From positions 1 through 56,369 of the forward strand of contig JAQVYC010000003.1 in assembly GCA_028708805.1 (NCBI GenBank): a DNA stretch of 56,369 bases, read 5' to 3'. Position 1 is the stretch's first letter, and the number at the start of each line of letters is the position of its first letter. The notes below the pieces were generated by a model that saw nothing but the letters and a program-made list of their open reading frames with translations, did not search any database and was not told where the DNA came from. Source of the DNA: Clostridia bacterium (lineage in GTDB: Bacteria; Bacillota; Clostridia; Christensenellales; UBA1242). Shown here in pieces: positions 1 to 56,369 of this stretch. Position numbers and translations under genes: made by a program.

Positions 1-47
1 GTTGTATAAATTTAAGATATCATCCTTATTAAAGTCAGCAAATTTAT

Positions 48-431
48 TTACTTTAATTCAAAATAATCTTTTAAAAGTTCTTTGGCTTTGAAAATTTTGT
101 GCTCTTTGCCATTGCTTATTACTACATCCATTTCGGGATTAAATTCCACAAAAACTTGTCGGCACGCCCCGCACGGAAAGGCAGGAAATTCGCAGTCTGA
201 AACAACGGCTATTGCCTTAAATTCTTTTTCACCTGCACTGATTGCACTACAAAGAGCCGAACGCTCTGCACAAACCGACATACAATACGAAGCATTTTCC
301 ACATTGGTTCCAACATAAATATTCCCATTGTTTGTTAATAATGCCGCCCCAACTTTAAATTTGGAATATGGGCTGTAACTATTTTGTTTAACAATGCTTG
401 CTTGCTGAATTAGTTTCAAATATTCCTGCAT
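48..431 (-). CDS. cdd: cytidine deaminase
   Basis: 127-aa ORF with the zinc-ligand motifs of homotetrameric cytidine deaminases (SVCAERSA ... PCGACRQ). Confidence 0.85.
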   Translation of the reverse strand: MQEYLKLIQQASIVKQNSYSPYSKFKVGAALLTNNGNIYVGTNVENASYCMSVCAERSALCSAISAGEKEFKAIAVVSDCEFPAFPCGACRQVFVEFNPEMDVVISNGKEHKIFKAKELLKDYFELK

Positions 432-759
432 TTTTCTCCTAAGTGTTTTTTAAGTATAATTAGTTTATTGTTGACTTTTGTTATATTTATCTTTCGTAAT
501 TCATTCTTATTTTTTTATTTATAATCATTATTTTCTTTAATAAATTAAATAAGTTACCCTAAATTGATTACAATTTTCGGGTTAGATATTTTTGTTTTTA
601 GTGTTTACTTTTCAAAAGTTTAAAGCAAAAAGTTTTCGAGATAATGTTTGTTTCATAATTTCCTATCAGCTTTCTTGTCCCGTTTGAAATTTATAAATAA
701 TACAGTTTTAAAATATTCTCAATTAACATTTTCAACTTAGCGAAATATATTTTATTAAA

Positions 760-3700
760 TTATATATTTAGTTTTAAATTATTCTCATTCTCAACTTCTA
801 CGGGCTGAATTGAGCGATAATGTTTTAAGCCTGTACCAGCAGGAATTAACTTACCTATCATAATGTTTTCTTTTAAGCCTAGAAGTTTGTCTTTTTTGCC
901 CTTTAATGCCGCCTCAGTTAAAACTCTTGATGTCTGTTCAAAACTTGCAGCTGAAAGGAATGATTCTGTGGAAAGCGCCGCTTTTGTTATTCCAAGCGAA
1001 ACTCTTTTCGCTGTTGCAGGCATTCCGCCCGACTTCAATATTTTGTTATTTATTGCATCATATTGAAAAGCATCAATGATTTCACCTGGAAGCAATTTTG
1101 TGTCGCCTGAATTTTCAATTTTTACTTTTCTTAACATTTGTCTTATTATAATTTCAATATGCTTATCGTTAATTTTAACATCCGTAGCTCTATAAACTGC
1201 AACGACTTCTTTTAAAATATAATCTTGCAAACCTTTAAGCCCTTTTATTCTTAAAAGGTCAGCTGGATTTAATGCACCTTCTTCAAGTTGTGTTCCCGGC
1301 TGAACCGTTTCGCCATTTTTAACCTTTAAAAATGCTGGTCGCTTTATTTCATATTGAACATCGCCATCACTCGTCTTAACTGTTATGATATATGCTTTTG
1401 CTTCTTCTTTGATTGAGATTTTGCCTGAAACCTCAGAGAGTTTTGCCTCGCCTTTTGGTTTTCGTGCTTCAAAAATTTCTTCCACGCGTGGCAAACCTTT
1501 TGTGATATCGGCAGCTACTAACGCACCACCCGTATGGAAAGTTCTCATTGTCAACTGCGTTCCTGGCTCACCAATACTTTGCGCAGAAATAATTCCAACA
1601 GCTTCGCCCAAATTAACTTTTTCTTTTCCTGCCATATCTCGACCATAACATTTAGCACAAACACCTTGTTTGCAACGGCAAGTAAGCAGTGTACGAATTG
1701 AAATACTTTTTATGCCAGCACTTACAATTTCTTTTGCCTGTATTGGCGAAATCATTGTGTTTGCAGGCACAATTGTCTTTTTAGTTTGCGGGTTGATAAC
1801 TTCTTCAACTGCAAATCTACCCACAATTCTTTCTTCTAACGGTTCAATAACTCTTTTATCTTCAACAAGGTCGGTTACTTCAACTCCTTTAACTTTTTCA
1901 CCTAAGCTAGCAAAGCAATCTTCTTCGTTTATTACAACATCTTGGGCAATATCTACAAGTCTTCTTGTTAAATAACCAGAATCGGCTGTTTTGGTTGCAG
2001 TATCCGCCAAAGTCTTTCTACCACCACGAGACGAAATGAAATATTCTAATGGTGTAAGACCGCTTCTATAAGATGATTTAACTGGTGTATCAATTTTATT
2101 TTCTGATATTGACTGTTTAAGTCCGCAAGTTCCCGTTAGGTTGTTCAACTGCATATTAGTTCCACGCGCCCCAGAGAAAACCATCATTTTTAGAGGGTTG
2201 TATTGGCTCATATTATTTATAACTGCTTCTTGAACTTGCATTGTAGCGTCATTCCAGATTGCAATATTTGATGTTAGTTTTTCATCTTTGGTTATAAGTC
2301 CACGAATCATAAGTTTTTCATTTTCGTTAACTTGACTTTGTGCTTTTGCCAAAATCTTTTCTTTTTGTGGTGGATGTTTCATATCAAAAACATTAATAGT
2401 CAAGCAACCCAAAGTTGAATATTTATATCCTATTTCTTTGAATTTGTCTACAACCTTAGCACACTCAGTAGAGCCTAAAACCTTGAATATTTCATTTGTT
2501 ATAAATTTAAGGTCTTTTTTGGTTACTTCGTGATTGATTTCTAATTTACAATAATTTTCAGGGTTGGTTCTATCCACAATACCTAAATTTTGAGGAATGT
2601 TGTTGTTGAAAATAACTCGACCAACTGTGGTTTTAATTTTTTCAGAGTATTGGACTCCATTAACTATGCAAGATCTTTTTACAATTATTTCTGCTCTTAA
2701 ATCTAAATTTTCTGTTTCATAAGCAATAATTGCTTCTTCATCCGAAGCAAAAATGCTTCCCTCGCCCTTTGCCCCTGGCATTGCCTGAGTTAAATAATAA
2801 CAACCTAAAACAATATCCAGCCCCGGAGTAATAATAGGTTCTCCGTCAGACGGTTTCAAAATATTATTAGTAGAAAGCATTAAAACTCTTGCTTCGGTTT
2901 TTGCCTCTGTGCTTAAAGGTAAATGAATTGGCATTTGGTCGCCGTCAAAATCGGCATTGAAACCCGCACAAACAGACGGATGCAGTTTTATTGCTCTGCC
3001 TTCAACCAAAACTGGTTCGAATGCTTGAATTCCTAGCCTGTGAAGTGTTGGAGCACGGTTTAATAAAACAGGATGGTCTTTAATAACTTCTGCTAAAATA
3101 TCCCAAACAATTGGCTTTTCTCTTTCAATTAATCGCTTAGCACTTTTAATGTTATGCGACTGGTTTAACTCAACAAGTCTTTTTATAATAAAAGGTTTAA
3201 AAAGTTCAAGAGCCATTTCTTTTGGCACACCGCATTGATACATTTTTAGTTCAGGTCCTACTACAATAACTGAACGGCCTGAATAGTCAACTCTTTTTCC
3301 TAAAAGGTTTTGACGGAAACGCCCTTGCTTACCAGCAAGCATAGCAGTTAAAGATTTTAATTCACGAGACCTTGCCCCTTGAACAGCCTTGCCTCTTTTG
3401 CCGTTATCAATCAAACTGTCCACGGCTTCTTGAAGCATTCTCTTTTCATTTCTGATAATAACATCAGGTGCTCCGAGCTCCATTAATTTTTTAAGACGGT
3501 TATTTCTGTTGATAACTCTTCTATATAAATCATTTAAATCACTTGTTGCATATCTTCCACCATCTAATTGAACCATAGGTCTAAGCTCAGGCGGTAAAAT
3601 CGGCAACACATCTAAAATCATCCACTCTGGTTTATTCTCGCTGATTAAAAAAGATTCTATTACATCAAGTTTTTTAATCGCCTTTAATCTCTTTTGTCCT

Positions 3701-4299
3701 TTTGCTGTTAAAAGAAGATTTTTTAGTTCTTCACTTTCTTTTTTAAGGTTAACTTCGCTTAACAATTTTTTAATTGCAGTTGCTCCCATACTTGCAACAA
3801 AAGCACCAGCACCTTGTTCTTCAACTGCCGTTCTATATTCTTTATCTGTTAGAACTTGCTTATATTCAAATCCTGAATTTTTAGGGTCTAAAACAATATA
3901 ACTAACATAATACATAACTTGCTCTAATGTTTTAGGCATAATTTCTAAAATTGTGCCAATTCGTGAAGGCACACTTCTAAAAAACCAAATATGAGAAACA
4001 GGACAAGCTAGCTCGATATGCCCCATTCTTTCTCTTCTTACTTTGGAGCGGGTAACTTCAACTCCACACTTATCACAGACAACACCTTTATAGCGAATCC
4101 GTTTATATTTTCCGCAATGACATTCCCAATCCTTTCGAGGTCCAAATATCCTTTCGCAAAACAACCCGTCTTTTTCGGGTTTCTGCGTACGATAATTAAT
4201 TGTTTCAGGCTTAGTTACTTCCCCATAAGACCATTCTCTTATTTTTTCGGGAGATGCAATCCCAATCTTCATTGCATCAAAATCATTCAAATCAAACAT
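760..4299 (-). CDS. rpoC: DNA-directed RNA polymerase subunit beta-prime
   Basis: 1179-aa ORF with the catalytic motif NADFDGDQM and an N-terminal zinc ribbon (CHCGKY...CDKCGVEV). It lies directly downstream of rpoB. Confidence 0.97.
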
Positions 4300-4410
4300 A
4301 TTTTCACCTTTTATTTTATGACTTTAAGGGCGGTTGCCCTATTTATAAGTTCATTTGTGCTATCTTTTTCTTTTGCCGTTATTTATATCAAAATTTCTAA
4401 TGCACTAAGT

Positions 4411-7400
4411 TTATTCGATGTCATCTAAGTCTTCAAATAAACTATCTAATCCATCCATATTAAATTCTTCGGATAACTCAGCTTTAATACCTGCATCCTC
4501 TGTTTCAGCATTTATAATTTCAGCATTTTCTTCAAATTCTAAATTTATATCTTTAAGCTCTTCTTCCACTTCCTTAGACAAATTCGGCATATCATATTCA
4601 TCTAAACTAAATTCGTTTAATGCAACTTCTTCATCATCTTCGGTTAAGATTTTGACATCTAATGCAAGAGACTGCAATTCTTTAATTAACACCTTAAAGC
4701 TTTCTGGAATCCCAGGAGCTGCAATAGGTTGCCCCTTTATTATTGCTTCGAAAGTTTTGGTTCTACCTGTTACATCATCTGACTTAACAGTTAAAATTTC
4801 TTGAAGTAAGTTAGATGCGCCATAAGCTTCTAATGCCCAAACTTCCATTTCACCAAATTTCTGGCCACCAAACATAGCCTTACCGCCAAGAGGTTGCTGA
4901 GTTACAAGTGAATAAGGACCTGTGGAACGAGCATGCATTTTACTGTCTACCATATGGTCAAGTTTTAACATATATTTATAACCCACAGTTGCAGGATTAT
5001 CAAAAGGTAAACCTGTTCTGCCGTCATATAGTTGAATTTTGCCGTCTGACGGAAACCCGTTTTCAATTAATAATTTCTGGATATCATCAGCTTCTGCACC
5101 GTCAAAGGCAGGAGTTGCAACCTTCCAGCCCAATGATTTTGCCACTAATCCTAAATGCACTTCCAAAACCTGTCCAACATTCATACGAGAAGGAATGCCC
5201 AGCGGATTTAACACAATATCTAGTGTTTGACCATTACTTAAAAATGGCATATCTGCTTCTGGTAATATATGAGAAACAACGCCTTTGTTACCATGTCTTC
5301 CAGCCATTTTATCGCCCACTGAAAGCTTTCTTCTTTGAGCAACATAAACTTTAACCATCATAATAACACCAGGCTCTAATTCATCTTTATTCTTTCTAGA
5401 AAATACTTGAACATCTACAACAACACCACCTCTGCCGTGCTGAACACGCAAAGAAGTATCTCGCACTTCGTGAGACTTTTCGCCGAAGATTGCTCTTAAC
5501 AATCTTTTTTCAGGAGTGAGTTCTGTTTCGCCTTTTGGCGTAACCTTGCCCACAAGAATATCACCTGCTCTTACTTCGGCACCAATTCTTATAATTCCAT
5601 TTTCATCTAGATTTTTTAATGCTTCATCGCCTAGGTTTGGTATGTCTCTTGTTATTTCTTCATCGCCCAATTTAGTTGAACGACATTTTATTTCTTCAAC
5701 TTTTAAAGTTATAGATGTGAAAACATCATCTTTTGCTATTCTTTCACTAATTAGAATAGCATCTTCATAATTATAACCTTCCCAGTTTAAATAGCCTACT
5801 AAAATATTTTTTCCAAGCGCTAATTCGCCATTTTCTGTTGAATAACCGTCTGCTAAAATATCTCCAACTTTAACATTTTGACCTTTTTTAACAATAGGTT
5901 TTTGATTTACGCATGTATCTGAGTTTGTTTTTTCAAATTTTATTAAATAGTATTTTTCATCGCCGTCATTGGTTTTTACATTAATGTAATCTGCACTTAC
6001 ATAAGTTACAACACCCTCTTTCTTACATTTAATAAGCGCTCCCGAATCATACGCAACCTTAGCTTCCATACCAGTTCCAACAATAGGAGCTTCTGGGCGA
6101 AGAAGTGGCACTGCCTGCCTTTGCATATTCGCACCCATTAACGCACGAGCAGAGTCATCGTTGTTTAAAAATGGAATAAGTGATGTTGCGACCGAAATAA
6201 ATTGTTTTGGCGAAACATCCATAAAATCTACCATTGTAGACGGAACTTCCACCACGGTGTTTTTATATCTGCAAATAATTCTATCATTAACAAATTTACC
6301 TTCTTCGGTTAATGATTCAGTTGCCTGACAAATATAAGAATTATCTTCTATGTCAGCCATATAAAAATCAAATGAGTTACTCACAATTCCCGTTTTTTTA
6401 TCAACCTGTCTGTATGGTGTTTCAAGAAATCCATAATCATTTATGTGCGCATAACTTGTAAAACTGTTGATAAGCCCAATGCTTTGACCTTCTGGGGTTT
6501 CAATAGCACAAATTCTACCATAGTGAGTGTAATGCACGTCTCTTACTTCAGCACTTGCTCTTTCTTTCTTAACACCACCAGGTCCTACCGCCGACATTTT
6601 TCTTTTTTGAGAAAGCCCTGAAAGACAATTAATTTGCTCCATTAATTGAGAGAGCTGAGATGATGTCATAAAATCTTTTAGTGCTTTATTGATAGGACGA
6701 GGATTAACAATTTCTTTTGGCGTTATGCCAACGAGTTCTTTACCTTGTAATGTTTCTTTAACCGCTGTTGCCAATTTGTTAACACCTGAACGAAAGGCAT
6801 TGCCTAAAAGTTCGCCCACTGTTGCAATACGCCTGTTGCTTAAATGGTCTATGTTATCTATATATCCAATTCCTTCAAGCAAATCCAAATAATAACTAAT
6901 ACTTGCAAGAATATCATCCATTGTTAAAGTGGTTATTATTAAGTTTTTAGCATTTTCTTTAATTGCTTCTTTTATTTCCTTATCTGATTTGTCTTTATTC
7001 TCATTTAAAACTTGCATTAGAACAGGATAATAAACTTTTTCGTTTATCCCTAATTCTTCTTCGTTACAAGGATAAACCTCTGACAACTGAACTCTATGGT
7101 TACCTCTTATTAAATGCTTTTTGCCATTTACCATAACCCATACTTCATTAATGCCTGCATTTTCAATGGCTTTTGCCATTTCTTCATTTATGATTGCATT
7201 TTTCTTAACAATAACCTCATCGCCTACCACTATGTTTGTTGCAGAAACTAGGTTTATAACTCGGTTTTGAATACATAATTTTTTATTAAATTTATATCTT
7301 CCTACTCTTCCTAAATTATAGTATTGGTCAGAAAAAAAGAAGAGATTTAGATAATTTCTAGTAGACTCTACTGACGGCACTTCACTAGGCCGTGTTTTTC

Positions 7401-8115
7401 GTGCGAACTCTAAAATTGCCTCTTCCTGAGTTGTTTGTGGCTCTTTGTCTAAAACATTCTTAATATAACGGTTGTCGCCGAAAATTTTAAGAATTTCTTT
7501 TGCCGTAAAGCCAAAACATTTTAAAAATATACCAATGGTAACCTTGCTACCACGGTCAATTACAAGTTTTATGATTTCATTAGCGCCTTGTTCAAATTCC
7601 AGCCACATTCCTCTGGTTGGGATAAGTCTGCCCGTTAAAGTTGAAGTGTCTTGTTTGTTCATTGCAAAATAAACACTTGGTGAGCGCAAAACTTGATTGA
7701 CAATAACCCTCTCAATACCATTTATTATAAAAGAGCCGTCATCCGTCATATAAGGCACATCGCCTAAATAAACTTCTTGGTCAATGGCTTCGCCTGTTTC
7801 TTCCACCACAAATCTAGCCTGAACTTTAAGCGGGATGGTGTAAGACATTCCTCTTCTTTCTGTTTCTTTTATGGAATATTTGGGAACAGAATTCAAATCT
7901 GCTTTAAGCAGATATAATTTTGCCTTACCGCTATAATCCATAATAGGTGAGAATTCATCTAAAACACTTTGAATGCCTATATGCAAAAATTCTTTATATG
8001 CCTTTTTCTGAATTTTTAATAAATCTGGAAGCTCAACAATTTCATCTATTTTAGAAAAGGTATATCTTTCTGTGTTACCGCTAACAATCTTTTTTGCAAT
8101 CTTAGTTTCTTGCAT
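4411..8115 (-). CDS. rpoB: DNA-directed RNA polymerase subunit beta
   Basis: 1234-aa ORF with conserved beta-subunit blocks (GRHGNKGVVS, MNVGQVLE, GGQKFGEMEVWALEAYGA). The SD aaggaga precedes the ATG. Confidence 0.97.
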   Translation of the reverse strand: MQETKIAKKIVSGNTERYTFSKIDEIVELPDLLKIQKKAYKEFLHIGIQSVLDEFSPIMDYSGKAKLYLLKADLNSVPKYSIKETERRGMSYTIPLKVQARFVVEETGEAIDQEVYLGDVPYMTDDGSFIINGIERVIVNQVLRSPSVYFAMNKQDTSTLTGRLIPTRGMWLEFEQGANEIIKLVIDRGSKVTIGIFLKCFGFTAKEILKIFGDNRYIKNVLDKEPQTTQEEAILEFARKTRPSEVPSVESTRNYLNLFFFSDQYYNLGRVGRYKFNKKLCIQNRVINLVSATNIVVGDEVIVKKNAIINEEMAKAIENAGINEVWVMVNGKKHLIRGNHRVQLSEVYPCNEEELGINEKVYYPVLMQVLNENKDKSDKEIKEAIKENAKNLIITTLTMDDILASISYYLDLLEGIGYIDNIDHLSNRRIATVGELLGNAFRSGVNKLATAVKETLQGKELVGITPKEIVNPRPINKALKDFMTSSQLSQLMEQINCLSGLSQKRKMSAVGPGGVKKERASAEVRDVHYTHYGRICAIETPEGQSIGLINSFTSYAHINDYGFLETPYRQVDKKTGIVSNSFDFYMADIEDNSYICQATESLTEEGKFVNDRIICRYKNTVVEVPSTMVDFMDVSPKQFISVATSLIPFLNNDDSARALMGANMQRQAVPLLRPEAPIVGTGMEAKVAYDSGALIKCKKEGVVTYVSADYINVKTNDGDEKYYLIKFEKTNSDTCVNQKPIVKKGQNVKVGDILADGYSTENGELALGKNILVGYLNWEGYNYEDAILISERIAKDDVFTSITLKVEEIKCRSTKLGDEEITRDIPNLGDEALKNLDENGIIRIGAEVRAGDILVGKVTPKGETELTPEKRLLRAIFGEKSHEVRDTSLRVQHGRGGVVVDVQVFSRKNKDELEPGVIMMVKVYVAQRRKLSVGDKMAGRHGNKGVVSHILPEADMPFLSNGQTLDIVLNPLGIPSRMNVGQVLEVHLGLVAKSLGWKVATPAFDGAEADDIQKLLIENGFPSDGKIQLYDGRTGLPFDNPATVGYKYMLKLDHMVDSKMHARSTGPYSLVTQQPLGGKAMFGGQKFGEMEVWALEAYGASNLLQEILTVKSDDVTGRTKTFEAIIKGQPIAAPGIPESFKVLIKELQSLALDVKILTEDDEEVALNEFSLDEYDMPNLSKEVEEELKDINLEFEENAEIINAETEDAGIKAELSEEFNMDGLDSLFEDLDDIE

Positions 8116-8160
8116 ATTTTTCTCCTTAAATCATACTTAAAAAATTCGGACGAAAAACCA

Positions 8161-8187
8161 CAAGTGCTATCAACTGAGAAGCACTTG
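8161..8187 (-). promoter_or_regulatory. hairpin plus U-run in the rpoB leader (possible attenuator/terminator)
   Basis: Perfect 8-bp stem CAAGTGCT/AGCACTTG with an 11-nt loop. On the minus strand it is followed by TGGTTTTTCG, and it sits ~45 nt upstream of the rpoB ATG. Confidence 0.35.
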
Positions 8188-8259
8188 CTTAATCTTTTAT
8201 ATTACTGGATAAAAAAAATAGGATATAATTTCACTTTTCGTACAATAATTCCTAATGGA

Positions 8260-8288
8260 AGGATAGCATAAAGTAATTAATATGTCAA
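8260..8288 (-). promoter_or_regulatory. candidate sigma-A promoter upstream of the rpoB leader
   Basis: Minus strand reads TTGACA, a 17-nt spacer, then TATCCT. The -10 is weak. Confidence 0.3.
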
Positions 8289-8351
8289 CTGTTTTTTAAA
8301 AATTCCTCAAAAGCAAAACAAGACAAATTCCACTAAAAAAACTTATTATTT

Positions 8352-8837
8352 TTAAGAAAGCCTTCGTCTGCGGTTGTTATCTATTAAACAAACAATTGTT
8401 CTTAACTCGTTAAGTATTTGCACAAGTAAACTGTTCGTTTCTTGCAATGAACCTTCATTTGGAATACTGTTTGTCAAGGGCAATAAATTACTGCTAAGAT
8501 AATCTAAGTTACTATCATAAAAAGGCGTACCTATCGGAACTCCGCTAGGGATATTTACATTTGCTTGACCTTTAATCTTATCTGTACTCGAACCTTCCAA
8601 GGTAGACCCATTGTTATGTATGTTCGGTTTAACGCTGTATCCGTATTTACTTAAAACTCCCGCATATGCCTGAGCCATCTCCCTTAAAAGATTTTCATTT
8701 AATGGCGGGCTATCGTTATACTGGGCAGAGGCTGATTGCACATTGATTTTTGAACGACTTAACACATCGCTTCGCAAAAAAGGTTTTCTTAAATTATTAT
8801 TGTTTTTGTTTTCCATTGAAAATTTATATGAAGACAT
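8352..8837 (-). CDS. hypothetical protein
   Basis: 161-aa ORF co-directional with and upstream of rpoB. It is N/S-rich with a basic C-terminus (NNRRRRLS). No family recognised. Confidence 0.5.
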   Translation of the reverse strand: MSSYKFSMENKNNNNLRKPFLRSDVLSRSKINVQSASAQYNDSPPLNENLLREMAQAYAGVLSKYGYSVKPNIHNNGSTLEGSSTDKIKGQANVNIPSGVPIGTPFYDSNLDYLSSNLLPLTNSIPNEGSLQETNSLLVQILNELRTIVCLIDNNRRRRLS

Positions 8838-9111
8838 TGAAATATTTGTTAATTATCTTTAAAAGCTTACCATAAATTTTTAGAAATCGGTATCCATTAA
8901 AAGCTTGCTTGTTTTTTCTGAACCTATATTCAAAAATTTTCTCTACAAATAATATATCTCTATTTTTTGTTTTTTTATTATAATGTGAATTTTATTTATT
9001 TCGTTTTGTTGCCATTCATCATTTAAGGTTATAACTTTTTTCTAAGTGTAATTCACCTATGGCTTTTTGAGGCAAAAAGGCGCAAGGTCATTATTAAAAC
9101 TTTTAAGGAAT

Positions 9112-10023
9112 TTACTCTTCTACAATATCAGTAATTAAGTTTGAGATTGTACTGATTTTAAAAACACGAGCTTGCCAATGCCTTGCAGTTGTTTTTTTAA
9201 GCAAAGCAATTTTGTTTTGCCCGTCTAGCATTATAGGTTTCACCTCATCGAACTCGCCAAAAAATTGTTCAAACAACTCATCCGAAATATTTTGTGCAAA
9301 TTTTTTAGATAGCAGTTTTTTTGCTAAAAAATAATCTTTTTCTTTAACCGCTTGAAAAAAAGCAATATGATTTAAAAACGGAGCAAACCTTGAAGGACTT
9401 CCATTTAAATATATCGGCTCACTGGAAACCTTTTCAAGCTTGTCTTCTTTTATTATAAATGTTTGAAGCTCGCCGTGTCGAGCAAAAGTTTTCTTGTCTT
9501 CTATTAAAATTATTCCATCTTCTTCAATCGAAAAGTTTCCAACAAGCTCATAAAATTTTTTATTACCTTTGTGAAACAAAACAACATAATCTGAATCTTC
9601 AAAGTCAGCCTGCATTATTATTGCATTTTTATTCTCATAAAAATCAATATTCTTTATATTGTCTTTGCAATCAAAACTAAAATGTTTCACTTCTATGTCG
9701 ACCAAAAATTTAAAGGGGCTACCAATTAAACACACTGTGAAGTCTTTAAACATTTTACCCTTTAAAAACACGGGCGAAAAACTAATCGGCGGACAAGCTT
9801 CCAGCATCAAAAAATTTGGATATTCAAAAATATTAAGATAATCGTTACGAAAAACACTTTGTTTTTCTGCAATAAAACAGAATGGCAAAAAACTCTTACT
9901 CGTTGGAAAAACACTTATATAGGTGCTTTCTTCAATTTCCAGCGTTTTGCCTGCGGATAATTCCAGAAACTCTCCGCCAATTTGAACAATCATATAATTT
10001 TTTGAGTATAAAAAATATTTCAT
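9112..10023 (-). CDS. hypothetical protein
   Basis: 303-aa ORF in an otherwise stop-rich AT-rich context. No motif recognised. Confidence 0.55.
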   Translation of the reverse strand: MKYFLYSKNYMIVQIGGEFLELSAGKTLEIEESTYISVFPTSKSFLPFCFIAEKQSVFRNDYLNIFEYPNFLMLEACPPISFSPVFLKGKMFKDFTVCLIGSPFKFLVDIEVKHFSFDCKDNIKNIDFYENKNAIIMQADFEDSDYVVLFHKGNKKFYELVGNFSIEEDGIILIEDKKTFARHGELQTFIIKEDKLEKVSSEPIYLNGSPSRFAPFLNHIAFFQAVKEKDYFLAKKLLSKKFAQNISDELFEQFFGEFDEVKPIMLDGQNKIALLKKTTARHWQARVFKISTISNLITDIVEE

Positions 10024-10188
10024 ATTAATAATAATATATTAGATTATTTTATCTAGTATGATTTTTTGGCAAATTATAACTTTTAAAAACAATTTTTTCT
10101 TTTTTCGGTTAATTATTTTAATTATTACTTTTATTTTTAAGGTATTAATTGCATAACAAATGCCAACAATTTTTTTAGGAGAAATGCA

Positions 10189-11061
10189 ATGAAAAAATCT
10201 GAAAATGCGTGGAAAGAACAAGATATATTTGACTTATTCAAACTTGTGGAAAATAACAGAAGGGAAAACAAGGCACTTGTGAAAGCTTTTGAAAAATATG
10301 CTAAAATTTCAGGTCGCAAGAAAAATAGTGTTAGAAATTTTTATTATAAAAAACTAAAAGAGTTTGAACAAGATACCGAAAGTGTAAAAAAATATAAAAT
10401 AAATTTATCTGTTCACACAAAAAATGAACAAAAGTTTTTCACTCCCGAAGAAGCCGAACTTAGCATTAGAAAAATTGAAGACTTATTAAAAAAGGGCTAT
10501 TCTGTAAGAAAAGCTTGTTATGAAGTTGCAAGTGGTGATGTAAAGCAAATGCTTCGGCTTCAAAATAAGTTCAGAAGTACAAAACAAAAAATAAGTGATT
10601 ATCTAAGCCTAGATAAGTCTAACAAAAGAACTTTTTCTGGCGATAGTAAAACTTCTAATTCTAACAACGATAACAAAAGCAATCTTTTAATTATGCCAAA
10701 CACCAAAACGGTTTTAACCGACAGCGAAATAAACAGTTTGTTTATGGGGTTGGTTAAACTGGTAAAAAAAGTCGCAAAGGAACAATGTGATTTAGATCTT
10801 ATAAATCAAATGCAATCTGCTAATGCTGAACTTCGAAGGTCTATAAAGTCGCTAGCGGATAAAGAGCGAGAAATAAAATATTTTCGCAAAAAATTTGATT
10901 TGTTAACAAATGAAAAAACCAAATTAAAAGAGGAATTGAATTGCTTGCGGTCGCAAAATGCGGAACTTCTAAAAATTGATGATTCCCCTATTAAGTTTAA
11001 TAAACTAAAAAACTATATTGACAAGCTTGGCAAAAAAACAAAAGCAAAAGAAACAACTTAA
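10189..11061 (+). CDS. hypothetical protein with N-terminal Myb/SANT-like (RsfA-like) helix-turn-helix and C-terminal coiled coil
   Basis: SD aggaga lies 6 nt before the ATG. The N-terminus AWKEQDIFDLFKLV...AFEKYAKISGRKKNSVRNFYYKKLK follows the AW-x3-D...AFE...GR...R.F pattern of RsfA-type regulators. The C-terminal heptad-rich segment is LINQMQSANAELRRSIKSLADKEREI... Confidence 0.45.
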   Translation: MKKSENAWKEQDIFDLFKLVENNRRENKALVKAFEKYAKISGRKKNSVRNFYYKKLKEFEQDTESVKKYKINLSVHTKNEQKFFTPEEAELSIRKIEDLLKKGYSVRKACYEVASGDVKQMLRLQNKFRSTKQKISDYLSLDKSNKRTFSGDSKTSNSNNDNKSNLLIMPNTKTVLTDSEINSLFMGLVKLVKKVAKEQCDLDLINQMQSANAELRRSIKSLADKEREIKYFRKKFDLLTNEKTKLKEELNCLRSQNAELLKIDDSPIKFNKLKNYIDKLGKKTKAKETT

Positions 11062-11133
11062 AAAAACGCTACGAACTCAAACAACAATAACACAACAATA
11101 CGAAATTTAATTAGCGGTATAACTGCACCTTGC

Positions 11134-11190
11134 TTTTTTTAAGTGAGAACTTCTTCAACCAATTTGTTGCTTAGGTAGCTTTTGTTTCTC
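11134..11190 (+). repeat. intergenic hairpin repeat, degenerate copy A
   Basis: TTTTTTTAAGTGAGAACTTCTTCAACCAATTTGTTGCTTAGGTAGCTTTTGTTTCTC aligns with the family consensus TTTCTAAG.GAGAACTTATCYAACC...GATTTGTTTG. Confidence 0.45.
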
Positions 11191-11241
11191 TCACATCTTG
11201 CACTAAAATTTATCCCTAAATTAAACAGTAAAATAAATAAT

Positions 11242-11269
11242 AAAAGCCAAAGGTATTGCTTTGGCTTTT
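11242..11269. terminator. bidirectional intrinsic terminator between convergent genes
   Basis: Perfect 11-bp stem AAAAGCCAAAG/CTTTGGCTTTT with a 6-nt loop and A/T runs on both sides. It lies between the 10189..11061 gene (+) and rsmH (-). Confidence 0.7.
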
Positions 11270-11277
11270 ATTATTAT

Positions 11278-11315
11278 CTGACAACTTATCTAACCAAATT
11301 AATTACGGTTAGATT
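11278..11315 (+). repeat. intergenic hairpin repeat, copy B
   Basis: CTGACAACTTATCTAACCAAATTAATTACGGTTAGATT. The arms ATCTAACC/GGTTAGAT are perfectly complementary around an AATTAATT-containing loop. Confidence 0.7.
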
Positions 11316-11399
11316 AAAACTCATCTGCCCTTTTAAATTAATTCTTGTAAGAGTTTTGCACCTGCTTAAAATGTTTAATTCATAATCAATTATGTTGTA

Positions 11400-12329
11400 T
11401 TAAACTTTTTCTGCAATTCGCAACTTTGCACTGCTCGAACGAGAATTATTCTCTTTTTCTTCCTCCGAAGCCGTTATTGGTTTTCGGTTTATTAATTTAA
11501 TGTCTGCTTTATGTCCGCATATGCAAATTGGAGTTTCTGGCGGGCAAATGCAATTTTTCGAATGAAATTGAAACACATTTTTAACAATTCTATCTTCTAA
11601 CGAATGAAAAGATAAAACAAAAATTCTACCACTTATTTCTAAACGCTCAATCATACTATTTAAAGCTTTTTCCAGTCCTAAAAGCTCCTTATTAACTTCA
11701 ATTCTTAAAGCCTGAAAAGTTCTTTTAGCCGCTCCGCCACTTTTAAAAACAAACCTTTTCGGCAAACACTCTTCAATTATTTCATTCAGTTGCCGAGTTG
11801 TTTTAATCGAGTTGCCTTCTCTATGCTTAATAATGTTATTTACAATCAAGCTTGAAAATCTTTCTTCTCCGTAAATTTTTAAAATTTGTATTAAATCTTT
11901 TTTACTGTAATTATTTACAACATCATATGCTGTCAACTTTTGCGACTTGTCCATTCGCATATCAAGCGGCCCATCAAAACGAAAAGAAAACCCCCTTTCT
12001 GCTGTATCTATTTGGTATGAGCTTACTCCCAAATCAACCAAAATGCCGTTTACCTTATCAATATTCAAATCATCTAAGATGTTTGAAAAATTCTTAAAAT
12101 CATCTTTTACGAAAGCAACATTTGAATAGTCTTTGAGTTTCAGCTTAGAATAATTTAACGCTTCGTCATCTTTATCTATTCCAACCAGTTTTCCTTTTGG
12201 CAGAAGTTTAATAATTTCCGACGAATGCCCTGCGCCGCCCAAGGTACAATCCACAAAAACATCGAAAGGCTTTAATTTTAAGCTTTCCTTAATTTGATTT
12301 AACATAATAGGCTCGTGAAAGAATTCCAA
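11400..12329 (-). CDS. rsmH: 16S rRNA (cytosine1402-N4)-methyltransferase
   Basis: 309-aa ORF with MraW/RsmH motifs: DCTLGGAGHS (SAM site), DLGVSSYQ and FHSLEDRIVK. Confidence 0.93.
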   Translation of the reverse strand: MEFFHEPIMLNQIKESLKLKPFDVFVDCTLGGAGHSSEIIKLLPKGKLVGIDKDDEALNYSKLKLKDYSNVAFVKDDFKNFSNILDDLNIDKVNGILVDLGVSSYQIDTAERGFSFRFDGPLDMRMDKSQKLTAYDVVNNYSKKDLIQILKIYGEERFSSLIVNNIIKHREGNSIKTTRQLNEIIEECLPKRFVFKSGGAAKRTFQALRIEVNKELLGLEKALNSMIERLEISGRIFVLSFHSLEDRIVKNVFQFHSKNCICPPETPICICGHKADIKLINRKPITASEEEKENNSRSSSAKLRIAEKV

Positions 12330-12472
12330 TTTTTATCCTTAAAAAACCAACTTTAAACTTTTTCTTTGTTTTTTTTACTTCTAATTTGATAAACCACATC
12401 TCTGATTATTGACGGCAAAAAAATTGCTCTGTTTAAAGTTTTTATTTTGTGTAATTATTTAAACTAATTGTA

Positions 12473-15400
12473 TTATGGCAACAATGTCTCAACTTCATCA
12501 AAAATTTCTAACCAACTATAATTTGATAAACTATCACCAAATTCTCCACCTTCAAGTATTGACACAATTAAAACAACAATTTCATCATCTGTATTGCTTT
12601 CATCGGTTAAATAGTTCGCCAAAATTTGATATGACCCTGCAAAAATTCCGCTACTATTAAATTCATATTGCAACTGTTCAAGTAGCTGTGTCAAGTTTTG
12701 TTTTTGATTTGTAAAGTCATTTTTTATTTCGTCTAGACTTGCAATGGTCTTAAACGGTTTAGCCTTATTAATAAGGTTAATTATATCTTGAGATTCATTT
12801 GTTAAATCCGTACTCATACTTACAATGTTAGAATCATAACTTGCATCAATTAAATTGATTAAGCCTTTATTTAATTCGTTTATCAAATCAACTGCTCGGT
12901 CTCTTAAAAGCTTACTCGTTAACAACACTTCTATTATAACATTTTCTTCTTCAAGATTATTGTCAAATATAGGCTGTATACTCATCTCATTAACAATCAA
13001 TTCTAATAGAGAAGTGTCATTCACTGAATCAATTATTTCATTGTCTGCAAATATAATAGCATTTTTTAATATCTGCATTTCACTTAACCAAAAACCATCT
13101 GTGTAATTGTCGCTTGTAGCAAAATGCAAGTTGAAAATATCGCCTAAATAAAATTCAATTAAGTTATCATAGATTGTATATGTTAAGCCCCCATTTTCAT
13201 AGGTGAACAAATTCATTGTGGCAAATATATCTAAAATTCTACCAAGGTCATCTGCGGTGTTAGAAAAATTTTCGTTAACCAAAATTAAATAACTAGCTAA
13301 ATCTTCTAAGTTCTGCACATTGCCATTTTCTAAGATATTAATGCAATATTTTGCAATTTGTTTTATCTCATCACCAAAAGTATTCCACCCTAACCAGCTA
13401 ATACTCTTGTCTACCCTGCCCATTTCAGCATCTGGTGTTTCTAAGTATTCCAGTGCCTCATTAAACAATTCAACAAACACTAATTTGAAAGCATCTGACG
13501 CAACTAGCCTATCTAAAACAACATCCATTCGAGTGTTGGTTCCATTATCTAAAACTTTTAAATAATCAATTATAGAAGTTATATTAGAATAATCATTGCT
13601 TTTAATTGAGTCAATTAAGCCTGCTTTCCCTATTATAGTAACCGCATCATAGATGCCCATAATCTCACTTTTTAGCTGAGAAATATAACTATAACTCTGG
13701 CTGAACTCGGTTTTAATTTTGGTTAAGATATTTTGCAAATCTAAGCTTAATGCAGTTTTTTCTAAAAGCAAGTCTATAACACCAAACTTAACAGCTCCGA
13801 CTATTTTTGTATCTAAGACCGAATTTAAAAGAGTTTGTATGTTTGCATAATCTAGATTTTTAAAAACAGTTACTTCACCTATCTCAGTTTTATAGTAATT
13901 GTAAATGTCTATCAAAGCAGAAGTTTCGGTTTCCCAATTCACATTATTTAGTAAAGAGAAATTTACATATCCCCCATATTCGCTATTATTTAGTTCTGTC
14001 AGCACTTGCAAGAATATATTATTGTTATTAACTGTATCTTTTACAAGTGTGGAATCTTTTATTATGTTCAACAACTTGCCTGATTGAGATAACATAAGCT
14101 CAACATTCATTCCATCAATAGGCATATCAATTGTATAATCTTTTACTTCTGTGTATAAACTTATAAGGTTTTTTATGATGCTTAACAAATCGGTTTTTAA
14201 ACTGGTCCAATTAACCGTTGTGGTTGATACCCTGTCTAACACAACTTCGGTTGCTGTGCCACCACTGATTTCTTCTTCCGTATTATTTAATAAAAATAAT
14301 TGATTTTCAAGCTCTTCAACTAATAAGTTCACGGCCCCCACTGTTACATTTTTCAATGTTGGAGACTTGAATAGATTCTCTAAAATATCGGAAGCTAATT
14401 CATAATCATTTAATTGAAGCAAATTTAATATAGCTGTTTCATCTAATGTGGGAGAATCAATTAAACTAATAAATCCACTTTGGGCTAAAACTTTTAAAAC
14501 ACCAACCGCCGCCAACAAGTCTTGTTCTAGCACGGATGCACTTTCTGAATCTCCCACGGAGCTATTTAATATATTAAGCAAACTTTTTATCTGACTTTCA
14601 TAACCAGTACTGCTGAAATCTTCGTTTTTTTCTACTTCATCTAAATAAAATTGCAAAACTTCAACTCCGACCGACCTGAATACTCCTGATTTAAACATAG
14701 TTTTGACTGCTGTTTCAAGCCTGTCAAAATCAAAGGTTTCATATTCTAAATTTTCGAAATCAAGCGTTGTTAAATAAGCCACATTTTCATAGATTTCATT
14801 AAATGTAGAAACTTCATCCCGCAAACTAATTCGTTGGTTTGAAACATATACCGTAGAAAGCCCATCAAAAATAGCAAGGTCTATGCCACCAGTACCAAAA
14901 ATTTTAACCGTAAAACTATTTGAGTATGCTTCAATATAGCCAAATATTTCTGGACCAACAGCATCTCTTATTATGCCTCCTATTTCACTGCCCGCTCCTT
15001 CTTCAGCATAGACAATTGATTGTGCGGAAACTGTTTCATTATCTAAATTGTTTAAAATTGAAATAAAGCCACTGATAGGCAGAAGTGTTAAAAATAGAAG
15101 AATTGCCGATTGTAACGCACTCACAACCCCGCCCCAAAATCCATTCTTTTTTTCTCTAACTTGTGTAATAATAATAGGTCGTCCGTTTTGAACAGTGTAA
15201 GCCTCATCCGAAAATTGTTGGATAGGTCTGTTTTTTCTTTTTCTTATACTTGCAGCAATCGCATAGATTATCCAGCTTAAAAACTTAAAAACATATACCA
15301 AAATTACAAACACAAACACATTTACGGCTAATGCTGGTAATTGATACACTAAGCTTTGAATTGCAGGGCTAGCATTATATAGTTCAGCAATAGATTCTTG

Positions 15401-15646
15401 TGAAGTAATAAGCGATACTATATATTCTTTTATAGTTACATTATTCCCATCAATATAAACACTTATATCCAGTAAGCTATTACTTATAATGCCTGAAAGC
15501 AAAGCAGCAAAGACAACTCCACCTAAAAACAAAATCAGTCGAAGCACACTGTTTTTTAATCCCCTCCCTAAACCCCATAAAAAGCCAAATAACAAGAAAG
15601 TTATTAACAAAACATTTAAAGCCACTGTAATATAAAAAGCTTCCAT
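12473..15646 (-). CDS. large membrane-anchored protein with CvpA-like N-terminal transmembrane region
   Basis: 1057-aa ORF with SD gtgagg upstream. The N-terminal ~200 aa carry several TM helices with a CvpA-like start (FLLFGFLWGLGRGLKNSVLRLILFLGG). The rest is a long L/N/I/D/E-rich soluble region with no recognised domain. Confidence 0.6.
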   Translation of the reverse strand: MEAFYITVALNVLLITFLLFGFLWGLGRGLKNSVLRLILFLGGVVFAALLSGIISNSLLDISVYIDGNNVTIKEYIVSLITSQESIAELYNASPAIQSLVYQLPALAVNVFVFVILVYVFKFLSWIIYAIAASIRKRKNRPIQQFSDEAYTVQNGRPIIITQVREKKNGFWGGVVSALQSAILLFLTLLPISGFISILNNLDNETVSAQSIVYAEEGAGSEIGGIIRDAVGPEIFGYIEAYSNSFTVKIFGTGGIDLAIFDGLSTVYVSNQRISLRDEVSTFNEIYENVAYLTTLDFENLEYETFDFDRLETAVKTMFKSGVFRSVGVEVLQFYLDEVEKNEDFSSTGYESQIKSLLNILNSSVGDSESASVLEQDLLAAVGVLKVLAQSGFISLIDSPTLDETAILNLLQLNDYELASDILENLFKSPTLKNVTVGAVNLLVEELENQLFLLNNTEEEISGGTATEVVLDRVSTTTVNWTSLKTDLLSIIKNLISLYTEVKDYTIDMPIDGMNVELMLSQSGKLLNIIKDSTLVKDTVNNNNIFLQVLTELNNSEYGGYVNFSLLNNVNWETETSALIDIYNYYKTEIGEVTVFKNLDYANIQTLLNSVLDTKIVGAVKFGVIDLLLEKTALSLDLQNILTKIKTEFSQSYSYISQLKSEIMGIYDAVTIIGKAGLIDSIKSNDYSNITSIIDYLKVLDNGTNTRMDVVLDRLVASDAFKLVFVELFNEALEYLETPDAEMGRVDKSISWLGWNTFGDEIKQIAKYCINILENGNVQNLEDLASYLILVNENFSNTADDLGRILDIFATMNLFTYENGGLTYTIYDNLIEFYLGDIFNLHFATSDNYTDGFWLSEMQILKNAIIFADNEIIDSVNDTSLLELIVNEMSIQPIFDNNLEEENVIIEVLLTSKLLRDRAVDLINELNKGLINLIDASYDSNIVSMSTDLTNESQDIINLINKAKPFKTIASLDEIKNDFTNQKQNLTQLLEQLQYEFNSSGIFAGSYQILANYLTDESNTDDEIVVLIVSILEGGEFGDSLSNYSWLEIFDEVETLLP

Positions 15647-15690
15647 TAAAACCTCACTTTCTCACGATAAAATAATTCTTAATTTAACTT

Positions 15691-15719
15691 ATTATAATTT
15701 AATTCTATTAAAATATCAA
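15691..15719 (-). promoter_or_regulatory. candidate sigma-A promoter for the 1057-aa gene
   Basis: Minus strand reads TTGATA, a 17-nt spacer, then TATAAT, ~45 nt upstream of the start codon. Confidence 0.4.
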
Positions 15720-15903
15720 TCAAAAACAAATATATGAAGTGAAAAGTTTCAGAAAAACATAATAAATAAAAGTAAACAAGTCGAAATAAAAGAAATTATA
15801 TTCTATAAACCAATATTAGCATTGCTCATATTAACAAAAATAACAGCATTAAAGAGTAACTTATCTTGCTCTTGTGCTAATAAAATAGAAAAAGCAGAAG
15901 CTC

Positions 15904-15953
15904 CTCTAACAAATTTAACCGTAATTAATTTGGTTAGATAAGTTCTCACTGTA
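15904..15953 (-). repeat. intergenic hairpin repeat, tandem copy C1
   Basis: Minus strand reads CAGTGAGAACTTATCTAACCAAATTAATTACGGTTAAATTTGTTAGAG. It is near-identical to copy B over the core. Confidence 0.7.
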
Positions 15954-15982
15954 AGGTTTTGGTTAAAGAAACACAAGTTCGG

Positions 15983-16028
15983 CAAACAAACCTCGCCGTA
16001 CTTGATTCGGTCGGATTATTCTCCCTAG
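15983..16028 (-). repeat. intergenic hairpin repeat, tandem copy C2 (decayed)
   Basis: Minus strand reads CTAGGGAGAATAATCCGACCGAATCAAGTACGGCGAGGTTTGTTTG. It is colinear with the family, but the hairpin arms are largely mismatched. Confidence 0.5.
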
Positions 16029-16042
16029 AAGAAATCCTAGCT

Positions 16043-16097
16043 CAAACAAATCCAGCCGTAATTAATTCGGTTGGATAAGTTCTCTCTTAGAAAAAAA
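16043..16097 (-). repeat. intergenic hairpin repeat, tandem copy C3
   Basis: Minus strand reads TTTTTTTCTAAGAGAGAACTTATCCAACCGAATTAATTACGGCTGGATTTGTTTG. The arms pair as ATCCAGCC/GGTTGGAT on the + strand with one G-T pair. Confidence 0.7.
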
Positions 16098-16141
16098 CTT
16101 AAAATAAGCACATATATGTTCTTATTAATTTTTTTATAAAT

Positions 16142-18148
16142 TTACATTATAACTAATTCGTGCAAAGCCCTAGTGCATGCAACATATGCTATTTTTTTGT
16201 TTATTTTAATATCAGATTTTTCATTTATAAAAATAACAGCATCAAATTCAAGCCCCTTAGCGAAAACACAAGGTAAAATATTTATTTTTCCGCCAACTTC
16301 GCCCGTGCCGGCATCCACAAGTCGCACATCAAGCTTTGGAGATAACACCGCTTGTAAAATTTCACTTTGTGAAGTGCTTGCCGTTATAATTGCTATTTTT
16401 TCATACTTTTCGCTTAATAAATTTATTTCATTTAATAAATTGTCATAAAACTTTGCCTTATCTCTATATTCTCTTACATTTTCACCGTGCCTTACGAAAT
16501 TGTTAATGCTTTTCAGCTCTGCCAACTTTTGAGTGTACTCAGCAATTTCTACGGTTGCCCTATATGTAATATTCAAGTTAAGCAATTTGCCACCTACAAG
16601 CTCGCTTAACTCTTTTAAATAATTTTCATCTTGGGTTTTTTCTATACATTGATATATGTCTCCTAAAATCGTTTTCGGGCAAGTATAAATTTTATTAAAC
16701 AAGTCAAAAACAATAGGAGAATAATCTTGCATTTCATCTATTACAATATGTTTAATCTGGTTTTGAGATTCTATTCCTATTAGATAATCTTTAATATAAA
16801 GAATAGCAGGAATGTCTTCATAGCCTATTCGCCAATTTGCCTCTTTTACTTTATTTAACCTTAATTCCAGCCCCAATGTTTTTAAAAATTCTTTGTAAAG
16901 TTCTGTAATATCAGAGTTTTCAAACATAGTTAACAAAACCTTTTTTATTCTTAAAAAAACACTACTTTCATTTTGTTTTGCTATGTCTAATTGGTCAATT
17001 AGATAATCAGCAATCCATTCTATTCTAGTCGCAGGATTTTTTCCAACATATTTATCGTTATAAAGTTCATTTATTTCTGATGCTTTAAACACCTTTTTGC
17101 CTACAACAATATCTTTTGCACGAAAAGAAACATTGAAATATTTTAAAAAGTAATCTTTTAGTTTATTGTAAAATTCAAAACTAGATTTAAACTCAACTTC
17201 TTTTGTTCTTTGTTTATTGCCATTTATCAAATCTTCAAGCATCTCAGCTTTATTCTCAAAATGAACCAAACCATCTAGTTCTTTCACAGCTATTTCTTCA
17301 AATGTGATTTTAGGAGTATTGCTTTCACCTAACTCAGGAAGAACCCCGCTTATGTAATCTGAAAACAAACTTCCCGGAGAAATTATTGCTATATCCTGAG
17401 AAGAAATTTTGTTTTTATAAAGTAAATATGCCACTCTGTGTAATGCAATTGAAGTCTTTCCAGAACCAGCCACACCTTGAACCAGCAAGCTAACATTTTC
17501 ATCACTTCTTATAATTTTATTTTGCTCTGCTTGTATTGTTGCAACAATTGTTTTCATTTTGTTATCAGCATTAAATCCAAGCGCTTGTTTTAAAATATCA
17601 TCACCAATTGTTAGACTACTGTTAAAAGCATAATTTAAGTTTCGTCCATCTGTTTTATATTGCCTTTTTAGAAAAATGTTTCCATTAATTTGACCAATAG
17701 GTGCAATATACTTCGCTCGCCCTAATTCATAATCATAATATAAAGAACAAACAGGCGCACGCCAATCTAGAATCTGCGGGATTGGTCTTTCTTCTTTTAA
17801 AAGGTTGGCAATGCCAATATAATAACTTCCTACAATTTTTTCATCATCTGCCAAAAAATCAATTCTCCCAAAATATGGGCTTTGCTTTTGCTTTTGCAAA
17901 ACAAAAACATTGCGTTTGAAATCCATTAAATTCATTTCTATTTTTTCAATCATACCTTGCTGAGTTGCAACTTCCTCGCCATCCATTTCATAAAAAGAAT
18001 TTGCAATAAACGCTGAGGTCTCTCTTAAAACCTTATCATTTTTTTCTAAAACCATTTCTAAATAATTTAAATTTCTATCAATTGTATCTTGAACATCGTT
18101 TAAGTATAGTCTTTCTTTTTCAAGTTCTTTTTCATCTAACATAGACAT
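16142..18148 (-). CDS. helD: HelD-type UvrD/Rep-family helicase (RNA polymerase recycling ATPase)
   Basis: 668-aa ORF with Walker A VQGVAGSGKTSIALHRVAYLLY, Walker B-like IDEMQDYSP and the C-terminal block YVACTRALHEL. It has the long N-terminal coiled-coil extension typical of HelD/helicase IV. Confidence 0.8.
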   Translation of the reverse strand: MSMLDEKELEKERLYLNDVQDTIDRNLNYLEMVLEKNDKVLRETSAFIANSFYEMDGEEVATQQGMIEKIEMNLMDFKRNVFVLQKQKQSPYFGRIDFLADDEKIVGSYYIGIANLLKEERPIPQILDWRAPVCSLYYDYELGRAKYIAPIGQINGNIFLKRQYKTDGRNLNYAFNSSLTIGDDILKQALGFNADNKMKTIVATIQAEQNKIIRSDENVSLLVQGVAGSGKTSIALHRVAYLLYKNKISSQDIAIISPGSLFSDYISGVLPELGESNTPKITFEEIAVKELDGLVHFENKAEMLEDLINGNKQRTKEVEFKSSFEFYNKLKDYFLKYFNVSFRAKDIVVGKKVFKASEINELYNDKYVGKNPATRIEWIADYLIDQLDIAKQNESSVFLRIKKVLLTMFENSDITELYKEFLKTLGLELRLNKVKEANWRIGYEDIPAILYIKDYLIGIESQNQIKHIVIDEMQDYSPIVFDLFNKIYTCPKTILGDIYQCIEKTQDENYLKELSELVGGKLLNLNITYRATVEIAEYTQKLAELKSINNFVRHGENVREYRDKAKFYDNLLNEINLLSEKYEKIAIITASTSQSEILQAVLSPKLDVRLVDAGTGEVGGKINILPCVFAKGLEFDAVIFINEKSDIKINKKIAYVACTRALHELVIM

Positions 18149-18309
18149 TACCTCTTTTCTTTTAAAGATATTTTTTCTTGCATATCTTTATCTTATCTTA
18201 CATTTTTGTTAACTCGTAATTAAATTCTTAATGCTGCGAACACATATAATTAAAAACTACTCGCCTTTTTAAAGCTTTTTTAAAAAAGTCTTTCTTCTAA
18301 AAATCGAAG

Positions 18310-19539
18310 TTAATAGCCCACAGTTTGACAATAGGTTTGTCCGTTACTAATATTAAAAGCAACTTTTTTATTGTCAATATCTCTTTTTTCCGCTTCTGTT
18401 ATTTGAGCAAAAGTAGAGATACTTATGTTTGTTATGTTATTTATATATCCCAAGTTTGCAACATCAAACAATTTGATTCTTCCATCAACCCCGCTACTTG
18501 AAACATAAAAGTCATATGACAACACAACATTTTCCCCAACCCCCGTTCTACTTACCGAATGAAGTCTTGAAATAAGTATATCATTTGCCAAATCAAAACA
18601 CTCAAACACAAAATAATCACTATACTCATTCAGCACGGGATAATATTTTGCTTTGAAATAACCTGTATTTGGAAGAAACTCAATTTCATATCGCCCTGTT
18701 ATTGCTGAATTTTCAATTTCATATTTATATTGCCCTATTGGTGTTGCTTCTGGACTATACACGCCCTTATATTTTTTGATAATTTTATCTGTGCTACTGA
18801 AAGTAATAACCTTGCTAAATGTTTCTAGCTCTATTCCCGTATTCATACTATAAGTAATTATAATTTGCTTCATTGTTTCACTTCTGGTAATTATCATCTC
18901 GCCGTCATTTTTTTCAGGAACTTCAAATGCGTTTGGATAATAAAACCCTGTTGTAACTTCAATTTTGTAAACATTATTAATTGCAGTTTCCACATTATAA
19001 ACCAAAGCATTTCCCCAGTTAATAATAATATCGTCAATAAAGTCTTTACAATTATTGTCGTCATCTGCTATTGCTACCACTGGCAAATATTCACTTTCGT
19101 TTTCACCTGTGATATTCTTTGAATATGTTTTAATGTTGCCTATCTTGAAATTTTCAATAAGCTCAAAATCCCAAATGTCCAAATCTTCAAAGGCATAATA
19201 TTCAGACTCATCTTCAACTTCTTCATCATTATTTAAATGAAAATCTAAGGCAGGAACGGTTAAATAAATTCGATTTTCAATATCTTGAATTGTAGAAATG
19301 GTATCTTCATAAATGTTTTGTTGAGGCAGAGTTAGCTCATCCACTTTTGGAACATAGTCTATGAAATTATTTGTTTTGCTTCGAACATTATTATAAAAAT
19401 TTAAAATTTCTAAATCGGTTGATTTAACCTGAAATTCAACTATTGTAACACTTTTTGTACAGGCAGAAAAAACAAATGCAGGGCATATTAAGAATGCCAC
19501 CAATATAAAAATAAATTTTTTTATATTTTTTGTTCTCAT
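18310..19539 (-). CDS. putative lipoprotein, unknown function
   Basis: 409-aa ORF with SD aggtgg. The signal peptide ends in a lipobox-like FVFSAC. No domain recognised. Confidence 0.6.
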   Translation of the reverse strand: MRTKNIKKFIFILVAFLICPAFVFSACTKSVTIVEFQVKSTDLEILNFYNNVRSKTNNFIDYVPKVDELTLPQQNIYEDTISTIQDIENRIYLTVPALDFHLNNDEEVEDESEYYAFEDLDIWDFELIENFKIGNIKTYSKNITGENESEYLPVVAIADDDNNCKDFIDDIIINWGNALVYNVETAINNVYKIEVTTGFYYPNAFEVPEKNDGEMIITRSETMKQIIITYSMNTGIELETFSKVITFSSTDKIIKKYKGVYSPEATPIGQYKYEIENSAITGRYEIEFLPNTGYFKAKYYPVLNEYSDYFVFECFDLANDILISRLHSVSRTGVGENVVLSYDFYVSSSGVDGRIKLFDVANLGYINNITNISISTFAQITEAEKRDIDNKKVAFNISNGQTYCQTVGY

Positions 19540-19653
19540 AATTTCTTTCCACCTCTAATTCTTTATTAGATTTTCCTATTACTTTATTTTGATACAGGCT
19601 AGGCAAACTTTGTTTTAAGTTCGGTATTAAAAGTTTTACCAGAAAACCTAGCT

Positions 19654-20700
19654 TTATTTTGCCTTCTTTTTGATTCTTGCTTTTTGGGCTATTTTTTCTA
19701 TTTTTTTAGACAAATCAGGAGTATTCCTTGAAATGTCTTCAACTATCACCTTACAAGCATTTACAAGGTAAGTATTATCATAATCATTTACTAAAACATC
19801 AAAATAGGTATTACAAACCAGTTTAAAAATATCTTCTTTGATATAATAAGACACTTTCTCTTTCTGACATATTTGAATTATCTCATTAATACTTGGCTCT
19901 GAAAACTGGCTTGTCGCCTTTTTGTTGATTTCAACAATAAGCCTATTTAAACTACTTTTAATTAAAGAGATGTCATCATAAAATGAAATTATATATAGAA
20001 CTGCATAGGCCGTAGTATAATCTTTTTTTGTTTCGTAATAATACGAAAGTTCTTTAAGAAACTTTTTCAAGTCGGCAGTTGTATAGCAAATGTCATAAGC
20101 TTTAAACAAATATCTTTTGAACTTTATAGCACTTGTGTTTTTATAAATTTCTGCAAGAATTATATACGCATCAAAAGAAACAGGATTTAATTTTAAAATA
20201 TAGTTGGCAACAGCTTCGGCTTCTTTTAATTTTCCCTTTTCTAATAAAATTTGAGCTTTTAAAATCAAATAGGTATTTCGGGAAGAAATTGTCCAACCTA
20301 ATTCTTTTGGGGAAGGAATAAGTATAAATTGCCAAAGAATTGCCGCTTCAATTAAATTATTTAAATAAAAAATTCTTTGACCTTTTTCATCGGTTAGCGG
20401 GCAAAACTCTAAACTATCTAAAACTTCCAAGATATCCTGAGCAATGTCATATTTTTTTTGATAAATAAAGCCATCAATTTTGCCTAAAAGCCTAGACGCA
20501 TTTATAACCTCAGATTCATTCAATCCGTTTTCTAACAAAATTTTATATAATTGTTTACCTAGAATCTTTATATCATCATCAAAGCCCTTTCTATCTCTAA
20601 GTTTACGAATTGAAGAAATCAATAATTCTTTATCAGAATTTTCCTGCCCTGTAAGCTTAGCAATAATTTTATCACTTTCTTTTACGGCATTTTTTTTCAT
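19654..20700 (-). CDS. hypothetical helical-repeat (TPR-like) protein
   Basis: The track ORF runs to 20712 from a TTG. I prefer the ATG at 20700 (MKKNAV...) because gggagga sits just upstream. Helical repeats resemble TPR (LEKGKLKEAEAVANYILKLNPVSFDAYIILAEIYK). Confidence 0.5.
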   Translation of the reverse strand: MKKNAVKESDKIIAKLTGQENSDKELLISSIRKLRDRKGFDDDIKILGKQLYKILLENGLNESEVINASRLLGKIDGFIYQKKYDIAQDILEVLDSLEFCPLTDEKGQRIFYLNNLIEAAILWQFILIPSPKELGWTISSRNTYLILKAQILLEKGKLKEAEAVANYILKLNPVSFDAYIILAEIYKNTSAIKFKRYLFKAYDICYTTADLKKFLKELSYYYETKKDYTTAYAVLYIISFYDDISLIKSSLNRLIVEINKKATSQFSEPSINEIIQICQKEKVSYYIKEDIFKLVCNTYFDVLVNDYDNTYLVNACKVIVEDISRNTPDLSKKIEKIAQKARIKKKAK

Positions 20701-21021
20701 TCTTCCTCCCAAAAATTTCTATATTAATTTTATCACAACTTAAAATTAATAACAACAATAATCTTATTATCTACAATTTTATCTTGTTGTTTTTATTGTT
20801 AATATCTTGCTATTTATAAATAAGACTAATTTTATGTTTTTTTTAATTTTATAAACTTTTGTTTATTATGTATTTATTTTTTATTTTAATTAAAAACAAA
20901 TTTGCTTATTCTTCTCATTGCCCTTTTTGGTCATTAAAGTCGAAAGCATTTTAAGAAAAAGCAAGCACACCAAATAGAATTCTTTAAGCAAGTGTTTTTA
21001 ATTTTCATTGTTTTTTCTATA

Positions 21022-21426
21022 TTAATTCAGTTTTAACTTATGACTAACTTCCTCTAAATCAAACTTATTATTTTGACCTTCTGGAAAGATATGAAGCCCG
21101 TCATTGTTTCTTCTTGGAATTATATGAAAATGTAAGTGGAAAACAGATTGGTTGGCACACTTATTATTTGCATTTATTGTGTTTATACCATCAAACCCGC
21201 AATTTTCAACATAATGTTTTGAAATTTTTTGCAAAACACCTATTACATAATTTAACTCACTATTAGGAATGTCTAAAATGTTTTTATAATGCTTTTTTGG
21301 AATTACCAAAGTGTGAGCATAAAAATCATTTGCTACATCTAAAAAAGCAAGACAATTTTCATCTTCATAAATTTTATAACAAGGACTCTCCCCTGAAACT
21401 ATTTTACAAAAAATACAATCACTCAT
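21022..21426 (-). CDS. HIT-family nucleotide hydrolase/transferase
   Basis: Histidine triad HLHFHIIPR and N-terminal CIFCKI. The start is moved to the second ATG (MSDCIFCKI), which follows the SD aaagggg; the track ORF extends to 21447. Confidence 0.85.
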   Translation of the reverse strand: MSDCIFCKIVSGESPCYKIYEDENCLAFLDVANDFYAHTLVIPKKHYKNILDIPNSELNYVIGVLQKISKHYVENCGFDGINTINANNKCANQSVFHLHFHIIPRRNNDGLHIFPEGQNNKFDLEEVSHKLKLN

Positions 21427-21660
21427 AAAATAACCCCTTTCGAACATTTTACCATATTTTACAATTGTTCACAACCAAATAAATCTCTTTGCCTTTTAAC
21501 ACTTTGTTAAAGATTGCCAAACATTGAAGTTGTGAATAACCACGACAATATTAAATGTAAAAAATATTTAAAATAGAATTTTCAATAATAATTGCAAAAT
21601 ATACTAGAATACATTATTATATAATACAGTTATAAAAATTTAAAAATCAGGAGATAAAAT

Positions 21661-22374
21661 ATGTTTTACTTAACTTACTATTTAATGGGGCTTGTTCTTA
21701 TCCCCGGAATCATTTATGCAATTGTTGTTCAAAACAAAGTTAACAACACATTCAAAACTTATCAGAAGGTGCAAAGTATTAAGGGTGTAAACGCTCAAGA
21801 TACTTGCAAGAAAATTTTACAAAACGCAGGAATCACAGATGTGGAAATTGTTAAAACAAAAGGGTTTTTAACAGATAATTATAATCCTAAAACAAAGGTT
21901 TTAAGTCTTTCCGAAGGTGTTTATGGTTCCACCTCAATAAGTGCGTTGGGTGTTGCCGCTCACGAAGCGGGGCATGCAGTTCAGCACGCAGAAAATTATG
22001 CTCCGTTGAAATTAAGAAAGGTTATGGGAACTTTAAGCACAATTACATCTCGTCTTTTATGGCCACTTTTGATTATTGGAATTTTGCTTTCGGCATTTTC
22101 TTCTCTCTATTTGGGGGAAATCTTTCTTTGGGCAGGTGTGGCTTTCTTTGCCATTTCCGTTATTTTCTCGTTAATTACTTTACCAGTTGAGTTCAATGCT
22201 TCTAAAAGGGCAATGTCTTCTCTTGTTAGTGTTGGGGCATTAGATGAAACAGAAGTTAAAGGGGCAAAGGTTGTTTTAAATGCTGCCGCACAAACATATG
22301 TGGCCGCTTTGGTTGTTGCAATTTTATCTTTTTTAAGATTTTTCTTAGCAATATTAATATCAAGAAATGATTAA
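21661..22374 (+). CDS. yugP: YugP-type membrane zinc metallopeptidase
   Basis: 237-aa ORF with the HEAGHAVQH zinc motif, flanking TM helices and the conserved LITLPVEFNASKRA block. It is colinear with Bacillus YugP as I recall it. Confidence 0.85.
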   Translation: MFYLTYYLMGLVLIPGIIYAIVVQNKVNNTFKTYQKVQSIKGVNAQDTCKKILQNAGITDVEIVKTKGFLTDNYNPKTKVLSLSEGVYGSTSISALGVAAHEAGHAVQHAENYAPLKLRKVMGTLSTITSRLLWPLLIIGILLSAFSSLYLGEIFLWAGVAFFAISVIFSLITLPVEFNASKRAMSSLVSVGALDETEVKGAKVVLNAAAQTYVAALVVAILSFLRFFLAILISRND

Positions 22375-22520
22375 GAACTTCAATACAACTTTGTTTTAGT
22401 TAATTATGCACTGAACTAACTTTGTTATTAATTATGTTTAACAACTTTAATTCGCATTAAAAGTTTTATCACTTTAAAAAGAGCAAGTAATTTGCTTTTT
22501 TTTATTGTTATGATTTTTAA

Positions 22521-22572
22521 TTTCTAAGAAAAAACTTATTTAGCCAAATTAATTATGGCGAGATTTGCTTGC
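22521..22572 (+). repeat. intergenic hairpin repeat, copy D
   Basis: TTTCTAAGAAAAAACTTATTTAGCCAAATTAATTATGGCGAGATTTGCTTGC, with arms ATTTAGCC/GGCGAGAT (7 of 8 pairs including one G-T). Confidence 0.6.
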
Positions 22573-22598
22573 AGAGCTTTTTATAATCTATATAAAAC

Positions 22599-23357
22599 TT
22601 AAAAAAACTTCGTTCTGCGTGTAAGACCCGTCCAAGCAAACAAGGCTCTGAAAAAGTCTCCGACATATGTTTTTCGTGCAGATTTTAAAAACTTTTTAAC
22701 CAACAAAATTTGATTTTCAGGTAAAACTTTATATTTCCTTAACAACCTTATGGCAAGCTCTGAGGCATCTTTTTCAAGTTTTATTGTGATATATTTCAAA
22801 ATTAATGCAACTAAAAATGATATAAAAATTAATCCTACTGCTATTAAACTATATGTTAAATAATTGAAAACGGCAAAAGAAATTGCTAATATCATTAAAG
22901 GATAATTTAACATTCCTAAAACTTTAAGTACTCTTGACATTCGGTAATTTTTTATTAATTGTTTTGAATTTTTAAAGTGCTGTAATGCATGCCCCATTTC
23001 GTGAGCCGTGATTGCTAGGCTTGCAATACTATTATTATTAGCCACTTCCTCGGTTAAATTTAAAGTTCGATTCTTTGTTGAATAACTGCAATTTGCCGAA
23101 TTCTGTTCTTCTATTATATTAACATTTAACAATCCGTCAAACTCCTGTAAATTTAAAAAATTTACCAAAGTAAGTGCTGTCCCGTTATATTCTGTTGTTG
23201 TTTTTTTCATTTTTTCAAACTGAAACATAAACGAATCATAAGAGTAATTTGCAAGAGTGATTGCCAAAAGCACAAAAAGTACAATTGCTCCGATAATTAT
23301 AAATAAATAATATTCTTGAATTATAGAAAGTAAATCCATATATTTATTGTAAGCCAT
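22599..23357 (-). CDS. divergent YugP-like membrane zinc metallopeptidase paralog
   Basis: 252-aa ORF with HEMGHALQH, an N-terminal TM helix and C-terminal TM helices. It has the same architecture as the convergent yugP gene but low sequence similarity. Confidence 0.65.
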   Translation of the reverse strand: MAYNKYMDLLSIIQEYYLFIIIGAIVLFVLLAITLANYSYDSFMFQFEKMKKTTTEYNGTALTLVNFLNLQEFDGLLNVNIIEEQNSANCSYSTKNRTLNLTEEVANNNSIASLAITAHEMGHALQHFKNSKQLIKNYRMSRVLKVLGMLNYPLMILAISFAVFNYLTYSLIAVGLIFISFLVALILKYITIKLEKDASELAIRLLRKYKVLPENQILLVKKFLKSARKTYVGDFFRALFAWTGLTRRTKFF

Positions 23358-23602
23358 AATAACCTTTTTAGCAATTATATGTATAATATTAGCTTGAAAT
23401 ATATAAATAATTGTGTATAATGAATAATAATAATAAAATTAAAGTTAATTTTAATGAAATTGAAGTTTATTTAAAAAATTTGGCTTTAAAATCAGTTTTA
23501 AAAAGCAAACAAAAAAGGTTATTGGCTTTCTTTTTAAATAGCACCAAAAATTATAAGCGTGCTAATATATTTTAAACCAAACAATAATACTGAATAGAAA
23601 CA

Positions 23603-24982
23603 ATGTTTGCATTAATTAATAAAAAAGATATTTATGGAGTTAAAGTGGAAAATATTTTAAAAACAATTAAAGAAAACAATTTAATATCTAAGGGGGATAT
23701 CATTGGCGTTGCCGTTAGTGGTGGCAGCGATTCTATGTGCTTATTGCATTATTTACATAGCCTATCTAGCGAAATGGATATTGAAATTGTTGTTATTCAT
23801 ATTGACCATGGCATTCGTTCGAATAGTTCAGAAGATGCCCGCTTTGTTCTTAATTTTTGCAAAAAAAGAATGATAAGGTCTTATAAGTTTAAAATTGATG
23901 TACCAAAACTAATTTTACAGAAAAAAATGTCATTAGAGCAGGCCGCCCGAGAAGCCCGTTATGGTGTTTTTGATGCTCTCATAAAAAAGGGTGTTGCAGA
24001 TAAAATTGCAATTGCTCACAATTCAAGGGACCAAGCCGAAACAATTTTAATTAATTTATTTCGTGGAACAGGTGTTGTAGGAGTTAGCGGTATGGATGTT
24101 ATTCGTGGCGCCTATATTCGCCCTATGTTAAACACTTCCAAAAAATCAATTTTCGAATATATAAGCAATAATGATATTCCGTTTGTTGAAGATGAAACGA
24201 ATAAAGATAATTCTTATTCTAGAAATCATATAAGAAATTTAATTCTTCCACTTGTTGAAGAAAAATGGCCCGATGCGGTAGATAAAATTGTAAACTTTGG
24301 CAGAGATTGCTATGAAGATAATGCTTACATATCTGGGCAAATTATAACTGATGCAATTATTTATGAAAATAAAACGGCAAAAATACCTCTTACCTATTTT
24401 TTATATCCAAATGCAATTGTTTCTAGAATTATTTTTAAAGCTCTTGGAAAAATTGATGTGAATAAAGACATTGACCGAGTTCATATCCAAATGATTAAAA
24501 ATCTTGCCCAGCATGGCGAAAATGGCAAAAAAATAAATTTGCCTTTAAAAATCTCTGTTTATAAAGAATATGATTATGTTACGATAACAAACCGCCAAAA
24601 AGATGAAGTTGATTTAAAAGTGCCTTTTAAGTCAGGAAGTTTTGATGTAGAAAATTTTGGAACGGTTACAATAAGGCGAGTAAAAGATTTTTTAAATGAT
24701 ACTTTAGGAGAAGGTGAACTGCTTGTTGACACTAAAAAAATACCTAAAACGGCAGAGTGGAGATTTAAACAGAATGGGGATGTTTTTCATAAATTCGGCA
24801 GTGGCACAAAAAAGCTTAAAGATTATTTTATAGACAAAAAAATTCCGTCAAGATTAAGAAATACAATTCCCGTTTTAGCTAATGAAAATGAAGTTCTTAT
24901 TATTGCTGGAATTGAAATTAGTGAAAATGTTAAAGTGGACCAAAACACAAAAACAGCCTCAAAAATTACCGTTATCAAATAA
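23603..24982 (+). CDS. tilS: tRNA(Ile)-lysidine synthase
   Basis: PP-loop GVAVSGGSDS, then the HIDHGIR block and a C-terminal TilS domain. The true start may be the GTG at 23645, which has a ggag SD. Confidence 0.9.
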   Translation: MFALINKKDIYGVKVENILKTIKENNLISKGDIIGVAVSGGSDSMCLLHYLHSLSSEMDIEIVVIHIDHGIRSNSSEDARFVLNFCKKRMIRSYKFKIDVPKLILQKKMSLEQAAREARYGVFDALIKKGVADKIAIAHNSRDQAETILINLFRGTGVVGVSGMDVIRGAYIRPMLNTSKKSIFEYISNNDIPFVEDETNKDNSYSRNHIRNLILPLVEEKWPDAVDKIVNFGRDCYEDNAYISGQIITDAIIYENKTAKIPLTYFLYPNAIVSRIIFKALGKIDVNKDIDRVHIQMIKNLAQHGENGKKINLPLKISVYKEYDYVTITNRQKDEVDLKVPFKSGSFDVENFGTVTIRRVKDFLNDTLGEGELLVDTKKIPKTAEWRFKQNGDVFHKFGSGTKKLKDYFIDKKIPSRLRNTIPVLANENEVLIIAGIEISENVKVDQNTKTASKITVIK

Positions 24983-25073
24983 AAAAATTAAGAAAATGTA
25001 CAAAATTCTAATATAAAAGGTATAAAATATTAGAAATCTATATACAAACTGGACTAAAATAGTTGTCTGTTGT

Positions 25074-25090
25074 TGTGGAAATGTGGATAA
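25074..25090. promoter_or_regulatory. DnaA-box doublet 1
   Basis: TGTGGAAA abuts TGTGGATAA. The second box is a perfect TTATCCACA on the complementary strand. Confidence 0.75.
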
Positions 25091-25177
25091 CTTCTTGTTT
25101 TTGGCATATTTTTAAAACAAATTGTTTAATTTTGAACAGAATTCATAAATATTAGTGAGAATGTATGAATATGCAGC

Positions 25178-25194
25178 TGTGGAAATGTGGATAA
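25178..25194. promoter_or_regulatory. DnaA-box doublet 2
   Basis: An identical 17-mer TGTGGAAATGTGGATAA lies 104 bp from doublet 1. The wider shared context is the 19-mer TGTGGAAATGTGGATAACT. Confidence 0.75.
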
Positions 25195-25450
25195 CTTTTT
25201 CAACACTGCTTTTTGCCTTGTTAATCAACCCTTTCTTCTATTTTAAAAAATTATCTCTTGCAAAGTTTTATAATTTAGGCTAATTTTTTGTTTATGTTTA
25301 TACGATAAGTTTTTGAAATATAGACAAAATAGAATTCTCGTCAAATCAAACCATACGTCTTATTTTAAAAAAAACAATAATTTAAAGTCTTTTTTAGCTT
25401 TTTGTTTATAAATCTTTAAAAAGCGAAACAATCAAAAATGTAAGTTATAT

Positions 25451-25479
25451 TTGACTTTTTTAGATACTTCACTTACAAT
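25451..25479 (+). promoter_or_regulatory. candidate sigma-A promoter for hisS
   Basis: TTGACT, a 17-nt spacer, then TACAAT, ~25 nt upstream of the hisS SD (aggag). Confidence 0.45.
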
Positions 25480-25503
25480 AATTAAAAATAACTAGGAGTT
25501 TTT

Positions 25504-26799
25504 ATGCAAAAAGCAAAGGCCAGAACACTTTCAGGCTTTATGGAATTATTACCTCAAAAACAAATTATCTTTAACCAAATGAAAGATAAAATTATATCTG
25601 TTTTTAAACTTAACGGGCTTGCACCTATGGATACGCCTGTTTTAGAATATAGCGATGTTTTATTGGCGAAAGCAGGTGGCGAAACTGAAAAACAAATTTA
25701 TCAGTTTAATAAAGGTAGCACAGATTTATGTATGCGTTTTGACCTTACTGTTCCTTTCGCTAAATATGTTTCACTTTATCAAAACGAATTGACATTTCCA
25801 TTCAGACGATATCAAGTTGGTAAGGTTTTTCGTGGAGAACGAGCTCAAAAAGGTCGGTTTAGAGAATTTTATCAATGTGATATAGATATTATTGATAATG
25901 AAAAGCTATCTCTTCACTCTGATGCTGAGTGTATTGATATTTTAAGTCAGGTTTATGACGCCTTGGAACAACCTATATTAATAAAAGTAAATAACCGTAA
26001 AATTATTAACGGTCTACTTGAAAATTTTAAATTAACAGAAAAAACAACCGAGATTTTAATTTTGCTAGATAAGAAAAGCAAACTTGATAAAGAATTGTTT
26101 TTAGCTGAATTTAATAAAATAACGCCTATGGCTTCCGAAATTATTGAAATTTTAAACAGCGACACTCCACAAAAGCTAGCAGAGTTTAATATAACAAATA
26201 AAACATTTTTGCAAGGCATAAGCGAAATTCAAACTATTTTTAAAATTTTGCAACTTTTAGAAGTAAAAAATGAAATAATTTTTGATTTATTTACTATTCG
26301 AGGACTAGCTTATTACACAGGCACTGTTTTTGAAGCCTTTTTGAAAAATATTCCTGAACAGTCTTCTGTTAGTGGTGGAGGGCGATACGATAACTTAACC
26401 GAAAGTTTTTCAAATAAAGGCTTTTATGGAGTTGGCATTAGTATAGGCTTAACGCGACTTTTTGATTTGTTAGATAAAAATAATTTGTTAGAATTTTCTA
26501 AAACAACCACAACAACGCTGGCACTTATTCCCTTAACCAATATCCAAGAATTAACGAATCATTGTTATGGTTTGTCTAAGCAATTAAAAAATAATGGAAT
26601 TAACACCGAAGTTTTATATTTTGAAAAAACTTTTAAAAATAAATTAAATTATGCCAATAAAAAGAAAATACCATTTATAATTGTTGTAGGAGATGACGAA
26701 ATTCAAAACGGTAGTTATTCTCTTAAAAATATGGAAACAGGCGAAACTGTAAACACTTCATTACAAGGTTTAATTGAATTGTTAGGAGGCAAAGCTTGA
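25504..26799 (+). CDS. hisS: histidine--tRNA ligase
   Basis: 431-aa class II aaRS with HisRS blocks MRFDLTVPFAKYV, FRGERAQKGRFREFYQCD and GGGRYDNL, plus a C-terminal anticodon-binding domain. Confidence 0.93.
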   Translation: MQKAKARTLSGFMELLPQKQIIFNQMKDKIISVFKLNGLAPMDTPVLEYSDVLLAKAGGETEKQIYQFNKGSTDLCMRFDLTVPFAKYVSLYQNELTFPFRRYQVGKVFRGERAQKGRFREFYQCDIDIIDNEKLSLHSDAECIDILSQVYDALEQPILIKVNNRKIINGLLENFKLTEKTTEILILLDKKSKLDKELFLAEFNKITPMASEIIEILNSDTPQKLAEFNITNKTFLQGISEIQTIFKILQLLEVKNEIIFDLFTIRGLAYYTGTVFEAFLKNIPEQSSVSGGGRYDNLTESFSNKGFYGVGISIGLTRLFDLLDKNNLLEFSKTTTTTLALIPLTNIQELTNHCYGLSKQLKNNGINTEVLYFEKTFKNKLNYANKKKIPFIIVVGDDEIQNGSYSLKNMETGETVNTSLQGLIELLGGKA

Positions 26800-28007
26800 A
26801 CAATAACATAAACCAAACACCTAATAAGCAAGAAATAAAAAAATCGCATAAACGAGTTTTTTATTCAAGCCCACTTCCGAAGAAAAAAAGCCCTAAACCA
26901 GAACATACGCAAAAATCGCAAAGTTCAGTTTTAGCTAATGCAAAACAAAATTTGCAAAAAAATATTTCACAAAATAAACAAGAATTAAAGACAAATATTT
27001 CACAAAATAACCAAGAACTAAAGACAAATATTTCACAAAATAAAAAACAGGCTCAGCGAGTTCCTTATGGAAAAACACAAAACTTGCCACAGGTTACACA
27101 GCCAATTCAAAAACCTCAAAATAAAACTGTTCAATTAATACAAGTTCCGCACAAACAAAACTTACCAAGCACACAACAAAATAAACAAGTTTCTCAATTA
27201 ACGCAACTTGCTAAAATCAAGCAATCTCAAATAAATCAAAATTTACAAAAACAAAATCTTAAAACTGAACAAAAATCACAACACAATCAAACTTCACAAA
27301 TTATTAAAAAATCTAATATTAAAAATTTTCAACCAAAACAACTTTTACAAGACAATCAAACTCAACTTAAATTAGATAATCAGGCTTTACAATCAAATAA
27401 ATCGCAAACAAAACAACTTACCGAACCGAAAAAAAACCTTCAAGTTGGTCTAAAAAAACAAAACAAACAAATCAATCAAGCCTCCCACCCCACTAAAACA
27501 ACACAAATAGTTAAGTCTGAGCAAGCCTCTCTTTTGGATATTTCAAGAAAATTAGACAACTTAAAAACCGACATTTCAAAAATTTCAGACAACTCAAAAA
27601 ATATATATACGAATTTTTTAAATGCAATTTCTCCTGGAATGAGCAAAGATGTACCACCTTTACTGCTTGCTTTTATTGGTGATGCCGTGCATACCTTGTT
27701 TGTGAGAACATTTTTTATAAAAAATGTGAATAGTCCTGTTGGTAAAAAGCATACTCAATGTTCTAGTTTTTGCCGTGCAAAAAGTCAGGCGGATGCCTTA
27801 GATTTTATATCTGAGTTTTTAAATGAAAACGAGCTAGATATTGCAAAGCGAGCTAGAAATTCTAAAAACCACAGCTCTTCGAAAAACACTGACCCGGAAG
27901 ATTACAGAAAAGCCACCAGTTTTGAAGCGGTTGTTGGACATCTATATATAACAAATCAAATCAATAAATTAGAATCGCTTTTAATGAAGTTTATGGAGAA
28001 AGAATGA
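26796..28007 (+). CDS. mrnC: mini-ribonuclease III with ~275-aa Q/K/N-rich N-terminal extension
   Basis: The C-terminal ~125 aa carry the Mini-III signature (LAFIGDAVHTLFVR ... RARNSKNHSSSKNTDPEDYRKATSFEAVVGHLY). The TTG start has a strong SD (GGAGG 5 nt upstream) and overlaps the hisS stop. About 275 stop-free codons precede the catalytic core. Confidence 0.75.
   Translation: MNNNINQTPNKQEIKKSHKRVFYSSPLPKKKSPKPEHTQKSQSSVLANAKQNLQKNISQNKQELKTNISQNNQELKTNISQNKKQAQRVPYGKTQNLPQVTQPIQKPQNKTVQLIQVPHKQNLPSTQQNKQVSQLTQLAKIKQSQINQNLQKQNLKTEQKSQHNQTSQIIKKSNIKNFQPKQLLQDNQTQLKLDNQALQSNKSQTKQLTEPKKNLQVGLKKQNKQINQASHPTKTTQIVKSEQASLLDISRKLDNLKTDISKISDNSKNIYTNFLNAISPGMSKDVPPLLLAFIGDAVHTLFVRTFFIKNVNSPVGKKHTQCSSFCRAKSQADALDFISEFLNENELDIAKRARNSKNHSSSKNTDPEDYRKATSFEAVVGHLYITNQINKLESLLMKFMEKE
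26961..27046 (+). repeat. 33-bp in-frame tandem repeat (about 2.6 units) inside the mrnC extension
   Basis: AATATTTCACAAAATAAACAAGAATTAAAGACA is repeated, encoding NISQNKQELKT / NISQNNQELKT / NISQNKK. Confidence 0.85.
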
Positions 28008-28729
28008 ATATTTATGGAAAAAATGCCATAGCCGAGGCTTTGGACAGTGTTACAATTAATAAACTTTTTATAGATAAGAATATGCCTTTCGACAAATATA
28101 ATCAAAAAATAATTGATGATGCTAAGCGAAAAAATGTTAAAGTGTATTTCGAGTCTAAAAATGTTTTAAGTCAAAAATGTGGAAGTGTAAAGCATCAAGG
28201 CTTTGTTGCGGAGATAACCGAATTTGTTTACAGTGAAACCGAAGATATTTTAAAAATTGCTGAGAGCAAAAATGAACAGCCTTTTATTTTGGTTTTAGAT
28301 GGCATTACCGACCCGCAAAATTTAGGGGCAATAATTAGAAGTGCTGAATGCTTTGGTGTGCATGGAATTATAATTCAAAAGGACCGAGCTTGTTCCATAA
28401 ATGAAACTGTTTATAAAACAAGTGCTGGGGCTATAAATAATATGTTAATTGCACGAGTTGTAAACCTAAACCGAGAAATTGAGTATCTGAAAAAGAACAA
28501 TGTTTGGATTTACGGCTTTGAACTAGGCGGAGAAGAATTATCTAAAACCAAGCTAGATGGAGCTTTGGCTTTGGTTATTGGTAGTGAAGGTAAAGGCATT
28601 CGTCAACTTGTAAAAGAAAATTGTGATTTTGTTGTCTCAATTCCAATGAAAGGGGCAATAAATTCCTTAAATGCTAGTGTTGCAACAGGTATTGCTCTTT
28701 ATGAAGTTACAAGACAAAAAGCATCTTAA
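28004..28729 (+). CDS. rlmB: 23S rRNA (guanosine-2'-O)-methyltransferase, SpoU/TrmH family
   Basis: 241-aa ORF with motifs DGITDPQNLGAIIRSAECFG, LVIGSEGKGIR and SLNASVATGIALYE. It overlaps the mrnC stop and is syntenic with Bacillus mrnC-yacO. Confidence 0.88.
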   Translation: MNIYGKNAIAEALDSVTINKLFIDKNMPFDKYNQKIIDDAKRKNVKVYFESKNVLSQKCGSVKHQGFVAEITEFVYSETEDILKIAESKNEQPFILVLDGITDPQNLGAIIRSAECFGVHGIIIQKDRACSINETVYKTSAGAINNMLIARVVNLNREIEYLKKNNVWIYGFELGGEELSKTKLDGALALVIGSEGKGIRQLVKENCDFVVSIPMKGAINSLNASVATGIALYEVTRQKAS

Positions 28730-28825
28730 ATTTTTAAAATTTTCTTCAAGTGAAATCAAGTTTCTTTAAACTGGCAAACTTGAAAGATTTAATCTTAAAA
28801 ACAAGATATATAAAATTCAAGCTAG

Positions 28826-29464
28826 GTGATAATGAATTTAGAAAAAGAAAAATTAAGTGATGAAGAAAACATCATAAGATATCAAAACGGCAATGAGAAT
28901 ATCATTGATTTTATCTTTTTTAAATATAAGAACTTAGTGCATAGTATTGCAGGCAAATATTATCTTAATGGTGCAGAGCCTGATGACTTATTACAAGAAG
29001 GAATGATTGGCTTATATAATGCGTGCAACAGTTTTAATTCATCTATGAATAAATCTTTTAAATCATTTGCTTATCTTTGTATTGAAAGACAAATTCAAAG
29101 TGCAGTAAAATCTGCAAACCGCCAAAAAAACATAGTTCTTAATAATGCATTATCACTTAACAAACAATTTGGATTAACACATCAAAAAGATGACGAGCAG
29201 GGTGAAGAAGAAACGGCAAAATCTCTTCCATCCCCCGACCCAACTCCCGAAGATAAAATAATTGAAGAAGAAACTTATCTTGAAAGATTAAAACAAATTC
29301 GGCAAAGCCTTTCTGATTATGAATTTAAAATTTTGAAGCATTACATAAAGGGTTATAAATATGAATATATTGCTGAATTAATTGACAGGGACTTTAAAAG
29401 TATTGACAATGCAATAACCAGAATTAAAACTAAGTTAAAGTTTTTGAAAAATTTAAAAAAATAA
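28826..29464 (+). CDS. sigH: RNA polymerase sigma factor SigH-like (sigma-70 family)
   Basis: Region 2 (DDLLQEGMIGLYNACNSFN...FKSFAYLCIERQI) and region 4 (YIAELIDRDFKSIDNAITRIKTKL) are colinear with Bacillus SigH. It sits in the conserved position after mrnC-rlmB. The start could instead be the ATG at 28832. Confidence 0.8.
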   Translation: MIMNLEKEKLSDEENIIRYQNGNENIIDFIFFKYKNLVHSIAGKYYLNGAEPDDLLQEGMIGLYNACNSFNSSMNKSFKSFAYLCIERQIQSAVKSANRQKNIVLNNALSLNKQFGLTHQKDDEQGEEETAKSLPSPDPTPEDKIIEEETYLERLKQIRQSLSDYEFKILKHYIKGYKYEYIAELIDRDFKSIDNAITRIKTKLKFLKNLKK

Positions 29465-29480
29465 AACAGACTATAACGAA

Positions 29481-29510
29481 ACGAAAATAACGCAATTTTT
29501 TCGTTTTTTT
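29481..29510 (+). terminator. intrinsic terminator after sigH
   Basis: Stem ACGAAAA/TTTTCGT with a 10-nt loop, followed by a T-run. Confidence 0.5.
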
Positions 29511-29603
29511 GTTTTCTTTTATACAATTTTATGAAACACTATTCATTTTTTTGTTAAAATATGTTAAACTATACTATAATAATTTTAGAAAAAGGAATTA
29601 TAT

Positions 29604-30401
29604 ATGGAAGGTAAAACTTATACAGCAAAAATGGGTATTGGGAGCTATGTATTAATTCTTCTTGTTATTGCGGGAGTTTCCGCATTAGCATTATTTCTTT
29701 TTTTGCCTAAAACAAATTATCAATCTGCATTTAATAATGTTTATAATATTCAAGATAGTTATTACCAAAAAAACATAAATAATAAAAATGTTGATGAATA
29801 CCTAAATATTATTTTAGACATAGATAATATTTCGACTTATCATTCAACTCAAATTAATTTATACAGCAAAATTTTAAGTATTTTAAACCTGTCTAATATA
29901 TATTGTATGAATGCCTTAATGGTGATTGACCCACAAGCCGAATACAATGATTTAGTTTTTAAGCAAAAAACTTCTTTGGATGAGTTTTTAAAAACAAAAA
30001 GCGAGCTTTCTACCCACCTTACTTTTAATATGAGAGAACTATTTAATAATCCTACTTTAAATCAAACAACAGTAAGTGAATATGTTGCTCCTTTTATAAA
30101 TAAATTTAAAAAGCTTGTTGAAGAATATGCAAGTTTCTATTATAAAACCGCACGCCTTATTAATGACGGAACTCTTCGTGGAATTGAAAACAATGAACTT
30201 ACCATAACGGCAAACCGTGAAATAAATTTAGCCATTAGTCGTATTTTAAATGTTTCTGATATCTATAATTGTTTTAACTATGTAAATTCTCTTCAAAGCC
30301 ACGCAACGATAATGTATGACGAAGATTTCTACCTTGAATATTACAACGGTGGTTATTCAGTTAACGATGTTATTAATATTTTAGGAGATATTTGCCCTTA
30401 A
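29604..30401 (+). CDS. membrane-anchored hypothetical protein
   Basis: 265-aa ORF with a single N-terminal TM helix (SYVLILLVIAGVSALALFLFL). The remainder is helical and N/Y-rich, with no recognised domain. Confidence 0.5.
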   Translation: MEGKTYTAKMGIGSYVLILLVIAGVSALALFLFLPKTNYQSAFNNVYNIQDSYYQKNINNKNVDEYLNIILDIDNISTYHSTQINLYSKILSILNLSNIYCMNALMVIDPQAEYNDLVFKQKTSLDEFLKTKSELSTHLTFNMRELFNNPTLNQTTVSEYVAPFINKFKKLVEEYASFYYKTARLINDGTLRGIENNELTITANREINLAISRILNVSDIYNCFNYVNSLQSHATIMYDEDFYLEYYNGGYSVNDVINILGDICP

Positions 30402-30429
30402 TAAAAAAACAAAAAGAAAAGGATACTCA

Positions 30430-31350
30430 ATGAAAAAAATATTTTTATCAATTTTAGTTTGTATGCTTTGTTTCACAACTGCTTGTGGTTGCTCAACTAA
30501 TGAATATTGGTCGGAAACAAAATTAGAGGTTTCTGAGTTTTTAAATTCATTTGAATATGAAGATTTAATTAATGGAAATCTTTCTTATAGTTCAAGTATA
30601 GATAGTAAAATCAATTCTTCTGACCAAGAATATAATGTTTTAAATGCGTATTCAAATATTTTATCATCCTGTTTTGTTACCGCAAAGAATTTTATTTATG
30701 CTTTTGAATATACCCCTGTGAATATAAAGGCGGCGGGACAATATTATAATGCTTTAACTCAAAATATAAATCAATTTAAATTACACGCAACAATTTTTTT
30801 AAATGCAAAAAACGATTATGTGCAAGCAGTTTATCAAACTGACTTAAACAATGCAATTGCATTAAGTAAATTAAAGGTTTATAAAAAAGAATTTTATAAT
30901 TTTATTTTAACAGCTAATGAATTTAATAAAACTTTTTCACAAGCACTTATAAGAGTTTATGGAAACTTTACAGAAATATCAGAAGATGTCTCAAATTCTG
31001 CTAAGGCGGTGGCAACTTCTTTTAGCGAATTAACAGACTTGTATATAACATATGCCCTTAAAGAATATGGCGGGATTCATTCAGCGTATACATTCTTTTA
31101 TTATGATTTAATTAACTTAAAAAACAATATAAATTCGGCATATCTTAATAATTCAGCTTTTAATAATTGGTTAACATTTTATGAAACATTTCAGGTTGAA
31201 AAAAACACATTCTTACATTCACTTAATCAAATTGACTTAACCGCCCTTAATATTACAAATTTAACATCAATAGTTTATTTAGGAAAGGTTAATAGATTTG
31301 TTGACACTAATGCTTCGCTTTTTATAAATAAAACTCTTTCATTGTTATAA
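30430..31350 (+). CDS. putative lipoprotein, unknown function
   Basis: 306-aa ORF whose signal peptide ends in the lipobox FTTAC. No domain recognised. Confidence 0.55.
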   Translation: MKKIFLSILVCMLCFTTACGCSTNEYWSETKLEVSEFLNSFEYEDLINGNLSYSSSIDSKINSSDQEYNVLNAYSNILSSCFVTAKNFIYAFEYTPVNIKAAGQYYNALTQNINQFKLHATIFLNAKNDYVQAVYQTDLNNAIALSKLKVYKKEFYNFILTANEFNKTFSQALIRVYGNFTEISEDVSNSAKAVATSFSELTDLYITYALKEYGGIHSAYTFFYYDLINLKNNINSAYLNNSAFNNWLTFYETFQVEKNTFLHSLNQIDLTALNITNLTSIVYLGKVNRFVDTNASLFINKTLSLL

Positions 31351-31403
31351 AGCCACATTTAAATTAATTTTTTAAACAAAGAATTGAATTTGTTTAATTT
31401 AAA

Positions 31404-31431
31404 AATCCAGCTGTTAATAATCAGCTGGATT
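31404..31431. terminator. bidirectional intrinsic terminator
   Basis: Perfect 10-bp stem AATCCAGCTG/CAGCTGGATT with an 8-nt loop and A/T runs on both sides, between convergent genes. Confidence 0.7.
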
Positions 31432-31459
31432 AATTTATTATTTAAATAATAAAATAAGT

Positions 31460-32155
31460 TTATTTTTCTCTAATGGTCGTTTTTTTGCCTCTAAAAAAAC
31501 TATATAAAATCAGAAAAATAAAAACGCATACAATCATTAATGTTATAGAAATAATTGTTCGTGTGCTTACACCGTCTGAAGTTATGTTTGAAGTTGAAAT
31601 ATAATAGGTTACAACTTCATCATTGTGTAAAAAACTTATTTTACAATATTGCTTATCAATATCATAACCGTTTAAAACTTTAACTCGGGTTTCTTTAAAT
31701 AAAACAATATCTGAAACTTCTGCATAGCCTTCTAAACTATAAACTTTACTTTCGTGAGTTACAATAGCATTTGTGTCTAAATAAATTTTGGGTGATTTTA
31801 TATTTATATCTAAAACATATGCTATTAATATGTATCCAATATTATCATCGAAGCTTATTTTATAAAAATTATTTTCAATTACTTGAACTAGAAAAATTTC
31901 ACCGTATTGTGCTTCATATAAAACACTCGAATTAATATCTGCTTCGGCATATACATTTGCCTTGTTTGTTATAACTTTAATTTGCTCTGGCTCATTGTTT
32001 TGTGTGCCAAAAACAATACTGTTAAAACAATCACTAGTTGCGTAAATATTTAATGGCTTTGTTGTAATTTGTAATATGTTAAAGCAAGTTAATAATATAA
32101 ATATTATAAAAAACAAAAACCCAAAATTAATTTTTAAAATTTTAATCATTTTCAT
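31460..32155 (-). CDS. membrane protein with two SH3b-like repeats
   Basis: 231-aa ORF with N-terminal and C-terminal TM helices. It has two segments with an SH3b-like pattern (ANVYAEADINSSVLYEAQYGEIFLV...NFYKISF...GYI). Confidence 0.45.
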   Translation of the reverse strand: MKMIKILKINFGFLFFIIFILLTCFNILQITTKPLNIYATSDCFNSIVFGTQNNEPEQIKVITNKANVYAEADINSSVLYEAQYGEIFLVQVIENNFYKISFDDNIGYILIAYVLDINIKSPKIYLDTNAIVTHESKVYSLEGYAEVSDIVLFKETRVKVLNGYDIDKQYCKISFLHNDEVVTYYISTSNITSDGVSTRTIISITLMIVCVFIFLILYSFFRGKKTTIREK

Positions 32156-32226
32156 ATTTCCATTTTAACAAATATATTTAAATTGTCAATTTTAGATATT
32201 GTTTTTAAGAAGTAAAGTTTTATCTT

Positions 32227-33318
32227 TTAAATATTTTCATGGCGAACTGTACCATTTTCAACTTTGAAATAATGTAAATTTTTATCTTTTGGAAAGTCTG
32301 TGCCTGTAATAAATGTTTGTGCCTTCACACAAAATTTTAATAATTTTTCCCGCCTTTTAGAATCTAGTTCACTCATAACATCATCTAATAATAAAATTGG
32401 CATATCTAAGGTTTCCTGATACATTATTTCAAGTTCGGCAAGTTTTAAAGATAATGCAACCGTTCTTTGTTGTCCCTGCGAGCCATATAACCGAATATCA
32501 ATATTGTTCACAATTATTTTTATATCATCTCTGTGTGGACCTATTGTTGTAAAACCTAGTTTGAAATCTTTTTCGAAATTCTTTTCTAATTCTTTGCTAA
32601 ATTTATTTTTAATATCTTCTAAGTCTGATTCTTTAAGACCTGTATATTCTAATTTTAATTCTTCTTTTTCAGAAGTTAAATATTTATGAACCTTTATTGC
32701 ATAAGGAGAAAGATTTTTAATAAACTCTTGCCTATATTTAATTATTTTACTTCCCGTGTCTATAAGTTGAGCATTCCAAATTTCAATTGTTTCTTTTATA
32801 TCTTTTTTATCGGCTAGCGTTTTTAAAAGTTTGTTCCTGTTTAATAAAACTTTTTCGTATCTACTAATTAAATAAAAATATTGTTTCGAAATTTGTGAAA
32901 TATGAATATCCATAAATCTCCGACGGTCTTCCGGTCGTTCTTTTATTAATTTTAATTCATCGGGCGAGAAATAAATAGCATTGAACTCTCCCATAAGTTC
33001 ACTAATTTTTTTAATTGAAATCTTATTAATATTTATTGTTTTTTTTGTATTTTTTGAAAAATACACAGAAATTTTGGATTTTTTGTACTTTTTTTTGATT
33101 TCTAGGTTGATTTTCGCAAAATCTTCACCAAATTTAATTACTTCTTTTTCTCTGCTTGCTCTTAAACTTTTACCTATACTGCAAAAAAAAATAGCTTCTA
33201 AAAGATTGGTTTTGCCTTCTGCATTTTTCCCTTGTATAATATTTATACCATCAAAAAAGTTTATATCTAACAATGAATAATTTCTATAATTTTGAAGTTG
33301 TATTTTATTTATTTTCAT
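32227..33318 (-). CDS. recF: DNA replication and repair protein RecF
   Basis: Walker A GKNAEGKTNLLEAI, ABC signature GSQGQQRT and Walker B ILLLDDVMSELD. Confidence 0.92.
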   Translation of the reverse strand: MKINKIQLQNYRNYSLLDINFFDGINIIQGKNAEGKTNLLEAIFFCSIGKSLRASREKEVIKFGEDFAKINLEIKKKYKKSKISVYFSKNTKKTININKISIKKISELMGEFNAIYFSPDELKLIKERPEDRRRFMDIHISQISKQYFYLISRYEKVLLNRNKLLKTLADKKDIKETIEIWNAQLIDTGSKIIKYRQEFIKNLSPYAIKVHKYLTSEKEELKLEYTGLKESDLEDIKNKFSKELEKNFEKDFKLGFTTIGPHRDDIKIIVNNIDIRLYGSQGQQRTVALSLKLAELEIMYQETLDMPILLLDDVMSELDSKRREKLLKFCVKAQTFITGTDFPKDKNLHYFKVENGTVRHENI

Positions 33319-33583
33319 TACACTCTACTTTTTTAAGTTGGTTTTTATTTTTAATATTTGTTTTTTATTTAATAATTTAATTTTAGCAAAATTTAATATT
33401 TTTGTAAACAAAAATCAAATTTATGTTATTTTGTATTTTATTTAAATTTAATTTTATTTATTTTATTTTTATTATAAATTTATTTTTTTAATAAAATATT
33501 AAAAATCTTTAAATAAGGCACTGCGAAAATTATCACATTAACTCATCAATCTTTATGACATTTTATTTTTAAGTCTGTAATTA

Positions 33584-33612
33584 TTGAATTTAAAAATAAG
33601 TTATGTTATAAT
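33584..33612 (+). promoter_or_regulatory. candidate sigma-A promoter for dnaA (extended -10)
   Basis: TTGAAT, a 17-nt spacer, then TATAAT preceded by TGT. It lies ~70 nt upstream of the dnaA ATG. Confidence 0.5.
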
Positions 33613-33683
33613 AATTTTATTATGGTATACCAGTTTTGTATTACACTTAAAATTTAATTGGTTATTATTAAAAGGGATTATAA

Positions 33684-35039
33684 ATGCAAGAATTAAATTC
33701 ACATTGGGCTAAGGTTTTATCTAAATTAGAACTAAAAGTAAGCACTGTTTCTTTTGAGCTATGGATAAAAACAATTGAACCTATTGGTTATAAAGACAAT
33801 AAAACATTAATTTTAGTTGCTTCTTCTAAGACAGCTAAAAATCAACTTATAAAAAACCATTCTGAGCAATTAAAAGAAACAATCGCTCAGGTATTTGGAG
33901 ATGGAATTGATTTTCAAATTTTAGATGAGAATGAAAAAGATGAATATTTGAAAAATAACCCTTCCTTAGAATCAACCGATATAAATAATAAAGAAGACCG
34001 ACCCGTTTTTAATAATAAATATACCTTTGAAAACTTTGTTGTTGGAAAAAGCAATCAATTTGTTTATGCAGCTGCAAGAGCTGTGAGTGAAAACCCAGGC
34101 AAAAGGTTTAATCCGCTTTTTATTTATGGTGGTGTAGGACTTGGAAAAACTCATTTGCTTCATGCTATTGGAAATTATATATCTCAATTTTTTCCTAAAC
34201 TAAAAATCAAATATGTAACTTGTGAAAAATTTACAAACGATTACATAGAATCAATTCTTTCTAAACGCGAAGAAAGTAAGGTTGAGTTTAGAGAACTTTA
34301 CAGAAATTTAGATGTGTTAATGGTAGATGATATTCAATTTTTGAGTAAAAAAGATTCAACCCAAGAAGAATTTTTTCATACCTTTAATGATTTATATCAA
34401 AACAATAAACAAATAATCTTATCTTCTGACCGTCCTCCAAAAGAAATTGCAACACTTGCCAAGCGATTAGAATCTCGTTTTGCTTGTGGTTTAATTCAAG
34501 ACATTCAAACTCCTGATTTTGAAACAAGAATTGCAATTTTAAGAAAAAAGGCACAGCAAGAACGATATTTTATTGATGATGAAGTTATAGAATTTATTGC
34601 TGAAAAAATAGATACTAATATTCGTGAGATGGAAGGTTTTCTTTCAAAAGTACATTTTTTTGCCACTCTATTAGGTAAAAAAACGGTAGGTATTGAAGAG
34701 GCCCGTGAAGCTTTTAAAGAGCAGTTAGATAACACAAGAGAAAATATAACAATTGATTTAATTATGGACAAGGTTTGTGATTATTTTGATATTAGTAAAG
34801 CTGATATAGTTGGAAAAAAGCGAAGCAAAGAAATTGTTGAGCCTAGAATGATTGCAATTTATCTTGTTAGTGAACTTATGGATGTGCCTTTAATTTCAAT
34901 TGGTAAGCATTTTGGCGGGCGCGACCATACCACAATAATTCATGCAAGAGATAAAATTACTGATCAAGTTAAATTTAAACAAACCACAAAAAATATTATA
35001 TCCGAATTAAAATCAATAATTACCAATCAAACAAATTAA
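33684..35039 (+). CDS. dnaA: chromosomal replication initiator protein DnaA
   Basis: AAA+ Walker A GGVGLGKTHLLHAIGN, Walker B LMVDDIQF, and the C-terminal DNA-binding block GKHFGGRDHTTIIHARDKI. Confidence 0.97.
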   Translation: MQELNSHWAKVLSKLELKVSTVSFELWIKTIEPIGYKDNKTLILVASSKTAKNQLIKNHSEQLKETIAQVFGDGIDFQILDENEKDEYLKNNPSLESTDINNKEDRPVFNNKYTFENFVVGKSNQFVYAAARAVSENPGKRFNPLFIYGGVGLGKTHLLHAIGNYISQFFPKLKIKYVTCEKFTNDYIESILSKREESKVEFRELYRNLDVLMVDDIQFLSKKDSTQEEFFHTFNDLYQNNKQIILSSDRPPKEIATLAKRLESRFACGLIQDIQTPDFETRIAILRKKAQQERYFIDDEVIEFIAEKIDTNIREMEGFLSKVHFFATLLGKKTVGIEEAREAFKEQLDNTRENITIDLIMDKVCDYFDISKADIVGKKRSKEIVEPRMIAIYLVSELMDVPLISIGKHFGGRDHTTIIHARDKITDQVKFKQTTKNIISELKSIITNQTN

Positions 35040-35214
35040 TTTTTGATTTACTAAAAATAGAAAAGTATTTATTGTTTTTCTGATTTTTATTTACCAGAAA
35101 AACTATATGATAAAATACGATTTCTTGTTTTTTGTTTTTTATATAAAGTATTGTTTTTTTTAAATAATTCAACCTTCTAAGTATCAATATTTTTCTATTC
35201 ACTTTAACCATAAC

Positions 35215-35261
35215 TGTGGAAATGTTTATAATAAATTTTATTTACTCACAAGTTATCCACT
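35215..35261. promoter_or_regulatory. DnaA-box cluster in dnaA-dnaN spacer
   Basis: TGTGGAAA + TGTTTATAA (a mutated copy of the 25-kb doublet), TTACTCACA (2 mismatches) and TTATCCACT (1 mismatch to TTATCCACA). Confidence 0.6.
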
Positions 35262-35358
35262 TTTTTCAACACTACATATTGACCGTAAAATTTTTAATGT
35301 TACGAGATTTATGTTATAATATAAAAATAAAAATACTATATATGGTAACCCTAAAAAA

Positions 35359-35367
35359 GTATCCACT
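35359..35367. promoter_or_regulatory. DnaA-box-like site next to AT-rich tract
   Basis: GTATCCACT (2 mismatches to consensus). It is followed 11 nt later by GACTACTAATAC and then pure A/T sequence. Confidence 0.35.
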
Positions 35368-35390
35368 TTTAAACACAGACTACTAATACG

Positions 35391-35440
35391 GTTATTATTA
35401 AATAATAATAAATATAATATATATATTAGTGCTGTCGTTC
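35391..35440. other. candidate DNA unwinding element
   Basis: GTTATTATTAAATAATAATAAATATAATATATATATTAGTG is a nearly G/C-free stretch immediately downstream of the box-like site. Confidence 0.35.
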
Positions 35441-35835
35441 ATTGAATTTTTTTAATATTTTGTTAGGCTTAATTTTAAAATCTATTAAATAAAACTTTTT
35501 AAAAACATTTTTCATTATTTTATAAACTTAAAAATAAATCAAATTAAAAAAAATCCATAAAATTCTAAAATTCATAAATAGAAAATATTTTTTGTTTACA
35601 CTGTTTGCTCCTTTGCTGTTATATTTTAAATTATTAAAGCAAATAAAAAAACAAATCTGAAAAGAAAAATTTGTATAAATTTGACTATTTCAAAAAAATA
35701 TATTATTATATCTTAATGATAAATTATATAAGAGATTTTAAAATTTATTTAAGCGCGTTTAATTTTAAAATTTTCTTTTAAAGTTTTAAAAATATTTTTC
35801 TATTAAAAATAAAATCAAAATTTAAGGAGAGAAAA

Positions 35836-36951
35836 ATGCAAGTTGTATGTGAAGGTTTAGATTTATGCGATGCTGTTATCACGGTGTCCCGTGCTATTGG
35901 AGCAAGAACAACGAACCCTATTTTAGAAGGAATAAAAATTGTTGCCGATGAAGATGTTTTAACTTTAAGTGCAACCGACTTAGAATTATCTATTGAAAAG
36001 AAAATTAAAGCAGAAGTAAAAGTTGAAGGTGAAGTTGTTGTTCCTGGTAAGTTTTTCAGTGAGCTTGTTAAAAAACTCACTAACGAAAAAATTGAATTAA
36101 AACTTAATGAAAACAATCTTATGAAAATTAAATATACAGATAGTGAAACAGTTCTTCAATGTTTTCCTGTATACGAATTTCCTAGTTTTCAAAAATTAGA
36201 TAGCACAGATTTTTTTGGAGTGAGTAAAAAGAATTTCAAAAACTTAATATCTAAAACAACTTTCTCTGTTGCTCTTGATGATGCTCGACCTATCTTGAAA
36301 GGTTGTTTATTAGAAATTGAAGATGGTAAAGTTAAAGCTGTTTCGTTAGATGGTTATAGGCTTGCTTTATCTGTTCAAAAAATAAAAGAAAGTAATCTTT
36401 CAGTATCAGTTGTAGTTCCTGCTAAAAGTTTAAATGAAATTTCTAAGCTTCTAGATGATGAAGATGAAATTATTAATATATACTTACAAAGAAATTTTAT
36501 GATGGTTGACTTAAATGATTGCATAATAACAACTCGATTACTTGAAGGGGACTTTATTAATTATAAGCAAATCATAGGCAATGAATTTGATACAAAAATT
36601 ACTGTTAATAAAAAACAACTTGAAGATGCTTTAGAAAGAGCTTCCTTGCTATCCAAAATAGGTCAAAACAATTTTGTGCAGTTTGATTTAAGAGATAAAT
36701 TATTAAGCATTACTTCTAGAAGTGAAATAGGAAACGCAAGAGAAAATTTAAACATTGTGTTTGGCGGTAAGGAATTAGTGATTGCTTTTAATGCAAGATA
36801 TTTTATGGATGCGTTAAAAGTTATTCAAGATGAGTTTATAAACATAAAATTTAACTCTGCACAAAATCCGTGTGTCATAACACCATTTGAAGGCGAAGAA
36901 GAAAGATATCTGTTTTTGATTTTACCGCTAAGACCAATGGGGGCAATGTAA
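35836..36951 (+). CDS. dnaN: DNA polymerase III subunit beta (sliding clamp)
   Basis: 371-aa ORF with SD aaggaga and a three-domain clamp-length protein. Blocks recalled from DnaN: PILEGIKI...LTLSATDLELSI and FNARYFMDALK. It is in the conserved position after dnaA. Confidence 0.95.
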   Translation: MQVVCEGLDLCDAVITVSRAIGARTTNPILEGIKIVADEDVLTLSATDLELSIEKKIKAEVKVEGEVVVPGKFFSELVKKLTNEKIELKLNENNLMKIKYTDSETVLQCFPVYEFPSFQKLDSTDFFGVSKKNFKNLISKTTFSVALDDARPILKGCLLEIEDGKVKAVSLDGYRLALSVQKIKESNLSVSVVVPAKSLNEISKLLDDEDEIINIYLQRNFMMVDLNDCIITTRLLEGDFINYKQIIGNEFDTKITVNKKQLEDALERASLLSKIGQNNFVQFDLRDKLLSITSRSEIGNARENLNIVFGGKELVIAFNARYFMDALKVIQDEFINIKFNSAQNPCVITPFEGEEERYLFLILPLRPMGAM

Positions 36952-36977
36952 ATTTCAACTAATAAAAAATAATATTT

Positions 36978-37055
36978 AATCCTTTCTTTTCTTGTGCTTA
37001 TATGTTAGTCAGTTTTAAAAAGTTGTTTAACTTTTTTAAAGAGAGGATTTTTTTA
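36978..37055 (+). terminator. composite hairpin/terminator after dnaN
   Basis: Outer arms AATCCTTTCTTT / AAAGAGAGGATT (1 mismatch) enclose an inner AAAAGTT/AACTTTT hairpin, followed by a T-run. Confidence 0.35.
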
Positions 37056-37107
37056 TATTTATATAAATCTTTTCTTAAAAAGAAAATTCGACAGTTTTAA
37101 AATGTTC

Positions 37108-37136
37108 TTGACTTTAAATAGTTTATAATTTATAAT
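37108..37136 (+). promoter_or_regulatory. candidate sigma-A promoter for rpmH operon
   Basis: TTGACT, a 17-nt spacer, then TATAAT, ~30 nt upstream of the rpmH start. Confidence 0.55.
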
Positions 37137-37167
37137 TGCACAGTTAATATTTAAATCAGGAGGCATT

Positions 37168-37299
37168 ATGAAAAGGACTTACCAGCCAAAGAAACGACAA
37201 AAAAACAAAGTTCACGGATTTAGAAAAAGAATGAAAACACAATCCGGAAGAAATGTTTTAAAAAGGCGAAGAAACCGAGGAAGAAAAGAATTGATATAG
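37168..37299 (+). CDS. rpmH: 50S ribosomal protein L34
   Basis: Not on the ORF track because it is only 43 aa: [45 protein letters not shown] aggagg lies 5 nt upstream of the ATG. It is in the canonical position before rnpA. Confidence 0.92.
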
Positions 37300-37421
37300 T
37301 TGTAAAATTTTTATTAAAATTTTATATTTTTTTTTAAAAAAGATTGAAGTTTAATAATTATATTTACAGTATTAAAATTTTAAATTTAAAAAAATTATAA
37401 AAGCGTAAATTAAGGTGAAGT

Positions 37422-37757
37422 ATGATTAAAAAAGAACACCGCTTAACTAAAAAGAGGCATTATCAATTTATTTACAGAAAAGGAAAAGCGGAACATTCAA
37501 AATTTTTAACTTTGGTTTATGCTAGAACAAAAATTCAGCCATTTAAAGTAGGTTTTTCAATTTCTAAAAAGATTGGGAAAAGTGTTGTTAGAAACAAAGT
37601 GAAAAGGCGAATGCGAGAAAGTTTTAATATTTTAGAAAATATATTTAATATTAATTATAATTATGTGTTTGTTGCAAAAAAAGGAATTGAAAATCTTAAT
37701 TTCTGGGAAATAAAAACAGATATGGAAAGACTGATAAAAAGAATTAATAATAAATAA
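37422..37757 (+). CDS. rnpA: ribonuclease P protein component
   Basis: 111-aa basic protein with the RNR-type block SVVRNKVKRRMRE, positioned after rpmH. Confidence 0.88.
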   Translation: MIKKEHRLTKKRHYQFIYRKGKAEHSKFLTLVYARTKIQPFKVGFSISKKIGKSVVRNKVKRRMRESFNILENIFNINYNYVFVAKKGIENLNFWEIKTDMERLIKRINNK

Positions 37758-37884
37758 AAAATTATTAAAAAAAGACACTAAATAATATCAAGTTAAGTAA
37801 AAATTATTTTAATTAAATAAATTAAAATATAAAAACAATTATAAAAGAACTAATTAAGGGAAATAAAAATAATAGGAATAATTA

Positions 37885-38151
37885 ATGATTAAAATAATTA
37901 CATTGCCATTAAATTATGTTTGTATAGGATTAGTTTGGCTTTATAAAATTTTAATCTCACCCCTATTACCTAGGGTTTGCCCATATACACCAACATGCTC
38001 AAAGTATATGATTAACGCAATAAAAGAATTTGGTTTTGCAAAAGGGATAGTATTAGGCTCAGGCAGATTATTAAGATGCTCTCCAAAACATAAAGGATGT
38101 TACGACCCAATCCCGCTTAATTTAAAAGGAGATTTGAAGTGGATTTTATAA
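37885..38151 (+). CDS. yidD: membrane protein insertion efficiency factor YidD
   Basis: LYKILISPLLPRVCPYTPTCSKYMINAIKEFG...RLLRCSPKHKGCYDPIP is the conserved YidD cysteine pattern. Confidence 0.88.
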   Translation: MIKIITLPLNYVCIGLVWLYKILISPLLPRVCPYTPTCSKYMINAIKEFGFAKGIVLGSGRLLRCSPKHKGCYDPIPLNLKGDLKWIL

Positions 38152-39209
38152 ATTTACTTGTTATAGCGCCAACAGGTTTTTGGCAGACACTTATAGAGTT
38201 TTTTAATACATTTATTCTAGATTATGCTTGGGCAATTATTGTTTTAACAATTTGTATTAAAATTGTATTAACTCCACTAGACTTTTTGAATAAAAAAGTT
38301 TCAAGAGATAATATGAAGATGCAAACAGAGCTTGCTCCGCAACTTCAAAAACTACAAAAACAATATGCAAACGATAAAATGAAATTAAATCAAAAATCAC
38401 AAGAGTTATATAAAACTAGTGGATATAATTTAACAGGCTCTTGTATTACAATGTTGATAAATTTTGCTTTAACATTGATTATTTTTATAACTTTGTTTGC
38501 AGCACTTCACGCAGGTTCTAGTTATAAAATAGAACAACAGTATTTACTTTTAAGACAAGAATATGAAATAGTATATACCGAATCAACAAATAACGGCGAT
38601 GAAGAAGCCGTAGCAACACAAACCGCACAAGATGCAGTGTTAGAATTATACGACAATACAAAAAATAATTTCTTATGGGTGCAAAATATTTGGGTTGCAG
38701 ATAATTTCTGGACAAGTGCAATTTTACCGTTTGATAGTTATATTACATCAGTTGGTAATAATATAAAACTAGATATTGATAGCGAAAATGTTGAATATAG
38801 CAAATTAACAGATGAAGAAAAACTTGCCTTTGAAGCAGAATATAATAAGGTAATGCAAATTTTAATTCAAGATAGAGGCGGTGTTAATGGTTATTTAATA
38901 ACAGCGGTTGTAGCAATACTAACCTGCTTCTTATCACAATATTTAATGCAAAGAAGAACATCATCAAAGAATTCAAACAGTCAACCAGCAACAACTCAAC
39001 AAACAAACAAAATTCTAATTATTGTTTTACCTATAGTTATGGGTGTCTTTACATTATTTTATAATGCTATTTTCGGTCTTTACATTATATCTAGTCAAAT
39101 TGTTTCACTTGCAACTTTTCCAATTATAGATAAACTTTTAGATAAATACTATATAAAGAAAGACAAAGAGAAACAGCAAAAAATCAAAATGGATTATAGT
39201 CGAAAATAA
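38139..39209 (+). CDS. yidC: membrane protein insertase YidC
   Basis: GTG start overlapping the yidD end. YidC/Oxa1 core: IKIVLTPLDFLNKKVSRDNMKMQTELAPQLQKLQKQY...ELYKTSGYNLTGSC, plus C-terminal TM helices and a basic tail. Confidence 0.88.
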   Translation: MDFINLLVIAPTGFWQTLIEFFNTFILDYAWAIIVLTICIKIVLTPLDFLNKKVSRDNMKMQTELAPQLQKLQKQYANDKMKLNQKSQELYKTSGYNLTGSCITMLINFALTLIIFITLFAALHAGSSYKIEQQYLLLRQEYEIVYTESTNNGDEEAVATQTAQDAVLELYDNTKNNFLWVQNIWVADNFWTSAILPFDSYITSVGNNIKLDIDSENVEYSKLTDEEKLAFEAEYNKVMQILIQDRGGVNGYLITAVVAILTCFLSQYLMQRRTSSKNSNSQPATTQQTNKILIIVLPIVMGVFTLFYNAIFGLYIISSQIVSLATFPIIDKLLDKYYIKKDKEKQQKIKMDYSRK

Positions 39210-39244
39210 ATGTATTTACAAACTAAAATTTTAAGGAGAAATAT

Positions 39245-40150
39245 ATGTTTGAATATGAATGCAGTGGGAAGAATGTAGAGAAAGCAATTAGTGAAGGGCT
39301 TTCAAAACTTAAACTAGAAAGAGATAATGTTGATATAAAAATTTTAGATACTGGCGGGTTTTTTAAAAAAGCCAAAGTTATATTAAAAATTCCAAAAGAG
39401 ATTTATAACAACTCAGAAGAAATTAAAAAATTAATTACTTTAAATAATATAGAGAAAAAAGCTGAAAATGCTCCACGAATAGAAGAAGTAAAAGAAAAAG
39501 AAAGCTTAAATCAGGTAATTACAACACTTTCAAAAAACAATAAAACAGAAAATGTTAAACCTGAAAACATTAAAACAGAAATTAAACAAGAAACAGAAGT
39601 TAAATCAATAAAAGCTATAAATGATAAAAACAATATAGCGACACAACAAGAAACCACGCCACAAACGAACAAAACAAATACAGGAAATCAAATTGAGAGC
39701 AATGAAAACCAACTAGAAGAATGTAAAAAGTTTTTAGAAGATTTGTGTAACATTTCAAAATTTAAAGGAACTGTTAAAGGCTCAGAAACAGAAGAGGAAG
39801 TTTTTCTAAATTTGGAAGGAGAGAATTTATCTAAACTTGTTGGTTATAAAGGTCAGTGTCTAAGTGCAATTCAACTTATTCTAAGTGCAATTTGTTCTAA
39901 ATATAAAAACAGAAAAAAAATCATTTTAGATGTGGATGGATATAAAGAAAAACGAAAGTTTAGCTTGGAAGGCTTAGCAAATAGAATGGCAAAAAAGGTT
40001 TTAGAAACAAAAGAAAAGGTTTTTTTGCAACCAATGACAGCCTATGAAAGACGGATAATTCATAGTATTATTCAAGAATATCCAGAATTAAAAAGCAGTA
40101 GCTCAGGTCAAGAGCCATATAGAATTCTAACAATAGATATAAAAAAATAA
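39245..40150 (+). CDS. jag: Jag/KhpB RNA-binding protein (Jag_N, KH, R3H)
   Basis: N-terminus EYECSGKNVEKAISEGLSKLKL...VDIKILD (Jag_N). C-terminal R3H MTAYERRIIHSIIQEYPELKSSSSGQEPYRILTI. A long N/K/E/T-rich linker lies between them. Confidence 0.85.
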   Translation: MFEYECSGKNVEKAISEGLSKLKLERDNVDIKILDTGGFFKKAKVILKIPKEIYNNSEEIKKLITLNNIEKKAENAPRIEEVKEKESLNQVITTLSKNNKTENVKPENIKTEIKQETEVKSIKAINDKNNIATQQETTPQTNKTNTGNQIESNENQLEECKKFLEDLCNISKFKGTVKGSETEEEVFLNLEGENLSKLVGYKGQCLSAIQLILSAICSKYKNRKKIILDVDGYKEKRKFSLEGLANRMAKKVLETKEKVFLQPMTAYERRIIHSIIQEYPELKSSSSGQEPYRILTIDIKK

Positions 40151-40224
40151 CAACAAAAAATTTAAAAAAATTAAATAAAATTATACCTACTACTGAAAAA
40201 TTTAATAAAAAAGGAATATATATA

Positions 40225-41124
40225 ATGCCAACAGAAAAAATAAAATCTAAAACAAAAAAAACAGCAGTGCCTACCAAAGCAGTTAAGGAATCAGTATCTA
40301 CAAAAACAAAAACTACAACAAAACCTAAAACAAAAAAGGCTGAAACAAAAAAAGTAGAAATTTCTTCAAAACCTGAAACAAAAATAGAAGAATTAAATAA
40401 GCCTATGAAAACAGATAAGATTAATGATTTAACAGACATTCTTCAATTTGCACATAAGAATGACCAGAGTTTAAAAAAGCAAAAAACAAATGAAAAGCAT
40501 TCATTTATTCTCACATTGCTTTGTATGTGTTTTATAACAATTTTAATTGTATCTAACATTTCAGCATCTAACACATTTTATATAACACCATATTTTAGTT
40601 TATCAGCGGCAGAATTGTTATTTCCATTATCTTATATAATTGGGGATTTAATAGTTGAGGTTTACGGCTTTAAAAAAGCAAAAAATATTATTATCTCAGG
40701 GCTAGCAATTTGCACCGTATCAATTGTTTTTCTTTACTTAACAACATTAATTCCATCTAATAATGTAGCATACGGCACAGTATTTAGCTCACTTATGGGT
40801 GGTGTTTTGGGGATTACAATTGCTAGTATTTTAGCTTGCCTTGTTGGTTCACTTACAAATGCTTATATTATGCATAGGCTTAAAAGCCAAAACAAAGGCA
40901 GTTTTTTTAACAGGGCAATTGTTTCAACTATTGCCGGCGAAATATTGGACAGTTTAGTGTTTATTTTATTCTGTTGTATATTTGCTTCACAGTTTTATGT
41001 TTGGGATAAACTTATATCATTTGTTATAACGATATCATTAATAAAAATTATAGTTGAAATTGTGGTTTTCCCATTAACAAAATATTTGTTAAAAATAATA
41101 AAAAGAAAAGAAGGACTTGAATAA
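40225..41124 (+). CDS. yhhQ: queuosine-precursor transporter family protein (YhhQ/DUF165) with K/T-rich N-terminal extension
   Basis: Core SNISASNTFYITPYFSLSAAELLFPLSYIIGDLIVEVYGFKKAKNII plus multiple TM helices. The first ~85 aa are a lysine/threonine-rich low-complexity stretch. Confidence 0.75.
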   Translation: MPTEKIKSKTKKTAVPTKAVKESVSTKTKTTTKPKTKKAETKKVEISSKPETKIEELNKPMKTDKINDLTDILQFAHKNDQSLKKQKTNEKHSFILTLLCMCFITILIVSNISASNTFYITPYFSLSAAELLFPLSYIIGDLIVEVYGFKKAKNIIISGLAICTVSIVFLYLTTLIPSNNVAYGTVFSSLMGGVLGITIASILACLVGSLTNAYIMHRLKSQNKGSFFNRAIVSTIAGEILDSLVFILFCCIFASQFYVWDKLISFVITISLIKIIVEIVVFPLTKYLLKIIKRKEGLE

Positions 41125-41170
41125 TTTTAATTTAAATTAATTAATTGTAAAATTAATATAAAAAAACAAA

Positions 41171-41202
41171 AACAAGCTCAAATAAAGGGGGCTTGTTTTT
41201 TT
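41171..41202 (+). terminator. intrinsic terminator after yhhQ
   Basis: Stem AACAAGC/GCTTGTT with a 13-nt loop, followed by a T-run. Confidence 0.5.
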
Positions 41203-41405
41203 ATCTTTGTTATGATATAATGCCTTCAATACACTGGGTGTTAAAAAATTTAAAAGCAGAGAATTAAATTTTAAAAATAAACTGCTTAAAAATAAATATT
41301 TATAAATCAATTAAAAAACTATATTCTCTGCTATAAGTAAACTTTTAATATTTTAATAGAATATTATAAAGTAAAGAAATATTTTAATTTAAGGAGAACA
41401 GAATA

Positions 41406-41813
41406 ATGGATTTGACTATTGAAGAAAACGAAAAAAAATTATTAAGCCAAAAAGGATATTATAATTATTTAGATTATATGTGTAGGGATATTTTTAGAAC
41501 CGAAGAGGAATATAATAAAGCATTAGAACGCGGATTAGTTATGCCTCGCAAACAATATTCTAAAATGATTTTAGATTTATGTGGTAATGGGGTTCAGGAA
41601 ATTGTAAGCAATGTTTCTCAAAAATATCAACAGAGATTAAATTCAAAAAATGTTAGGTTGTCTTCTGCTGATATAGAAACATTAAGGGAATTAGAAATGG
41701 GGGTTGTATATTTCTATGTAGAAAACACTTACCCACAAGCGATAACAAACTTGTCTAGCAATTCGATAAACAGTAAATTCCATCAAATTAACGCACAAGA
41801 GCATGTTCGCTAA
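41406..41813 (+). CDS. hypothetical protein
   Basis: 135-aa ORF with SD aaggaga upstream. No motif recognised. Confidence 0.5.
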   Translation: MDLTIEENEKKLLSQKGYYNYLDYMCRDIFRTEEEYNKALERGLVMPRKQYSKMILDLCGNGVQEIVSNVSQKYQQRLNSKNVRLSSADIETLRELEMGVVYFYVENTYPQAITNLSSNSINSKFHQINAQEHVR

Positions 41814-41953
41814 ATTAATAAAATTGCAAATATTAAAATTTGTTTTGTTTAATAAATATAAGAAAAAAGAAAATACTAATAATACATAAAAACATTGATT
41901 TAAAATTTTTGAAGAATTTTTCAAAAAGAGGTCTTGAAAAATAATTAAAGTTA

Positions 41954-41962
41954 TGATATAGT
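41954..41962 (+). promoter_or_regulatory. extended -10 element for paralog 1
   Basis: TGATATAGT (TGn + TAnnnT) lies ~20 nt upstream of the ATG, so the predicted short leader contains the SD ggagg. Confidence 0.35.
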
Positions 41963-41982
41963 TTTCTAAATGGAGGTATTAT

Positions 41983-42582
41983 ATGAAATTACTAGATAGA
42001 GTGAAAAGTATAATAAAACCAAAAGACCCAATCGTATATAAAGATGATATGGTTTTTTATAACAATCGCATTGTAACGGATGGTAAGGCTGGACTAAAAG
42101 AACACAGAGTGTTTTATAGTGAAGGCAAATATTATCATAAAGGCAATGGAAAAGAAGCAACTTTTAAAGACTTAATTACTGTTGATGAATTTAACTTGTT
42201 AGCTCAACAAACAGCATTAACAGGCATCAAAACTTTTGTTTCTGGAAATAAGCTTAACGCAACAACAAATGAAATAAAAAGTATTGAAATGAACATTAAT
42301 GCAATAGAAGACTTGTTAGATGTAGCAAAACAAGATAATATAGAAAAAGAATATATTGAATTAAGAAGAAAGATTTACTTAGACTTGTTTGAATTTGAAA
42401 AAGAAAAAGTTGATTTAAGCCCTAGAATTATTTGTGATTTAGAACATGAAGGAAAATATAAAATTATTTACTTACACGAAGGTGAAACAAAAGAAAGTTA
42501 TACAATGGAACAGCCTAAAATAAAACCAAGTGCTATCCATAAACAATCAAAAGAAAAAAAACCATTAGAAATAGTTAGGTAG
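41983..42582 (+). CDS. hypothetical protein, tandem paralog 1
   Basis: 199-aa ORF with SD ggagg. It shares VFYN.RIVTDGK.GL.E..VFYSEGKYY.K..GKEAT and NINAI.DLL...K..NIE..YIE.RRK.YLDL with the next gene. Confidence 0.6.
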   Translation: MKLLDRVKSIIKPKDPIVYKDDMVFYNNRIVTDGKAGLKEHRVFYSEGKYYHKGNGKEATFKDLITVDEFNLLAQQTALTGIKTFVSGNKLNATTNEIKSIEMNINAIEDLLDVAKQDNIEKEYIELRRKIYLDLFEFEKEKVDLSPRIICDLEHEGKYKIIYLHEGETKESYTMEQPKIKPSAIHKQSKEKKPLEIVR

Positions 42583-42620
42583 ATTTAAAAATCCTTAATA
42601 AAATTGAAATTTAATAAAGG

Positions 42621-42647
42621 TCCGATATTTAGTTATCGGATTTTTTT
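42621..42647 (+). terminator. intrinsic terminator after paralog 1
   Basis: Stem TCCGATA/TATCGGA with a 6-nt loop, followed by T7. Confidence 0.7.
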
Positions 42648-42927
42648 ATTAATTCTAAGAACAGCATTGCAATCTTTAAGAAACAGATAATATAAAACTA
42701 AGAGCAGAACCACTCAAAAAAACTGTTACATATTCTTAAAGCAAAAGAGACATATAAAATTTCTTATATGAAAAATTTCGCTCTGAATAATTGTATTTGT
42801 AAAAATTATAAAATAAAGTTTGCCTTGTATAAAATTACATAAAAACAATACAACAAAAACATTTACAAATAAATATTGAAAAATATTCACCTAATTTCCA
42901 TAAAAACTATTAAAAAGTTTAGTATTA

Positions 42928-42936
42928 TGTTATAAT
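42928..42936 (+). promoter_or_regulatory. extended -10 element for paralog 2
   Basis: TGTTATAAT lies ~20 nt upstream of the ATG. The same TATGTTATAAT string recurs at the dnaA promoter, in the oriC spacer and upstream of the Y-family polymerase. Confidence 0.45.
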
Positions 42937-42957
42937 TTGTCGAATGGAGGGAAGTAT

Positions 42958-43545
42958 ATGGATTTTCAGGAATATTTTTTTGGTATAAAAAGTCCTGTTA
43001 CCTACAAAGATGATAAGGTTTTTTATAATGGCCGTATTGTAACGGACGGAAAAGAAGGATTGATGGAATATAAAGTTTTTTATAGTGAAGGTAAATATTA
43101 TAACAAAAGTGATGGCAAAGAGGCTACTTTAAGTGATTTAATTGAGGCAGAGCAGTTTAATTTATTATCACAACAAACAGACTTTGTTTCTCTTGAAAAA
43201 TTTGTTGCTAATTTCAAAAAAGACAGTAAAACAAAACAATTTAAAATCATAAAAAGAAATATAAATGCTATTAAGGATTTATTAGAAATTTCTAAACACA
43301 ATAATATTGAAAGAAAATATATAGAAATAAGAAGAAAAGTTTATTTAGATTTAATTAAATTAGAACAAGAAAAAAGTAATTTAAACCCAAGAATCATTTA
43401 CAACTCAGAAAAAGATAAAGATTATAAAATTATTTATTTGTATGAAGGAATATCAAAAGAAGCATATTTAAAAGAGAAGCAGAACAGATATTCGCCAATG
43501 ATGATTGAATCAAAAAAAGCACAAGCACAAGAACTTTGCAGATAA
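42958..43545 (+). CDS. hypothetical protein, tandem paralog 2
   Basis: The track ORF starts at a TTG (42937). I prefer the ATG at 42958 (MDFQEYFF...), which follows the SD ggaggg. It is a 195-aa paralog of 41983..42582. Confidence 0.6.
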   Translation: MDFQEYFFGIKSPVTYKDDKVFYNGRIVTDGKEGLMEYKVFYSEGKYYNKSDGKEATLSDLIEAEQFNLLSQQTDFVSLEKFVANFKKDSKTKQFKIIKRNINAIKDLLEISKHNNIERKYIEIRRKVYLDLIKLEQEKSNLNPRIIYNSEKDKDYKIIYLYEGISKEAYLKEKQNRYSPMMIESKKAQAQELCR

Positions 43546-43570
43546 CACTTAATTTACATTAAAATAAAAA

Positions 43571-43600
43571 ACAGCAACATAATAATAGTGCTGTTTTTTT
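43571..43600 (+). terminator. intrinsic terminator after paralog 2
   Basis: Stem ACAGCA/TGCTGT with a 12-nt loop, followed by a T-run. Confidence 0.5.
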
Positions 43601-43734
43601 ATTTTTGTTCTTTAAGTAGATTGAAAACTATATATCTAAAAAATCAAAAGCGTTTTAAATAATTTTATTAATTTTTTTATACTTGGTCTTAAATAAAAGC
43701 CACATTTAAAGCTTTTTATTGTAATATAACTTAT

Positions 43735-44289
43735 TTATCTTTCAGCTTGCAAGTCTTGTTTTTGTTCTAAATGTTTTTCAAGAATATTAAAACACTCTTT
43801 GCGTGTATTTAAAATTATTTCCTTATAATCGCTTCTTCGTTGGTCTATTTGACTTCGCAAGTCATATTGAGTGTTTTTAATGCTAATTGTTTGATAAGAG
43901 CCTTCATTAAAGAAAAAATTTAATTCTAGTTTTTCGGGGCTTAATTGTTTAGCTTGAAAACAATCTTTTGGCGGGATATCACTTACTATTTTAGGGCTTT
44001 CAATTTTTTTAATCACTTTACCATTTATATCTTTTATATTTTCGCTAGCTAGTTTAATTAAACTGTTAAATAAAAGACAATCCTTTTCAATAATCAACTT
44101 TTTTTCGCCTACACAATCAAAATCATTGAAATCGTAATAATCAATAGTCATATCACTTGAAACATTAAGTGTAAACTGCTGACTAGGTCTTTCCCCATTC
44201 ATTTTTGTTAACTTAACAAAGTTCCAACCTTCCGAATTGCCGAAAATATAAAAATAATCACCAACACGAAATTCCTTTATATTATTCAT
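43735..44289 (-). CDS. hypothetical protein
   Basis: 184-aa ORF convergent with the paralog pair. No motif recognised. Confidence 0.5.
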   Translation of the reverse strand: MNNIKEFRVGDYFYIFGNSEGWNFVKLTKMNGERPSQQFTLNVSSDMTIDYYDFNDFDCVGEKKLIIEKDCLLFNSLIKLASENIKDINGKVIKKIESPKIVSDIPPKDCFQAKQLSPEKLELNFFFNEGSYQTISIKNTQYDLRSQIDQRRSDYKEIILNTRKECFNILEKHLEQKQDLQAER

Positions 44290-44311
44290 ATGTATCCTTT
44301 TTTAGAGAATT

Positions 44312-44399
44312 TGGCGGAAGAAGGCGGATTCGAACCGCCGGTGGTTTAATCCACACATGTTTTCGAGACATGCACATTAGACCGCTCTGACATTCTTCC
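44312..44399 (-). tRNA. tRNA-Ser (anticodon CGA)
   Basis: Minus strand reads GGAAGAATGTCAGAGCGGTCTAATGTGCATGTCTCGAAAACATGTGTGGATTAAACCACCGGCGGTTCGAATCCGCCTTCTTCCGCCA. Features: 7-bp acceptor stem, anticodon loop CTCGAAA, long variable arm, T-loop GGTTCGAATCC and an encoded CCA. Confidence 0.92.
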
Positions 44400-44514
44400 A
44401 TAAAATTAAAACCATATAAGTTTACTATATAAAAAAGAATTTGTAAATAGTAAATCAAAATTAAAGAAAGAGAGCTTAAAAATACAACAATTTTCTTAAA
44501 AAATTGAAAAAAAA

Positions 44515-44544
44515 TTGACTTTATTTTTATTAAAGTGATACAAT
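44515..44544 (+). promoter_or_regulatory. candidate promoter giving a leaderless DUF1538 mRNA
   Basis: TTGACT, an 18-nt spacer, then TACAAT preceded by TGA. The -10 ends 7 nt before the A of the ATG at 44551, and there is no SD. Confidence 0.45.
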
Positions 44545-44550
44545 CATAGT

Positions 44551-46353
44551 ATGGCTTTCGTGAAGCAATTTAAGAATAGTTTAATTGCAGTCTTAGGAAT
44601 TTTTGCACTGGTTTTTTTATTGCTTCTAGTTGGAGTTATTCCGTATGACGAATTTATCTTTGGTAAATTTTTTGTAGGGGCAAGTTTTCTTATTATAGGA
44701 CAAACCGTTTTTTTGGTTACCATAGATAAAAGTATTATAAAGATAGGACGAAGTGTCGGTTCTAGCCTTATGAAGTTTAAAAAACCTTGGATTATTATTT
44801 TTTTTGGCTTTTTGTTTGGTTTGGTTTCCACAGTAGCTGAGCCTGATGTGCAAGTTTTAATTAGCGAGTTATTAGATGTTAATCCTTTTATAAGTTCACT
44901 TCTCTTAATTTCTATTTTTGGAATTGGGGCAGGGTTATTTGTTGGATTAGCTTTAATTAGAATATTAAAAAACATAAAACTAAAATATATCTTATTAGTT
45001 TTATATTCTATAATTTTTATACTTGCCGCATTTTGCCCAGAAAATTATTTAGGGCTTGCCTTTGATTCGGGTGGTGTTTCAACAGGTGCTATAACCGTGC
45101 CCTTTATCTTGTCGCTGGTTATTGGTATTTGTGCTATAAAAAGCGGAAGCACAAAAGATGATAATTTCGGTGCAGCAGGTATTGTTTCAACAGGTCCTAT
45201 TATAGCAGTTTTAATATTGGGGATTATCTTTGGAGCTCCCGAAGGCACTTACTCTTATGTTCCACTTAACATACCTTTTTTTGATATGTTTTTTAATCAA
45301 ATTAAAGAAGTCGCGCTTGCACTTTCTCCACTCATTTTAACATTTATCGTATCGCAACTCACTTTTCTAAAATTACCTGCGAAACAAACAATTAAAATTT
45401 TAATTGGATTGCTGATTGCTGGCATAGGACTAGTTTTCTTTTTAACAGGAATATATTATGGTTTTTCAACAATGGGAACATTCATTGGTGAAGCAATCAC
45501 GAATACGGTCGCAGATTGGTTTATTCTTGTATTTGGCTTTCTTATAGGTTTTGTTATTATATTTACAGAACCTGCGGTTATTGTTTTAGTGGGTCAAATC
45601 GAAGATGTAACCGCTGGTTTTATTAAAAAGAAAACAGTTTTTATTGCTTTGGCAATCGGTGTTGCTTTGGCGGTTATGCTTTCTTTTGTGCACATATTAT
45701 ATAGCATAAGCTGGTGGTATTTTCTTTTTCCATTTTATGCACTATGTATAGCATTAAATTTTGTAATTCCCAAGATTTTTATGTCAATTGCGTTTGATGG
45801 TGGGGGAATCGCTTCTGGAACAATGTCGGTTGCGTTCATCTTGCCAATATGCATTGGAATAAGCGAGGCATTAGGACAAGAAATTATGTTGAGTGCATTT
45901 GGGGTTATCGGTTTTGTGGCAACAATTCCAATTTTCACCCTGCAAGTTCTGGGACTAATTTACAAATTGAGTAAAATGAAAAAAGAAAGAAAACTAAAAA
46001 AAGAGAAACTACTTGAAGAAAAGTTATTGAAGGAACAAGAGCAAATTCAAGGACAAGACTTAGAGCAACAACAAGGAAAAGACCTCGAACAAAAACAATC
46101 AAAAGACTTAGAACAAGAACAAGAGCAAAAACAATCAAAAGGTCTAGAACAAGAACAAGAGCAAAAACTAAAAAAAGAAAAAGACAAAGCAAAAAACAAA
46201 GAAACCCAAAAGGAACAAGAGAAACCTAAAACAAAACAACTAGAAGAACAAAATGAAAAAGAATTGAAAGAAGAAAAGAAACAAAAAGATATAAAAGAAA
46301 ATAAAGACGCAAAACAAAAAGCACGAAAGGAGGGGACAAATGAAACAAGTTGA
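44551..46353 (+). CDS. fused tandem DUF1538-family membrane protein with charged repeat tail
   Basis: 600-aa ORF with two homologous multi-TM halves. Half 1 has VAEPDVQVLI...AFDSGGVSTGAITVPFILSL; half 2 has FTEPAVIVLV...AFDGGGIASGTMSVAFILPI. A ~130-aa E/K/Q-rich tail follows. Confidence 0.7.
   Translation: MAFVKQFKNSLIAVLGIFALVFLLLLVGVIPYDEFIFGKFFVGASFLIIGQTVFLVTIDKSIIKIGRSVGSSLMKFKKPWIIIFFGFLFGLVSTVAEPDVQVLISELLDVNPFISSLLLISIFGIGAGLFVGLALIRILKNIKLKYILLVLYSIIFILAAFCPENYLGLAFDSGGVSTGAITVPFILSLVIGICAIKSGSTKDDNFGAAGIVSTGPIIAVLILGIIFGAPEGTYSYVPLNIPFFDMFFNQIKEVALALSPLILTFIVSQLTFLKLPAKQTIKILIGLLIAGIGLVFFLTGIYYGFSTMGTFIGEAITNTVADWFILVFGFLIGFVIIFTEPAVIVLVGQIEDVTAGFIKKKTVFIALAIGVALAVMLSFVHILYSISWWYFLFPFYALCIALNFVIPKIFMSIAFDGGGIASGTMSVAFILPICIGISEALGQEIMLSAFGVIGFVATIPIFTLQVLGLIYKLSKMKKERKLKKEKLLEEKLLKEQEQIQGQDLEQQQGKDLEQKQSKDLEQEQEQKQSKGLEQEQEQKLKKEKDKAKNKETQKEQEKPKTKQLEEQNEKELKEEKKQKDIKENKDAKQKARKEGTNETS
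46048..46175 (+). repeat. in-frame tandem repeats in the DUF1538 tail
   Basis: Two near-identical 36-bp units (46090-46125 and 46126-46161, CAAAAACAATCAAAAGACTTAGAACAAGAACAAGAG) sit among degenerate flanking units. They encode (S/G)K(D/G)LEQ(E/Q)Q repeats. Confidence 0.85.
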
Positions 46354-46927
46354 AGTTATTGTAACAACCGAACAAATTGCAGAAAAGATGTACGAGTTAT
46401 TTAAAAAAGCAAAAATTAATTGCAATGTTATTCCCAAATGTAATGGATTTAGCCAACACACCAACTTTTTAGAGTTTATAGGTTTTTCGGATACTAGGGT
46501 TGAAGTTCTGGTTTTTAAATGTAAAGATAGATTAAGAAAGTTTTTTTTAAAATTTCTTTTAACAAATTGTAATAAACCAAATAATGGTATAATGTTTTCC
46601 ATTGGAGGAGATAGAAGAATGAAAGCAGATAATAGAGTTTTAGTTGCGATAATTAACGCAGGGCATGGTGAAAAAGTTGCGGACATACTCAGAAAAGAAG
46701 GGGCATTAGGGGCAACAATGTTTGATGCACGAGGTGCTGGGGTTGATTATGATTCGGTTATGGGAATGAGTATAGACAGCGGTAAACAAGTTGTATTTTC
46801 GGTTATGCCGAAAGAAGTTGTTAAAAAAATGAGCAAAATTATAAAAAACACATTCAAAGAAAACAAAAACAATTGTGTAATATTTGACCTTCCTGTTTCT
46901 AATTATAATAAGCTTCACGAGAATTAA
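46340..46927 (+). CDS. tandem P-II-like domain protein
   Basis: Strong SD aggagg; the start overlaps the upstream gene by 14 nt. The second half (VLVAIINAGHGEKVADILRKEGALGATMFDARGAG...VVFSVMPKE) resembles the P-II/GlnB-like fold signature. The first half (VEVIVTTEQIAEKMYELFKKA...) is a degenerate copy. Confidence 0.6.
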   Translation: MKQVEVIVTTEQIAEKMYELFKKAKINCNVIPKCNGFSQHTNFLEFIGFSDTRVEVLVFKCKDRLRKFFLKFLLTNCNKPNNGIMFSIGGDRRMKADNRVLVAIINAGHGEKVADILRKEGALGATMFDARGAGVDYDSVMGMSIDSGKQVVFSVMPKEVVKKMSKIIKNTFKENKNNCVIFDLPVSNYNKLHEN

Positions 46928-47021
46928 ATGAATTTTGAAGTTAAAAAAATAGAAGAGAAACCGCAATATTTTAAAAGTTTTCTTAAATTCTTTAATTTTA
47001 ATTTTTTTTACTTAAAAATCT

Positions 47022-47046
47022 TTGCTTATTCTAAGCAATTTTTTTA
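47022..47046 (+). terminator. intrinsic terminator after the PII-like gene
   Basis: Stem TTGCTTA/TAAGCAA with a 3-nt loop, followed by T8. Confidence 0.6.
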
Positions 47047-47103
47047 TAAACGAACTTCTTTTATATAGAGCTTGCAAATTGACAAGTCTTTATTTTTAAT
47101 AGT

Positions 47104-47715
47104 TTATTTGTTTTGAATTAAAAATGCTTTTGATTTACGCTTGCAATCTATAAAACAATAGATGTTATATAAGGACAACATAATCAACGAACTAACAATT
47201 AACCCAAAAAGTGAAATCTCATTACCTAAAACCAAATCGTCAACACCGTATCTTGTTAAATAAAAAATTATTTCTGCGGTTGTTGTCCCCAGAAACAGAG
47301 AAACAAATGCTTGATTTGGATAATAGCAAGTAATCAAAGCGAAGATACCAAGAAGGCTGTATATCAATGTCCAGTTTAATAACTCGGACGCAAAAACATT
47401 CGTACCGTTGTTTATAAAAATTAATTGCATTGTAAGAACAACGGTTAAAAACGAAATAAGCATTCTGCCGAAATATTTACTATTTTTTATTTCACCTAAA
47501 AACATTATAGAAATAACGGCGGGAACTAAAAAGCCCGCAATACTAAAATTTATGCTTGATATTTGAAGCGTTGGTAGAAATAAACAAATAATTTCTAAAA
47601 TTAAAAATCCTAGCACATAAGATTTTCTTAATTGTAATCTTTTTAAATAACTTTCACCCACATTGAAAATTGTTAAAATAAAAAGCACACCTAAAATTAA
47701 AATAAGATATTTCAT
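47104..47715 (-). CDS. polytopic membrane protein, unknown function
   Basis: 203-aa ORF that is hydrophobic throughout (about six predicted TM helices by eye). No family recognised. Confidence 0.55.
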   Translation of the reverse strand: MKYLILILGVLFILTIFNVGESYLKRLQLRKSYVLGFLILEIICLFLPTLQISSINFSIAGFLVPAVISIMFLGEIKNSKYFGRMLISFLTVVLTMQLIFINNGTNVFASELLNWTLIYSLLGIFALITCYYPNQAFVSLFLGTTTAEIIFYLTRYGVDDLVLGNEISLFGLIVSSLIMLSLYNIYCFIDCKRKSKAFLIQNK

Positions 47716-47844
47716 AATAATCCTTTATTTTAATTAAAATGTGCGTTTATTAAATAATTATGCTTTTGTTTTATAAAAACAGAAAGTTTCGTTTGTGTAA
47801 GAAAATAATGTTTAGCTGTTTATGTTTAATAGTTTATTTTATAT

Positions 47845-48663
47845 TTATATAATTCCTTTTGAGTGTTGAACAAATGAGCTTTTTTGTGATTCGTTTAGGA
47901 AATATGTAATTTCAGGCTTTAAGCTTAAAACTCCGTTTTTACTCATTTCATCTTGTGAGCTAAAAATCAAAGCATTTTTATATAGCCCATAACGCAGTTT
48001 GTATTTTTTTTCAGAGTTTGTTTGATGCGAAATTAACTGCATTAAATAACTTCGAAAATTACTCATTTCCATACTAAAAGGAATCTCTTTATTTTCAGAT
48101 TTATAACCCATCTCTGTTAGATACTGCACGCTAAGTGCATCAACATGTGAAGAACGCTTTAACATTCTAATAGATGAGTCAAAGTGATACCTAGCACGCC
48201 TATAATCATCGGAAGTTAACAATGCCTCTTCATAATTTTTTTCATCTTCAATATTGCATACCTTTTGCCTTGCCAAGTTAGAATAATAAGCATAGAGTGC
48301 CATGTGGCTTCGGGGGTCGCCATTTTTGTTTCTAGTTAGATTAACAACATGTTTAAAGAGAGTGTTATTAAAAAAGCTTGTTGAATTTGAATTTATGATT
48401 GAGTCATTAGATGGAATATTACAATTTTTTAAAAGGTCAGATTGCCCATATGTAAACAATGGGGTTTGCGGAAGATTTAAACGATGATAATATTCAATTG
48501 CCTCAATTTGTCCTTTTTCTGCTAAATCTATAATTCTTTTAATAAATTCTTGTGTAGAGTTTATCGTTGCTCCACGGTTTTCATTTATTGTAAGAAGCGC
48601 CTTAATTTCAGAGTAAATAAATAAGCAGTCATCTTTTGTTAATCTGGTGTTTAGCGTTATCAT
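47845..48663 (-). CDS. hypothetical protein
   Basis: The start is moved from the track TTG (48675) to the ATG at 48663 (MITLNTRL...), which follows the SD ggagg. No motif recognised. Confidence 0.5.
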   Translation of the reverse strand: MITLNTRLTKDDCLFIYSEIKALLTINENRGATINSTQEFIKRIIDLAEKGQIEAIEYYHRLNLPQTPLFTYGQSDLLKNCNIPSNDSIINSNSTSFFNNTLFKHVVNLTRNKNGDPRSHMALYAYYSNLARQKVCNIEDEKNYEEALLTSDDYRRARYHFDSSIRMLKRSSHVDALSVQYLTEMGYKSENKEIPFSMEMSNFRSYLMQLISHQTNSEKKYKLRYGLYKNALIFSSQDEMSKNGVLSLKPEITYFLNESQKSSFVQHSKGII

Positions 48664-48735
48664 ATTTACCTCCAAGCTAAAAGATAGTTAAAATTAATTC
48701 GTGATTTTTGCGAGTGGCTTGGCTATTTGATTTCA

Positions 48736-48763
48736 ATTATAAATAATTTATGCGAAATGTCAA
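48736..48763 (-). promoter_or_regulatory. candidate sigma-A promoter for 47845..48663
   Basis: Minus strand reads TTGACA, a 16-nt spacer, then TATAAT. Confidence 0.5.
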
Positions 48764-48995
48764 TTAATTCGAGAAAATAGTGCAAATTTAAGGCATAATT
48801 ATGTTTTTTCTGCTATAAATGCAGAAAAAAACAATTATTTATAGTTTTTTCAAGTAAAATTAGTTTCTTGTTTTATAGTTGTTTTGACATTAAAACATAT
48901 AATAAATTAATTATTACTTTTAAAAATCTCAAAAATGTGGTACAATTATACTTAGCAAATAAACAATATCTTTTCATTTTTTTGGAGGTAGCAAA

Positions 48996-49820
48996 ATGGG
49001 CGTTTTTAGTTATTTTAAAGAAAAAGTTACAGAACCAGTTCATCACGAAGATGAAGATAATTTAAATTTAACCGAAGGGGCACATATTCTTGTTAATTGC
49101 AACAATGTTAATTTGTCGGGTAGTGCTTGCGTGATGGAAAGTGTAGACACTGAATATATCGAAGTTGGCGGAAGAGCTAAAATTCAAGTTTTTCATTCTG
49201 GTAGAATAAAATCACTTTGCAATAGAGCTAAAATAGGAATGCTAAAAAATGGAATTATTGAAAAAGCAACCGACCACACAGAAGTTACTACAATTAATTT
49301 TTGTCAGTTTGAATATTTAACGGGCAGGGCAAAAATTGGCACTTTTAATAATGGTTCAATTAAATTTATGGATAAATTTTCTTATATTTCAACTTTTAAT
49401 TCAGGGCAAATTATGTTTATGCGAAACAATTCCAGAATTGGAACATTAATCAACGGGAACATTGCAGGGATGTCAAACAACGCACAAATAGATACAATGA
49501 TGAATGGCAAAGTTGGTTATATGCTGAACAAGTCAAAAATAGGAACTATAAATATGGGGGCAGTTGATGAGCTTTGTGATAATGCCTCAATAAACACATT
49601 GAATGAAGGTGAAGTTAATCAAATGATGGGCAGTTCAATGATATATCAACAAATTGGTGGAACTGTAAACAATAGAAGCGGTCAAGCAATTTTGATTTAT
49701 ACAAAAGAAAAAGAAAAGTCTAAAAAGGCAGGTCCAACTGAATTAAATATAGAAGCGGTTAAAGTTATTACAAAAAAGAAAGGTGAATCCCGCAAAGTTT
49801 TTGATAATATTAAATTATAA
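48996..49820 (+). CDS. 17-residue-repeat (beta-solenoid-like) protein
   Basis: SD ggagg. About ten consecutive 17-aa units with the pattern ..(R/N)AKIGT.N.G.I..M, for example GRAKIGTFNNGSIKFMD, NNSRIGTLINGNIAGMS and NKSKIGTINMGAVDELC. An amphipathic N-terminus (MGVFSYFKEK) and a K/E-rich tail flank them. Confidence 0.6.
   Translation: MGVFSYFKEKVTEPVHHEDEDNLNLTEGAHILVNCNNVNLSGSACVMESVDTEYIEVGGRAKIQVFHSGRIKSLCNRAKIGMLKNGIIEKATDHTEVTTINFCQFEYLTGRAKIGTFNNGSIKFMDKFSYISTFNSGQIMFMRNNSRIGTLINGNIAGMSNNAQIDTMMNGKVGYMLNKSKIGTINMGAVDELCDNASINTLNEGEVNQMMGSSMIYQQIGGTVNNRSGQAILIYTKEKEKSKKAGPTELNIEAVKVITKKKGESRKVFDNIKL
49167..49676 (+). repeat. 51-bp-period coding repeats (about ten units)
   Basis: The periodicity is seen in the translated 17-aa units listed for the CDS. 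The units are diverged at the DNA level. Confidence 0.6.
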
Positions 49821-50144
49821 TTGCATTTTATTTTAATAATTCTTTTATTAAAAAACAAATATTAGATATCCAAGCTGAATAGCAATACTCAGGTTATGCT
49901 TTATAGTTATTAATGAACTATGCAAATGATATGGTGGAAGGATGATTATATAAAGTCAAAACTATGGTGATAAAAATCGAGAAATTGTAGACAATATCAA
50001 TTTTCAGGGAACTAAAACATAGTGTAATACAAACAGTAAAGTTTAGCTCAGTAACGAAATATTTTAATAACAAAAAAGAAGAAGGGTTATCCAAACAGAT
50101 AGGTAATACTAGAAAAAATTCTAAAAATATATTGATTAAAAAAG

Positions 50145-50177
50145 AAGGCGGCTAAACAAAGTCGTCTTTATCTTTCT
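50145..50177 (+). terminator. plus-strand-specific hairpin with U-rich tail
   Basis: AAGGCGGC / GTCGTCTT forms 8 pairs, two of them G-U; these become A-C mismatches on the other strand. The loop is 8 nt and the tail is TATCTTTC. Confidence 0.4.
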
Positions 50178-50310
50178 AATTGTATAAATTAAATTGAACT
50201 TCATTTTGTGTTAATTGAATGTTTTGTTTTCTTAAAATTAAATATTTAAAAATTTTGCAAAAACATTTATTTAAAAAGCTATTTTTGCTTATTGTGCTTT
50301 TATGAACTCA

Positions 50311-50362
50311 TTTTTTTCTAAGTGAGAGCTTATCCCACCGAATTAATTATGGCTGGATTTTT
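50311..50362 (+). repeat. intergenic hairpin repeat, copy E
   Basis: TTTTTTTCTAAGTGAGAGCTTATCCCACCGAATTAATTATGGCTGGATTTTT is very close to copy C3 (16043-16097, opposite strand). Confidence 0.65.
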
Positions 50363-50406
50363 AATAAAAGCAATTTTTTCATTATGTGTTAGAAATGATA
50401 ATATTA

Positions 50407-50415
50407 TGTTATAAT
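50407..50415 (+). promoter_or_regulatory. extended -10 element upstream of Y-family polymerase
   Basis: TGTTATAAT lies ~25 nt upstream of the ATG. No convincing -35 was seen. Confidence 0.4.
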
Positions 50416-50438
50416 AACAAAGAATATGGAGTAAATTA

Positions 50439-51719
50439 ATGCCTGAGAAACAAAGAGTATATTTTGTAATAGATATGAAATCGTTTTTCGCATCAGTGGA
50501 ATGTGCAGAGCGAGGACTAGATGCAATGACAGCTAAATTAATTGTTGCTGATGCAAGTAGAACCGATAAAACAATATGTCTTGCTGTTTCTCCTGCATTA
50601 AAGGCATTAGGAATAAAGAACAGATGCAGACTATATGAAGTGCCTAAAAATATTGAATATATTATTGCCAAACCACGAATGAAAAAATATATAGATTATT
50701 CTGCCAAAATTTATGGAATATATTTACAGTATATTGATAAATCGGATATTCATGTTTATTCAATTGATGAGTGTATTATTGATGCTACTGATTACTTAAA
50801 ATTATATAAAATTAAAGCAAAAGCCTTTGTCAAAAAACTTATGACAGAAATATGGGAGAAACTTGGTATTCCTGCAACAGCTGGAATTGGTTCAAATATG
50901 TATTTAGCTAAAATTGCTTTGGATATAACTGCAAAAAACTCGGATGATGGAATTGGTTGGCTCACTGAAGAAAAATTTATAAAAGAACTATGGAGGCATA
51001 AGCCATTAAGTGATTTTTGGGGAATATCTACTGGAACAGTAAATAGACTTTCAAAATACGCGATTCATAATATGGAAGATATTGCTCATTGTAATGAAGA
51101 GTTATTATTTAGAGAATTTGGAGTAAATGCTGAAATAATTATTGATCATTCTTGGGGGAAAGAATCGTGTTTGATGGAAGATATAAAAAATTATAAAGGA
51201 AAATCAAAATCAATTTCCAATTCTCAAATATTGCCTTGTGCATATACCCCTGCTGATGCGTCATTGGTAATGAGAGAAATGATTCAAGAGGGCTGTTATA
51301 GGCTAACAAGAATTAATATGGTTACATGTTTAATTCACATATATGTAGGATATCAAAATGAATTAAAAACAATGGCAAAAGGAACAAAAAGACTTAAAAT
51401 TACAACAAATCTTTATTCTCAGATAATCCCTTATGCTGATGCTTTGTATGATGAGATAGTGGATAAAACAAAAAAAATAAGAAAAATAGCTTATAGTTTT
51501 GCCAATTTGCTTCCGGAAGATTATGAACAATATGATTTATTTACAGATATAGAAAAACTAAAAAAAGAAAAAATTCTTATTAAAAGTTTACTTGACATAA
51601 AAAACAAGTTTGGGAAAAATGCTATTCTTAAAGGAACAGATTATAATCCAAAAGCGACTCAACGAGAAAGAAATAATCAAATAGGAGGACATAATAGTGG
51701 AACGGAGGAAGATGCCTAG
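50439..51719 (+). CDS. Y-family (UmuC/DinB-like) translesion DNA polymerase
   Basis: N-terminus VYFVIDMKSFFASVECAER (catalytic D...F.A.VE), the SIDE motif (VYSIDECIIDAT) and the GIGSNMYLAKIALD block. Confidence 0.85.
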   Translation: MPEKQRVYFVIDMKSFFASVECAERGLDAMTAKLIVADASRTDKTICLAVSPALKALGIKNRCRLYEVPKNIEYIIAKPRMKKYIDYSAKIYGIYLQYIDKSDIHVYSIDECIIDATDYLKLYKIKAKAFVKKLMTEIWEKLGIPATAGIGSNMYLAKIALDITAKNSDDGIGWLTEEKFIKELWRHKPLSDFWGISTGTVNRLSKYAIHNMEDIAHCNEELLFREFGVNAEIIIDHSWGKESCLMEDIKNYKGKSKSISNSQILPCAYTPADASLVMREMIQEGCYRLTRINMVTCLIHIYVGYQNELKTMAKGTKRLKITTNLYSQIIPYADALYDEIVDKTKKIRKIAYSFANLLPEDYEQYDLFTDIEKLKKEKILIKSLLDIKNKFGKNAILKGTDYNPKATQRERNNQIGGHNSGTEEDA

Positions 51720-52053
51720 AATAAAAAGGGCAACGCAATTTGCACCGTTTGATGCCCTAAAAGGAATGCAGGATGCATTAAGATTGGCAGAATATTCACA
51801 TGATAGAGTTGAAAAGGGCGATGTTTCTGAAGAAGTAGCGGAAGAAATTTCAAGTACATTAAACAACCTGGAAAAAAATTCAATAGTCAAATTAAAATAT
51901 TTTGAAGATGGACACCATTTTGACTATGAAGGCAAAATAAAATTTGATATAGAAACTCAGAAAATTGAATTTGGCAAAAAGAAAATATTGCTAGACAATG
52001 TTTTAGAATTGAGAATGAATGATGAAGAGAAAAAACAAAAGACAACTGATTAA
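51697..52053 (+). CDS. YolD-like protein (putative polymerase accessory factor)
   Basis: 118-aa ORF overlapping the polymerase stop, with SD aggagg before the GTG. The ATQFAPFDALKGMQDAL motif resembles the conserved F.PF.AL.G block of YolD-like proteins that partner Bacillota Y-family polymerases. Confidence 0.55.
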   Translation: MERRKMPRIKRATQFAPFDALKGMQDALRLAEYSHDRVEKGDVSEEVAEEISSTLNNLEKNSIVKLKYFEDGHHFDYEGKIKFDIETQKIEFGKKKILLDNVLELRMNDEEKKQKTTD

Positions 52054-52073
52054 TGTCGCCTTTTATGTAAAAT

Positions 52074-52148
52074 TGGTGTTCCCGACAGGACTCGAACCTG
52101 TGACTAACCCTTAGGAGGGGTTTGTAATATCCTCTTTACTACGGGAAC
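52074..52148 (-). tRNA. tRNA-Arg (anticodon CCT)
   Basis: Minus strand reads GTTCCCGTAGTAAAGAGGATATTACAAACCCCTCCTAAGGGTTAGTCACAGGTTCGAGTCCTGTCGGGAACACCA. It folds as a clean cloverleaf with anticodon loop CTCCTAA, T-loop TTCGAGT and an encoded CCA. Confidence 0.9.
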
Positions 52149-52235
52149 TTATGTCAAAAACAATTTAATTATAAAATAATTAAGTTATTTATTTGGAAAT
52201 TTTCAACAATGTCTGGAAATCAAAATTCGTAAAGT

Positions 52236-52265
52236 ATTATAACATTTAATAGAGCGAAATGTCAA
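52236..52265 (-). promoter_or_regulatory. candidate promoter for tRNA-Arg
   Basis: Minus strand reads TTGACA, an 18-nt spacer, then TATAAT preceded by TGT, ~85 nt upstream of the mature tRNA 5' end. Confidence 0.45.
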
Positions 52266-52314
52266 TAAACAAGTGTTTAAAATAATTTTTAACTGGTTAA
52301 AACAAATAAATAAG

Positions 52315-52412
52315 TTCAAGGGCAACAATAATGCAACAAATACGAATTCAAGAGAATAATAATGCAGTAAAATACGAATTCACAGAGTGGCAATAATGCA
52401 ACAAATTATAAA
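52315..52412. repeat. 32-nt imperfect tandem repeat (three units)
   Basis: TTCAAGGGCAACAATAATGCAACAAATACGAA / TTCAAGAGAATAATAATGCAGTAAAATACGAA / TTCACAGAGTGGCAATAATGCAACAAATTATAA. Confidence 0.7.
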
Positions 52413-52582
52413 AGCAAGAGAAAAGCATCAAAGCGTCCAGTAAAAAATGAAAGAAATTTTTCATCATTGAATAGGAATTTTATTTACAAGTTGCTGAAAT
52501 ATAAAGGTCAAAGACTCGCTGTGTTGCAAAGTCGCTTAAATTTAAAAAGATTTTTAAACATAAACTTACCATGCAAATCTTG

Positions 52583-53158
52583 TTATTGTTGTGCTAGATT
52601 TATTTCAAAATTATTTTCTAAATGAAGTGAGTTTTTTGTTTTAATACATTTTGTAACTAAATATAATAGCCCACTTGAATTCTCAGTCCCTTTTGGCGAA
52701 AGGGTTAACGGTGATGAGGCTGTATTTTCAATCAATTCATCAAAACTCGGGTCGGAATGAATGTTTGGAAGAATAACACTGGCCGTTATTTCGGACTCTG
52801 AATAATTTTCTATTTTAAAAGTATAGACAATATATTTTTTTGAAGAAGAAAATTTTAATATATTGTAAGGAATTATCCAAGAAACAAGAACCGGCTCTGT
52901 TTCTGAAAAGTCTTGAATAAAAGGTCGTGTTGTGGCTGTTTCTTTTCTGATTAAATCTTCCCAATTATCATAGGTGCTATATGTTTCTTCGCTTAGCAAA
53001 AAAGCATTTGCTTCCACTTTATAAGAGACATTTGAATTAAAAACAATTCTACTTGATACAGAGAAATTGAGGTTAATTGCAGCATAAACCGTAATGCCGA
53101 TTAATATAAAAACAATAAAAACTGAAACCACACTAAGAGAAATATTGAAAATTTTCAT
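52583..53158 (-). CDS. secreted or membrane-anchored hypothetical protein
   Basis: 191-aa ORF with an N-terminal hydrophobic helix (LSVVSVFIVFILIGITVYAAI). The rest is beta-rich. No family recognised. Confidence 0.5.
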   Translation of the reverse strand: MKIFNISLSVVSVFIVFILIGITVYAAINLNFSVSSRIVFNSNVSYKVEANAFLLSEETYSTYDNWEDLIRKETATTRPFIQDFSETEPVLVSWIIPYNILKFSSSKKYIVYTFKIENYSESEITASVILPNIHSDPSFDELIENTASSPLTLSPKGTENSSGLLYLVTKCIKTKNSLHLENNFEINLAQQ

Positions 53159-53244
53159 AAATTACATCCATTATTGAAGTTATTATGTCAAAAAACATAA
53201 AAATAAATCAATCTTAATGGATTTTAAGCGAATTTAAAAATTTT

Positions 53245-53281
53245 AAAAAAATTATCCTACCGTTTAATTTTGGTGGATAAT
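53245..53281 (-). terminator. intrinsic terminator after valS
   Basis: Arms ATTATCC(T)ACC / GGTGGATAAT form 10 pairs with one bulge around a 10-nt loop. A T-run follows on the minus strand. Confidence 0.6.
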
Positions 53282-53366
53282 TTATTGCGATTAATTGTTT
53301 TATGCTATTTTTTTGTTTTTAAAAGATATTTTCAAAAGATGTTTATAGCTTATTATATATAATGCT

Positions 53367-56000
53367 TTATACTTCTCCTAACAGCTTCAAAGAATTGCTT
53401 ATGTTGTCTAGTCGGTTAGTTAGTTTTGCTAGAAGTTCACGCTCTGCGTTTACTCTTTGAGCGGGGGCCTTACTAACAAAGCCCGAATTATTAAGTAAGG
53501 TTTCAGATTTTTCAATGTCGGCATTTATTTTTCTAAGTTCATTTTCTAGTCGAGAAATTTCTTTTTCTTTATCTATTAAATGGTCGTTAGGAATAATCAC
53601 TTTTACAACTTCGTTTATTGTAAAGGTGTTTTTAAAATCAATTTTGCTTTCATCATTAATTAAAAATGCATTTTTTCCATGAGCTAATTTCTTTATAACA
53701 AATAAATTATTTGCAATTTGTTTAATATTAGCCAAAGGTAATACATATAAATCGGTTTTCTTATTGTCTGGAATGTTCATATCGGCTCGAAGATTTCTAA
53801 CTTTCTTAATTATATCCATTATTGCAAGCATTGCTTTGTGGTCGGCAGGAAAGTCGAGTTTTTTATTATAAGTTGGAAAGCTTTCAAGCATAATGCTATT
53901 ATTATGGTTTGGCATTGACAAATAAATTTCTTCTGTTATAAACGGAACAATTGGATGCAAAAGTTTTAAAATGTTTTCTAACACAAACAGTAAAACATTT
54001 ACCACTTCATTTTTCTCTGCGGGATTCCCTTCATATAACTTTACTTTACTTTCTTCAATATACCAATCGCAAAACTTTGTCCAAACGAACTCATACATTT
54101 CCATACAAACAACACCTAAATCATATTTTTCATACAATTTAGTAACATTTTTAATTGTTTTATTCAATTCACTTAGAATCCATTTATCTGAACTTGTAAG
54201 ATTAATTTCATCAAGGTTTAGTTTTGTAAATTTAATTTTTTCGGTGTTGTCTAGAACATAGCGACTCGCATTCCAAATTTTATTTAAAAAAGCACTTATT
54301 GATTTAATTTTTTCTTCTCCCAGTCTACTATCTTGTCCAACGCCAACTCCGTGGCAGGATGCAAACCTTAGAGAGTCCGCTCCATAATTATTAATAATTT
54401 CAACAGGGTCAATGCCGTTGCCCAACGACTTGCTCATTTTTCTTCCTTGACTATCACGAATTAAACCATGAATTAAAACATTCTCAAAAGGAATCTCACT
54501 CGTGTATTCCAAAGAACTGAAAATCATTCGAGCAATCCAAAAGAAAATTATATCGTATGCCGTTATCATAAGATTCGTTGGAAAAAAATATTTGAAATCT
54601 TCTGTAATTTCAGGCCAGCCGAGTGTGCTGAAAGGCCAAAGTGCGCTACTAAACCAAGTGTCTAGCGAGTCCTCATCTTGATAAATATTCTTACTTCCAC
54701 ACTTTGTACATTGTGTGGGGTCGGTTTCGGAAACAATTACCTCATCACAATCTTTGCAATAAAACACAGGAATCCTATGTCCGCTCCAAATTTGACGGCT
54801 TATACACCAGTCTTTAATATTCTGCATCCAGTGTAAATAAATTTTTTCGAATTTCTGAGGAATAAATTTGATTTTTTTAGTTTTAACAACCTCAACTGCT
54901 TCTATTGCTAAGTCTTTCATTTTTACATACCATTGTGTTGAAATTTTAGGTTCAACTACTTGATGGCATCTTTGGCAACAACCAACAGAGTTTTTATATT
55001 TTTCAACTTTTTCCAAAAGATTTGATTTTTCTAAATCCGAAATTAATTGCTTTCTGCAATCTTGGCGGTCTAAGCCTGCATATTGTAAAGCATTTTGATT
55101 CATTGTTCCATCATCGTCTATCACATTAATTTGTTCAAGATTATGTCGAATTCCAACTTCAAAATCGTTCGGGTCGTGTGCCGGGGTTATTTTAACGACG
55201 CCCGTTCCAAATTTAGAGTCTACATAAGAGTCTGCAACAATAGGAATTAATTTATTTACAACAGGTAATATAACATTTTGCCCAACCAGATGTTTATATC
55301 GTTTATCTTTTGGATTAACCGCCAAAGCAACATCTCCTAAAAGTGTTTCGGGGCGAGTTGTGGCAACAGTTAAATACTTATCACTGTTCTCAATTTTATA
55401 TTTAATGTAATACAAATTTCCGTTATTTTCTTCATACTCAACTTCAATATCACTTAAAGCGGTTTTGCATTCAATGCACCAGTTTGTTATTCTTTTGCCC
55501 TTATAAATTAAGCCTTTATTATATAACTTCACAAAGGCCGCCCTAACCGCCTTGCTTCGTGGCTCGTCTAAGGTAAAAGCATATCTGCTCCAATCACAAG
55601 ATAGTCCTAACAATTTCATTTGTTCGGTTATGATATTCCCGAATTCTTCATACCATTCGTACATTTTTTTAAGAAATTCAGTTCGTCCGATATCTTCTTT
55701 TTCAATGCCCTGAGATTTCAATCTGGCAATAACTTTAACTTCGGTTGCAAGAGCGGCGTGGTCGCAACCTGGCAATAATAAGGAAACAAAACCTTGCATT
55801 CGTTTAAATCTGGTTATAGAATCCATTAAGGTCATGCCATAAGCATGTCCAATATGCAAATTACTTGTTATGTTTGGCGGTGGCATTATAATGGTAAAAG
55901 GTTGTTTTGTTTTGTTTATTTTGGCATAAAAATAATTTTTTTCTAGCCAATTTTTATATATTTTTTTTTCAAAATTTTGAGGATTAAATGTTTTTTCCAT
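53367..56000 (-). CDS. valS: valine--tRNA ligase
   Basis: 877-aa class I aaRS with HIGH (NLHIGHAYG), KMSKS (GRKMSKSLGNG), a CP1 editing-domain-length insert and a C-terminal coiled coil. Confidence 0.96.
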   Translation of the reverse strand: MEKTFNPQNFEKKIYKNWLEKNYFYAKINKTKQPFTIIMPPPNITSNLHIGHAYGMTLMDSITRFKRMQGFVSLLLPGCDHAALATEVKVIARLKSQGIEKEDIGRTEFLKKMYEWYEEFGNIITEQMKLLGLSCDWSRYAFTLDEPRSKAVRAAFVKLYNKGLIYKGKRITNWCIECKTALSDIEVEYEENNGNLYYIKYKIENSDKYLTVATTRPETLLGDVALAVNPKDKRYKHLVGQNVILPVVNKLIPIVADSYVDSKFGTGVVKITPAHDPNDFEVGIRHNLEQINVIDDDGTMNQNALQYAGLDRQDCRKQLISDLEKSNLLEKVEKYKNSVGCCQRCHQVVEPKISTQWYVKMKDLAIEAVEVVKTKKIKFIPQKFEKIYLHWMQNIKDWCISRQIWSGHRIPVFYCKDCDEVIVSETDPTQCTKCGSKNIYQDEDSLDTWFSSALWPFSTLGWPEITEDFKYFFPTNLMITAYDIIFFWIARMIFSSLEYTSEIPFENVLIHGLIRDSQGRKMSKSLGNGIDPVEIINNYGADSLRFASCHGVGVGQDSRLGEEKIKSISAFLNKIWNASRYVLDNTEKIKFTKLNLDEINLTSSDKWILSELNKTIKNVTKLYEKYDLGVVCMEMYEFVWTKFCDWYIEESKVKLYEGNPAEKNEVVNVLLFVLENILKLLHPIVPFITEEIYLSMPNHNNSIMLESFPTYNKKLDFPADHKAMLAIMDIIKKVRNLRADMNIPDNKKTDLYVLPLANIKQIANNLFVIKKLAHGKNAFLINDESKIDFKNTFTINEVVKVIIPNDHLIDKEKEISRLENELRKINADIEKSETLLNNSGFVSKAPAQRVNAERELLAKLTNRLDNISNSLKLLGEV

Positions 56001-56369
56001 TTTCTTATTTTTCCTTTTTAAAAGATTGTTGAATTTGTTTTTTTAAGATAATTATTAATATTTTGTAAATCGGTTTTGGTTTTTCAAAAATTTATGTTGT
56101 TTTTTTCTTATTTCAGCCAATTTTAGAATTAAAAAGCATTAAATTCGTTTTCACTTTATATTTTAGTGTGCGAGGTAAGAATAAGATAAATAAAGACGAT
56201 TACTTTTAGGTTAAAATTTGTCAAATTTATTCGGTTTTTAAGCTAATATAAGCTAATATAAACAAATATAAATTTATTTTTTTGTTTTTATTAGAATAAA
56301 TATCATAAATAATCAAAATAAGAACTTTATAACTCTAAAAATTCATTTTTAGCATTCGGCTGAGATTGT

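What the first reader, a model, noticed from the sequence alone, without database searches (positions are those of the whole stretch)
15904..16097. Unassigned ~50-nt hairpin repeat family: three tandem copies behind helD plus at least four dispersed intergenic copies
Seven intergenic sites share a ~50-nt unit when read on the strand of the gene that ends just upstream. The approximate consensus is TTTCTAAG-N-GAGAACTTATC-YAACC-RAATTAATTAY-GGYTRGAT-TTGTTTG. The copies are at 11134-11190 (degenerate), 11278-11315, 15904-15953, 15983-16028, 16043-16097, 22521-22572 and 50311-50362. The three copies at 15.9-16.1 kb are head-to-tail with starts 79 and 60 nt apart. A possible truncated relic lies at 9036-9073. 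The centre of the unit is a hairpin with 8-nt arms around an 11-nt loop containing the palindrome AATTAATT. The arms are perfectly complementary at 11278 (ATCTAACC/GGTTAGAT). At 16051-16077 both arms differ from that copy and still pair (ATCCAGCC/GGTTGGAT on the + strand, one G-T pair). At 22536-22562, ATTTAGCC/GGCGAGAT keeps 7 of 8 pairs. The 15983 copy has decayed. All copies lie outside CDSs and all have the same orientation relative to the upstream gene end (10189..11061 +, helD -, yugP +, and the decayed ORF at 49.99-50.16 kb +). I do not recognise it as a named REP/BOX/RUP/MITE element, a riboswitch, a tRNA fragment or a CRISPR repeat. It could be a REP-like mobile palindrome, a 3'-UTR stabiliser or processing site, a protein-binding site or a small-RNA family.
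Basis: seen in the sequence. Interest (0 to 1): 0.7.

Follow-up and report, generated by a model that had tools for sequence, protein, structure and literature searches.

The report
Lineage-specific intergenic hairpin repeat family
A roughly 55-base hairpin-containing DNA repeat is scattered through the gene spacers of an uncultured low-GC Clostridia bacterium; it behaves like the small "selfish" intergenic repeats (REP, SPRITE, MITE-like) known from other bacteria, so it is real and new in sequence but ordinary in kind.

Summary
Five well-preserved copies, one decayed copy and one internally deleted copy of a ~55-nt unit (TTTTTCTAAG-N-GAGAACTT-ATCYAACC-RAATTAATTAY-GGYTRGAT-TTGTTTG) lie in four intergenic spacers, three of them head-to-tail behind helD. 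The proposed relic at 9036 is not supported.

The family matches no Rfam model. It has no true match in GTDB species genomes, JGI metagenomes, viral contigs, phages or plasmids, and no match in the literature searched.

Strains 96-99% identical keep the copies unchanged. A syntenic genus-level relative has one copy in ~40 kb where the window has six in ~37 kb. Two occupied spacers are empty there, and the third holds a copy in the opposite orientation with a different loop.

The claimed compensatory arm changes are not above shuffle controls, and only about half the hairpins fold better than shuffled sequence. The "same orientation as the upstream gene" rule is uninformative at two of the four loci.

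Best reading (about 0.55): a non-autonomous, slowly proliferating interspersed palindromic repeat. It is closest in kind to pneumococcal SPRITE and to REP elements, and may double as a weak terminator. No transposase is visible in the window, and the rest of the genome could not be reached. It is a new member of a known kind, of modest interest.

The parts
16040..16095 (-). Copy c16050, the best-preserved unit and the first after the helD stop. On the + strand the arms are 16050-16057 and 16069-16076, and the loop is 16058-16068.
   Evidence: cmsearch 75.4 bits, E 8.5e-13. nhmmer E 5e-17. Folds at -12.2 kcal/mol (z -2.3) on the - strand and -14.2 kcal/mol (z -4.1) on the + strand.
15980..16035 (-). 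Copy c15983, the decayed middle unit of the tandem array. Its loop is GAATCAAGTAC and its arms are ATCCGACC/GGCGAGGT.
   Evidence: cmsearch 52.4 bits. nhmmer E 6.6e-5. Its fold is no better than shuffles.
15903..15958 (-). Copy c15913, the third unit of the array. Its arms are ATCTAACC/GGTTAAAT, with one C.A mismatch on this strand that is a G.T pair on the other.
   Evidence: cmsearch 66 bits. 100% identical over 29 nt to c11285.
11269..11324 (+). Copy c11285, with a perfect 8-bp hairpin. The 5' TTTCTAAG-GAG part is missing, and the copy sits 8 nt after a strong bidirectional terminator.
   Evidence: cmsearch 63.1 bits. Fold -9.5 kcal/mol, z -4.05.
11134..11185 (+). Copy c11134, a derivative that keeps the 5' half (TTTTTTTAAGTGAGAACTTCTTCAACCAATT) and the tail but has lost about 15 nt of loop and 3' arm.
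   Evidence: nhmmer E 0.0016 for model positions 3-29. cmsearch 21.8 bits, E 0.059. Sequence read.
22519..22574 (+). Copy c22535, between the convergent yugP paralogues. Its arms are ATTTAGCC/GGCGAGAT, with one G.U pair and one mismatch.
   Evidence: cmsearch 66.8 bits. Conserved, with an identical core, in a 96.5% identical strain (L146).
50313..50368 (+). Copy c50329, about 70-125 nt upstream of the umuC/dinB-like gene. Its arms are ATCCCACC/GGCTGGAT, with two mismatches.
   Evidence: cmsearch 68.5 bits. 92% identical over 50 nt to c16050.
11236..11275 (.). Context only: a strong bidirectional intrinsic terminator immediately 5' of c11285. It is not part of the repeat.
   Evidence: Terminator scan. 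Fold -21.4 kcal/mol, z -5.4.
22476..22502 (+). Context only: the yugP terminator hairpin with its T-run, about 20 nt 5' of c22535.
   Evidence: Fold -10.6 kcal/mol, with an A-tract, stem and T-tract.

Best explanation
The sites are copies of a short (about 55 nt), non-autonomous interspersed palindromic repeat that is specific to one uncultured low-GC Clostridia lineage.

**Anatomy**
- A conserved 5' leader (T-run, CTAAG-N-GAGAACTT).
- An 8-9 bp stem whose middle positions vary.
- An AT-only loop, AATTAATTA, which is invariant in the five good copies.
- A T-rich tail (TTGTTTG).

**Shown**
- The family multiplied in the window's lineage after it split from its nearest sampled relative.
- Copies landed only in spacers, mostly just beyond gene 3' ends and sometimes next to an existing copy, giving head-to-tail clusters.
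- Copies then decay neutrally, through point changes in the stem and internal deletion.

**Inferred**
- Copying is done in trans by an enzyme encoded elsewhere in the genome. This enzyme recognises the folded hairpin and its leader on single-stranded DNA, as for REP/RAYT or IS200/IS605-derived elements. A MITE-type cut-and-paste or copy mechanism is the alternative.
- Once in place, a copy that is read through from the upstream gene can act as a weak extra terminator or 3'-end hairpin. This would be a side effect, not the reason the family exists.
For: **Multi-copy, strictly intergenic, far above chance**
-.

**Sub-family structure**
- c11285 and c15913 are 100% identical over 29 nt. c16050 and c50329 are 92% identical over 50 nt.
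- The unpaired first loop base co-varies with the stem variants. This indicates descent from different source copies, not structural constraint.

**Decay series**
- Intact, point-mutated (c15983) and internally deleted (c11134) copies all occur.
- Only 3 of 7 hairpins fold better than shuffled sequence.

**Lineage-specific expansion**
- The syntenic relative is SAHD_10000022 (72% amino-acid identity on the neighbouring 1057-aa protein). It has 1 copy in 39.6 kb, against 6 in the matching ~37 kb of the window.
- Its helD spacer is 184 bp with no copy, against 495 bp with three, while the promoter-proximal ~180 bp aligns well.
- Its rsmH spacer has no copy.
- Its yugP spacer has one copy at a different distance and in the opposite orientation, with a different loop (GAGCTTAATTTT).

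**Absent everywhere else**
- 0 hits in GTDB species genomes and in JGI metagenomes with the invariant-position pattern.
- 0 hits in 1.31 Mb of family-level relatives.
- No true hits in a looser metagenome scan or in viral contigs, phages or plasmids.

**Precedent**
- The same pattern (abundant in one species, reduced in the sister, absent beyond, slow turnover between strains) was the argument for a parasitic origin of the pneumococcal BOX, RUP and SPRITE repeats (PMC3049150).
Against: - No transposase, RAYT or IS is encoded in the 56-kb window. The rest of the genome could not be reached.
- No consistent terminal inverted repeats or target-site duplications were found.
- There is no presence/absence polymorphism among strains 96.5-99.8% identical, nor among five samples of the relative. 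Activity, if any, is therefore slow or extinct.
- The genome-wide copy number is unknown, because only 56 kb was seen.
- The invariant loop in the five good copies is more conserved than the stem. This could instead point to a host function that reads the loop sequence.
Confidence: 0.55

Rival explanations
1. The unit is primarily a host cis-element at the RNA level. It would be an intrinsic terminator, or a 3'-end protective or processing hairpin, that has been duplicated to several gene ends. Transcription from the upstream gene folds the 8-9 bp stem, and the UUGUUUG tail promotes release or blocks 3' exonucleases.
For: - All copies are co-oriented with a gene ending upstream.
- The stems carry 4-5 G-C pairs, and the 7 nt after the stem hold 4-5 T in 6 of 7 copies.
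- Ordinary terminators of this genome have similar AATCC...GGATT stems: 31395-31450, the valS terminator at 53254-53281 with T7, and the L082 rsmH spacer.
- The helD, 290-aa and 274-aa genes have only weak upstream terminators or none.
- The pneumococcal SPRITE repeats are a precedent for terminator-like repeats possibly co-opted at CDS 3' ends (PMC3049150).
Against: - The loop is 9-11 nt, outside the usual 3-8, and no copy's central (main) hairpin is flagged by the terminator scan, although the scan does call two small alternative stems that overlap the 3' arm and tail of c15983 (15998-15980, -) and c22535 (22558-22572, +).
- Half the hairpins are no more stable than shuffled sequence.
- c11285 and c22535 sit directly behind strong canonical terminators, so they would rarely be transcribed from upstream.
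- A terminator needs neither a conserved loop nor a 20-nt conserved leader.
- The orthologous gene ends in the relative lack the element.
- Three in a row behind helD is unnecessary for termination.
Confidence: 0.2
2. The repeat spread without any dedicated mobility enzyme. Local tandem duplication (slippage) and ectopic recombination or gene conversion between spacers would do the copying. In that case it is a passive dispersed mini-satellite, like mycobacterial MIRU loci.
For: - Two of the four loci hold head-to-tail copies.
- There are no TIRs or TSDs, no transposase in the window, and no insertion polymorphism among close strains.
Against: - Dispersal to at least four unlinked spacers up to 39 kb apart, on both strands, and a copy in the opposite orientation in the relative, are hard to obtain by slippage or conversion alone.
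- Flanks outside the ~55-nt core are not shared, whereas recombination would normally carry them along.
Confidence: 0.1
3. The duplex form is a binding site for a dimeric DNA-binding protein (a regulator, nucleoid protein or partition-type protein). The protein would read the two 8-bp half-sites ATCYAACC/GGYTRGAT, whose centres are 19 bp apart.
For: - The core is a 27-bp near-palindrome with a conserved AT-rich centre.
- One copy lies about 70-125 nt upstream of an SOS-type polymerase gene.
Against: - The half-sites themselves are the most variable part, while the spacer is invariant, which is the reverse of what an operator shows.
- Two loci lie between convergent genes where there is no promoter to regulate.
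- The conserved flank is asymmetric.
- The element is absent from orthologous spacers of the relative.
- There is no polarity with respect to the replication origin, and no match to DnaA boxes.
Confidence: 0.07
4. Each copy is a small RNA gene or part of one. The family would be a set of trans-acting sRNAs whose self-complementary AAUUAAUU loop makes kissing contacts.
For: - The loop is conserved and self-complementary, and the unit is oriented.
- Three copies (c11285, c15913, c16050) form perfect 9-bp stems, counting G.U pairs, on the strand antisense to the upstream gene.
Against: - The promoter scans place no sigma-70-like site at any copy.
- There is no Rfam relative.
- Decayed and deleted copies are tolerated, and there is no conservation at orthologous sites in the relative.
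Confidence: 0.04

Closest known systems
[quoted passage not shown] 2011, PMC3049150)
   Same: - It is a small interspersed repeat in a Firmicute, made of a stem followed by a T-rich tract.
- It is found close to and downstream of CDS 3' ends, and co-oriented with them.
- It is abundant in one species, sparser in the sister species and absent beyond.
- It turns over slowly between strains.
- No own transposase is known, and no TSD is found (for the pneumococcal side; for this family).
- Like BOX, units can be tandemly repeated within one locus.
   Different: - There is no detected sequence similarity (no Rfam match; the published SPRITE/BOX/RUP models themselves were not available to compare).
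- The stem is 8-9 bp, not 18 bp, and the unit is about 55 nt.
- The loop is large (9-11 nt) and invariant in sequence, and there is a conserved 5' leader.
- No boxA/boxC-type terminal modules were found.
REP elements / REPINs mobilised by RAYT transposases (Bertels and Rainey 2011, PMC3116915)
   Same: - It is a short imperfect palindrome confined to extragenic space, present in many copies and sometimes clustered.
- It is predicted to fold as a hairpin in ssDNA or mRNA.
- It is non-autonomous, with lineage-specific sequence classes.
   Different: - REPINs are inverted doublets. Here the clusters are head-to-tail, and single units are the rule.
- The conserved GTAG-type 5' tetranucleotide (from my own knowledge) is absent.
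- No RAYT is seen in the window. By my recollection, which was not tested, RAYTs are mainly proteobacterial.
MITEs (for example Correia elements and RUP)
   Same: It is AT-rich, non-coding, intergenic, structured and non-autonomous.
   Different: - MITEs are defined by terminal inverted repeats and target-site duplications (PMC3049150). Neither is detectable here.
- The unit is shorter than most MITEs.
Canonical intrinsic (Rho-independent) terminators
   Same: It has a G-C-containing stem followed by a T-rich tract downstream of genes. The stem base AATCC/GGATT is like that of bona fide terminators of this genome.
   Different: - The loop is too long and is sequence-conserved.
- The leader is conserved.
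- The copies share descent.
- Several copies sit behind a real terminator.

Membership tests
REP / REPIN-RAYT system | Short imperfect palindromes, in many copies, restricted to extragenic space | tested here: met
   7 copies in 9.8 kb of spacers and none in 46.5 kb of coding DNA. The genome-wide number is unknown.
REP / REPIN-RAYT system | The replicative unit is an inverted doublet of REPs (REPIN) | tested here: not met
   Both clusters (11134/11285 and 15913/15983/16050) are head-to-tail, and the other copies are singlets. Definition from PMC3116915.
REP / REPIN-RAYT system | A cognate RAYT (IS200-like HUH transposase) gene in the genome, typically flanked by REPs | not testable with these tools
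   No such domain appears among 43 window ORFs scanned against Pfam. The other contigs of the MAG could not be fetched.
MITE | Terminal inverted repeats | tested here: not met
   No inverted 7-mer or longer recurs at the unit ends across copies. Only c50329 has a 9-bp flank pairing, with chance p of about 0.05 per copy.
MITE | Target-site duplications flanking each copy | tested here: inconclusive
   No consistent direct repeat was found. T-rich motifs resembling the 5' TTTTTCTA recur about 25 nt 3' of some copies, but T-runs are common in these spacers.
MITE | A parent IS with matching ends in the same genome | not testable with these tools
Intrinsic terminator | Stable G-C-rich stem, a 3-8 nt loop, and a U-tract immediately 3' | tested here: inconclusive
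   The stem is 8-9 bp with 4-5 G-C pairs, and the tail has 4-5 T in 7 nt in 6 of 7 copies. The loop is 9-11 nt, however, and no copy's main hairpin is called by the scan; the only calls overlapping a copy are small alternative stems at c15983 and c22535. Hairpin energies are -5.5 to -12.3 kcal/mol in the window copies (-17.3 for the relative's copy), and 4 of 7 are no better than shuffles.
Any Rfam RNA family | Score at or above the family's gathering threshold | tested here: not met
   Only two tRNAs pass in the whole window. The best sub-threshold hits over the copies score 24-28 bits against thresholds of 48-60.
CRISPR array | Near-identical direct repeats at a constant period with unique spacers, usually with cas genes | tested here: not met
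   The periods are 79 and 60 nt, the middle repeat is about 65-70% identical, solitary copies lie elsewhere, and there are no cas domains in the window.
SPRITE-type terminator-like interspersed repeat (functional analogue, not homologue) | An interspersed repeat with a stem and a U-rich tract, enriched just downstream of and co-oriented with CDS ends, and restricted to one species group | tested here: met
   with the description in PMC3049150. Homology to SPRITE itself was not tested, because no SPRITE model was available.

The most novel reading that the evidence does not exclude
The hairpin is a sequence-specifically read substrate. Its stem may vary, but its self-complementary AAUUAAUU loop and 20-nt leader are fixed. 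This would mark either the recognition element of an undescribed single-strand DNA transposase or recombinase system in a deep-branching, uncultured low-GC Clostridia lineage, or a new cis-RNA motif (for example a processing or loop-loop kissing site at mRNA 3' ends). In either case the spread through spacers would be maintained by the host.
Probability: 0.12. Interest if true: 0.55.

Novelty: new member of a known kind. Interest (0 to 1): 0.3.

Why it matters
If the main reading is right, this adds one more lineage-specific family to the catalogue of small bacterial interspersed repeats. It comes from a poorly sampled Clostridia group whose closest RsmH match among GTDB species representatives is only about 60% identical at the protein level.

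Practical value:
- Gene callers place spurious ORFs across the array (48 aa in the sister MAG, 82 aa in a Logan contig), and these should be masked.
- The copies are useful strain or species markers.
- A full-genome census could point to the enzyme that moves them.

It does not open a long-standing question. It would become more interesting only if the invariant loop proves to be read by a new enzyme or RNA-binding factor.

Tried and rejected
- **CRISPR-like mini-array.** Rejected: the period is irregular, the repeats are divergent, solitary copies exist, and there are no cas genes.
- **DnaA-box cluster (TTATCCAAC versus TTATCCACA).** Rejected: the copies are not among the 24 sites within one mismatch, and these are no more than chance overall.
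- **Polar element tied to replication direction.** Rejected: both orientations occur on the same side of the dnaA/GC-skew minimum.
- **Small protein-coding gene.** Rejected: the ORF across the array is 82 aa in L149 but is split by a 2-nt indel in the window, and the reading frames differ between copies.
- **Whole-unit long palindrome, TIRs or TSDs.** Not found.
- **Insertion always behind a canonical terminator.** This is clear only at c11285 and c22535, weak at c16050, and absent at c11134, c50329 and the L082 copy.
- **Phage or plasmid origin.** There are no matches. The 54 viral-contig pattern hits lack complementary arms and flanks.
- **Metagenome hit L088.** It has perfect arms, but it lies inside a long open reading frame and is treated as a chance hit.
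- **The 53250 and 31395 hairpins.** These are ordinary terminators with a similar stem base, not family members.
- **The 9036 relic.** Not supported.
- **Reaching more of the same genome.** The attempt failed.

Full report
**Source and setting**

The window is a 56,369-bp contig of an uncultured 'Clostridia bacterium' MAG. Its proteins are identical to MDD4685818, MDD4685820 and MDD4685825. GC content is 29%. It spans rpoC and rpoB, rsmH, a helD-like helicase, two yugP-type peptidases, tilS, hisS, recF, dnaA, dnaN, rnpA, yidC, jag, an umuC/dinB-like polymerase and valS. No transposase, integrase or cas gene is present. The closest RsmH among GTDB species representatives is only 58-60% identical, from Christensenellales-like gut MAGs.

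Yes.
None is expected in shuffles.
- A profile HMM of the five gives E-values of 1e-12 to 1e-17. It recovers the decayed copy at 15982-16030 (6.6e-5) and the 5' half of a copy at 11136-11162 (0.0016).
- A covariance model gives the same ranking.
- In ungapped register the shared block runs from about 17 nt before CTTATC to about 38 nt after it, so the unit is about 55 nt. Similarity outside this block is weak.
- The three copies behind helD are head-to-tail, as described.
- The 11.1-11.3 kb spacer also holds two copies in the same orientation. The first has lost about 15 nt of loop and 3' arm.
- An all-against-all comparison of the spacers shows this is the only substantial spacer repeat in the window.
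- The proposed relic at 9036 is not supported.

**Structure**

- The 8-bp stem can extend to 9 bp through the first and last loop bases.
- As RNA, c11285, c16050 and the relative's copy fold clearly better than shuffles. c15913, c15983, c22535 and c50329 do not.
- Counting pairs over seven sequences, 86% of cells pair, against 84% after shuffling. Two pairs show double changes, against 2.1 expected, and the covariation score is reached by 159 of 500 shuffles. The 'compensatory' changes are therefore not evidence on their own.
- The variants also segregate into two sub-families, c11285/c15913 and c16050/c50329. An unpaired loop base changes along with them, which is the signature of common descent.
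- Mismatches on the 'reading' strand are mostly A.C, which are G.U on the other strand. The totals are 7 against 4 mismatches in 45 pairs, by inspection, so the folded strand cannot be assigned.
- The most conserved part is the loop core AATTAATTA, which is invariant in the five good copies. The middle of the stem varies.

**Distribution**

- The invariant-position pattern has no match in 185,579 species genomes or in 241 million JGI metagenome records.
- A looser gapped pattern gave three metagenome hits. Two lack complementary arms, and the third lies inside an open reading frame.
- The viral-contig hits are chance, and phage and plasmid collections give nothing.
- Nothing is found in 1.31 Mb around rsmH of 80 family-level relatives, by HMM or by covariance model.
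- Rfam has no family for it.
- The loop-plus-arm strings do not occur in the literature library.

**Comparison with relatives (the most informative part)**

- The sister MAG is 99.8% identical, without indels.
- Logan contigs from SRR25904989, 96.5% identical overall, keep c22535 and the whole three-copy array. The only changes are in variable positions and spacers.
- A more distant relative is fully syntenic: JGI SAHD_10000022 plus four Logan samples, with 72% identity on the adjacent 1057-aa protein.
  - In 39.6 kb of that contig there is a single copy. The corresponding ~37 kb of the window has six.
  - Its helD spacer is 184 bp rather than 495 bp. It aligns well over the promoter-proximal ~180 bp but lacks the block with the three copies.
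  - Its rsmH spacer lacks both copies and has a different terminator.
  - Its yugP spacer has a copy with perfect arms ATCTAGCC/GGCTAGAT and a 12-nt loop GAGCTTAATTTT. It lies about 100 nt from the yugP2 stop and points with yugP2. The window's copy lies 25 nt from that stop and points with yugP.
- The family therefore predates the split of the two lineages. It expanded in the window's lineage, is not tied to orthologous positions or orientations, and turns over slowly.

**What it most likely is**

- These properties match small non-autonomous interspersed repeats.
  - The closest description in the literature I could read is of the pneumococcal repeats, especially SPRITE. SPRITE is a terminator-like stem plus U-rich tract, enriched just downstream of CDSs, abundant in one species, sparser in S. 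mitis and absent elsewhere. It is judged parasitic, with slow transposition and possible co-option as a terminator (PMC3049150).
  - REP/REPIN elements are the other obvious analogue. Their defining inverted-doublet organisation is not met here (PMC3116915), and the RAYT criterion cannot be tested.
  - The MITE hallmarks, TIRs and TSDs, were looked for and not found.
- I therefore commit to 'lineage-specific REP/SPRITE-like interspersed palindromic repeat, mobilised in trans by an unidentified enzyme that recognises the hairpin'. Confidence is about 0.55. The expansion and non-orthology are shown. The mobilisation mechanism is inferred.

**Rivals**

- A primary terminator or 3'-end role is plausible as a secondary function.
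  - In favour are the T-rich tail, the co-orientation, and stems resembling bona fide terminators at 31395-31450 and 53254-53281.
  - Against it are the oversized conserved loop, the conserved leader and the weak stems.
  - Two copies also sit directly behind strong terminators, and the element is absent from orthologous gene ends.
- Passive duplication or recombination, a duplex protein-binding site and an sRNA family are less likely, for the reasons given under the rival explanations.

**Limits**

- Only 56 kb of this genome, and about 40 kb of the nearest distinct relative, could be examined.
- Genome-wide copy number, the presence of a cognate transposase and any transcript data are unknown.
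- With seven sequences, covariation cannot be tested meaningfully.

**Verdict**

This is a real, previously undescribed repeat family of a familiar kind. Interest is 0.3.

Noticed in passing
window 22000-36000; 25074-25093, 25178-25197, 25364-25384, 35144-35164: The window spans the chromosomal origin region, with recF, dnaA, dnaN, rnpA, yidC and jag, and a cumulative GC-skew minimum plateau at 22-34 kb. The only two perfect DnaA boxes lie inside a 20-nt exact direct repeat in the tilS-hisS spacer. A 21-mer from that spacer recurs inverted in the dnaA-dnaN spacer. This suggests a bipartite or displaced oriC.
   Followed up: partly
window 26796-28007 (+), repeats 26943-27047; L153 13072-13638: The RNase III-domain protein is 403 aa here but 188 aa in the syntenic relative. 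The extra N-terminal half contains 33-nt in-frame tandem repeats.
   Followed up: no
window 41983-42582 and 42937-43545 (+): These are tandem paralogues, 52% identical, with no Pfam domain. Only three homologues were found among 5.8 billion proteins, all from this lineage.
   Followed up: partly
window 12473-15646 (-): This is a 1057-aa protein immediately downstream of the repeat array; its N-terminal ~200 residues are strongly hydrophobic, so it is probably a membrane protein. It has no Pfam domain and only four homologues in the protein collection (100%, 72%, 31% and 23% identity).
   Followed up: partly
window 15803-16049 (-); L001 13765-13911; L149 4820-5068: Gene callers place a 48-aa ORF (sister MAG) or an 82-aa ORF (Logan contig) across the repeat array. 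A 2-nt indel splits it into 28 + 60 aa in the window, so it is almost certainly spurious.
   Followed up: yes
window 50439-52053 (+): The umuC/dinB-like polymerase and the overlapping YolD-like ORF are about 70% identical to thousands of proteins from many sources. Most other genes here have few close relatives. This suggests a horizontally spread SOS-mutagenesis cassette, and copy c50329 sits just upstream of it.
   Followed up: partly
window 31395-31450 and 53254-53281; L082 14250-14294: Ordinary terminators of this lineage repeatedly use an AATCCNNC...GNNGGATT stem with large AT loops (8-10 nt). This resembles the repeat's hairpin and may be where the repeat's stem came from, or convergence.
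   Followed up: partly
window 46030-46255 (+): Degenerate 12/24-nt periodic repeats encode a Q/E/K-rich low-complexity tail at the C-terminus of the DUF1538 protein.
   Followed up: no
L151 18300-23711: In the relative, the region beyond cdd carries a tyrosine integrase, an N6/N4 DNA methylase and small ORFs, so it is a likely integrated element. The corresponding side of the window ends at cdd, so its presence here is unknown.
   Followed up: no

Follow-up and report, generated by a model that had tools for sequence, protein, structure and literature searches.

Does a pair of perfect DnaA boxes 10 kb away from dnaA mark a site where replication begins, a detached part of an origin, or a place that holds DnaA for other ends? 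The spacer between tilS and hisS raises this question in the Clostridia genome G000, a 43-contig MAG of 926 kb and 30% GC, from which the window (the whole stretch of DNA analysed) comprises 56,369 bp. Relatives from the same family of uncultured gut Clostridia, with genomes of about 1 Mb, served for comparison; all genomes used are MAGs in which misassembly is possible, and the relatives are non-independent samples. A sequence-only reading had proposed three functions: a split or bipartite origin, a relocated origin, and a DnaA-titrating or regulatory cluster. The third fits a locus that is conserved, stands alone and lies 10 to 142 kb from dnaA, while the first two are disfavoured by an unwinding system and, in relatives, a skew switch at dnaA, as well as by third-codon (GC3) skew in G000. 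With a probability of roughly two in three, the tilS-hisS module is a family-conserved DnaA-box cluster outside the origin, a sink or regulator of the DBC or datA kind, and not an origin.

The spacer between tilS (23603-24982) and hisS (25504-26799) is 521 bp long and houses two exact plus-strand copies of the 19-mer TGTGGAAATGTGGATAACT, at 25074-25092 and 25178-25196, with starts 104 bp or about 10 helical turns apart, as had been described from the letters alone. The composition of each copy was likewise read correctly: the weak box TGTGGAAAT, with two mismatches to the consensus, shares one base with the perfect box TGTGGATAA (box offset 8 bp), and CT follows. A perfect-box scan of the 56-kb window found TTATCCACA only in this pair, which bears out the statement that no other perfect boxes lie near dnaA. 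The whole assembly has 15 perfect boxes against about 11.5 expected (our estimate from base composition), and perfect boxes are therefore not enriched across G000.

Between the double boxes lies an inter-box region of 85 bp and 23.5% GC (25093-25177, plus strand; family alignment), which contains the near-palindrome TTTTGAACAG (25130-25139) and the AT-rich units TTCATAAATATT (25142-25153) and AATGTATGAATATGCA (25160-25175). The second double box is followed by a weak inverted box with two mismatches, TTTTCAACA (25197-25205, plus-strand coordinates), within a stretch, CTTTTTCAACACT, that is common to the dnaA-dnaN spacer; TTTTCAACAC is also found 3' of the first double box in G017. Altogether the tilS-hisS spacer has five boxes with at most two mismatches in 132 bp, two of them perfect, and this group is the highest-scoring DnaA-box cluster of the assembly. 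No DUE-like tract turned up in a scan of the whole spacer for A/T-only runs, the longest of which measures 16 bp.

Three further candidate features of the spacer were considered. A small ORF beginning at ATGTATGAATATGCA has 43 codons' worth of amino acids in G000 (43 aa, by-eye translation), and it was dropped because its frame is broken in G001 (10 aa). Perfect Spo0A boxes (TGTCGAA) occur between the double boxes in just 3 of 74 modules and are no general feature. A search for a T-box or other RNA leader 5' of hisS gave no Rfam match except a sub-threshold MicC hit overlapping the hisS start.

The double box, taken as a 17-mer with at most two mismatches, was present in all 12 family relatives first searched, in which the reversed control had no matches. 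Six of these 12 carry a same-strand pair 102-106 bp apart (G001, G002, G005, G006, G008, and G010), and the spacing in further family members is 106 bp (G015), 95 bp (G013), and 81 bp (G017). A strict core pattern, GTGGATAAC-N70-99-GTGGATAAC without mismatches, was found in 68 of 151 family genomes and 32 of 58 genera, usually once per genome, compared with two control matches in total. In the family alignment, weak inverted boxes of the form TTATRCAMA come after the first double box, and AT-rich units, each about 19 bp long (AAATTTATAAWTATTCAT), stand in tandem against the second. Of 74 family modules, 31 contain AT-rich units matching TTATAAWTA (3.8 in shuffles), and in other genera the inter-box repeats are nearly pure A/T. 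Within the genus, six relatives have the palindrome TTTGnnCAAA in their modules, a motif with a background frequency of 0.058 per kb.

When the tilS-hisS spacer is compared among relatives, the pair is conserved and the flanking genes vary. The order tilS-module-hisS is seen in G000, G005, and G006, and in G001 the module is also just 5' of hisS. It precedes a Mini-III-type RNase gene and rlmB in G003, has a Mini-III-type gene downstream in G007 and G010, and precedes a methionyl-tRNA-ligase-like gene (named by eye from its translation) in G008; a small unannotated ORF is another downstream neighbour in relatives. In G017 the module is flanked by a vanW gene on one side and an ABC exporter operon on the other, with no co-oriented gene downstream. 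The module is separated from dnaA by 10 kb in G000 (nine genes between the module and the dnaA-dnaN site), 14.5 kb in G002, 116 kb in G017, 142 kb in G015, and at least 61 kb in G005, where the two loci are on separate contigs of 65 and 134 kb. The module is conserved, stands alone, and is independent of dnaA and of its flanking genes. Its internal architecture is kept while the neighbours change, which argues that the module is selected for itself.

The family's origin has a recognizable form elsewhere. In G000, dnaA (33684-35039, plus strand; TIGR00362, E = 4.8e-150) is followed by a 796-bp spacer and then by dnaN (35836-36951, plus strand; TIGR00663, E = 1e-87), rpmH, rnpA, and yidC, all on the plus strand. 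The upstream half of oriC (35204-35271, plus strand) consists of a decayed double box, TGTGGAAATGTTTATAA (35215-35231), and then the inverted boxes TTACTCACA, TTATCCACT, and TTTTCAACA, a layout also present in G005, G010, G013, G014, G015, and G016. TGTGGAAATGTTTATAA differs from the 17-mer at two positions, and the sequence-only reading had rightly seen in it a mutated copy. Further on lies a predicted unwinding system (35359-35428, plus strand), made up of GTATCCACT (a box with two mismatches), TTTAAACA, CAGA, the DnaA-trios CTA CTA ATA (35380-35388), and an A/T-only tract that follows 3 nt later and spans 37 bp (35392-35428).

The basal unwinding system (BUS) of Bacillus subtilis is composed of a box pair, a spacer, and trios (PMC8287927; PMC6669920). 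The corresponding search rule allows a box with at most two mismatches, an optional tandem box with at most four, a spacer of at most 16 nt, and at least three trios of 3'-NAN-5', with the consensus 3'-GAT-5' (PMC8287927). All these parts are found in the dnaA-dnaN spacer (35204-35428), where GTATCCACT, 12 nt, CTA CTA ATA, and the 37-bp A/T run stand beside dnaA and dnaN. A BUS-like scan of the G000 genome returned three matches, of which the one at 35359-35428 has the richest A/T tail (37/40) and is the only one situated between dnaA and dnaN. The double box at this unwinding site has four mismatches to the family consensus; the origin boxes of G000 are thus decayed (two and four mismatches to the family double box), and the perfect copies sit at the module.

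In the dnaA-dnaN spacer of relatives, the 17-mer is inverted and stands directly before DnaA-trios (CTACTAATAC...) and an AT-only or AT-rich tract. The form (A)GTTATCCACATTTCCACA, about 4 nt, CTA CTA ATA CTA..., and an AT-rich tract was read in G001, G002, G005, G010, G013, G014, G015, G016, and G030, and the layout of the unwinding site is kept in 10 relatives. Examples are AAGTTATCCACATTTCCACA TCAC CTACTAATACTACTG TTTTAAAATAATATTTAAATAATATTAAG in G002 and CTTGTCCACATTTCCACA AACA CTACTAATACTAATACTAAAATAATATTTAATATATTATATAATAA in G005; within the genus, a GCGCGCG run comes after the AT-rich tract. The trio stretch of the family origin resembles CACCTACTACTATTACTACTA, the trio sequence of Clostridioides difficile oriC2 (PMC7561715), and the box pair, trios, and AT tract together correspond to an unwinding system of the B. 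subtilis and C. difficile type. The 17-mer is the tandem DnaA-box pair of the family, which precedes the trios in the origins of relatives. The copy at 35215 is thus a component of oriC, and the tilS-hisS copies are perfect versions of the origin docking site. Replication in G000 most likely starts in the dnaA-dnaN spacer, at 35359-35428, which places the origin of this reduced-genome Clostridia lineage in that spacer and not at the perfect boxes.

Both loci carry CTTTTT(T)CAACACT (25195-25207 and 35260-35273), which includes the weak inverted box TTTTCAACA. This shared stretch was correctly noticed before, and from it a copying of one locus from the other had been proposed. Recent copying finds no support, as distant family members hold both loci separately. 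What the loci share is the DnaA-box grammar of the family, i.e., AGTTATCCACATTTCCACA along with weak boxes such as TTTTCAACA.

Set against the BUS rule, the module has the boxes, with the perfect TGTGGATAA and the two-mismatch TGTGGAAAT occurring twice, and its double box equals the pair that precedes the trios in the dnaA-dnaN spacer of the family. The succession of a double box and inverted weak boxes also mirrors the left half of oriC. The differences from the oriC2 (incC) type of unwinding system lie in the other parts. On the side to which the boxes point, no set of three or more GAT-type trios is found within 16 bp. On the reverse strand, the flank to the left of the second copy is ...CCACAGCTGC ATA TTC ATA CAT, with three NTN steps and no CTA (the GAT type), and to the left of the first copy there are no trios; the true BUS of the family reads CTA CTA ATA CTA. 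Beside the second copy, three trios of the general NAN form do fall within 16 bp of a box, formally enough for a loose rule, but this happens by chance in about half of such AT-rich flanks (our estimate for DNA of 30% GC). The module in G000 also has no A/T-only DUE, its 16-bp run comparing with 37 bp at the dnaA-dnaN site. Its double boxes are direct repeats, whereas those of oriC are inverted, and in relatives no skew switch coincides with it.

From this arrangement we infer DnaA binding, oligomerisation, and a titrating or regulatory effect at the module. Its two anchors are copies of the high-affinity tandem pair of the origin (AGTTATCCACA/TTTCCACA), in the same orientation and about 10 helical turns apart, with weak boxes and the roughly 19-bp AT-rich repeats between them. 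DnaA would dock on both strong anchors on the same face of the helix and then probably oligomerise over the weaker sites between them. Since the module is without GAT-type trios and an A/T-only tract, the part that turns docking into unwinding, it would capture and hold DnaA without firing replication. As a DnaA sink, or a regulator of how much DnaA is available, it would be comparable to the DBCs of B. subtilis and datA of Escherichia coli, and it may also affect transcription of the downstream gene, in G000 the block hisS-mrnC-rlmB-sigma factor.

B. subtilis has six DBCs outside oriC, the deletion of which leads to early initiation; they are mostly origin-proximal, restrain initiation, lie 5' of different genes in different Bacillus species, and regulate neighbours such as sda, ywlC, and yydA (PMC3245932). 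The module resembles them as a box cluster in non-coding DNA outside the oriC of a Firmicute that is conserved, mostly origin-proximal (as in G000), and placed 5' of different genes in different relatives. By analogy, it would be expected to restrain initiation by capturing DnaA and to control transcription locally. It differs from the B. subtilis clusters in having a fixed architecture in at least 32 genera, with two identical pairs about 10 turns apart and AT repeats of about 19 bp between them, and in having just about five boxes.

Likeness to datA and DARS1/2 of E. coli is seen in the short non-coding locus with few high-affinity boxes and a conserved element between them, separate from oriC and flexible in its position relative to it. 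The E. coli loci have no sequence homology with the module. datA promotes IHF-dependent hydrolysis of DnaA-ATP, and the DARS loci promote nucleotide exchange; Firmicutes, Clostridia included, are not known to have IHF, Hda, or SeqA. The module adds a well-defined and widely conserved case to the poorly understood non-origin DnaA-box clusters of Firmicutes, and its two-anchor and AT-repeat architecture in at least 32 genera makes it a compact substrate on which the retention or modification of DnaA by clusters of this type could be tested. Particular to the module is the identity of its anchors with the box pair of the origin BUS, and particular to G000 is that the best DnaA sites lie outside an origin whose own boxes have decayed.

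An unlikely alternative, albeit the most credible of those considered, is that the module serves purely as a DnaA-dependent transcriptional operator for the gene or operon that follows it and plays no part in replication control. About 9 of 11 aligned modules have a co-oriented gene start 30-400 bp downstream, a TTGACT promoter lies directly 3' of the second double box in G005 and G006, and DnaA of B. subtilis controls sda, ywlC, yydA, and dnaA from such clusters (PMC3245932). However, the architecture is constant while the downstream gene varies, and in G017 a co-oriented downstream gene is lacking altogether. The probable hisS promoter of G000 (TTGACT-17-TACAAT, 25451-25479, plus strand) begins 255 bp 3' of the second double box and therefore does not overlap the boxes. 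A consensus scan of G000 found no promoter-like site within the module itself, and -35/-10 candidates picked there by eye are inconsistent from genome to genome. The operator and DBC readings overlap.

A little more doubtful is the idea of an origin-derived pseudo-origin, in which a DnaA-ATP filament anchored by the two BUS-type box pairs would form over the AT repeats. The module would then either act catalytically on DnaA, by ATP hydrolysis like datA or by nucleotide exchange like DARS, or serve in trans as the oriC1 that this family has lost 5' of dnaA. In most genera, AT-rich repeats lie directly against the second box pair, arranged as an unwinding element would be. As they adjoin it in the manner of an unwinding system, local opening driven by DnaA is possible in these other genera. 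If true, this would be the first defined element of its kind in Clostridia.

We consider it improbable that the module is the displaced half of a bipartite origin, i.e., an oriC1-type cluster 10 kb off that would loop through DnaA to the unwinding site between dnaA and dnaN. Room for such an element exists in that the family has no usual box cluster 5' of dnaA: in 17 of 18 members examined, G000 among them, the 600 bp 5' of dnaA contain 0-1 boxes, compared with 11 in the sister-family genome G019, and the recF-dnaA spacer of G000 has no boxes at up to two mismatches. In vitro melting in C. difficile requires both oriC1 and oriC2 (PMC7561715), distal boxes in B. subtilis loop from varied positions and orientations with helical phasing (PMC6669920), and the first half of the module, as noted, follows the grammar of the left half of oriC. 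Yet the clusters of a bipartite origin are separated by dnaA alone, and here nine genes and 10 kb intervene in G000. The 116 kb in G017, 142 kb in G015, and at least 61 kb in G005 are too far for an obligatory partner in cis. The longest loop tested in B. subtilis measured 462 bp (PMC6669920), and the dnaA-dnaN spacer has distal boxes of its own at 35204-35271.

Less probable still is a relocated or second origin at the module, with the dnaA-dnaN site in decay. The case for it rests on the only perfect boxes of the window being at the module while those between dnaA and dnaN are degenerate, on the loose trio rule, which beside the second copy is satisfied at chance level by our estimate, and on strand asymmetry. 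Taken raw, the cumulative GC skew of the G000 window is lowest at 21.8 kb and dips again near 33 kb, and the genes change strand at 23.4 kb; the minimum and the strand switch are both closer to the module than to dnaA. A module with raw skew and perfect DnaA boxes of this kind is a trap for automatic origin callers that use the two. In contigs of the same genus (G005 and G001), raw skew tracks local gene orientation and changes sign several times, and raw skew in G000 alone is ambiguous.

The skew had been put forward as one check of origin position, and in two relatives it points to dnaA. The 858,737-bp contig of G017 has positive skew over its first 462 kb, a negative run up to 742 kb, and positive skew again to its end at 859 kb. 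Its sole large switch of the origin type, a minimum, is at 741,829 in the spacer between dnaN and dnaA (dnaA start 741,884), and the module at 625.3 kb sits within the 280-kb negative run with no switch of its own. The replichores of G017 look asymmetric, with the caveat that the genome is a MAG. In G015 the minimum at 18,250 is near dnaN-dnaA (19.8-22.5 kb), and skew is positive throughout the surroundings of the module at 163 kb, with no switch there. No switch is seen at the module of G013 either, where skew is positive over the entire 113-kb contig.

In G000, where the raw minimum falls at 21.8 kb, GC3 skew was used to split the transcription and replication components. Minus-strand genes extend as far as 23357 and are followed by a plus-strand block (23603-31350) composed of tilS, the module, hisS, a Mini-III-type RNase gene (mrnC-like), rlmB, a sigma factor gene, and two unknown genes; between this block and dnaA are two minus-strand genes (31460-33318), one of which is recF (32227-33318). 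The block is head-on to a fork arriving from the dnaA-dnaN origin. GC3 skew is +0.123 for undisputed leading-strand genes (n = 2260) and -0.010 for lagging-strand genes (n = 584). Pooled from hisS to the gene at 30430, the plus-strand block has a GC3 skew of -0.060 (n = 385), which is lagging-like and differs from that of leading genes (p = 0.001) and not from that of lagging genes (p = 0.47). Of the two candidate positions, 35.4 kb is preferred to 25.1 kb by a log-likelihood ratio of 4.55 nats. With a GC3 skew of -0.094 (n = 106), the minus-strand gene pair adjoining dnaA is a misfit for leading-strand genes under the 35.4-kb origin. The GC3 test favours the 35.4-kb origin and is supportive, not decisive.

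On contig C27 of G005, the same gene block forms a plus-strand island amid a minus-strand context, far from dnaA. As the block is head-on in G005 too, away from dnaA, its orientation is an old, conserved state and not the footprint of an origin at 25.1 kb.

A 17-mer forming a common dispersed repeat had also been thought of. At up to four mismatches, it has 65 matches in the G000 genome compared with 50 for the reversed control, and at up to two mismatches it has only four sites: both module copies, the one between dnaA and dnaN, and a CRISPR spacer. This CRISPR spacer, which bears the double box, had no exact match in the viral contigs searched. A chance repeat or a dispersed element unrelated to DnaA, for which nothing speaks beyond the AT-rich background, has a negligible likelihood, the dispersed repeat being ruled out by this mismatch search and the strict family pattern (68 of 151 genomes against two control matches), TGTGGAAATGTGGATAACT at up to three mismatches having two matches in the window where shuffles gave 0.01, and the sequence being identical to the box pair of the origin.

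Between nucleotides 32,227 and 39,209 of the window, recF lies on the minus strand and is followed by dnaA, dnaN, rpmH, rnpA and yidC, all on the plus strand, a gene order around dnaA that is atypical for a Firmicute. Among the relatives, recF and dnaN are oriented in several different ways with respect to dnaA, as in G017 (dnaN minus, dnaA plus) and G012 (dnaA minus, dnaN plus), a pattern suggesting that inversions have recurred at the origin.

No DnaA box, with up to two mismatches allowed, was found in the recF-dnaA spacer (33,319-33,683), which contains an A/T-only run of 73 bp at 33,434-33,506. Seventeen of the 18 family members checked, this genome among them, carry zero or one box within 600 bp upstream of dnaA; the sister-family genome G019 has 11 boxes in the same interval. 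The oriC1 cluster, the box cluster usually found upstream of dnaA in Firmicutes, appears to have been lost or displaced in this family.

In G012, dnaA (C5:6306-7634) has only one box in each flank and lies 31 kb from a perfect double DnaA box, the tandem pair of a weak box overlapping a perfect one, at C5:38253 (locus L175:6253; TTATCCACATTTCCACA). An AT-rich tract follows this pair and more boxes occur about 100 bp upstream, and the site may be an origin that has parted from dnaA. The skew of contig C5 of G017 (858,737 bp) is positive over 1-462 kb, negative over 462-742 kb and positive over 742-859 kb, implying either strongly asymmetric replichores or a misassembly of this MAG.

The tilS-hisS spacer holds the module of two double boxes (25,074-25,196), a predicted non-origin DnaA-docking site. 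The surrounding block of tilS, module, hisS, Mini-III, rlmB, a sigma factor gene and two unknown genes (23,603-31,350) is syntenic with G005:C27:26316-35530, where it likewise forms a plus-strand island among minus-strand genes; thus, the head-on orientation of its housekeeping genes is conserved in both genomes.

Outside the window, a CRISPR array (C43:1-270 of the genome that contains the window; repeat GTCGCTCCCCATACGCGGGGGCGTGGATTGAAAT) contains a spacer, TAGTTATGTGGAAATGTTGATAAAGGAGAAAGTA, with the double box (one mismatch) followed immediately by an RBS-like AGGAG. Judging from this spacer, a mobile element targeted by the host seems to bear this docking site as well; no protospacer for the spacer turned up when viral contigs were searched for exact matches.

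A variant arrangement has its two double boxes just 21 bp, or two helical turns, apart (G003:C11:1099/1120, G004:C57:8/29 and G006:C92:3066/3087), and in G003 it sits at the tilS-side position of the module.

What the first reader, a model, noticed from the sequence alone, without database searches (positions are those of the whole stretch)
44515..46927. Uncharacterised membrane module: fused double DUF1538 protein with charged repeat tail, coupled to a tandem PII-like protein and apparently leaderless
The 600-aa protein is an internal duplication of a DUF1538-type multi-TM unit. The paired motifs are AEPDVQVL/TEPAVIVL and AFDSGGVSTGAITVPFIL/AFDGGGIASGTMSVAFIL. In other genomes, as I recall, these are two separate genes followed by P-II-like genes, and the family has no assigned function. 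Here the two halves are fused and a ~130-aa E/K/Q tail with 36-bp tandem repeats is appended. The downstream 195-aa protein, with two PII-like halves, starts 14 nt inside the upstream gene behind a strong SD, so the two are likely translationally coupled. By analogy with SbtA-SbtB and AmtB-GlnK, a PII-like sensor gating a transporter is a reasonable hypothesis. In addition, the promoter -10 (TACAAT, 44539-44544) ends 7 nt before the ATG and there is no SD, which suggests a leaderless mRNA.
Basis: partly seen in the sequence, partly recalled or inferred. Interest (0 to 1): 0.6.

Follow-up and report, generated by a model that had tools for sequence, protein, structure and literature searches.

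The report
PII-partnered DUF1538 transporter, leaderless operon
Two overlapping genes encode a 14-helix membrane transporter of the barely studied DUF1538/UmpAB family and its own two-domain PII-type sensor protein; the pair is an ordinary member of a very widespread but unpublished transporter-plus-sensor module, and its local oddities are a probable leaderless mRNA and a recently expanded charged tail.

Summary
ORF 44551-46353 (600 aa) holds two DUF1538 domains, and the halves are 33% identical. A 132-aa E/K/Q tail carries 24- and 36-bp tandem repeats. ORF 46340-46927 (195 aa) overlaps it by 14 nt behind a GGAGG and is a tandem PII-like protein.

- **Fusion:** it is not special. All 26 related genomes with the family, and at least 588 genome loci, have the fused form.
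- **Family function:** one pair has been characterised, UmpAB, a Na+(Li+,K+)/H+ antiporter (2017). This protein scores far below that equivalog's cut-off.
- **PII link:** it is very tight. PII-like genes follow at once in 22/22, 78/79 and 16/16 loci checked, and two relatives fuse a PII domain to the transporter.
- **Fold and topology:** charge bias indicates a 7+7 inverted repeat. The fold has no PDB match.
- **Leaderless start:** the evidence is comparative and statistical. It is conserved in six congeners plus one same-family genome, absent in other Clostridia, and the same geometry is enriched genome-wide. No RNA data could be obtained.
- **Tail:** a recent, lineage-specific expansion.

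This scan has noted the module before, in at least 248 other genomes. I found no paper that describes the pairing.

The parts
44515..44520 (+). -35 hexamer TTGACT
   Evidence: 10/12 matches, 18-nt spacer. Identical in the 84%-identity relative L003/L004.
44536..44544 (+). Extended -10, TGaTACAAT. It ends 6 nt before the ATG, so the predicted transcription start is the A of the ATG.
   Evidence: The geometry is kept in congeners with different hexamers: TAATAT, TATTAT, TACAAT, TAAAAT.
44551..46353 (+). Gene for the 600-aa fused double-DUF1538 (UmpAB-type) membrane protein. Predicted 7+7 TM inverted repeat with N-terminus and C-terminus both in the cytoplasm.
   Evidence: AF2 model of residues 1-480: pLDDT 86.7, pTM 0.88. 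K+R bias over 68 homologues.
44608..45228 (+). DUF1538 repeat 1 (motifs AEPDV and FDSGGVSTG; invariant E97 and D172)
   Evidence: 190 bits; invariant columns.
45334..45960 (+). DUF1538 repeat 2 (motifs TEPAV and FDGGGIASG; invariant D416)
   Evidence: 195 bits.
45955..46350 (+). 132-aa cytoplasmic E/K/Q-rich low-complexity C-terminal tail
   Evidence: 132 aa here, 88 in L003, 19-47 in other congeners; the most K/E/Q-rich 50-aa window among 703 ORFs.
46048..46168 (+). 24-bp and 36-bp tandem repeats inside the tail-coding region
   Evidence: 24-bp x3.2 copies; 36-bp x2.2 copies with 93% matches.
46329..46333 (+). Shine-Dalgarno GGAGG for the PII-like gene. It lies inside the tail-coding sequence, 6 nt before the ATG.
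   Evidence: The same 14-nt overlap occurs in L003/L004.
46340..46927 (+). Gene for the 195-aa tandem PII-like protein. It overlaps the upstream gene by 14 nt.
   Evidence: AF2 model: pLDDT 83.9, pTM 0.80, two beta-alpha-beta-beta-alpha-beta halves. Foldseek top hits are SbtB, GlnK and CPII.
46340..46618 (+). N-terminal, degenerate PII-like half. It lacks the GAxGGT and RGxG motifs of the wider family and is cysteine-rich.
   Evidence: Family N-half against C-half: probability 99.9%. This clade's N-half alone: E 0.01.
46619..46924 (+). C-terminal PII-like half. It keeps GALGAT, RGAG and K149, but the B-loop glycines are lost (N178).
   Evidence: PF00543, 35.6 bits against a cut-off of 25, residues 101-190; near-invariant columns.
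47022..47045 (+). Candidate weak intrinsic terminator (7-bp AT-rich stem, 3-nt loop, U7)
   Evidence: The hairpin is present in the MFE fold, but the region's z-score is not significant. It was not found by the G+C-requiring scan.

Best explanation
This is a self-contained two-gene operon for a regulated ion transporter.

**Gene 1** encodes a 14-helix membrane protein made of two homologous DUF1538 repeats inserted in opposite orientations (7+7 TM). Both ends face the cytoplasm. It belongs to the family whose only characterised member, the UmpA/UmpB heterodimer, is a Na+(Li+,K+)/H+ antiporter. Invariant membrane-embedded carboxylates sit in the AEPD and FD(S/G)GG motifs of both repeats (E97, D172, D416). 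They are the likely ion and proton sites.

**Gene 2** encodes a cytoplasmic single-chain protein of two PII-like domains, each with a flexible T-loop-like segment. I infer that it docks on the cytoplasmic face of the transporter, one PII-like domain per DUF1538 repeat. I infer further that it switches transport on or off in response to a small-molecule signal, most likely adenine nucleotides, as GlnK does for AmtB and SbtB for SbtA.

**Expression.** A sigma-70-type promoter is placed so that transcription begins at the A of the ATG, giving a leaderless mRNA. The second gene is then translated by coupling, through a GGAGG and a 14-nt overlap.

**The tail.** The 132-aa E/K/Q tail is a recent expansion of the short basic cytoplasmic C-terminus, driven by replication slippage. 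It is probably a flexible spacer with no conserved role.

**Shown:** the domain identities, the duplication, the topology bias, the PII fold, the near-universal gene linkage, the natural fusions, and the promoter geometry and its conservation.

**Inferred:** physical docking, gating, the ligand, the cation/proton substrate, and the actual 5' end of the mRNA.

**How sure, part by part:** identity of the parts about 0.95; a dedicated transporter/PII-like partnership about 0.8; gating by the PII-like protein about 0.6; leaderless start about 0.75; monovalent cation/proton substrate about 0.45. The confidence given is for the whole picture.
For: **Identity of the two proteins**
- Two DUF1538 domains, E 1e-111. 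The halves are 33% identical, E 1e-24.
- The best NCBIfam hits are UmpA and UmpB (1.5e-35 and 1.1e-25). UmpAB function is reported in PMC5484666.
- The P-II domain scores above Pfam's cut-off.
- AF2 plus Foldseek: SbtB 6mm2, GlnK1 2j9d, GlnK2 7p50 and CPII 5d4p at probability 1.0, TM(target) 0.6-0.73.
- Family N-half against C-half by hhalign: 99.9%.

**Topology**
- Mean K+R per loop over 68 homologues alternates.
- It is opposite for equivalent loops of the two repeats: A 0.29 against A' 2.40; B 3.78 against B' 0.47; F 1.99 against F' 0.12; C-terminus 3.54.

**Linkage to PII-like genes**
- PII-like gene(s) lie directly downstream in 22/22 relatives.
- The same holds in 78/79 Clostridia loci; the exception has too little sequence downstream.
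- It also holds in 16/16 split-gene loci.
- G009 and G032 fuse a PII-like domain to the transporter's C-terminus.

**Genome setting** (assembly 92.9% complete)
- This is the only P-II hit.
- No CPA1/2, NhaC, NhaA, Mrp-type, TrkH or Amt was found.

**Leaderless start**
- The geometry is shown, and an in-frame stop lies 4 codons upstream.
- It is conserved without indels in L003/L004.
- A promoter abuts the ATG, with no SD, in 7/14 same-family loci. In other Clostridia this is seen in 1/74 loci, which is the same congener again, and 67/74 have an SD.
- Genome-wide, promoter-like sites with a -35 peak at a 6-nt spacer before first ATGs: 27 against a mean of 6.8. For extended -10 sites the figures are 14 against 2.7.

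**Tail**
- Length is 132 aa here, 88 in L003 and 19-47 in other congeners.
- The repeats are 93% identical.
Against: - **UmpAB membership.** The protein scores 123 and 91 bits against NCBIfam cut-offs of 490 and 500 for UmpA and UmpB, so it is not an UmpAB equivalog. One heterologous study of one distant pair is thin ground for the substrate.
- **No structural clue.** No structural relative in the PDB supports any transport mechanism (best Foldseek E 0.01, TM 0.16).
- **Sensor sites are degraded in this clade.** The N-half has lost the GxxGxT and RGxG motifs. The C-half has lost the B-loop glycines (N178 at a column that is G in at least 90% of 69 relatives). Nucleotide sensing may therefore be altered or lost here.
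- **Oligomeric state.** Canonical PII proteins act as trimers. How a two-domain chain would assemble is unknown.
- **Dispensability.** 10 of 24 same-family genomes show no DUF1538 gene.
- **No experimental data.** No complex prediction was possible.
Confidence: 0.55

Rival explanations
1. The architecture is as described, but the cargo is different. The DUF1538 protein in Clostridia would carry something other than Na+/K+/H+, for example bicarbonate, ammonium or a small organic anion. The PII-like partner would report the matching metabolic state. UmpAB's antiport activity would then be a side activity or specific to the Halomonas clade.
For: The score is far below the UmpA/UmpB equivalog cut-offs. 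The only structurally solved PII-like/transporter pairs, AmtB-GlnK and SbtA-SbtB, carry N- or C-related substrates, and SbtB and CPII are among the top fold hits. No fold relative fixes the mechanism.
Against: The only experimental datum for the family is cation/H+ antiport (PMC5484666). The invariant intramembrane carboxylates suit cation or proton binding. The genome shows none of the usual monovalent cation/proton antiporter families. No carbon- or nitrogen-assimilation genes are linked; the operon stands alone between a tRNA gene and orphan genes.
Confidence: 0.3
2. The membrane protein is a sensor or anchor rather than the regulated party. It would sequester or release the PII-like protein, which then acts on other cytoplasmic targets. 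Alternatively, in this reduced genome the degenerate PII-like protein has become a constitutive structural subunit with no signalling role.
For: AmtB-GlnK sequestration is used for signalling in some bacteria (general knowledge). In this clade the nucleotide-binding motifs are eroded, which fits a loss of sensing.
Against: The linkage is strictly one membrane module to its own PII-like units in about 116 loci. Covalent fusions also occur. That pattern is what one expects for a dedicated subunit of the transporter rather than a diffusible regulator. This genome has no other P-II protein and no obvious PII targets such as Amt.
Confidence: 0.15
3. The mRNA is not leaderless. Transcription would start further upstream, for example from the weaker promoter-like site at 44378-44406, and the ATG would be used without an SD by another route. 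The promoter-like hexamers next to the ATG would be a by-product of AT-rich sequence.
For: TANNNT is frequent in a 30% G+C genome. The promoter scan finds no more sites than shuffles give (9 found against 12.7 expected). No 5'-end data exist.
Against: The -35, spacer, TG and -10 all match, and the distance to the ATG is exactly that of a +1 at the A. The geometry is retained in six congeners plus G009 (same family) while the hexamer sequence changes, and it is not seen in 73 other Clostridia loci, which carry an SD instead. There is a sharp genome-wide peak at the 6-nt spacer, about four- to five-fold over neighbouring spacers. The alternative site lies inside the tRNA gene on the other strand.
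Confidence: 0.2
4. The E/K/Q tail has a function. It could be a single alpha-helix or coiled-coil spacer that tethers or positions the PII-like protein, or a regulatory segment, rather than neutral low-complexity growth.
For: It sits at exactly the C-terminus where relatives G009 and G032 carry a covalently linked PII-like domain. It is the most extreme K/E/Q segment among 703 ORFs. It is kept in frame and carries the SD of the next gene.
Against: Its length ranges from 19 to 132 aa within one genus, and the sequence is not conserved beyond the first ~25 and last ~10 residues. The near-identical 24- and 36-bp repeats point to recent slippage. Most of roughly 100 relatives manage without it.
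Confidence: 0.15

Closest known systems
UmpAB, the two-component Na+(Li+,K+)/H+ antiporter of Halomonas zhaodongensis (DUF1538, PF07556; NCBIfam NF041627/NF041628; PMC5484666)
   Same: It has the same Pfam family in both halves. UmpA and UmpB are the best NCBIfam hits. There are two homologous ~7-TM units working together.
   Different: Here the two units are one polypeptide. The scores (123 and 91 bits) are far below the equivalog cut-offs (490 and 500). The UmpAB paper does not mention a PII-like partner (zero occurrences of PII or P-II). Function has not been tested for any Clostridia-type member.
GlnK-AmtB (PII protein plugging the ammonium channel)
   Same: A transporter gene is tightly linked and co-translated with a PII-fold protein that has a flexible T-loop-like segment. 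GlnK1 and GlnK2 structures are among the top fold matches.
   Different: The partner is a DUF1538 protein, not Amt, and no Amt gene was found in the genome. The PII unit is a single chain of two domains, not a homotrimer subunit. The canonical B-loop TGxxGDGKIF is not kept in this protein.
SbtB-SbtA (PII-like regulator of the cyanobacterial bicarbonate transporter)
   Same: SbtB is the best Foldseek hit (6mm2, E 3.8e-5, TM(target) 0.73). A PII-like protein is dedicated to one inverted-repeat secondary transporter and encoded directly downstream of it.
   Different: There is no sequence relation between DUF1538 and SbtA. No SbtB-type C-terminal CGPxGC redox loop is seen in the translation. The architecture is tandem. 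The organism is a non-photosynthetic Clostridia-type bacterium with a small genome.
Antiparallel homologous pairs and their fused inverted-repeat descendants (the dual-topology route of membrane-protein evolution, e.g. SMR/EmrE-type and Fluc/CrcB pairs; general knowledge)
   Same: DUF1538 occurs as adjacent gene pairs of ~230-330 aa and as ~500-aa fusions. In the fused form the two repeats show opposite K+R bias.
   Different: Each unit has about seven TM segments and probable re-entrant or broken helices, which is much larger than SMR or Fluc units. The opposite orientation of the split UmpA/UmpB-type pairs was not tested here.

Membership tests
DUF1538 (PF07556) | Match to the Pfam model above the gathering score (22.6 bits) | tested here: met
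   371.7 bits in two stretches; 190 and 195 bits per repeat.
UmpA/UmpB Na,Li,K/H+ antiporter subunits (NCBIfam NF041627 / NF041628, equivalogs) | Score above the curated equivalog cut-off (490 / 500 bits) | tested here: not met
   122.7 and 90.5 bits. It is a homologue, not an equivalog.
UmpA/UmpB Na,Li,K/H+ antiporter subunits | Measured Na+(Li+,K+)/H+ antiport activity | not testable with these tools
   This needs everted-vesicle or proteoliposome assays.
P-II superfamily (PF00543) | Match above the gathering score (25 bits) | tested here: met
   35.6 bits at residues 101-190; 31.9 bits in the six-frame search. This applies to the C-terminal half only.
P-II superfamily (PF00543) | Ferredoxin-like beta-alpha-beta-beta-alpha-beta fold with a T-loop between beta2 and beta3 | tested here: met
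   The AF2 model has two such halves, with low-confidence loops at residues 39-51 and 133-146. The top Foldseek hits are PII, GlnK, SbtB and CPII.
Canonical PII (GlnB/GlnK) | Nucleotide-binding B-loop TGxxGDGKIF and T-loop base GxGRQ | tested here: not met
   The C-half keeps RGAG and GALGAT. Where the wider family has PGxGIxF, the B-loop here reads NKNNCVIF. The N-half lacks both motifs. The mapping onto GlnB motifs comes from my own knowledge of the GlnB sequence.
Canonical PII (GlnB/GlnK) | Homotrimer; linkage to amtB or nitrogen-assimilation genes | tested here: not met
   No Amt gene in the genome. The partner gene is DUF1538 in about 116 loci. The oligomeric state cannot be tested here.
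Tandem PII-like partners of DUF1538 (unnamed family; annotated 'P-II family nitrogen regulator') | A protein of ~195-265 aa with two PII-like halves, encoded directly downstream of DUF1538 gene(s) | tested here: met
   438 representative clusters and 796 hits. Full-length alignments exist to members down to ~25% identity. Gene position is shown.
Leaderless mRNA | The primary transcript's 5' end lies at, or within a few nt of, the start codon | not testable with these tools
Only promoter geometry, its conservation and genome-wide enrichment could be tested.
Leaderless mRNA | No Shine-Dalgarno sequence; a promoter -10 lies 6-7 nt upstream of an AUG start | tested here: met

The most novel reading that the evidence does not exclude
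The DUF1538/PII-like pair would be a third, still undescribed class of PII-gated transporter, beside AmtB-GlnK and SbtA-SbtB. It would have a membrane fold absent from the PDB. Its stoichiometry would be new for PII proteins: a single chain of two PII domains would cap a two-fold pseudo-symmetric inverted-repeat transporter one-to-one, instead of a trimer acting on a trimer. In this ~1-Mb genome the sensor has lost the canonical nucleotide-binding loops and gained conserved cysteines. It may therefore read a different signal, for example redox state, or act as a fixed subunit.
Probability: 0.3. Interest if true: 0.7.

Novelty: new member of a known kind. Interest (0 to 1): 0.45.

Why it matters
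DUF1538 genes are present in about a third of the sampled genomes of this phylum (105 of 301). In nearly every locus I inspected they come with their own PII-like protein(s). I found no paper that mentions the pairing, and no solved structure resembles the membrane protein.

If the pair works as inferred, it is a widespread regulated ion-transport system of gut and other anaerobic Clostridia. It would also extend PII signalling beyond nitrogen and carbon control.

This window adds three specific points:
- The module is retained in a ~1-Mb reduced genome that shows none of the usual cation/proton antiporter families.
- There is a clear, phylogenetically recent switch from SD-led to leaderless expression.
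- A sensor whose ligand-binding motifs are eroding offers a natural experiment on what the PII-like partner is needed for.

Tried and rejected
- **PDB sequence relatives of the membrane protein.** None were found, either with the single sequence or with a 68-sequence profile.
- **Fold relatives of the membrane protein.** No significant match. The best was VcINDY at E 0.01 and TM 0.16, so no transporter superfamily could be assigned.
- **PDB profile search with the PII-like family.** Only marginal hits: DUF2179 3hlu and PII-like 3dfe, at E 0.14-0.5.
- **Direct BLAST of the two halves of the 195-aa protein.** Not significant and out of register. The duplication shows only at family-profile level.
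- **c-di-AMP as the ligand, by analogy with PstA/DarA.** Set aside, because no diadenylate cyclase domain was found in the 92.9%-complete genome.
- **A nitrogen-regulatory role.** Set aside, because there is no Amt and no second P-II gene.
- **A riboswitch or other leader RNA.** Rfam finds only the neighbouring tRNA.
- **Literature.** Six papers mention DUF1538 and none links it to PII.
- **A programmed-frameshift fusion of the tail to the PII-like ORF.** I considered this because the PII-like frame is open 15 codons upstream of its ATG. I did not pursue it, since a strong SD plus ATG explains expression.


Full report
**1. What is there**

The window carries two overlapping plus-strand ORFs, 44551-46353 (600 aa) and 46340-46927 (195 aa). 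They lie between a minus-strand tRNA-Ser(CGA) at 44312-44399 and a convergent gene.

*The membrane protein*
- Pfam finds two DUF1538 stretches in the 600-aa protein (E 1.1e-111). The six-frame search puts them at 44608-45228 and 45334-45960.
- The two halves align at 33% identity (E 1e-24).

*The tail*
- After the last hydrophobic helix come 132 residues of E/K/Q-rich sequence.
- Its DNA holds a 24-bp repeat (3.2 copies) and a 36-bp repeat (2.2 copies, 93% matches).

*The second gene*
- It starts 14 nt inside the first, 6 nt after a GGAGG at 46329-46333.

*Signals around the operon*
- Upstream, TTGACT, 18 nt and TGaTACAAT are followed by six bases and the ATG.
- An in-frame TGA four codons upstream excludes a longer protein.
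- A weak AT-rich hairpin plus U7 at 47022-47045 may end the operon.
- Rfam finds no leader element.

**2. The membrane protein**

*Family and function*
- NCBIfam's best hits are UmpA and UmpB, the subunits of the Na+(Li+,K+)/H+ antiporter of Halomonas zhaodongensis. The scores are 123 and 91 bits against cut-offs of 490 and 500.
- The 2017 paper (PMC5484666) shows that the two DUF1538 proteins work only together, as a heterodimer. It is the only functional study of the family that I found.
- So the family is not wholly uncharacterised, but this protein is a distant homologue and not an equivalog.

*The fusion is not unusual*
- The protein search returned 2423 hits of ~480-610 aa, mostly from Clostridia.
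- All 26 of 41 related genomes that have the family have both domains in one frame of 486-704 aa.
- At least 588 species-representative genome stretches encode relatives.
- In a 301-genome sample of the phylum, 105 have DUF1538. Both split pairs (~230-330 aa each) and fused forms are common.

*Structure and topology*
- An AF2 model of residues 1-480 is confident (pLDDT 86.7, pTM 0.88).
- It has no sequence relative in the PDB and no significant fold relative (best E 0.01, TM 0.16).
- Mean K+R counts per loop over 68 homologues alternate along the chain. They are opposite for equivalent loops of the two repeats.
- That indicates a 7+7 TM inverted repeat with both termini in the cytoplasm.
- Invariant E97, D172 and D416 lie in the AEPD and FD(S/G)GG motifs. 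They are candidate ion and proton sites; this is inference.

**3. The 195-aa protein**

*Fold and duplication*
- Its C-terminal half passes Pfam P-II (35.6 bits against a cut-off of 25). The N-terminal half has no Pfam hit.
- BLAST of one half against the other is not significant.
- The protein belongs to a large family of ~195-265-aa proteins: 438 representative clusters and 796 hits with a profile, many annotated 'P-II family nitrogen regulator'.
- In a 69-sequence alignment the family's N-half and C-half profiles match each other at 99.9% probability, E 1e-32. The family is therefore a tandem PII duplication.
- The AF2 model (pLDDT 83.9, pTM 0.80) shows two beta-alpha-beta-beta-alpha-beta halves, each with a low-confidence loop where the T-loop sits.
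- The top Foldseek hits in the PDB are SbtB, GlnK1/2/3, PII and CPII (probability 1.0, TM(target) 0.6-0.73).

*Motif erosion in this clade*
- The N-half has lost the family's GAxGGT and RGxG motifs.
- The C-half has N178 where at least 90% of relatives have the B-loop glycine.
- The clade's N-half alone barely matches the C-half profile (E 0.01).
- Cysteines C34 and C61 are invariant in the six closest sequences.

**4. Linkage**

PII-like genes follow the DUF1538 gene(s) in every set of loci I examined.

| Loci examined | With PII-like gene(s) downstream | Form |
|---|---|---|
| 22 relatives of the same family or order | 22 | One tandem gene or two single-domain genes; often overlapping |
| 79 further Clostridia loci | 78 | 72 tandem, 6 two singles; the exception has only 464 nt of sequence left |
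| 16 split-pair loci from the phylum sample | 16 | 9 tandem, 5 two singles, 2 one single |

- In G009 (same family) and G032 (same order) a PII-like domain is covalently fused to the transporter's C-terminus.
- This is the kind of evidence that supports a dedicated physical partnership. The two-to-two correspondence of units suggests one PII-like domain per DUF1538 repeat; this is inference.

**5. Genome setting**

- The genome is ~0.93 Mb, 30% G+C and 92.9% complete. Its relatives are labelled 'uncultured Clostridia bacterium'.
- The whole family has 0.8-1.4-Mb genomes.
- This is the genome's only P-II hit.
- I found no diadenylate cyclase, CPA1/2, NhaC, NhaA, Mrp-type subunit, TrkH or Amt. 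The caveat is that the assembly is incomplete.
- That fits a cation/proton role for the DUF1538 protein. It argues against c-di-AMP or classical nitrogen signalling.
- The module is not found in 10 of 24 same-family genomes, so it is not indispensable.

**6. Leaderless start**

- The promoter places +1 on the A of the ATG, and there is no SD.
- In the 84%-identical relative the -35, spacer, TG and spacing are kept without indels, while the -10 changes from TACAAT to TAATAT and the sequence further upstream diverges.
- Across loci, a promoter abutting the ATG with no SD occurs in 7 of 14 usable same-family loci: six of the genus plus G009.
- It occurs in 0 of 4 same-order loci. Among other Clostridia it occurs in 1 of 74 loci, and that one is the same congener again. 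There, 67 of 74 have an SD.
- Genome-wide, promoter-like sites before the first ATG of ORFs of at least 100 aa peak sharply at a 6-nt spacer. With a -35 the count is 27 against a mean of 6.8 at other spacers. With an extended -10 it is 14 against 2.7.
- Leaderless expression therefore looks like a recurrent habit of this lineage that this operon has adopted.
- No RNA data could be consulted, so the 5' end remains unmapped.

**7. The tail**

- Its length is 132 aa here, 88 aa in the closest relative and 19-47 aa in other congeners. Only the first ~25 and last ~10 residues are alignable.
- Together with the near-identical repeats, this indicates a recent slippage expansion.
- It is the most K/E/Q-rich 50-aa window among 703 ORFs, and only three ORFs reach 60%.
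- It is cytoplasmic. It occupies the position where G009 and G032 carry a fused PII-like domain.
- I read it as a tolerated flexible extension. A tethering role is not excluded.

**8. Verdict**

- The PII-gated-transporter hypothesis is well supported by context but remains untested.
- The 'fused' and 'no function' points are not distinctive or are outdated.
- The leaderless claim is the best-supported local novelty.
- This scan has noted the DUF1538/PII module before: 314 notes in at least 248 other genomes. Follow-up agents there reached the same reading, which my own tests reproduce independently.
- No paper in the searchable library describes the pairing.

Noticed in passing
whole genome G000 (e.g. 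C16:26324+, C20:40148+, C33:13731+, C36:13759+, C38:53028+, C4:32155-, C42:16292-): About 25-30 ORFs of at least 100 aa have a full sigma-70-type promoter ending exactly 6 nt before their first ATG. This is a sharp peak, four- to five-fold over other spacers, and suggests a sizeable leaderless regulon in this ~1-Mb genome.
   Followed up: partly
L026 (G009:C25:464-2269) and L033 (G032:C53, minus strand 887-2971): These are natural fusions of a PII-like domain to the C-terminus of the double-DUF1538 protein. In G009 it is followed by a 102-aa single PII-like gene. In G032 it is preceded by a 222-aa tandem PII-like gene.
   Followed up: partly
window 46340-46618 (residues 1-93 of the 195-aa protein): The degenerate N-terminal PII-like half carries four cysteines (C28, C34, C61, C77). 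C34 and C61 are invariant in the six closest homologues. This could be a redox or metal site, but it was not tested.
   Followed up: no
G000 contigs C7 and C8, around position 1505: Two contigs carry nearly identical sequence, with one mismatch in the 56 nt printed, upstream of a 650-aa ORF. This is probably a strain variant or an assembly duplicate in the MAG.
   Followed up: no
whole genome G000: No hit was found for the diadenylate cyclase domain, CPA1/2, NhaA, NhaC, Mrp/NDH antiporter-like subunits, TrkH/KtrB or Amt in a 92.9%-complete assembly. That is an unusually bare set of ion-homeostasis genes.
   Followed up: partly
window 44400-44550: The 151-nt spacer between tRNA-Ser(CGA) on the minus strand and the DUF1538 gene holds divergent promoter-like sites: a minus-strand site at 44447-44419 for the tRNA and the plus-strand operon promoter.
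   Followed up: no
L034 (G036:C10), L071, L092: Other lineages have independently grown long C-terminal tails of different composition on the DUF1538 protein, for example a 600-aa form with a D/E/N-rich tail in G036.
   Followed up: no
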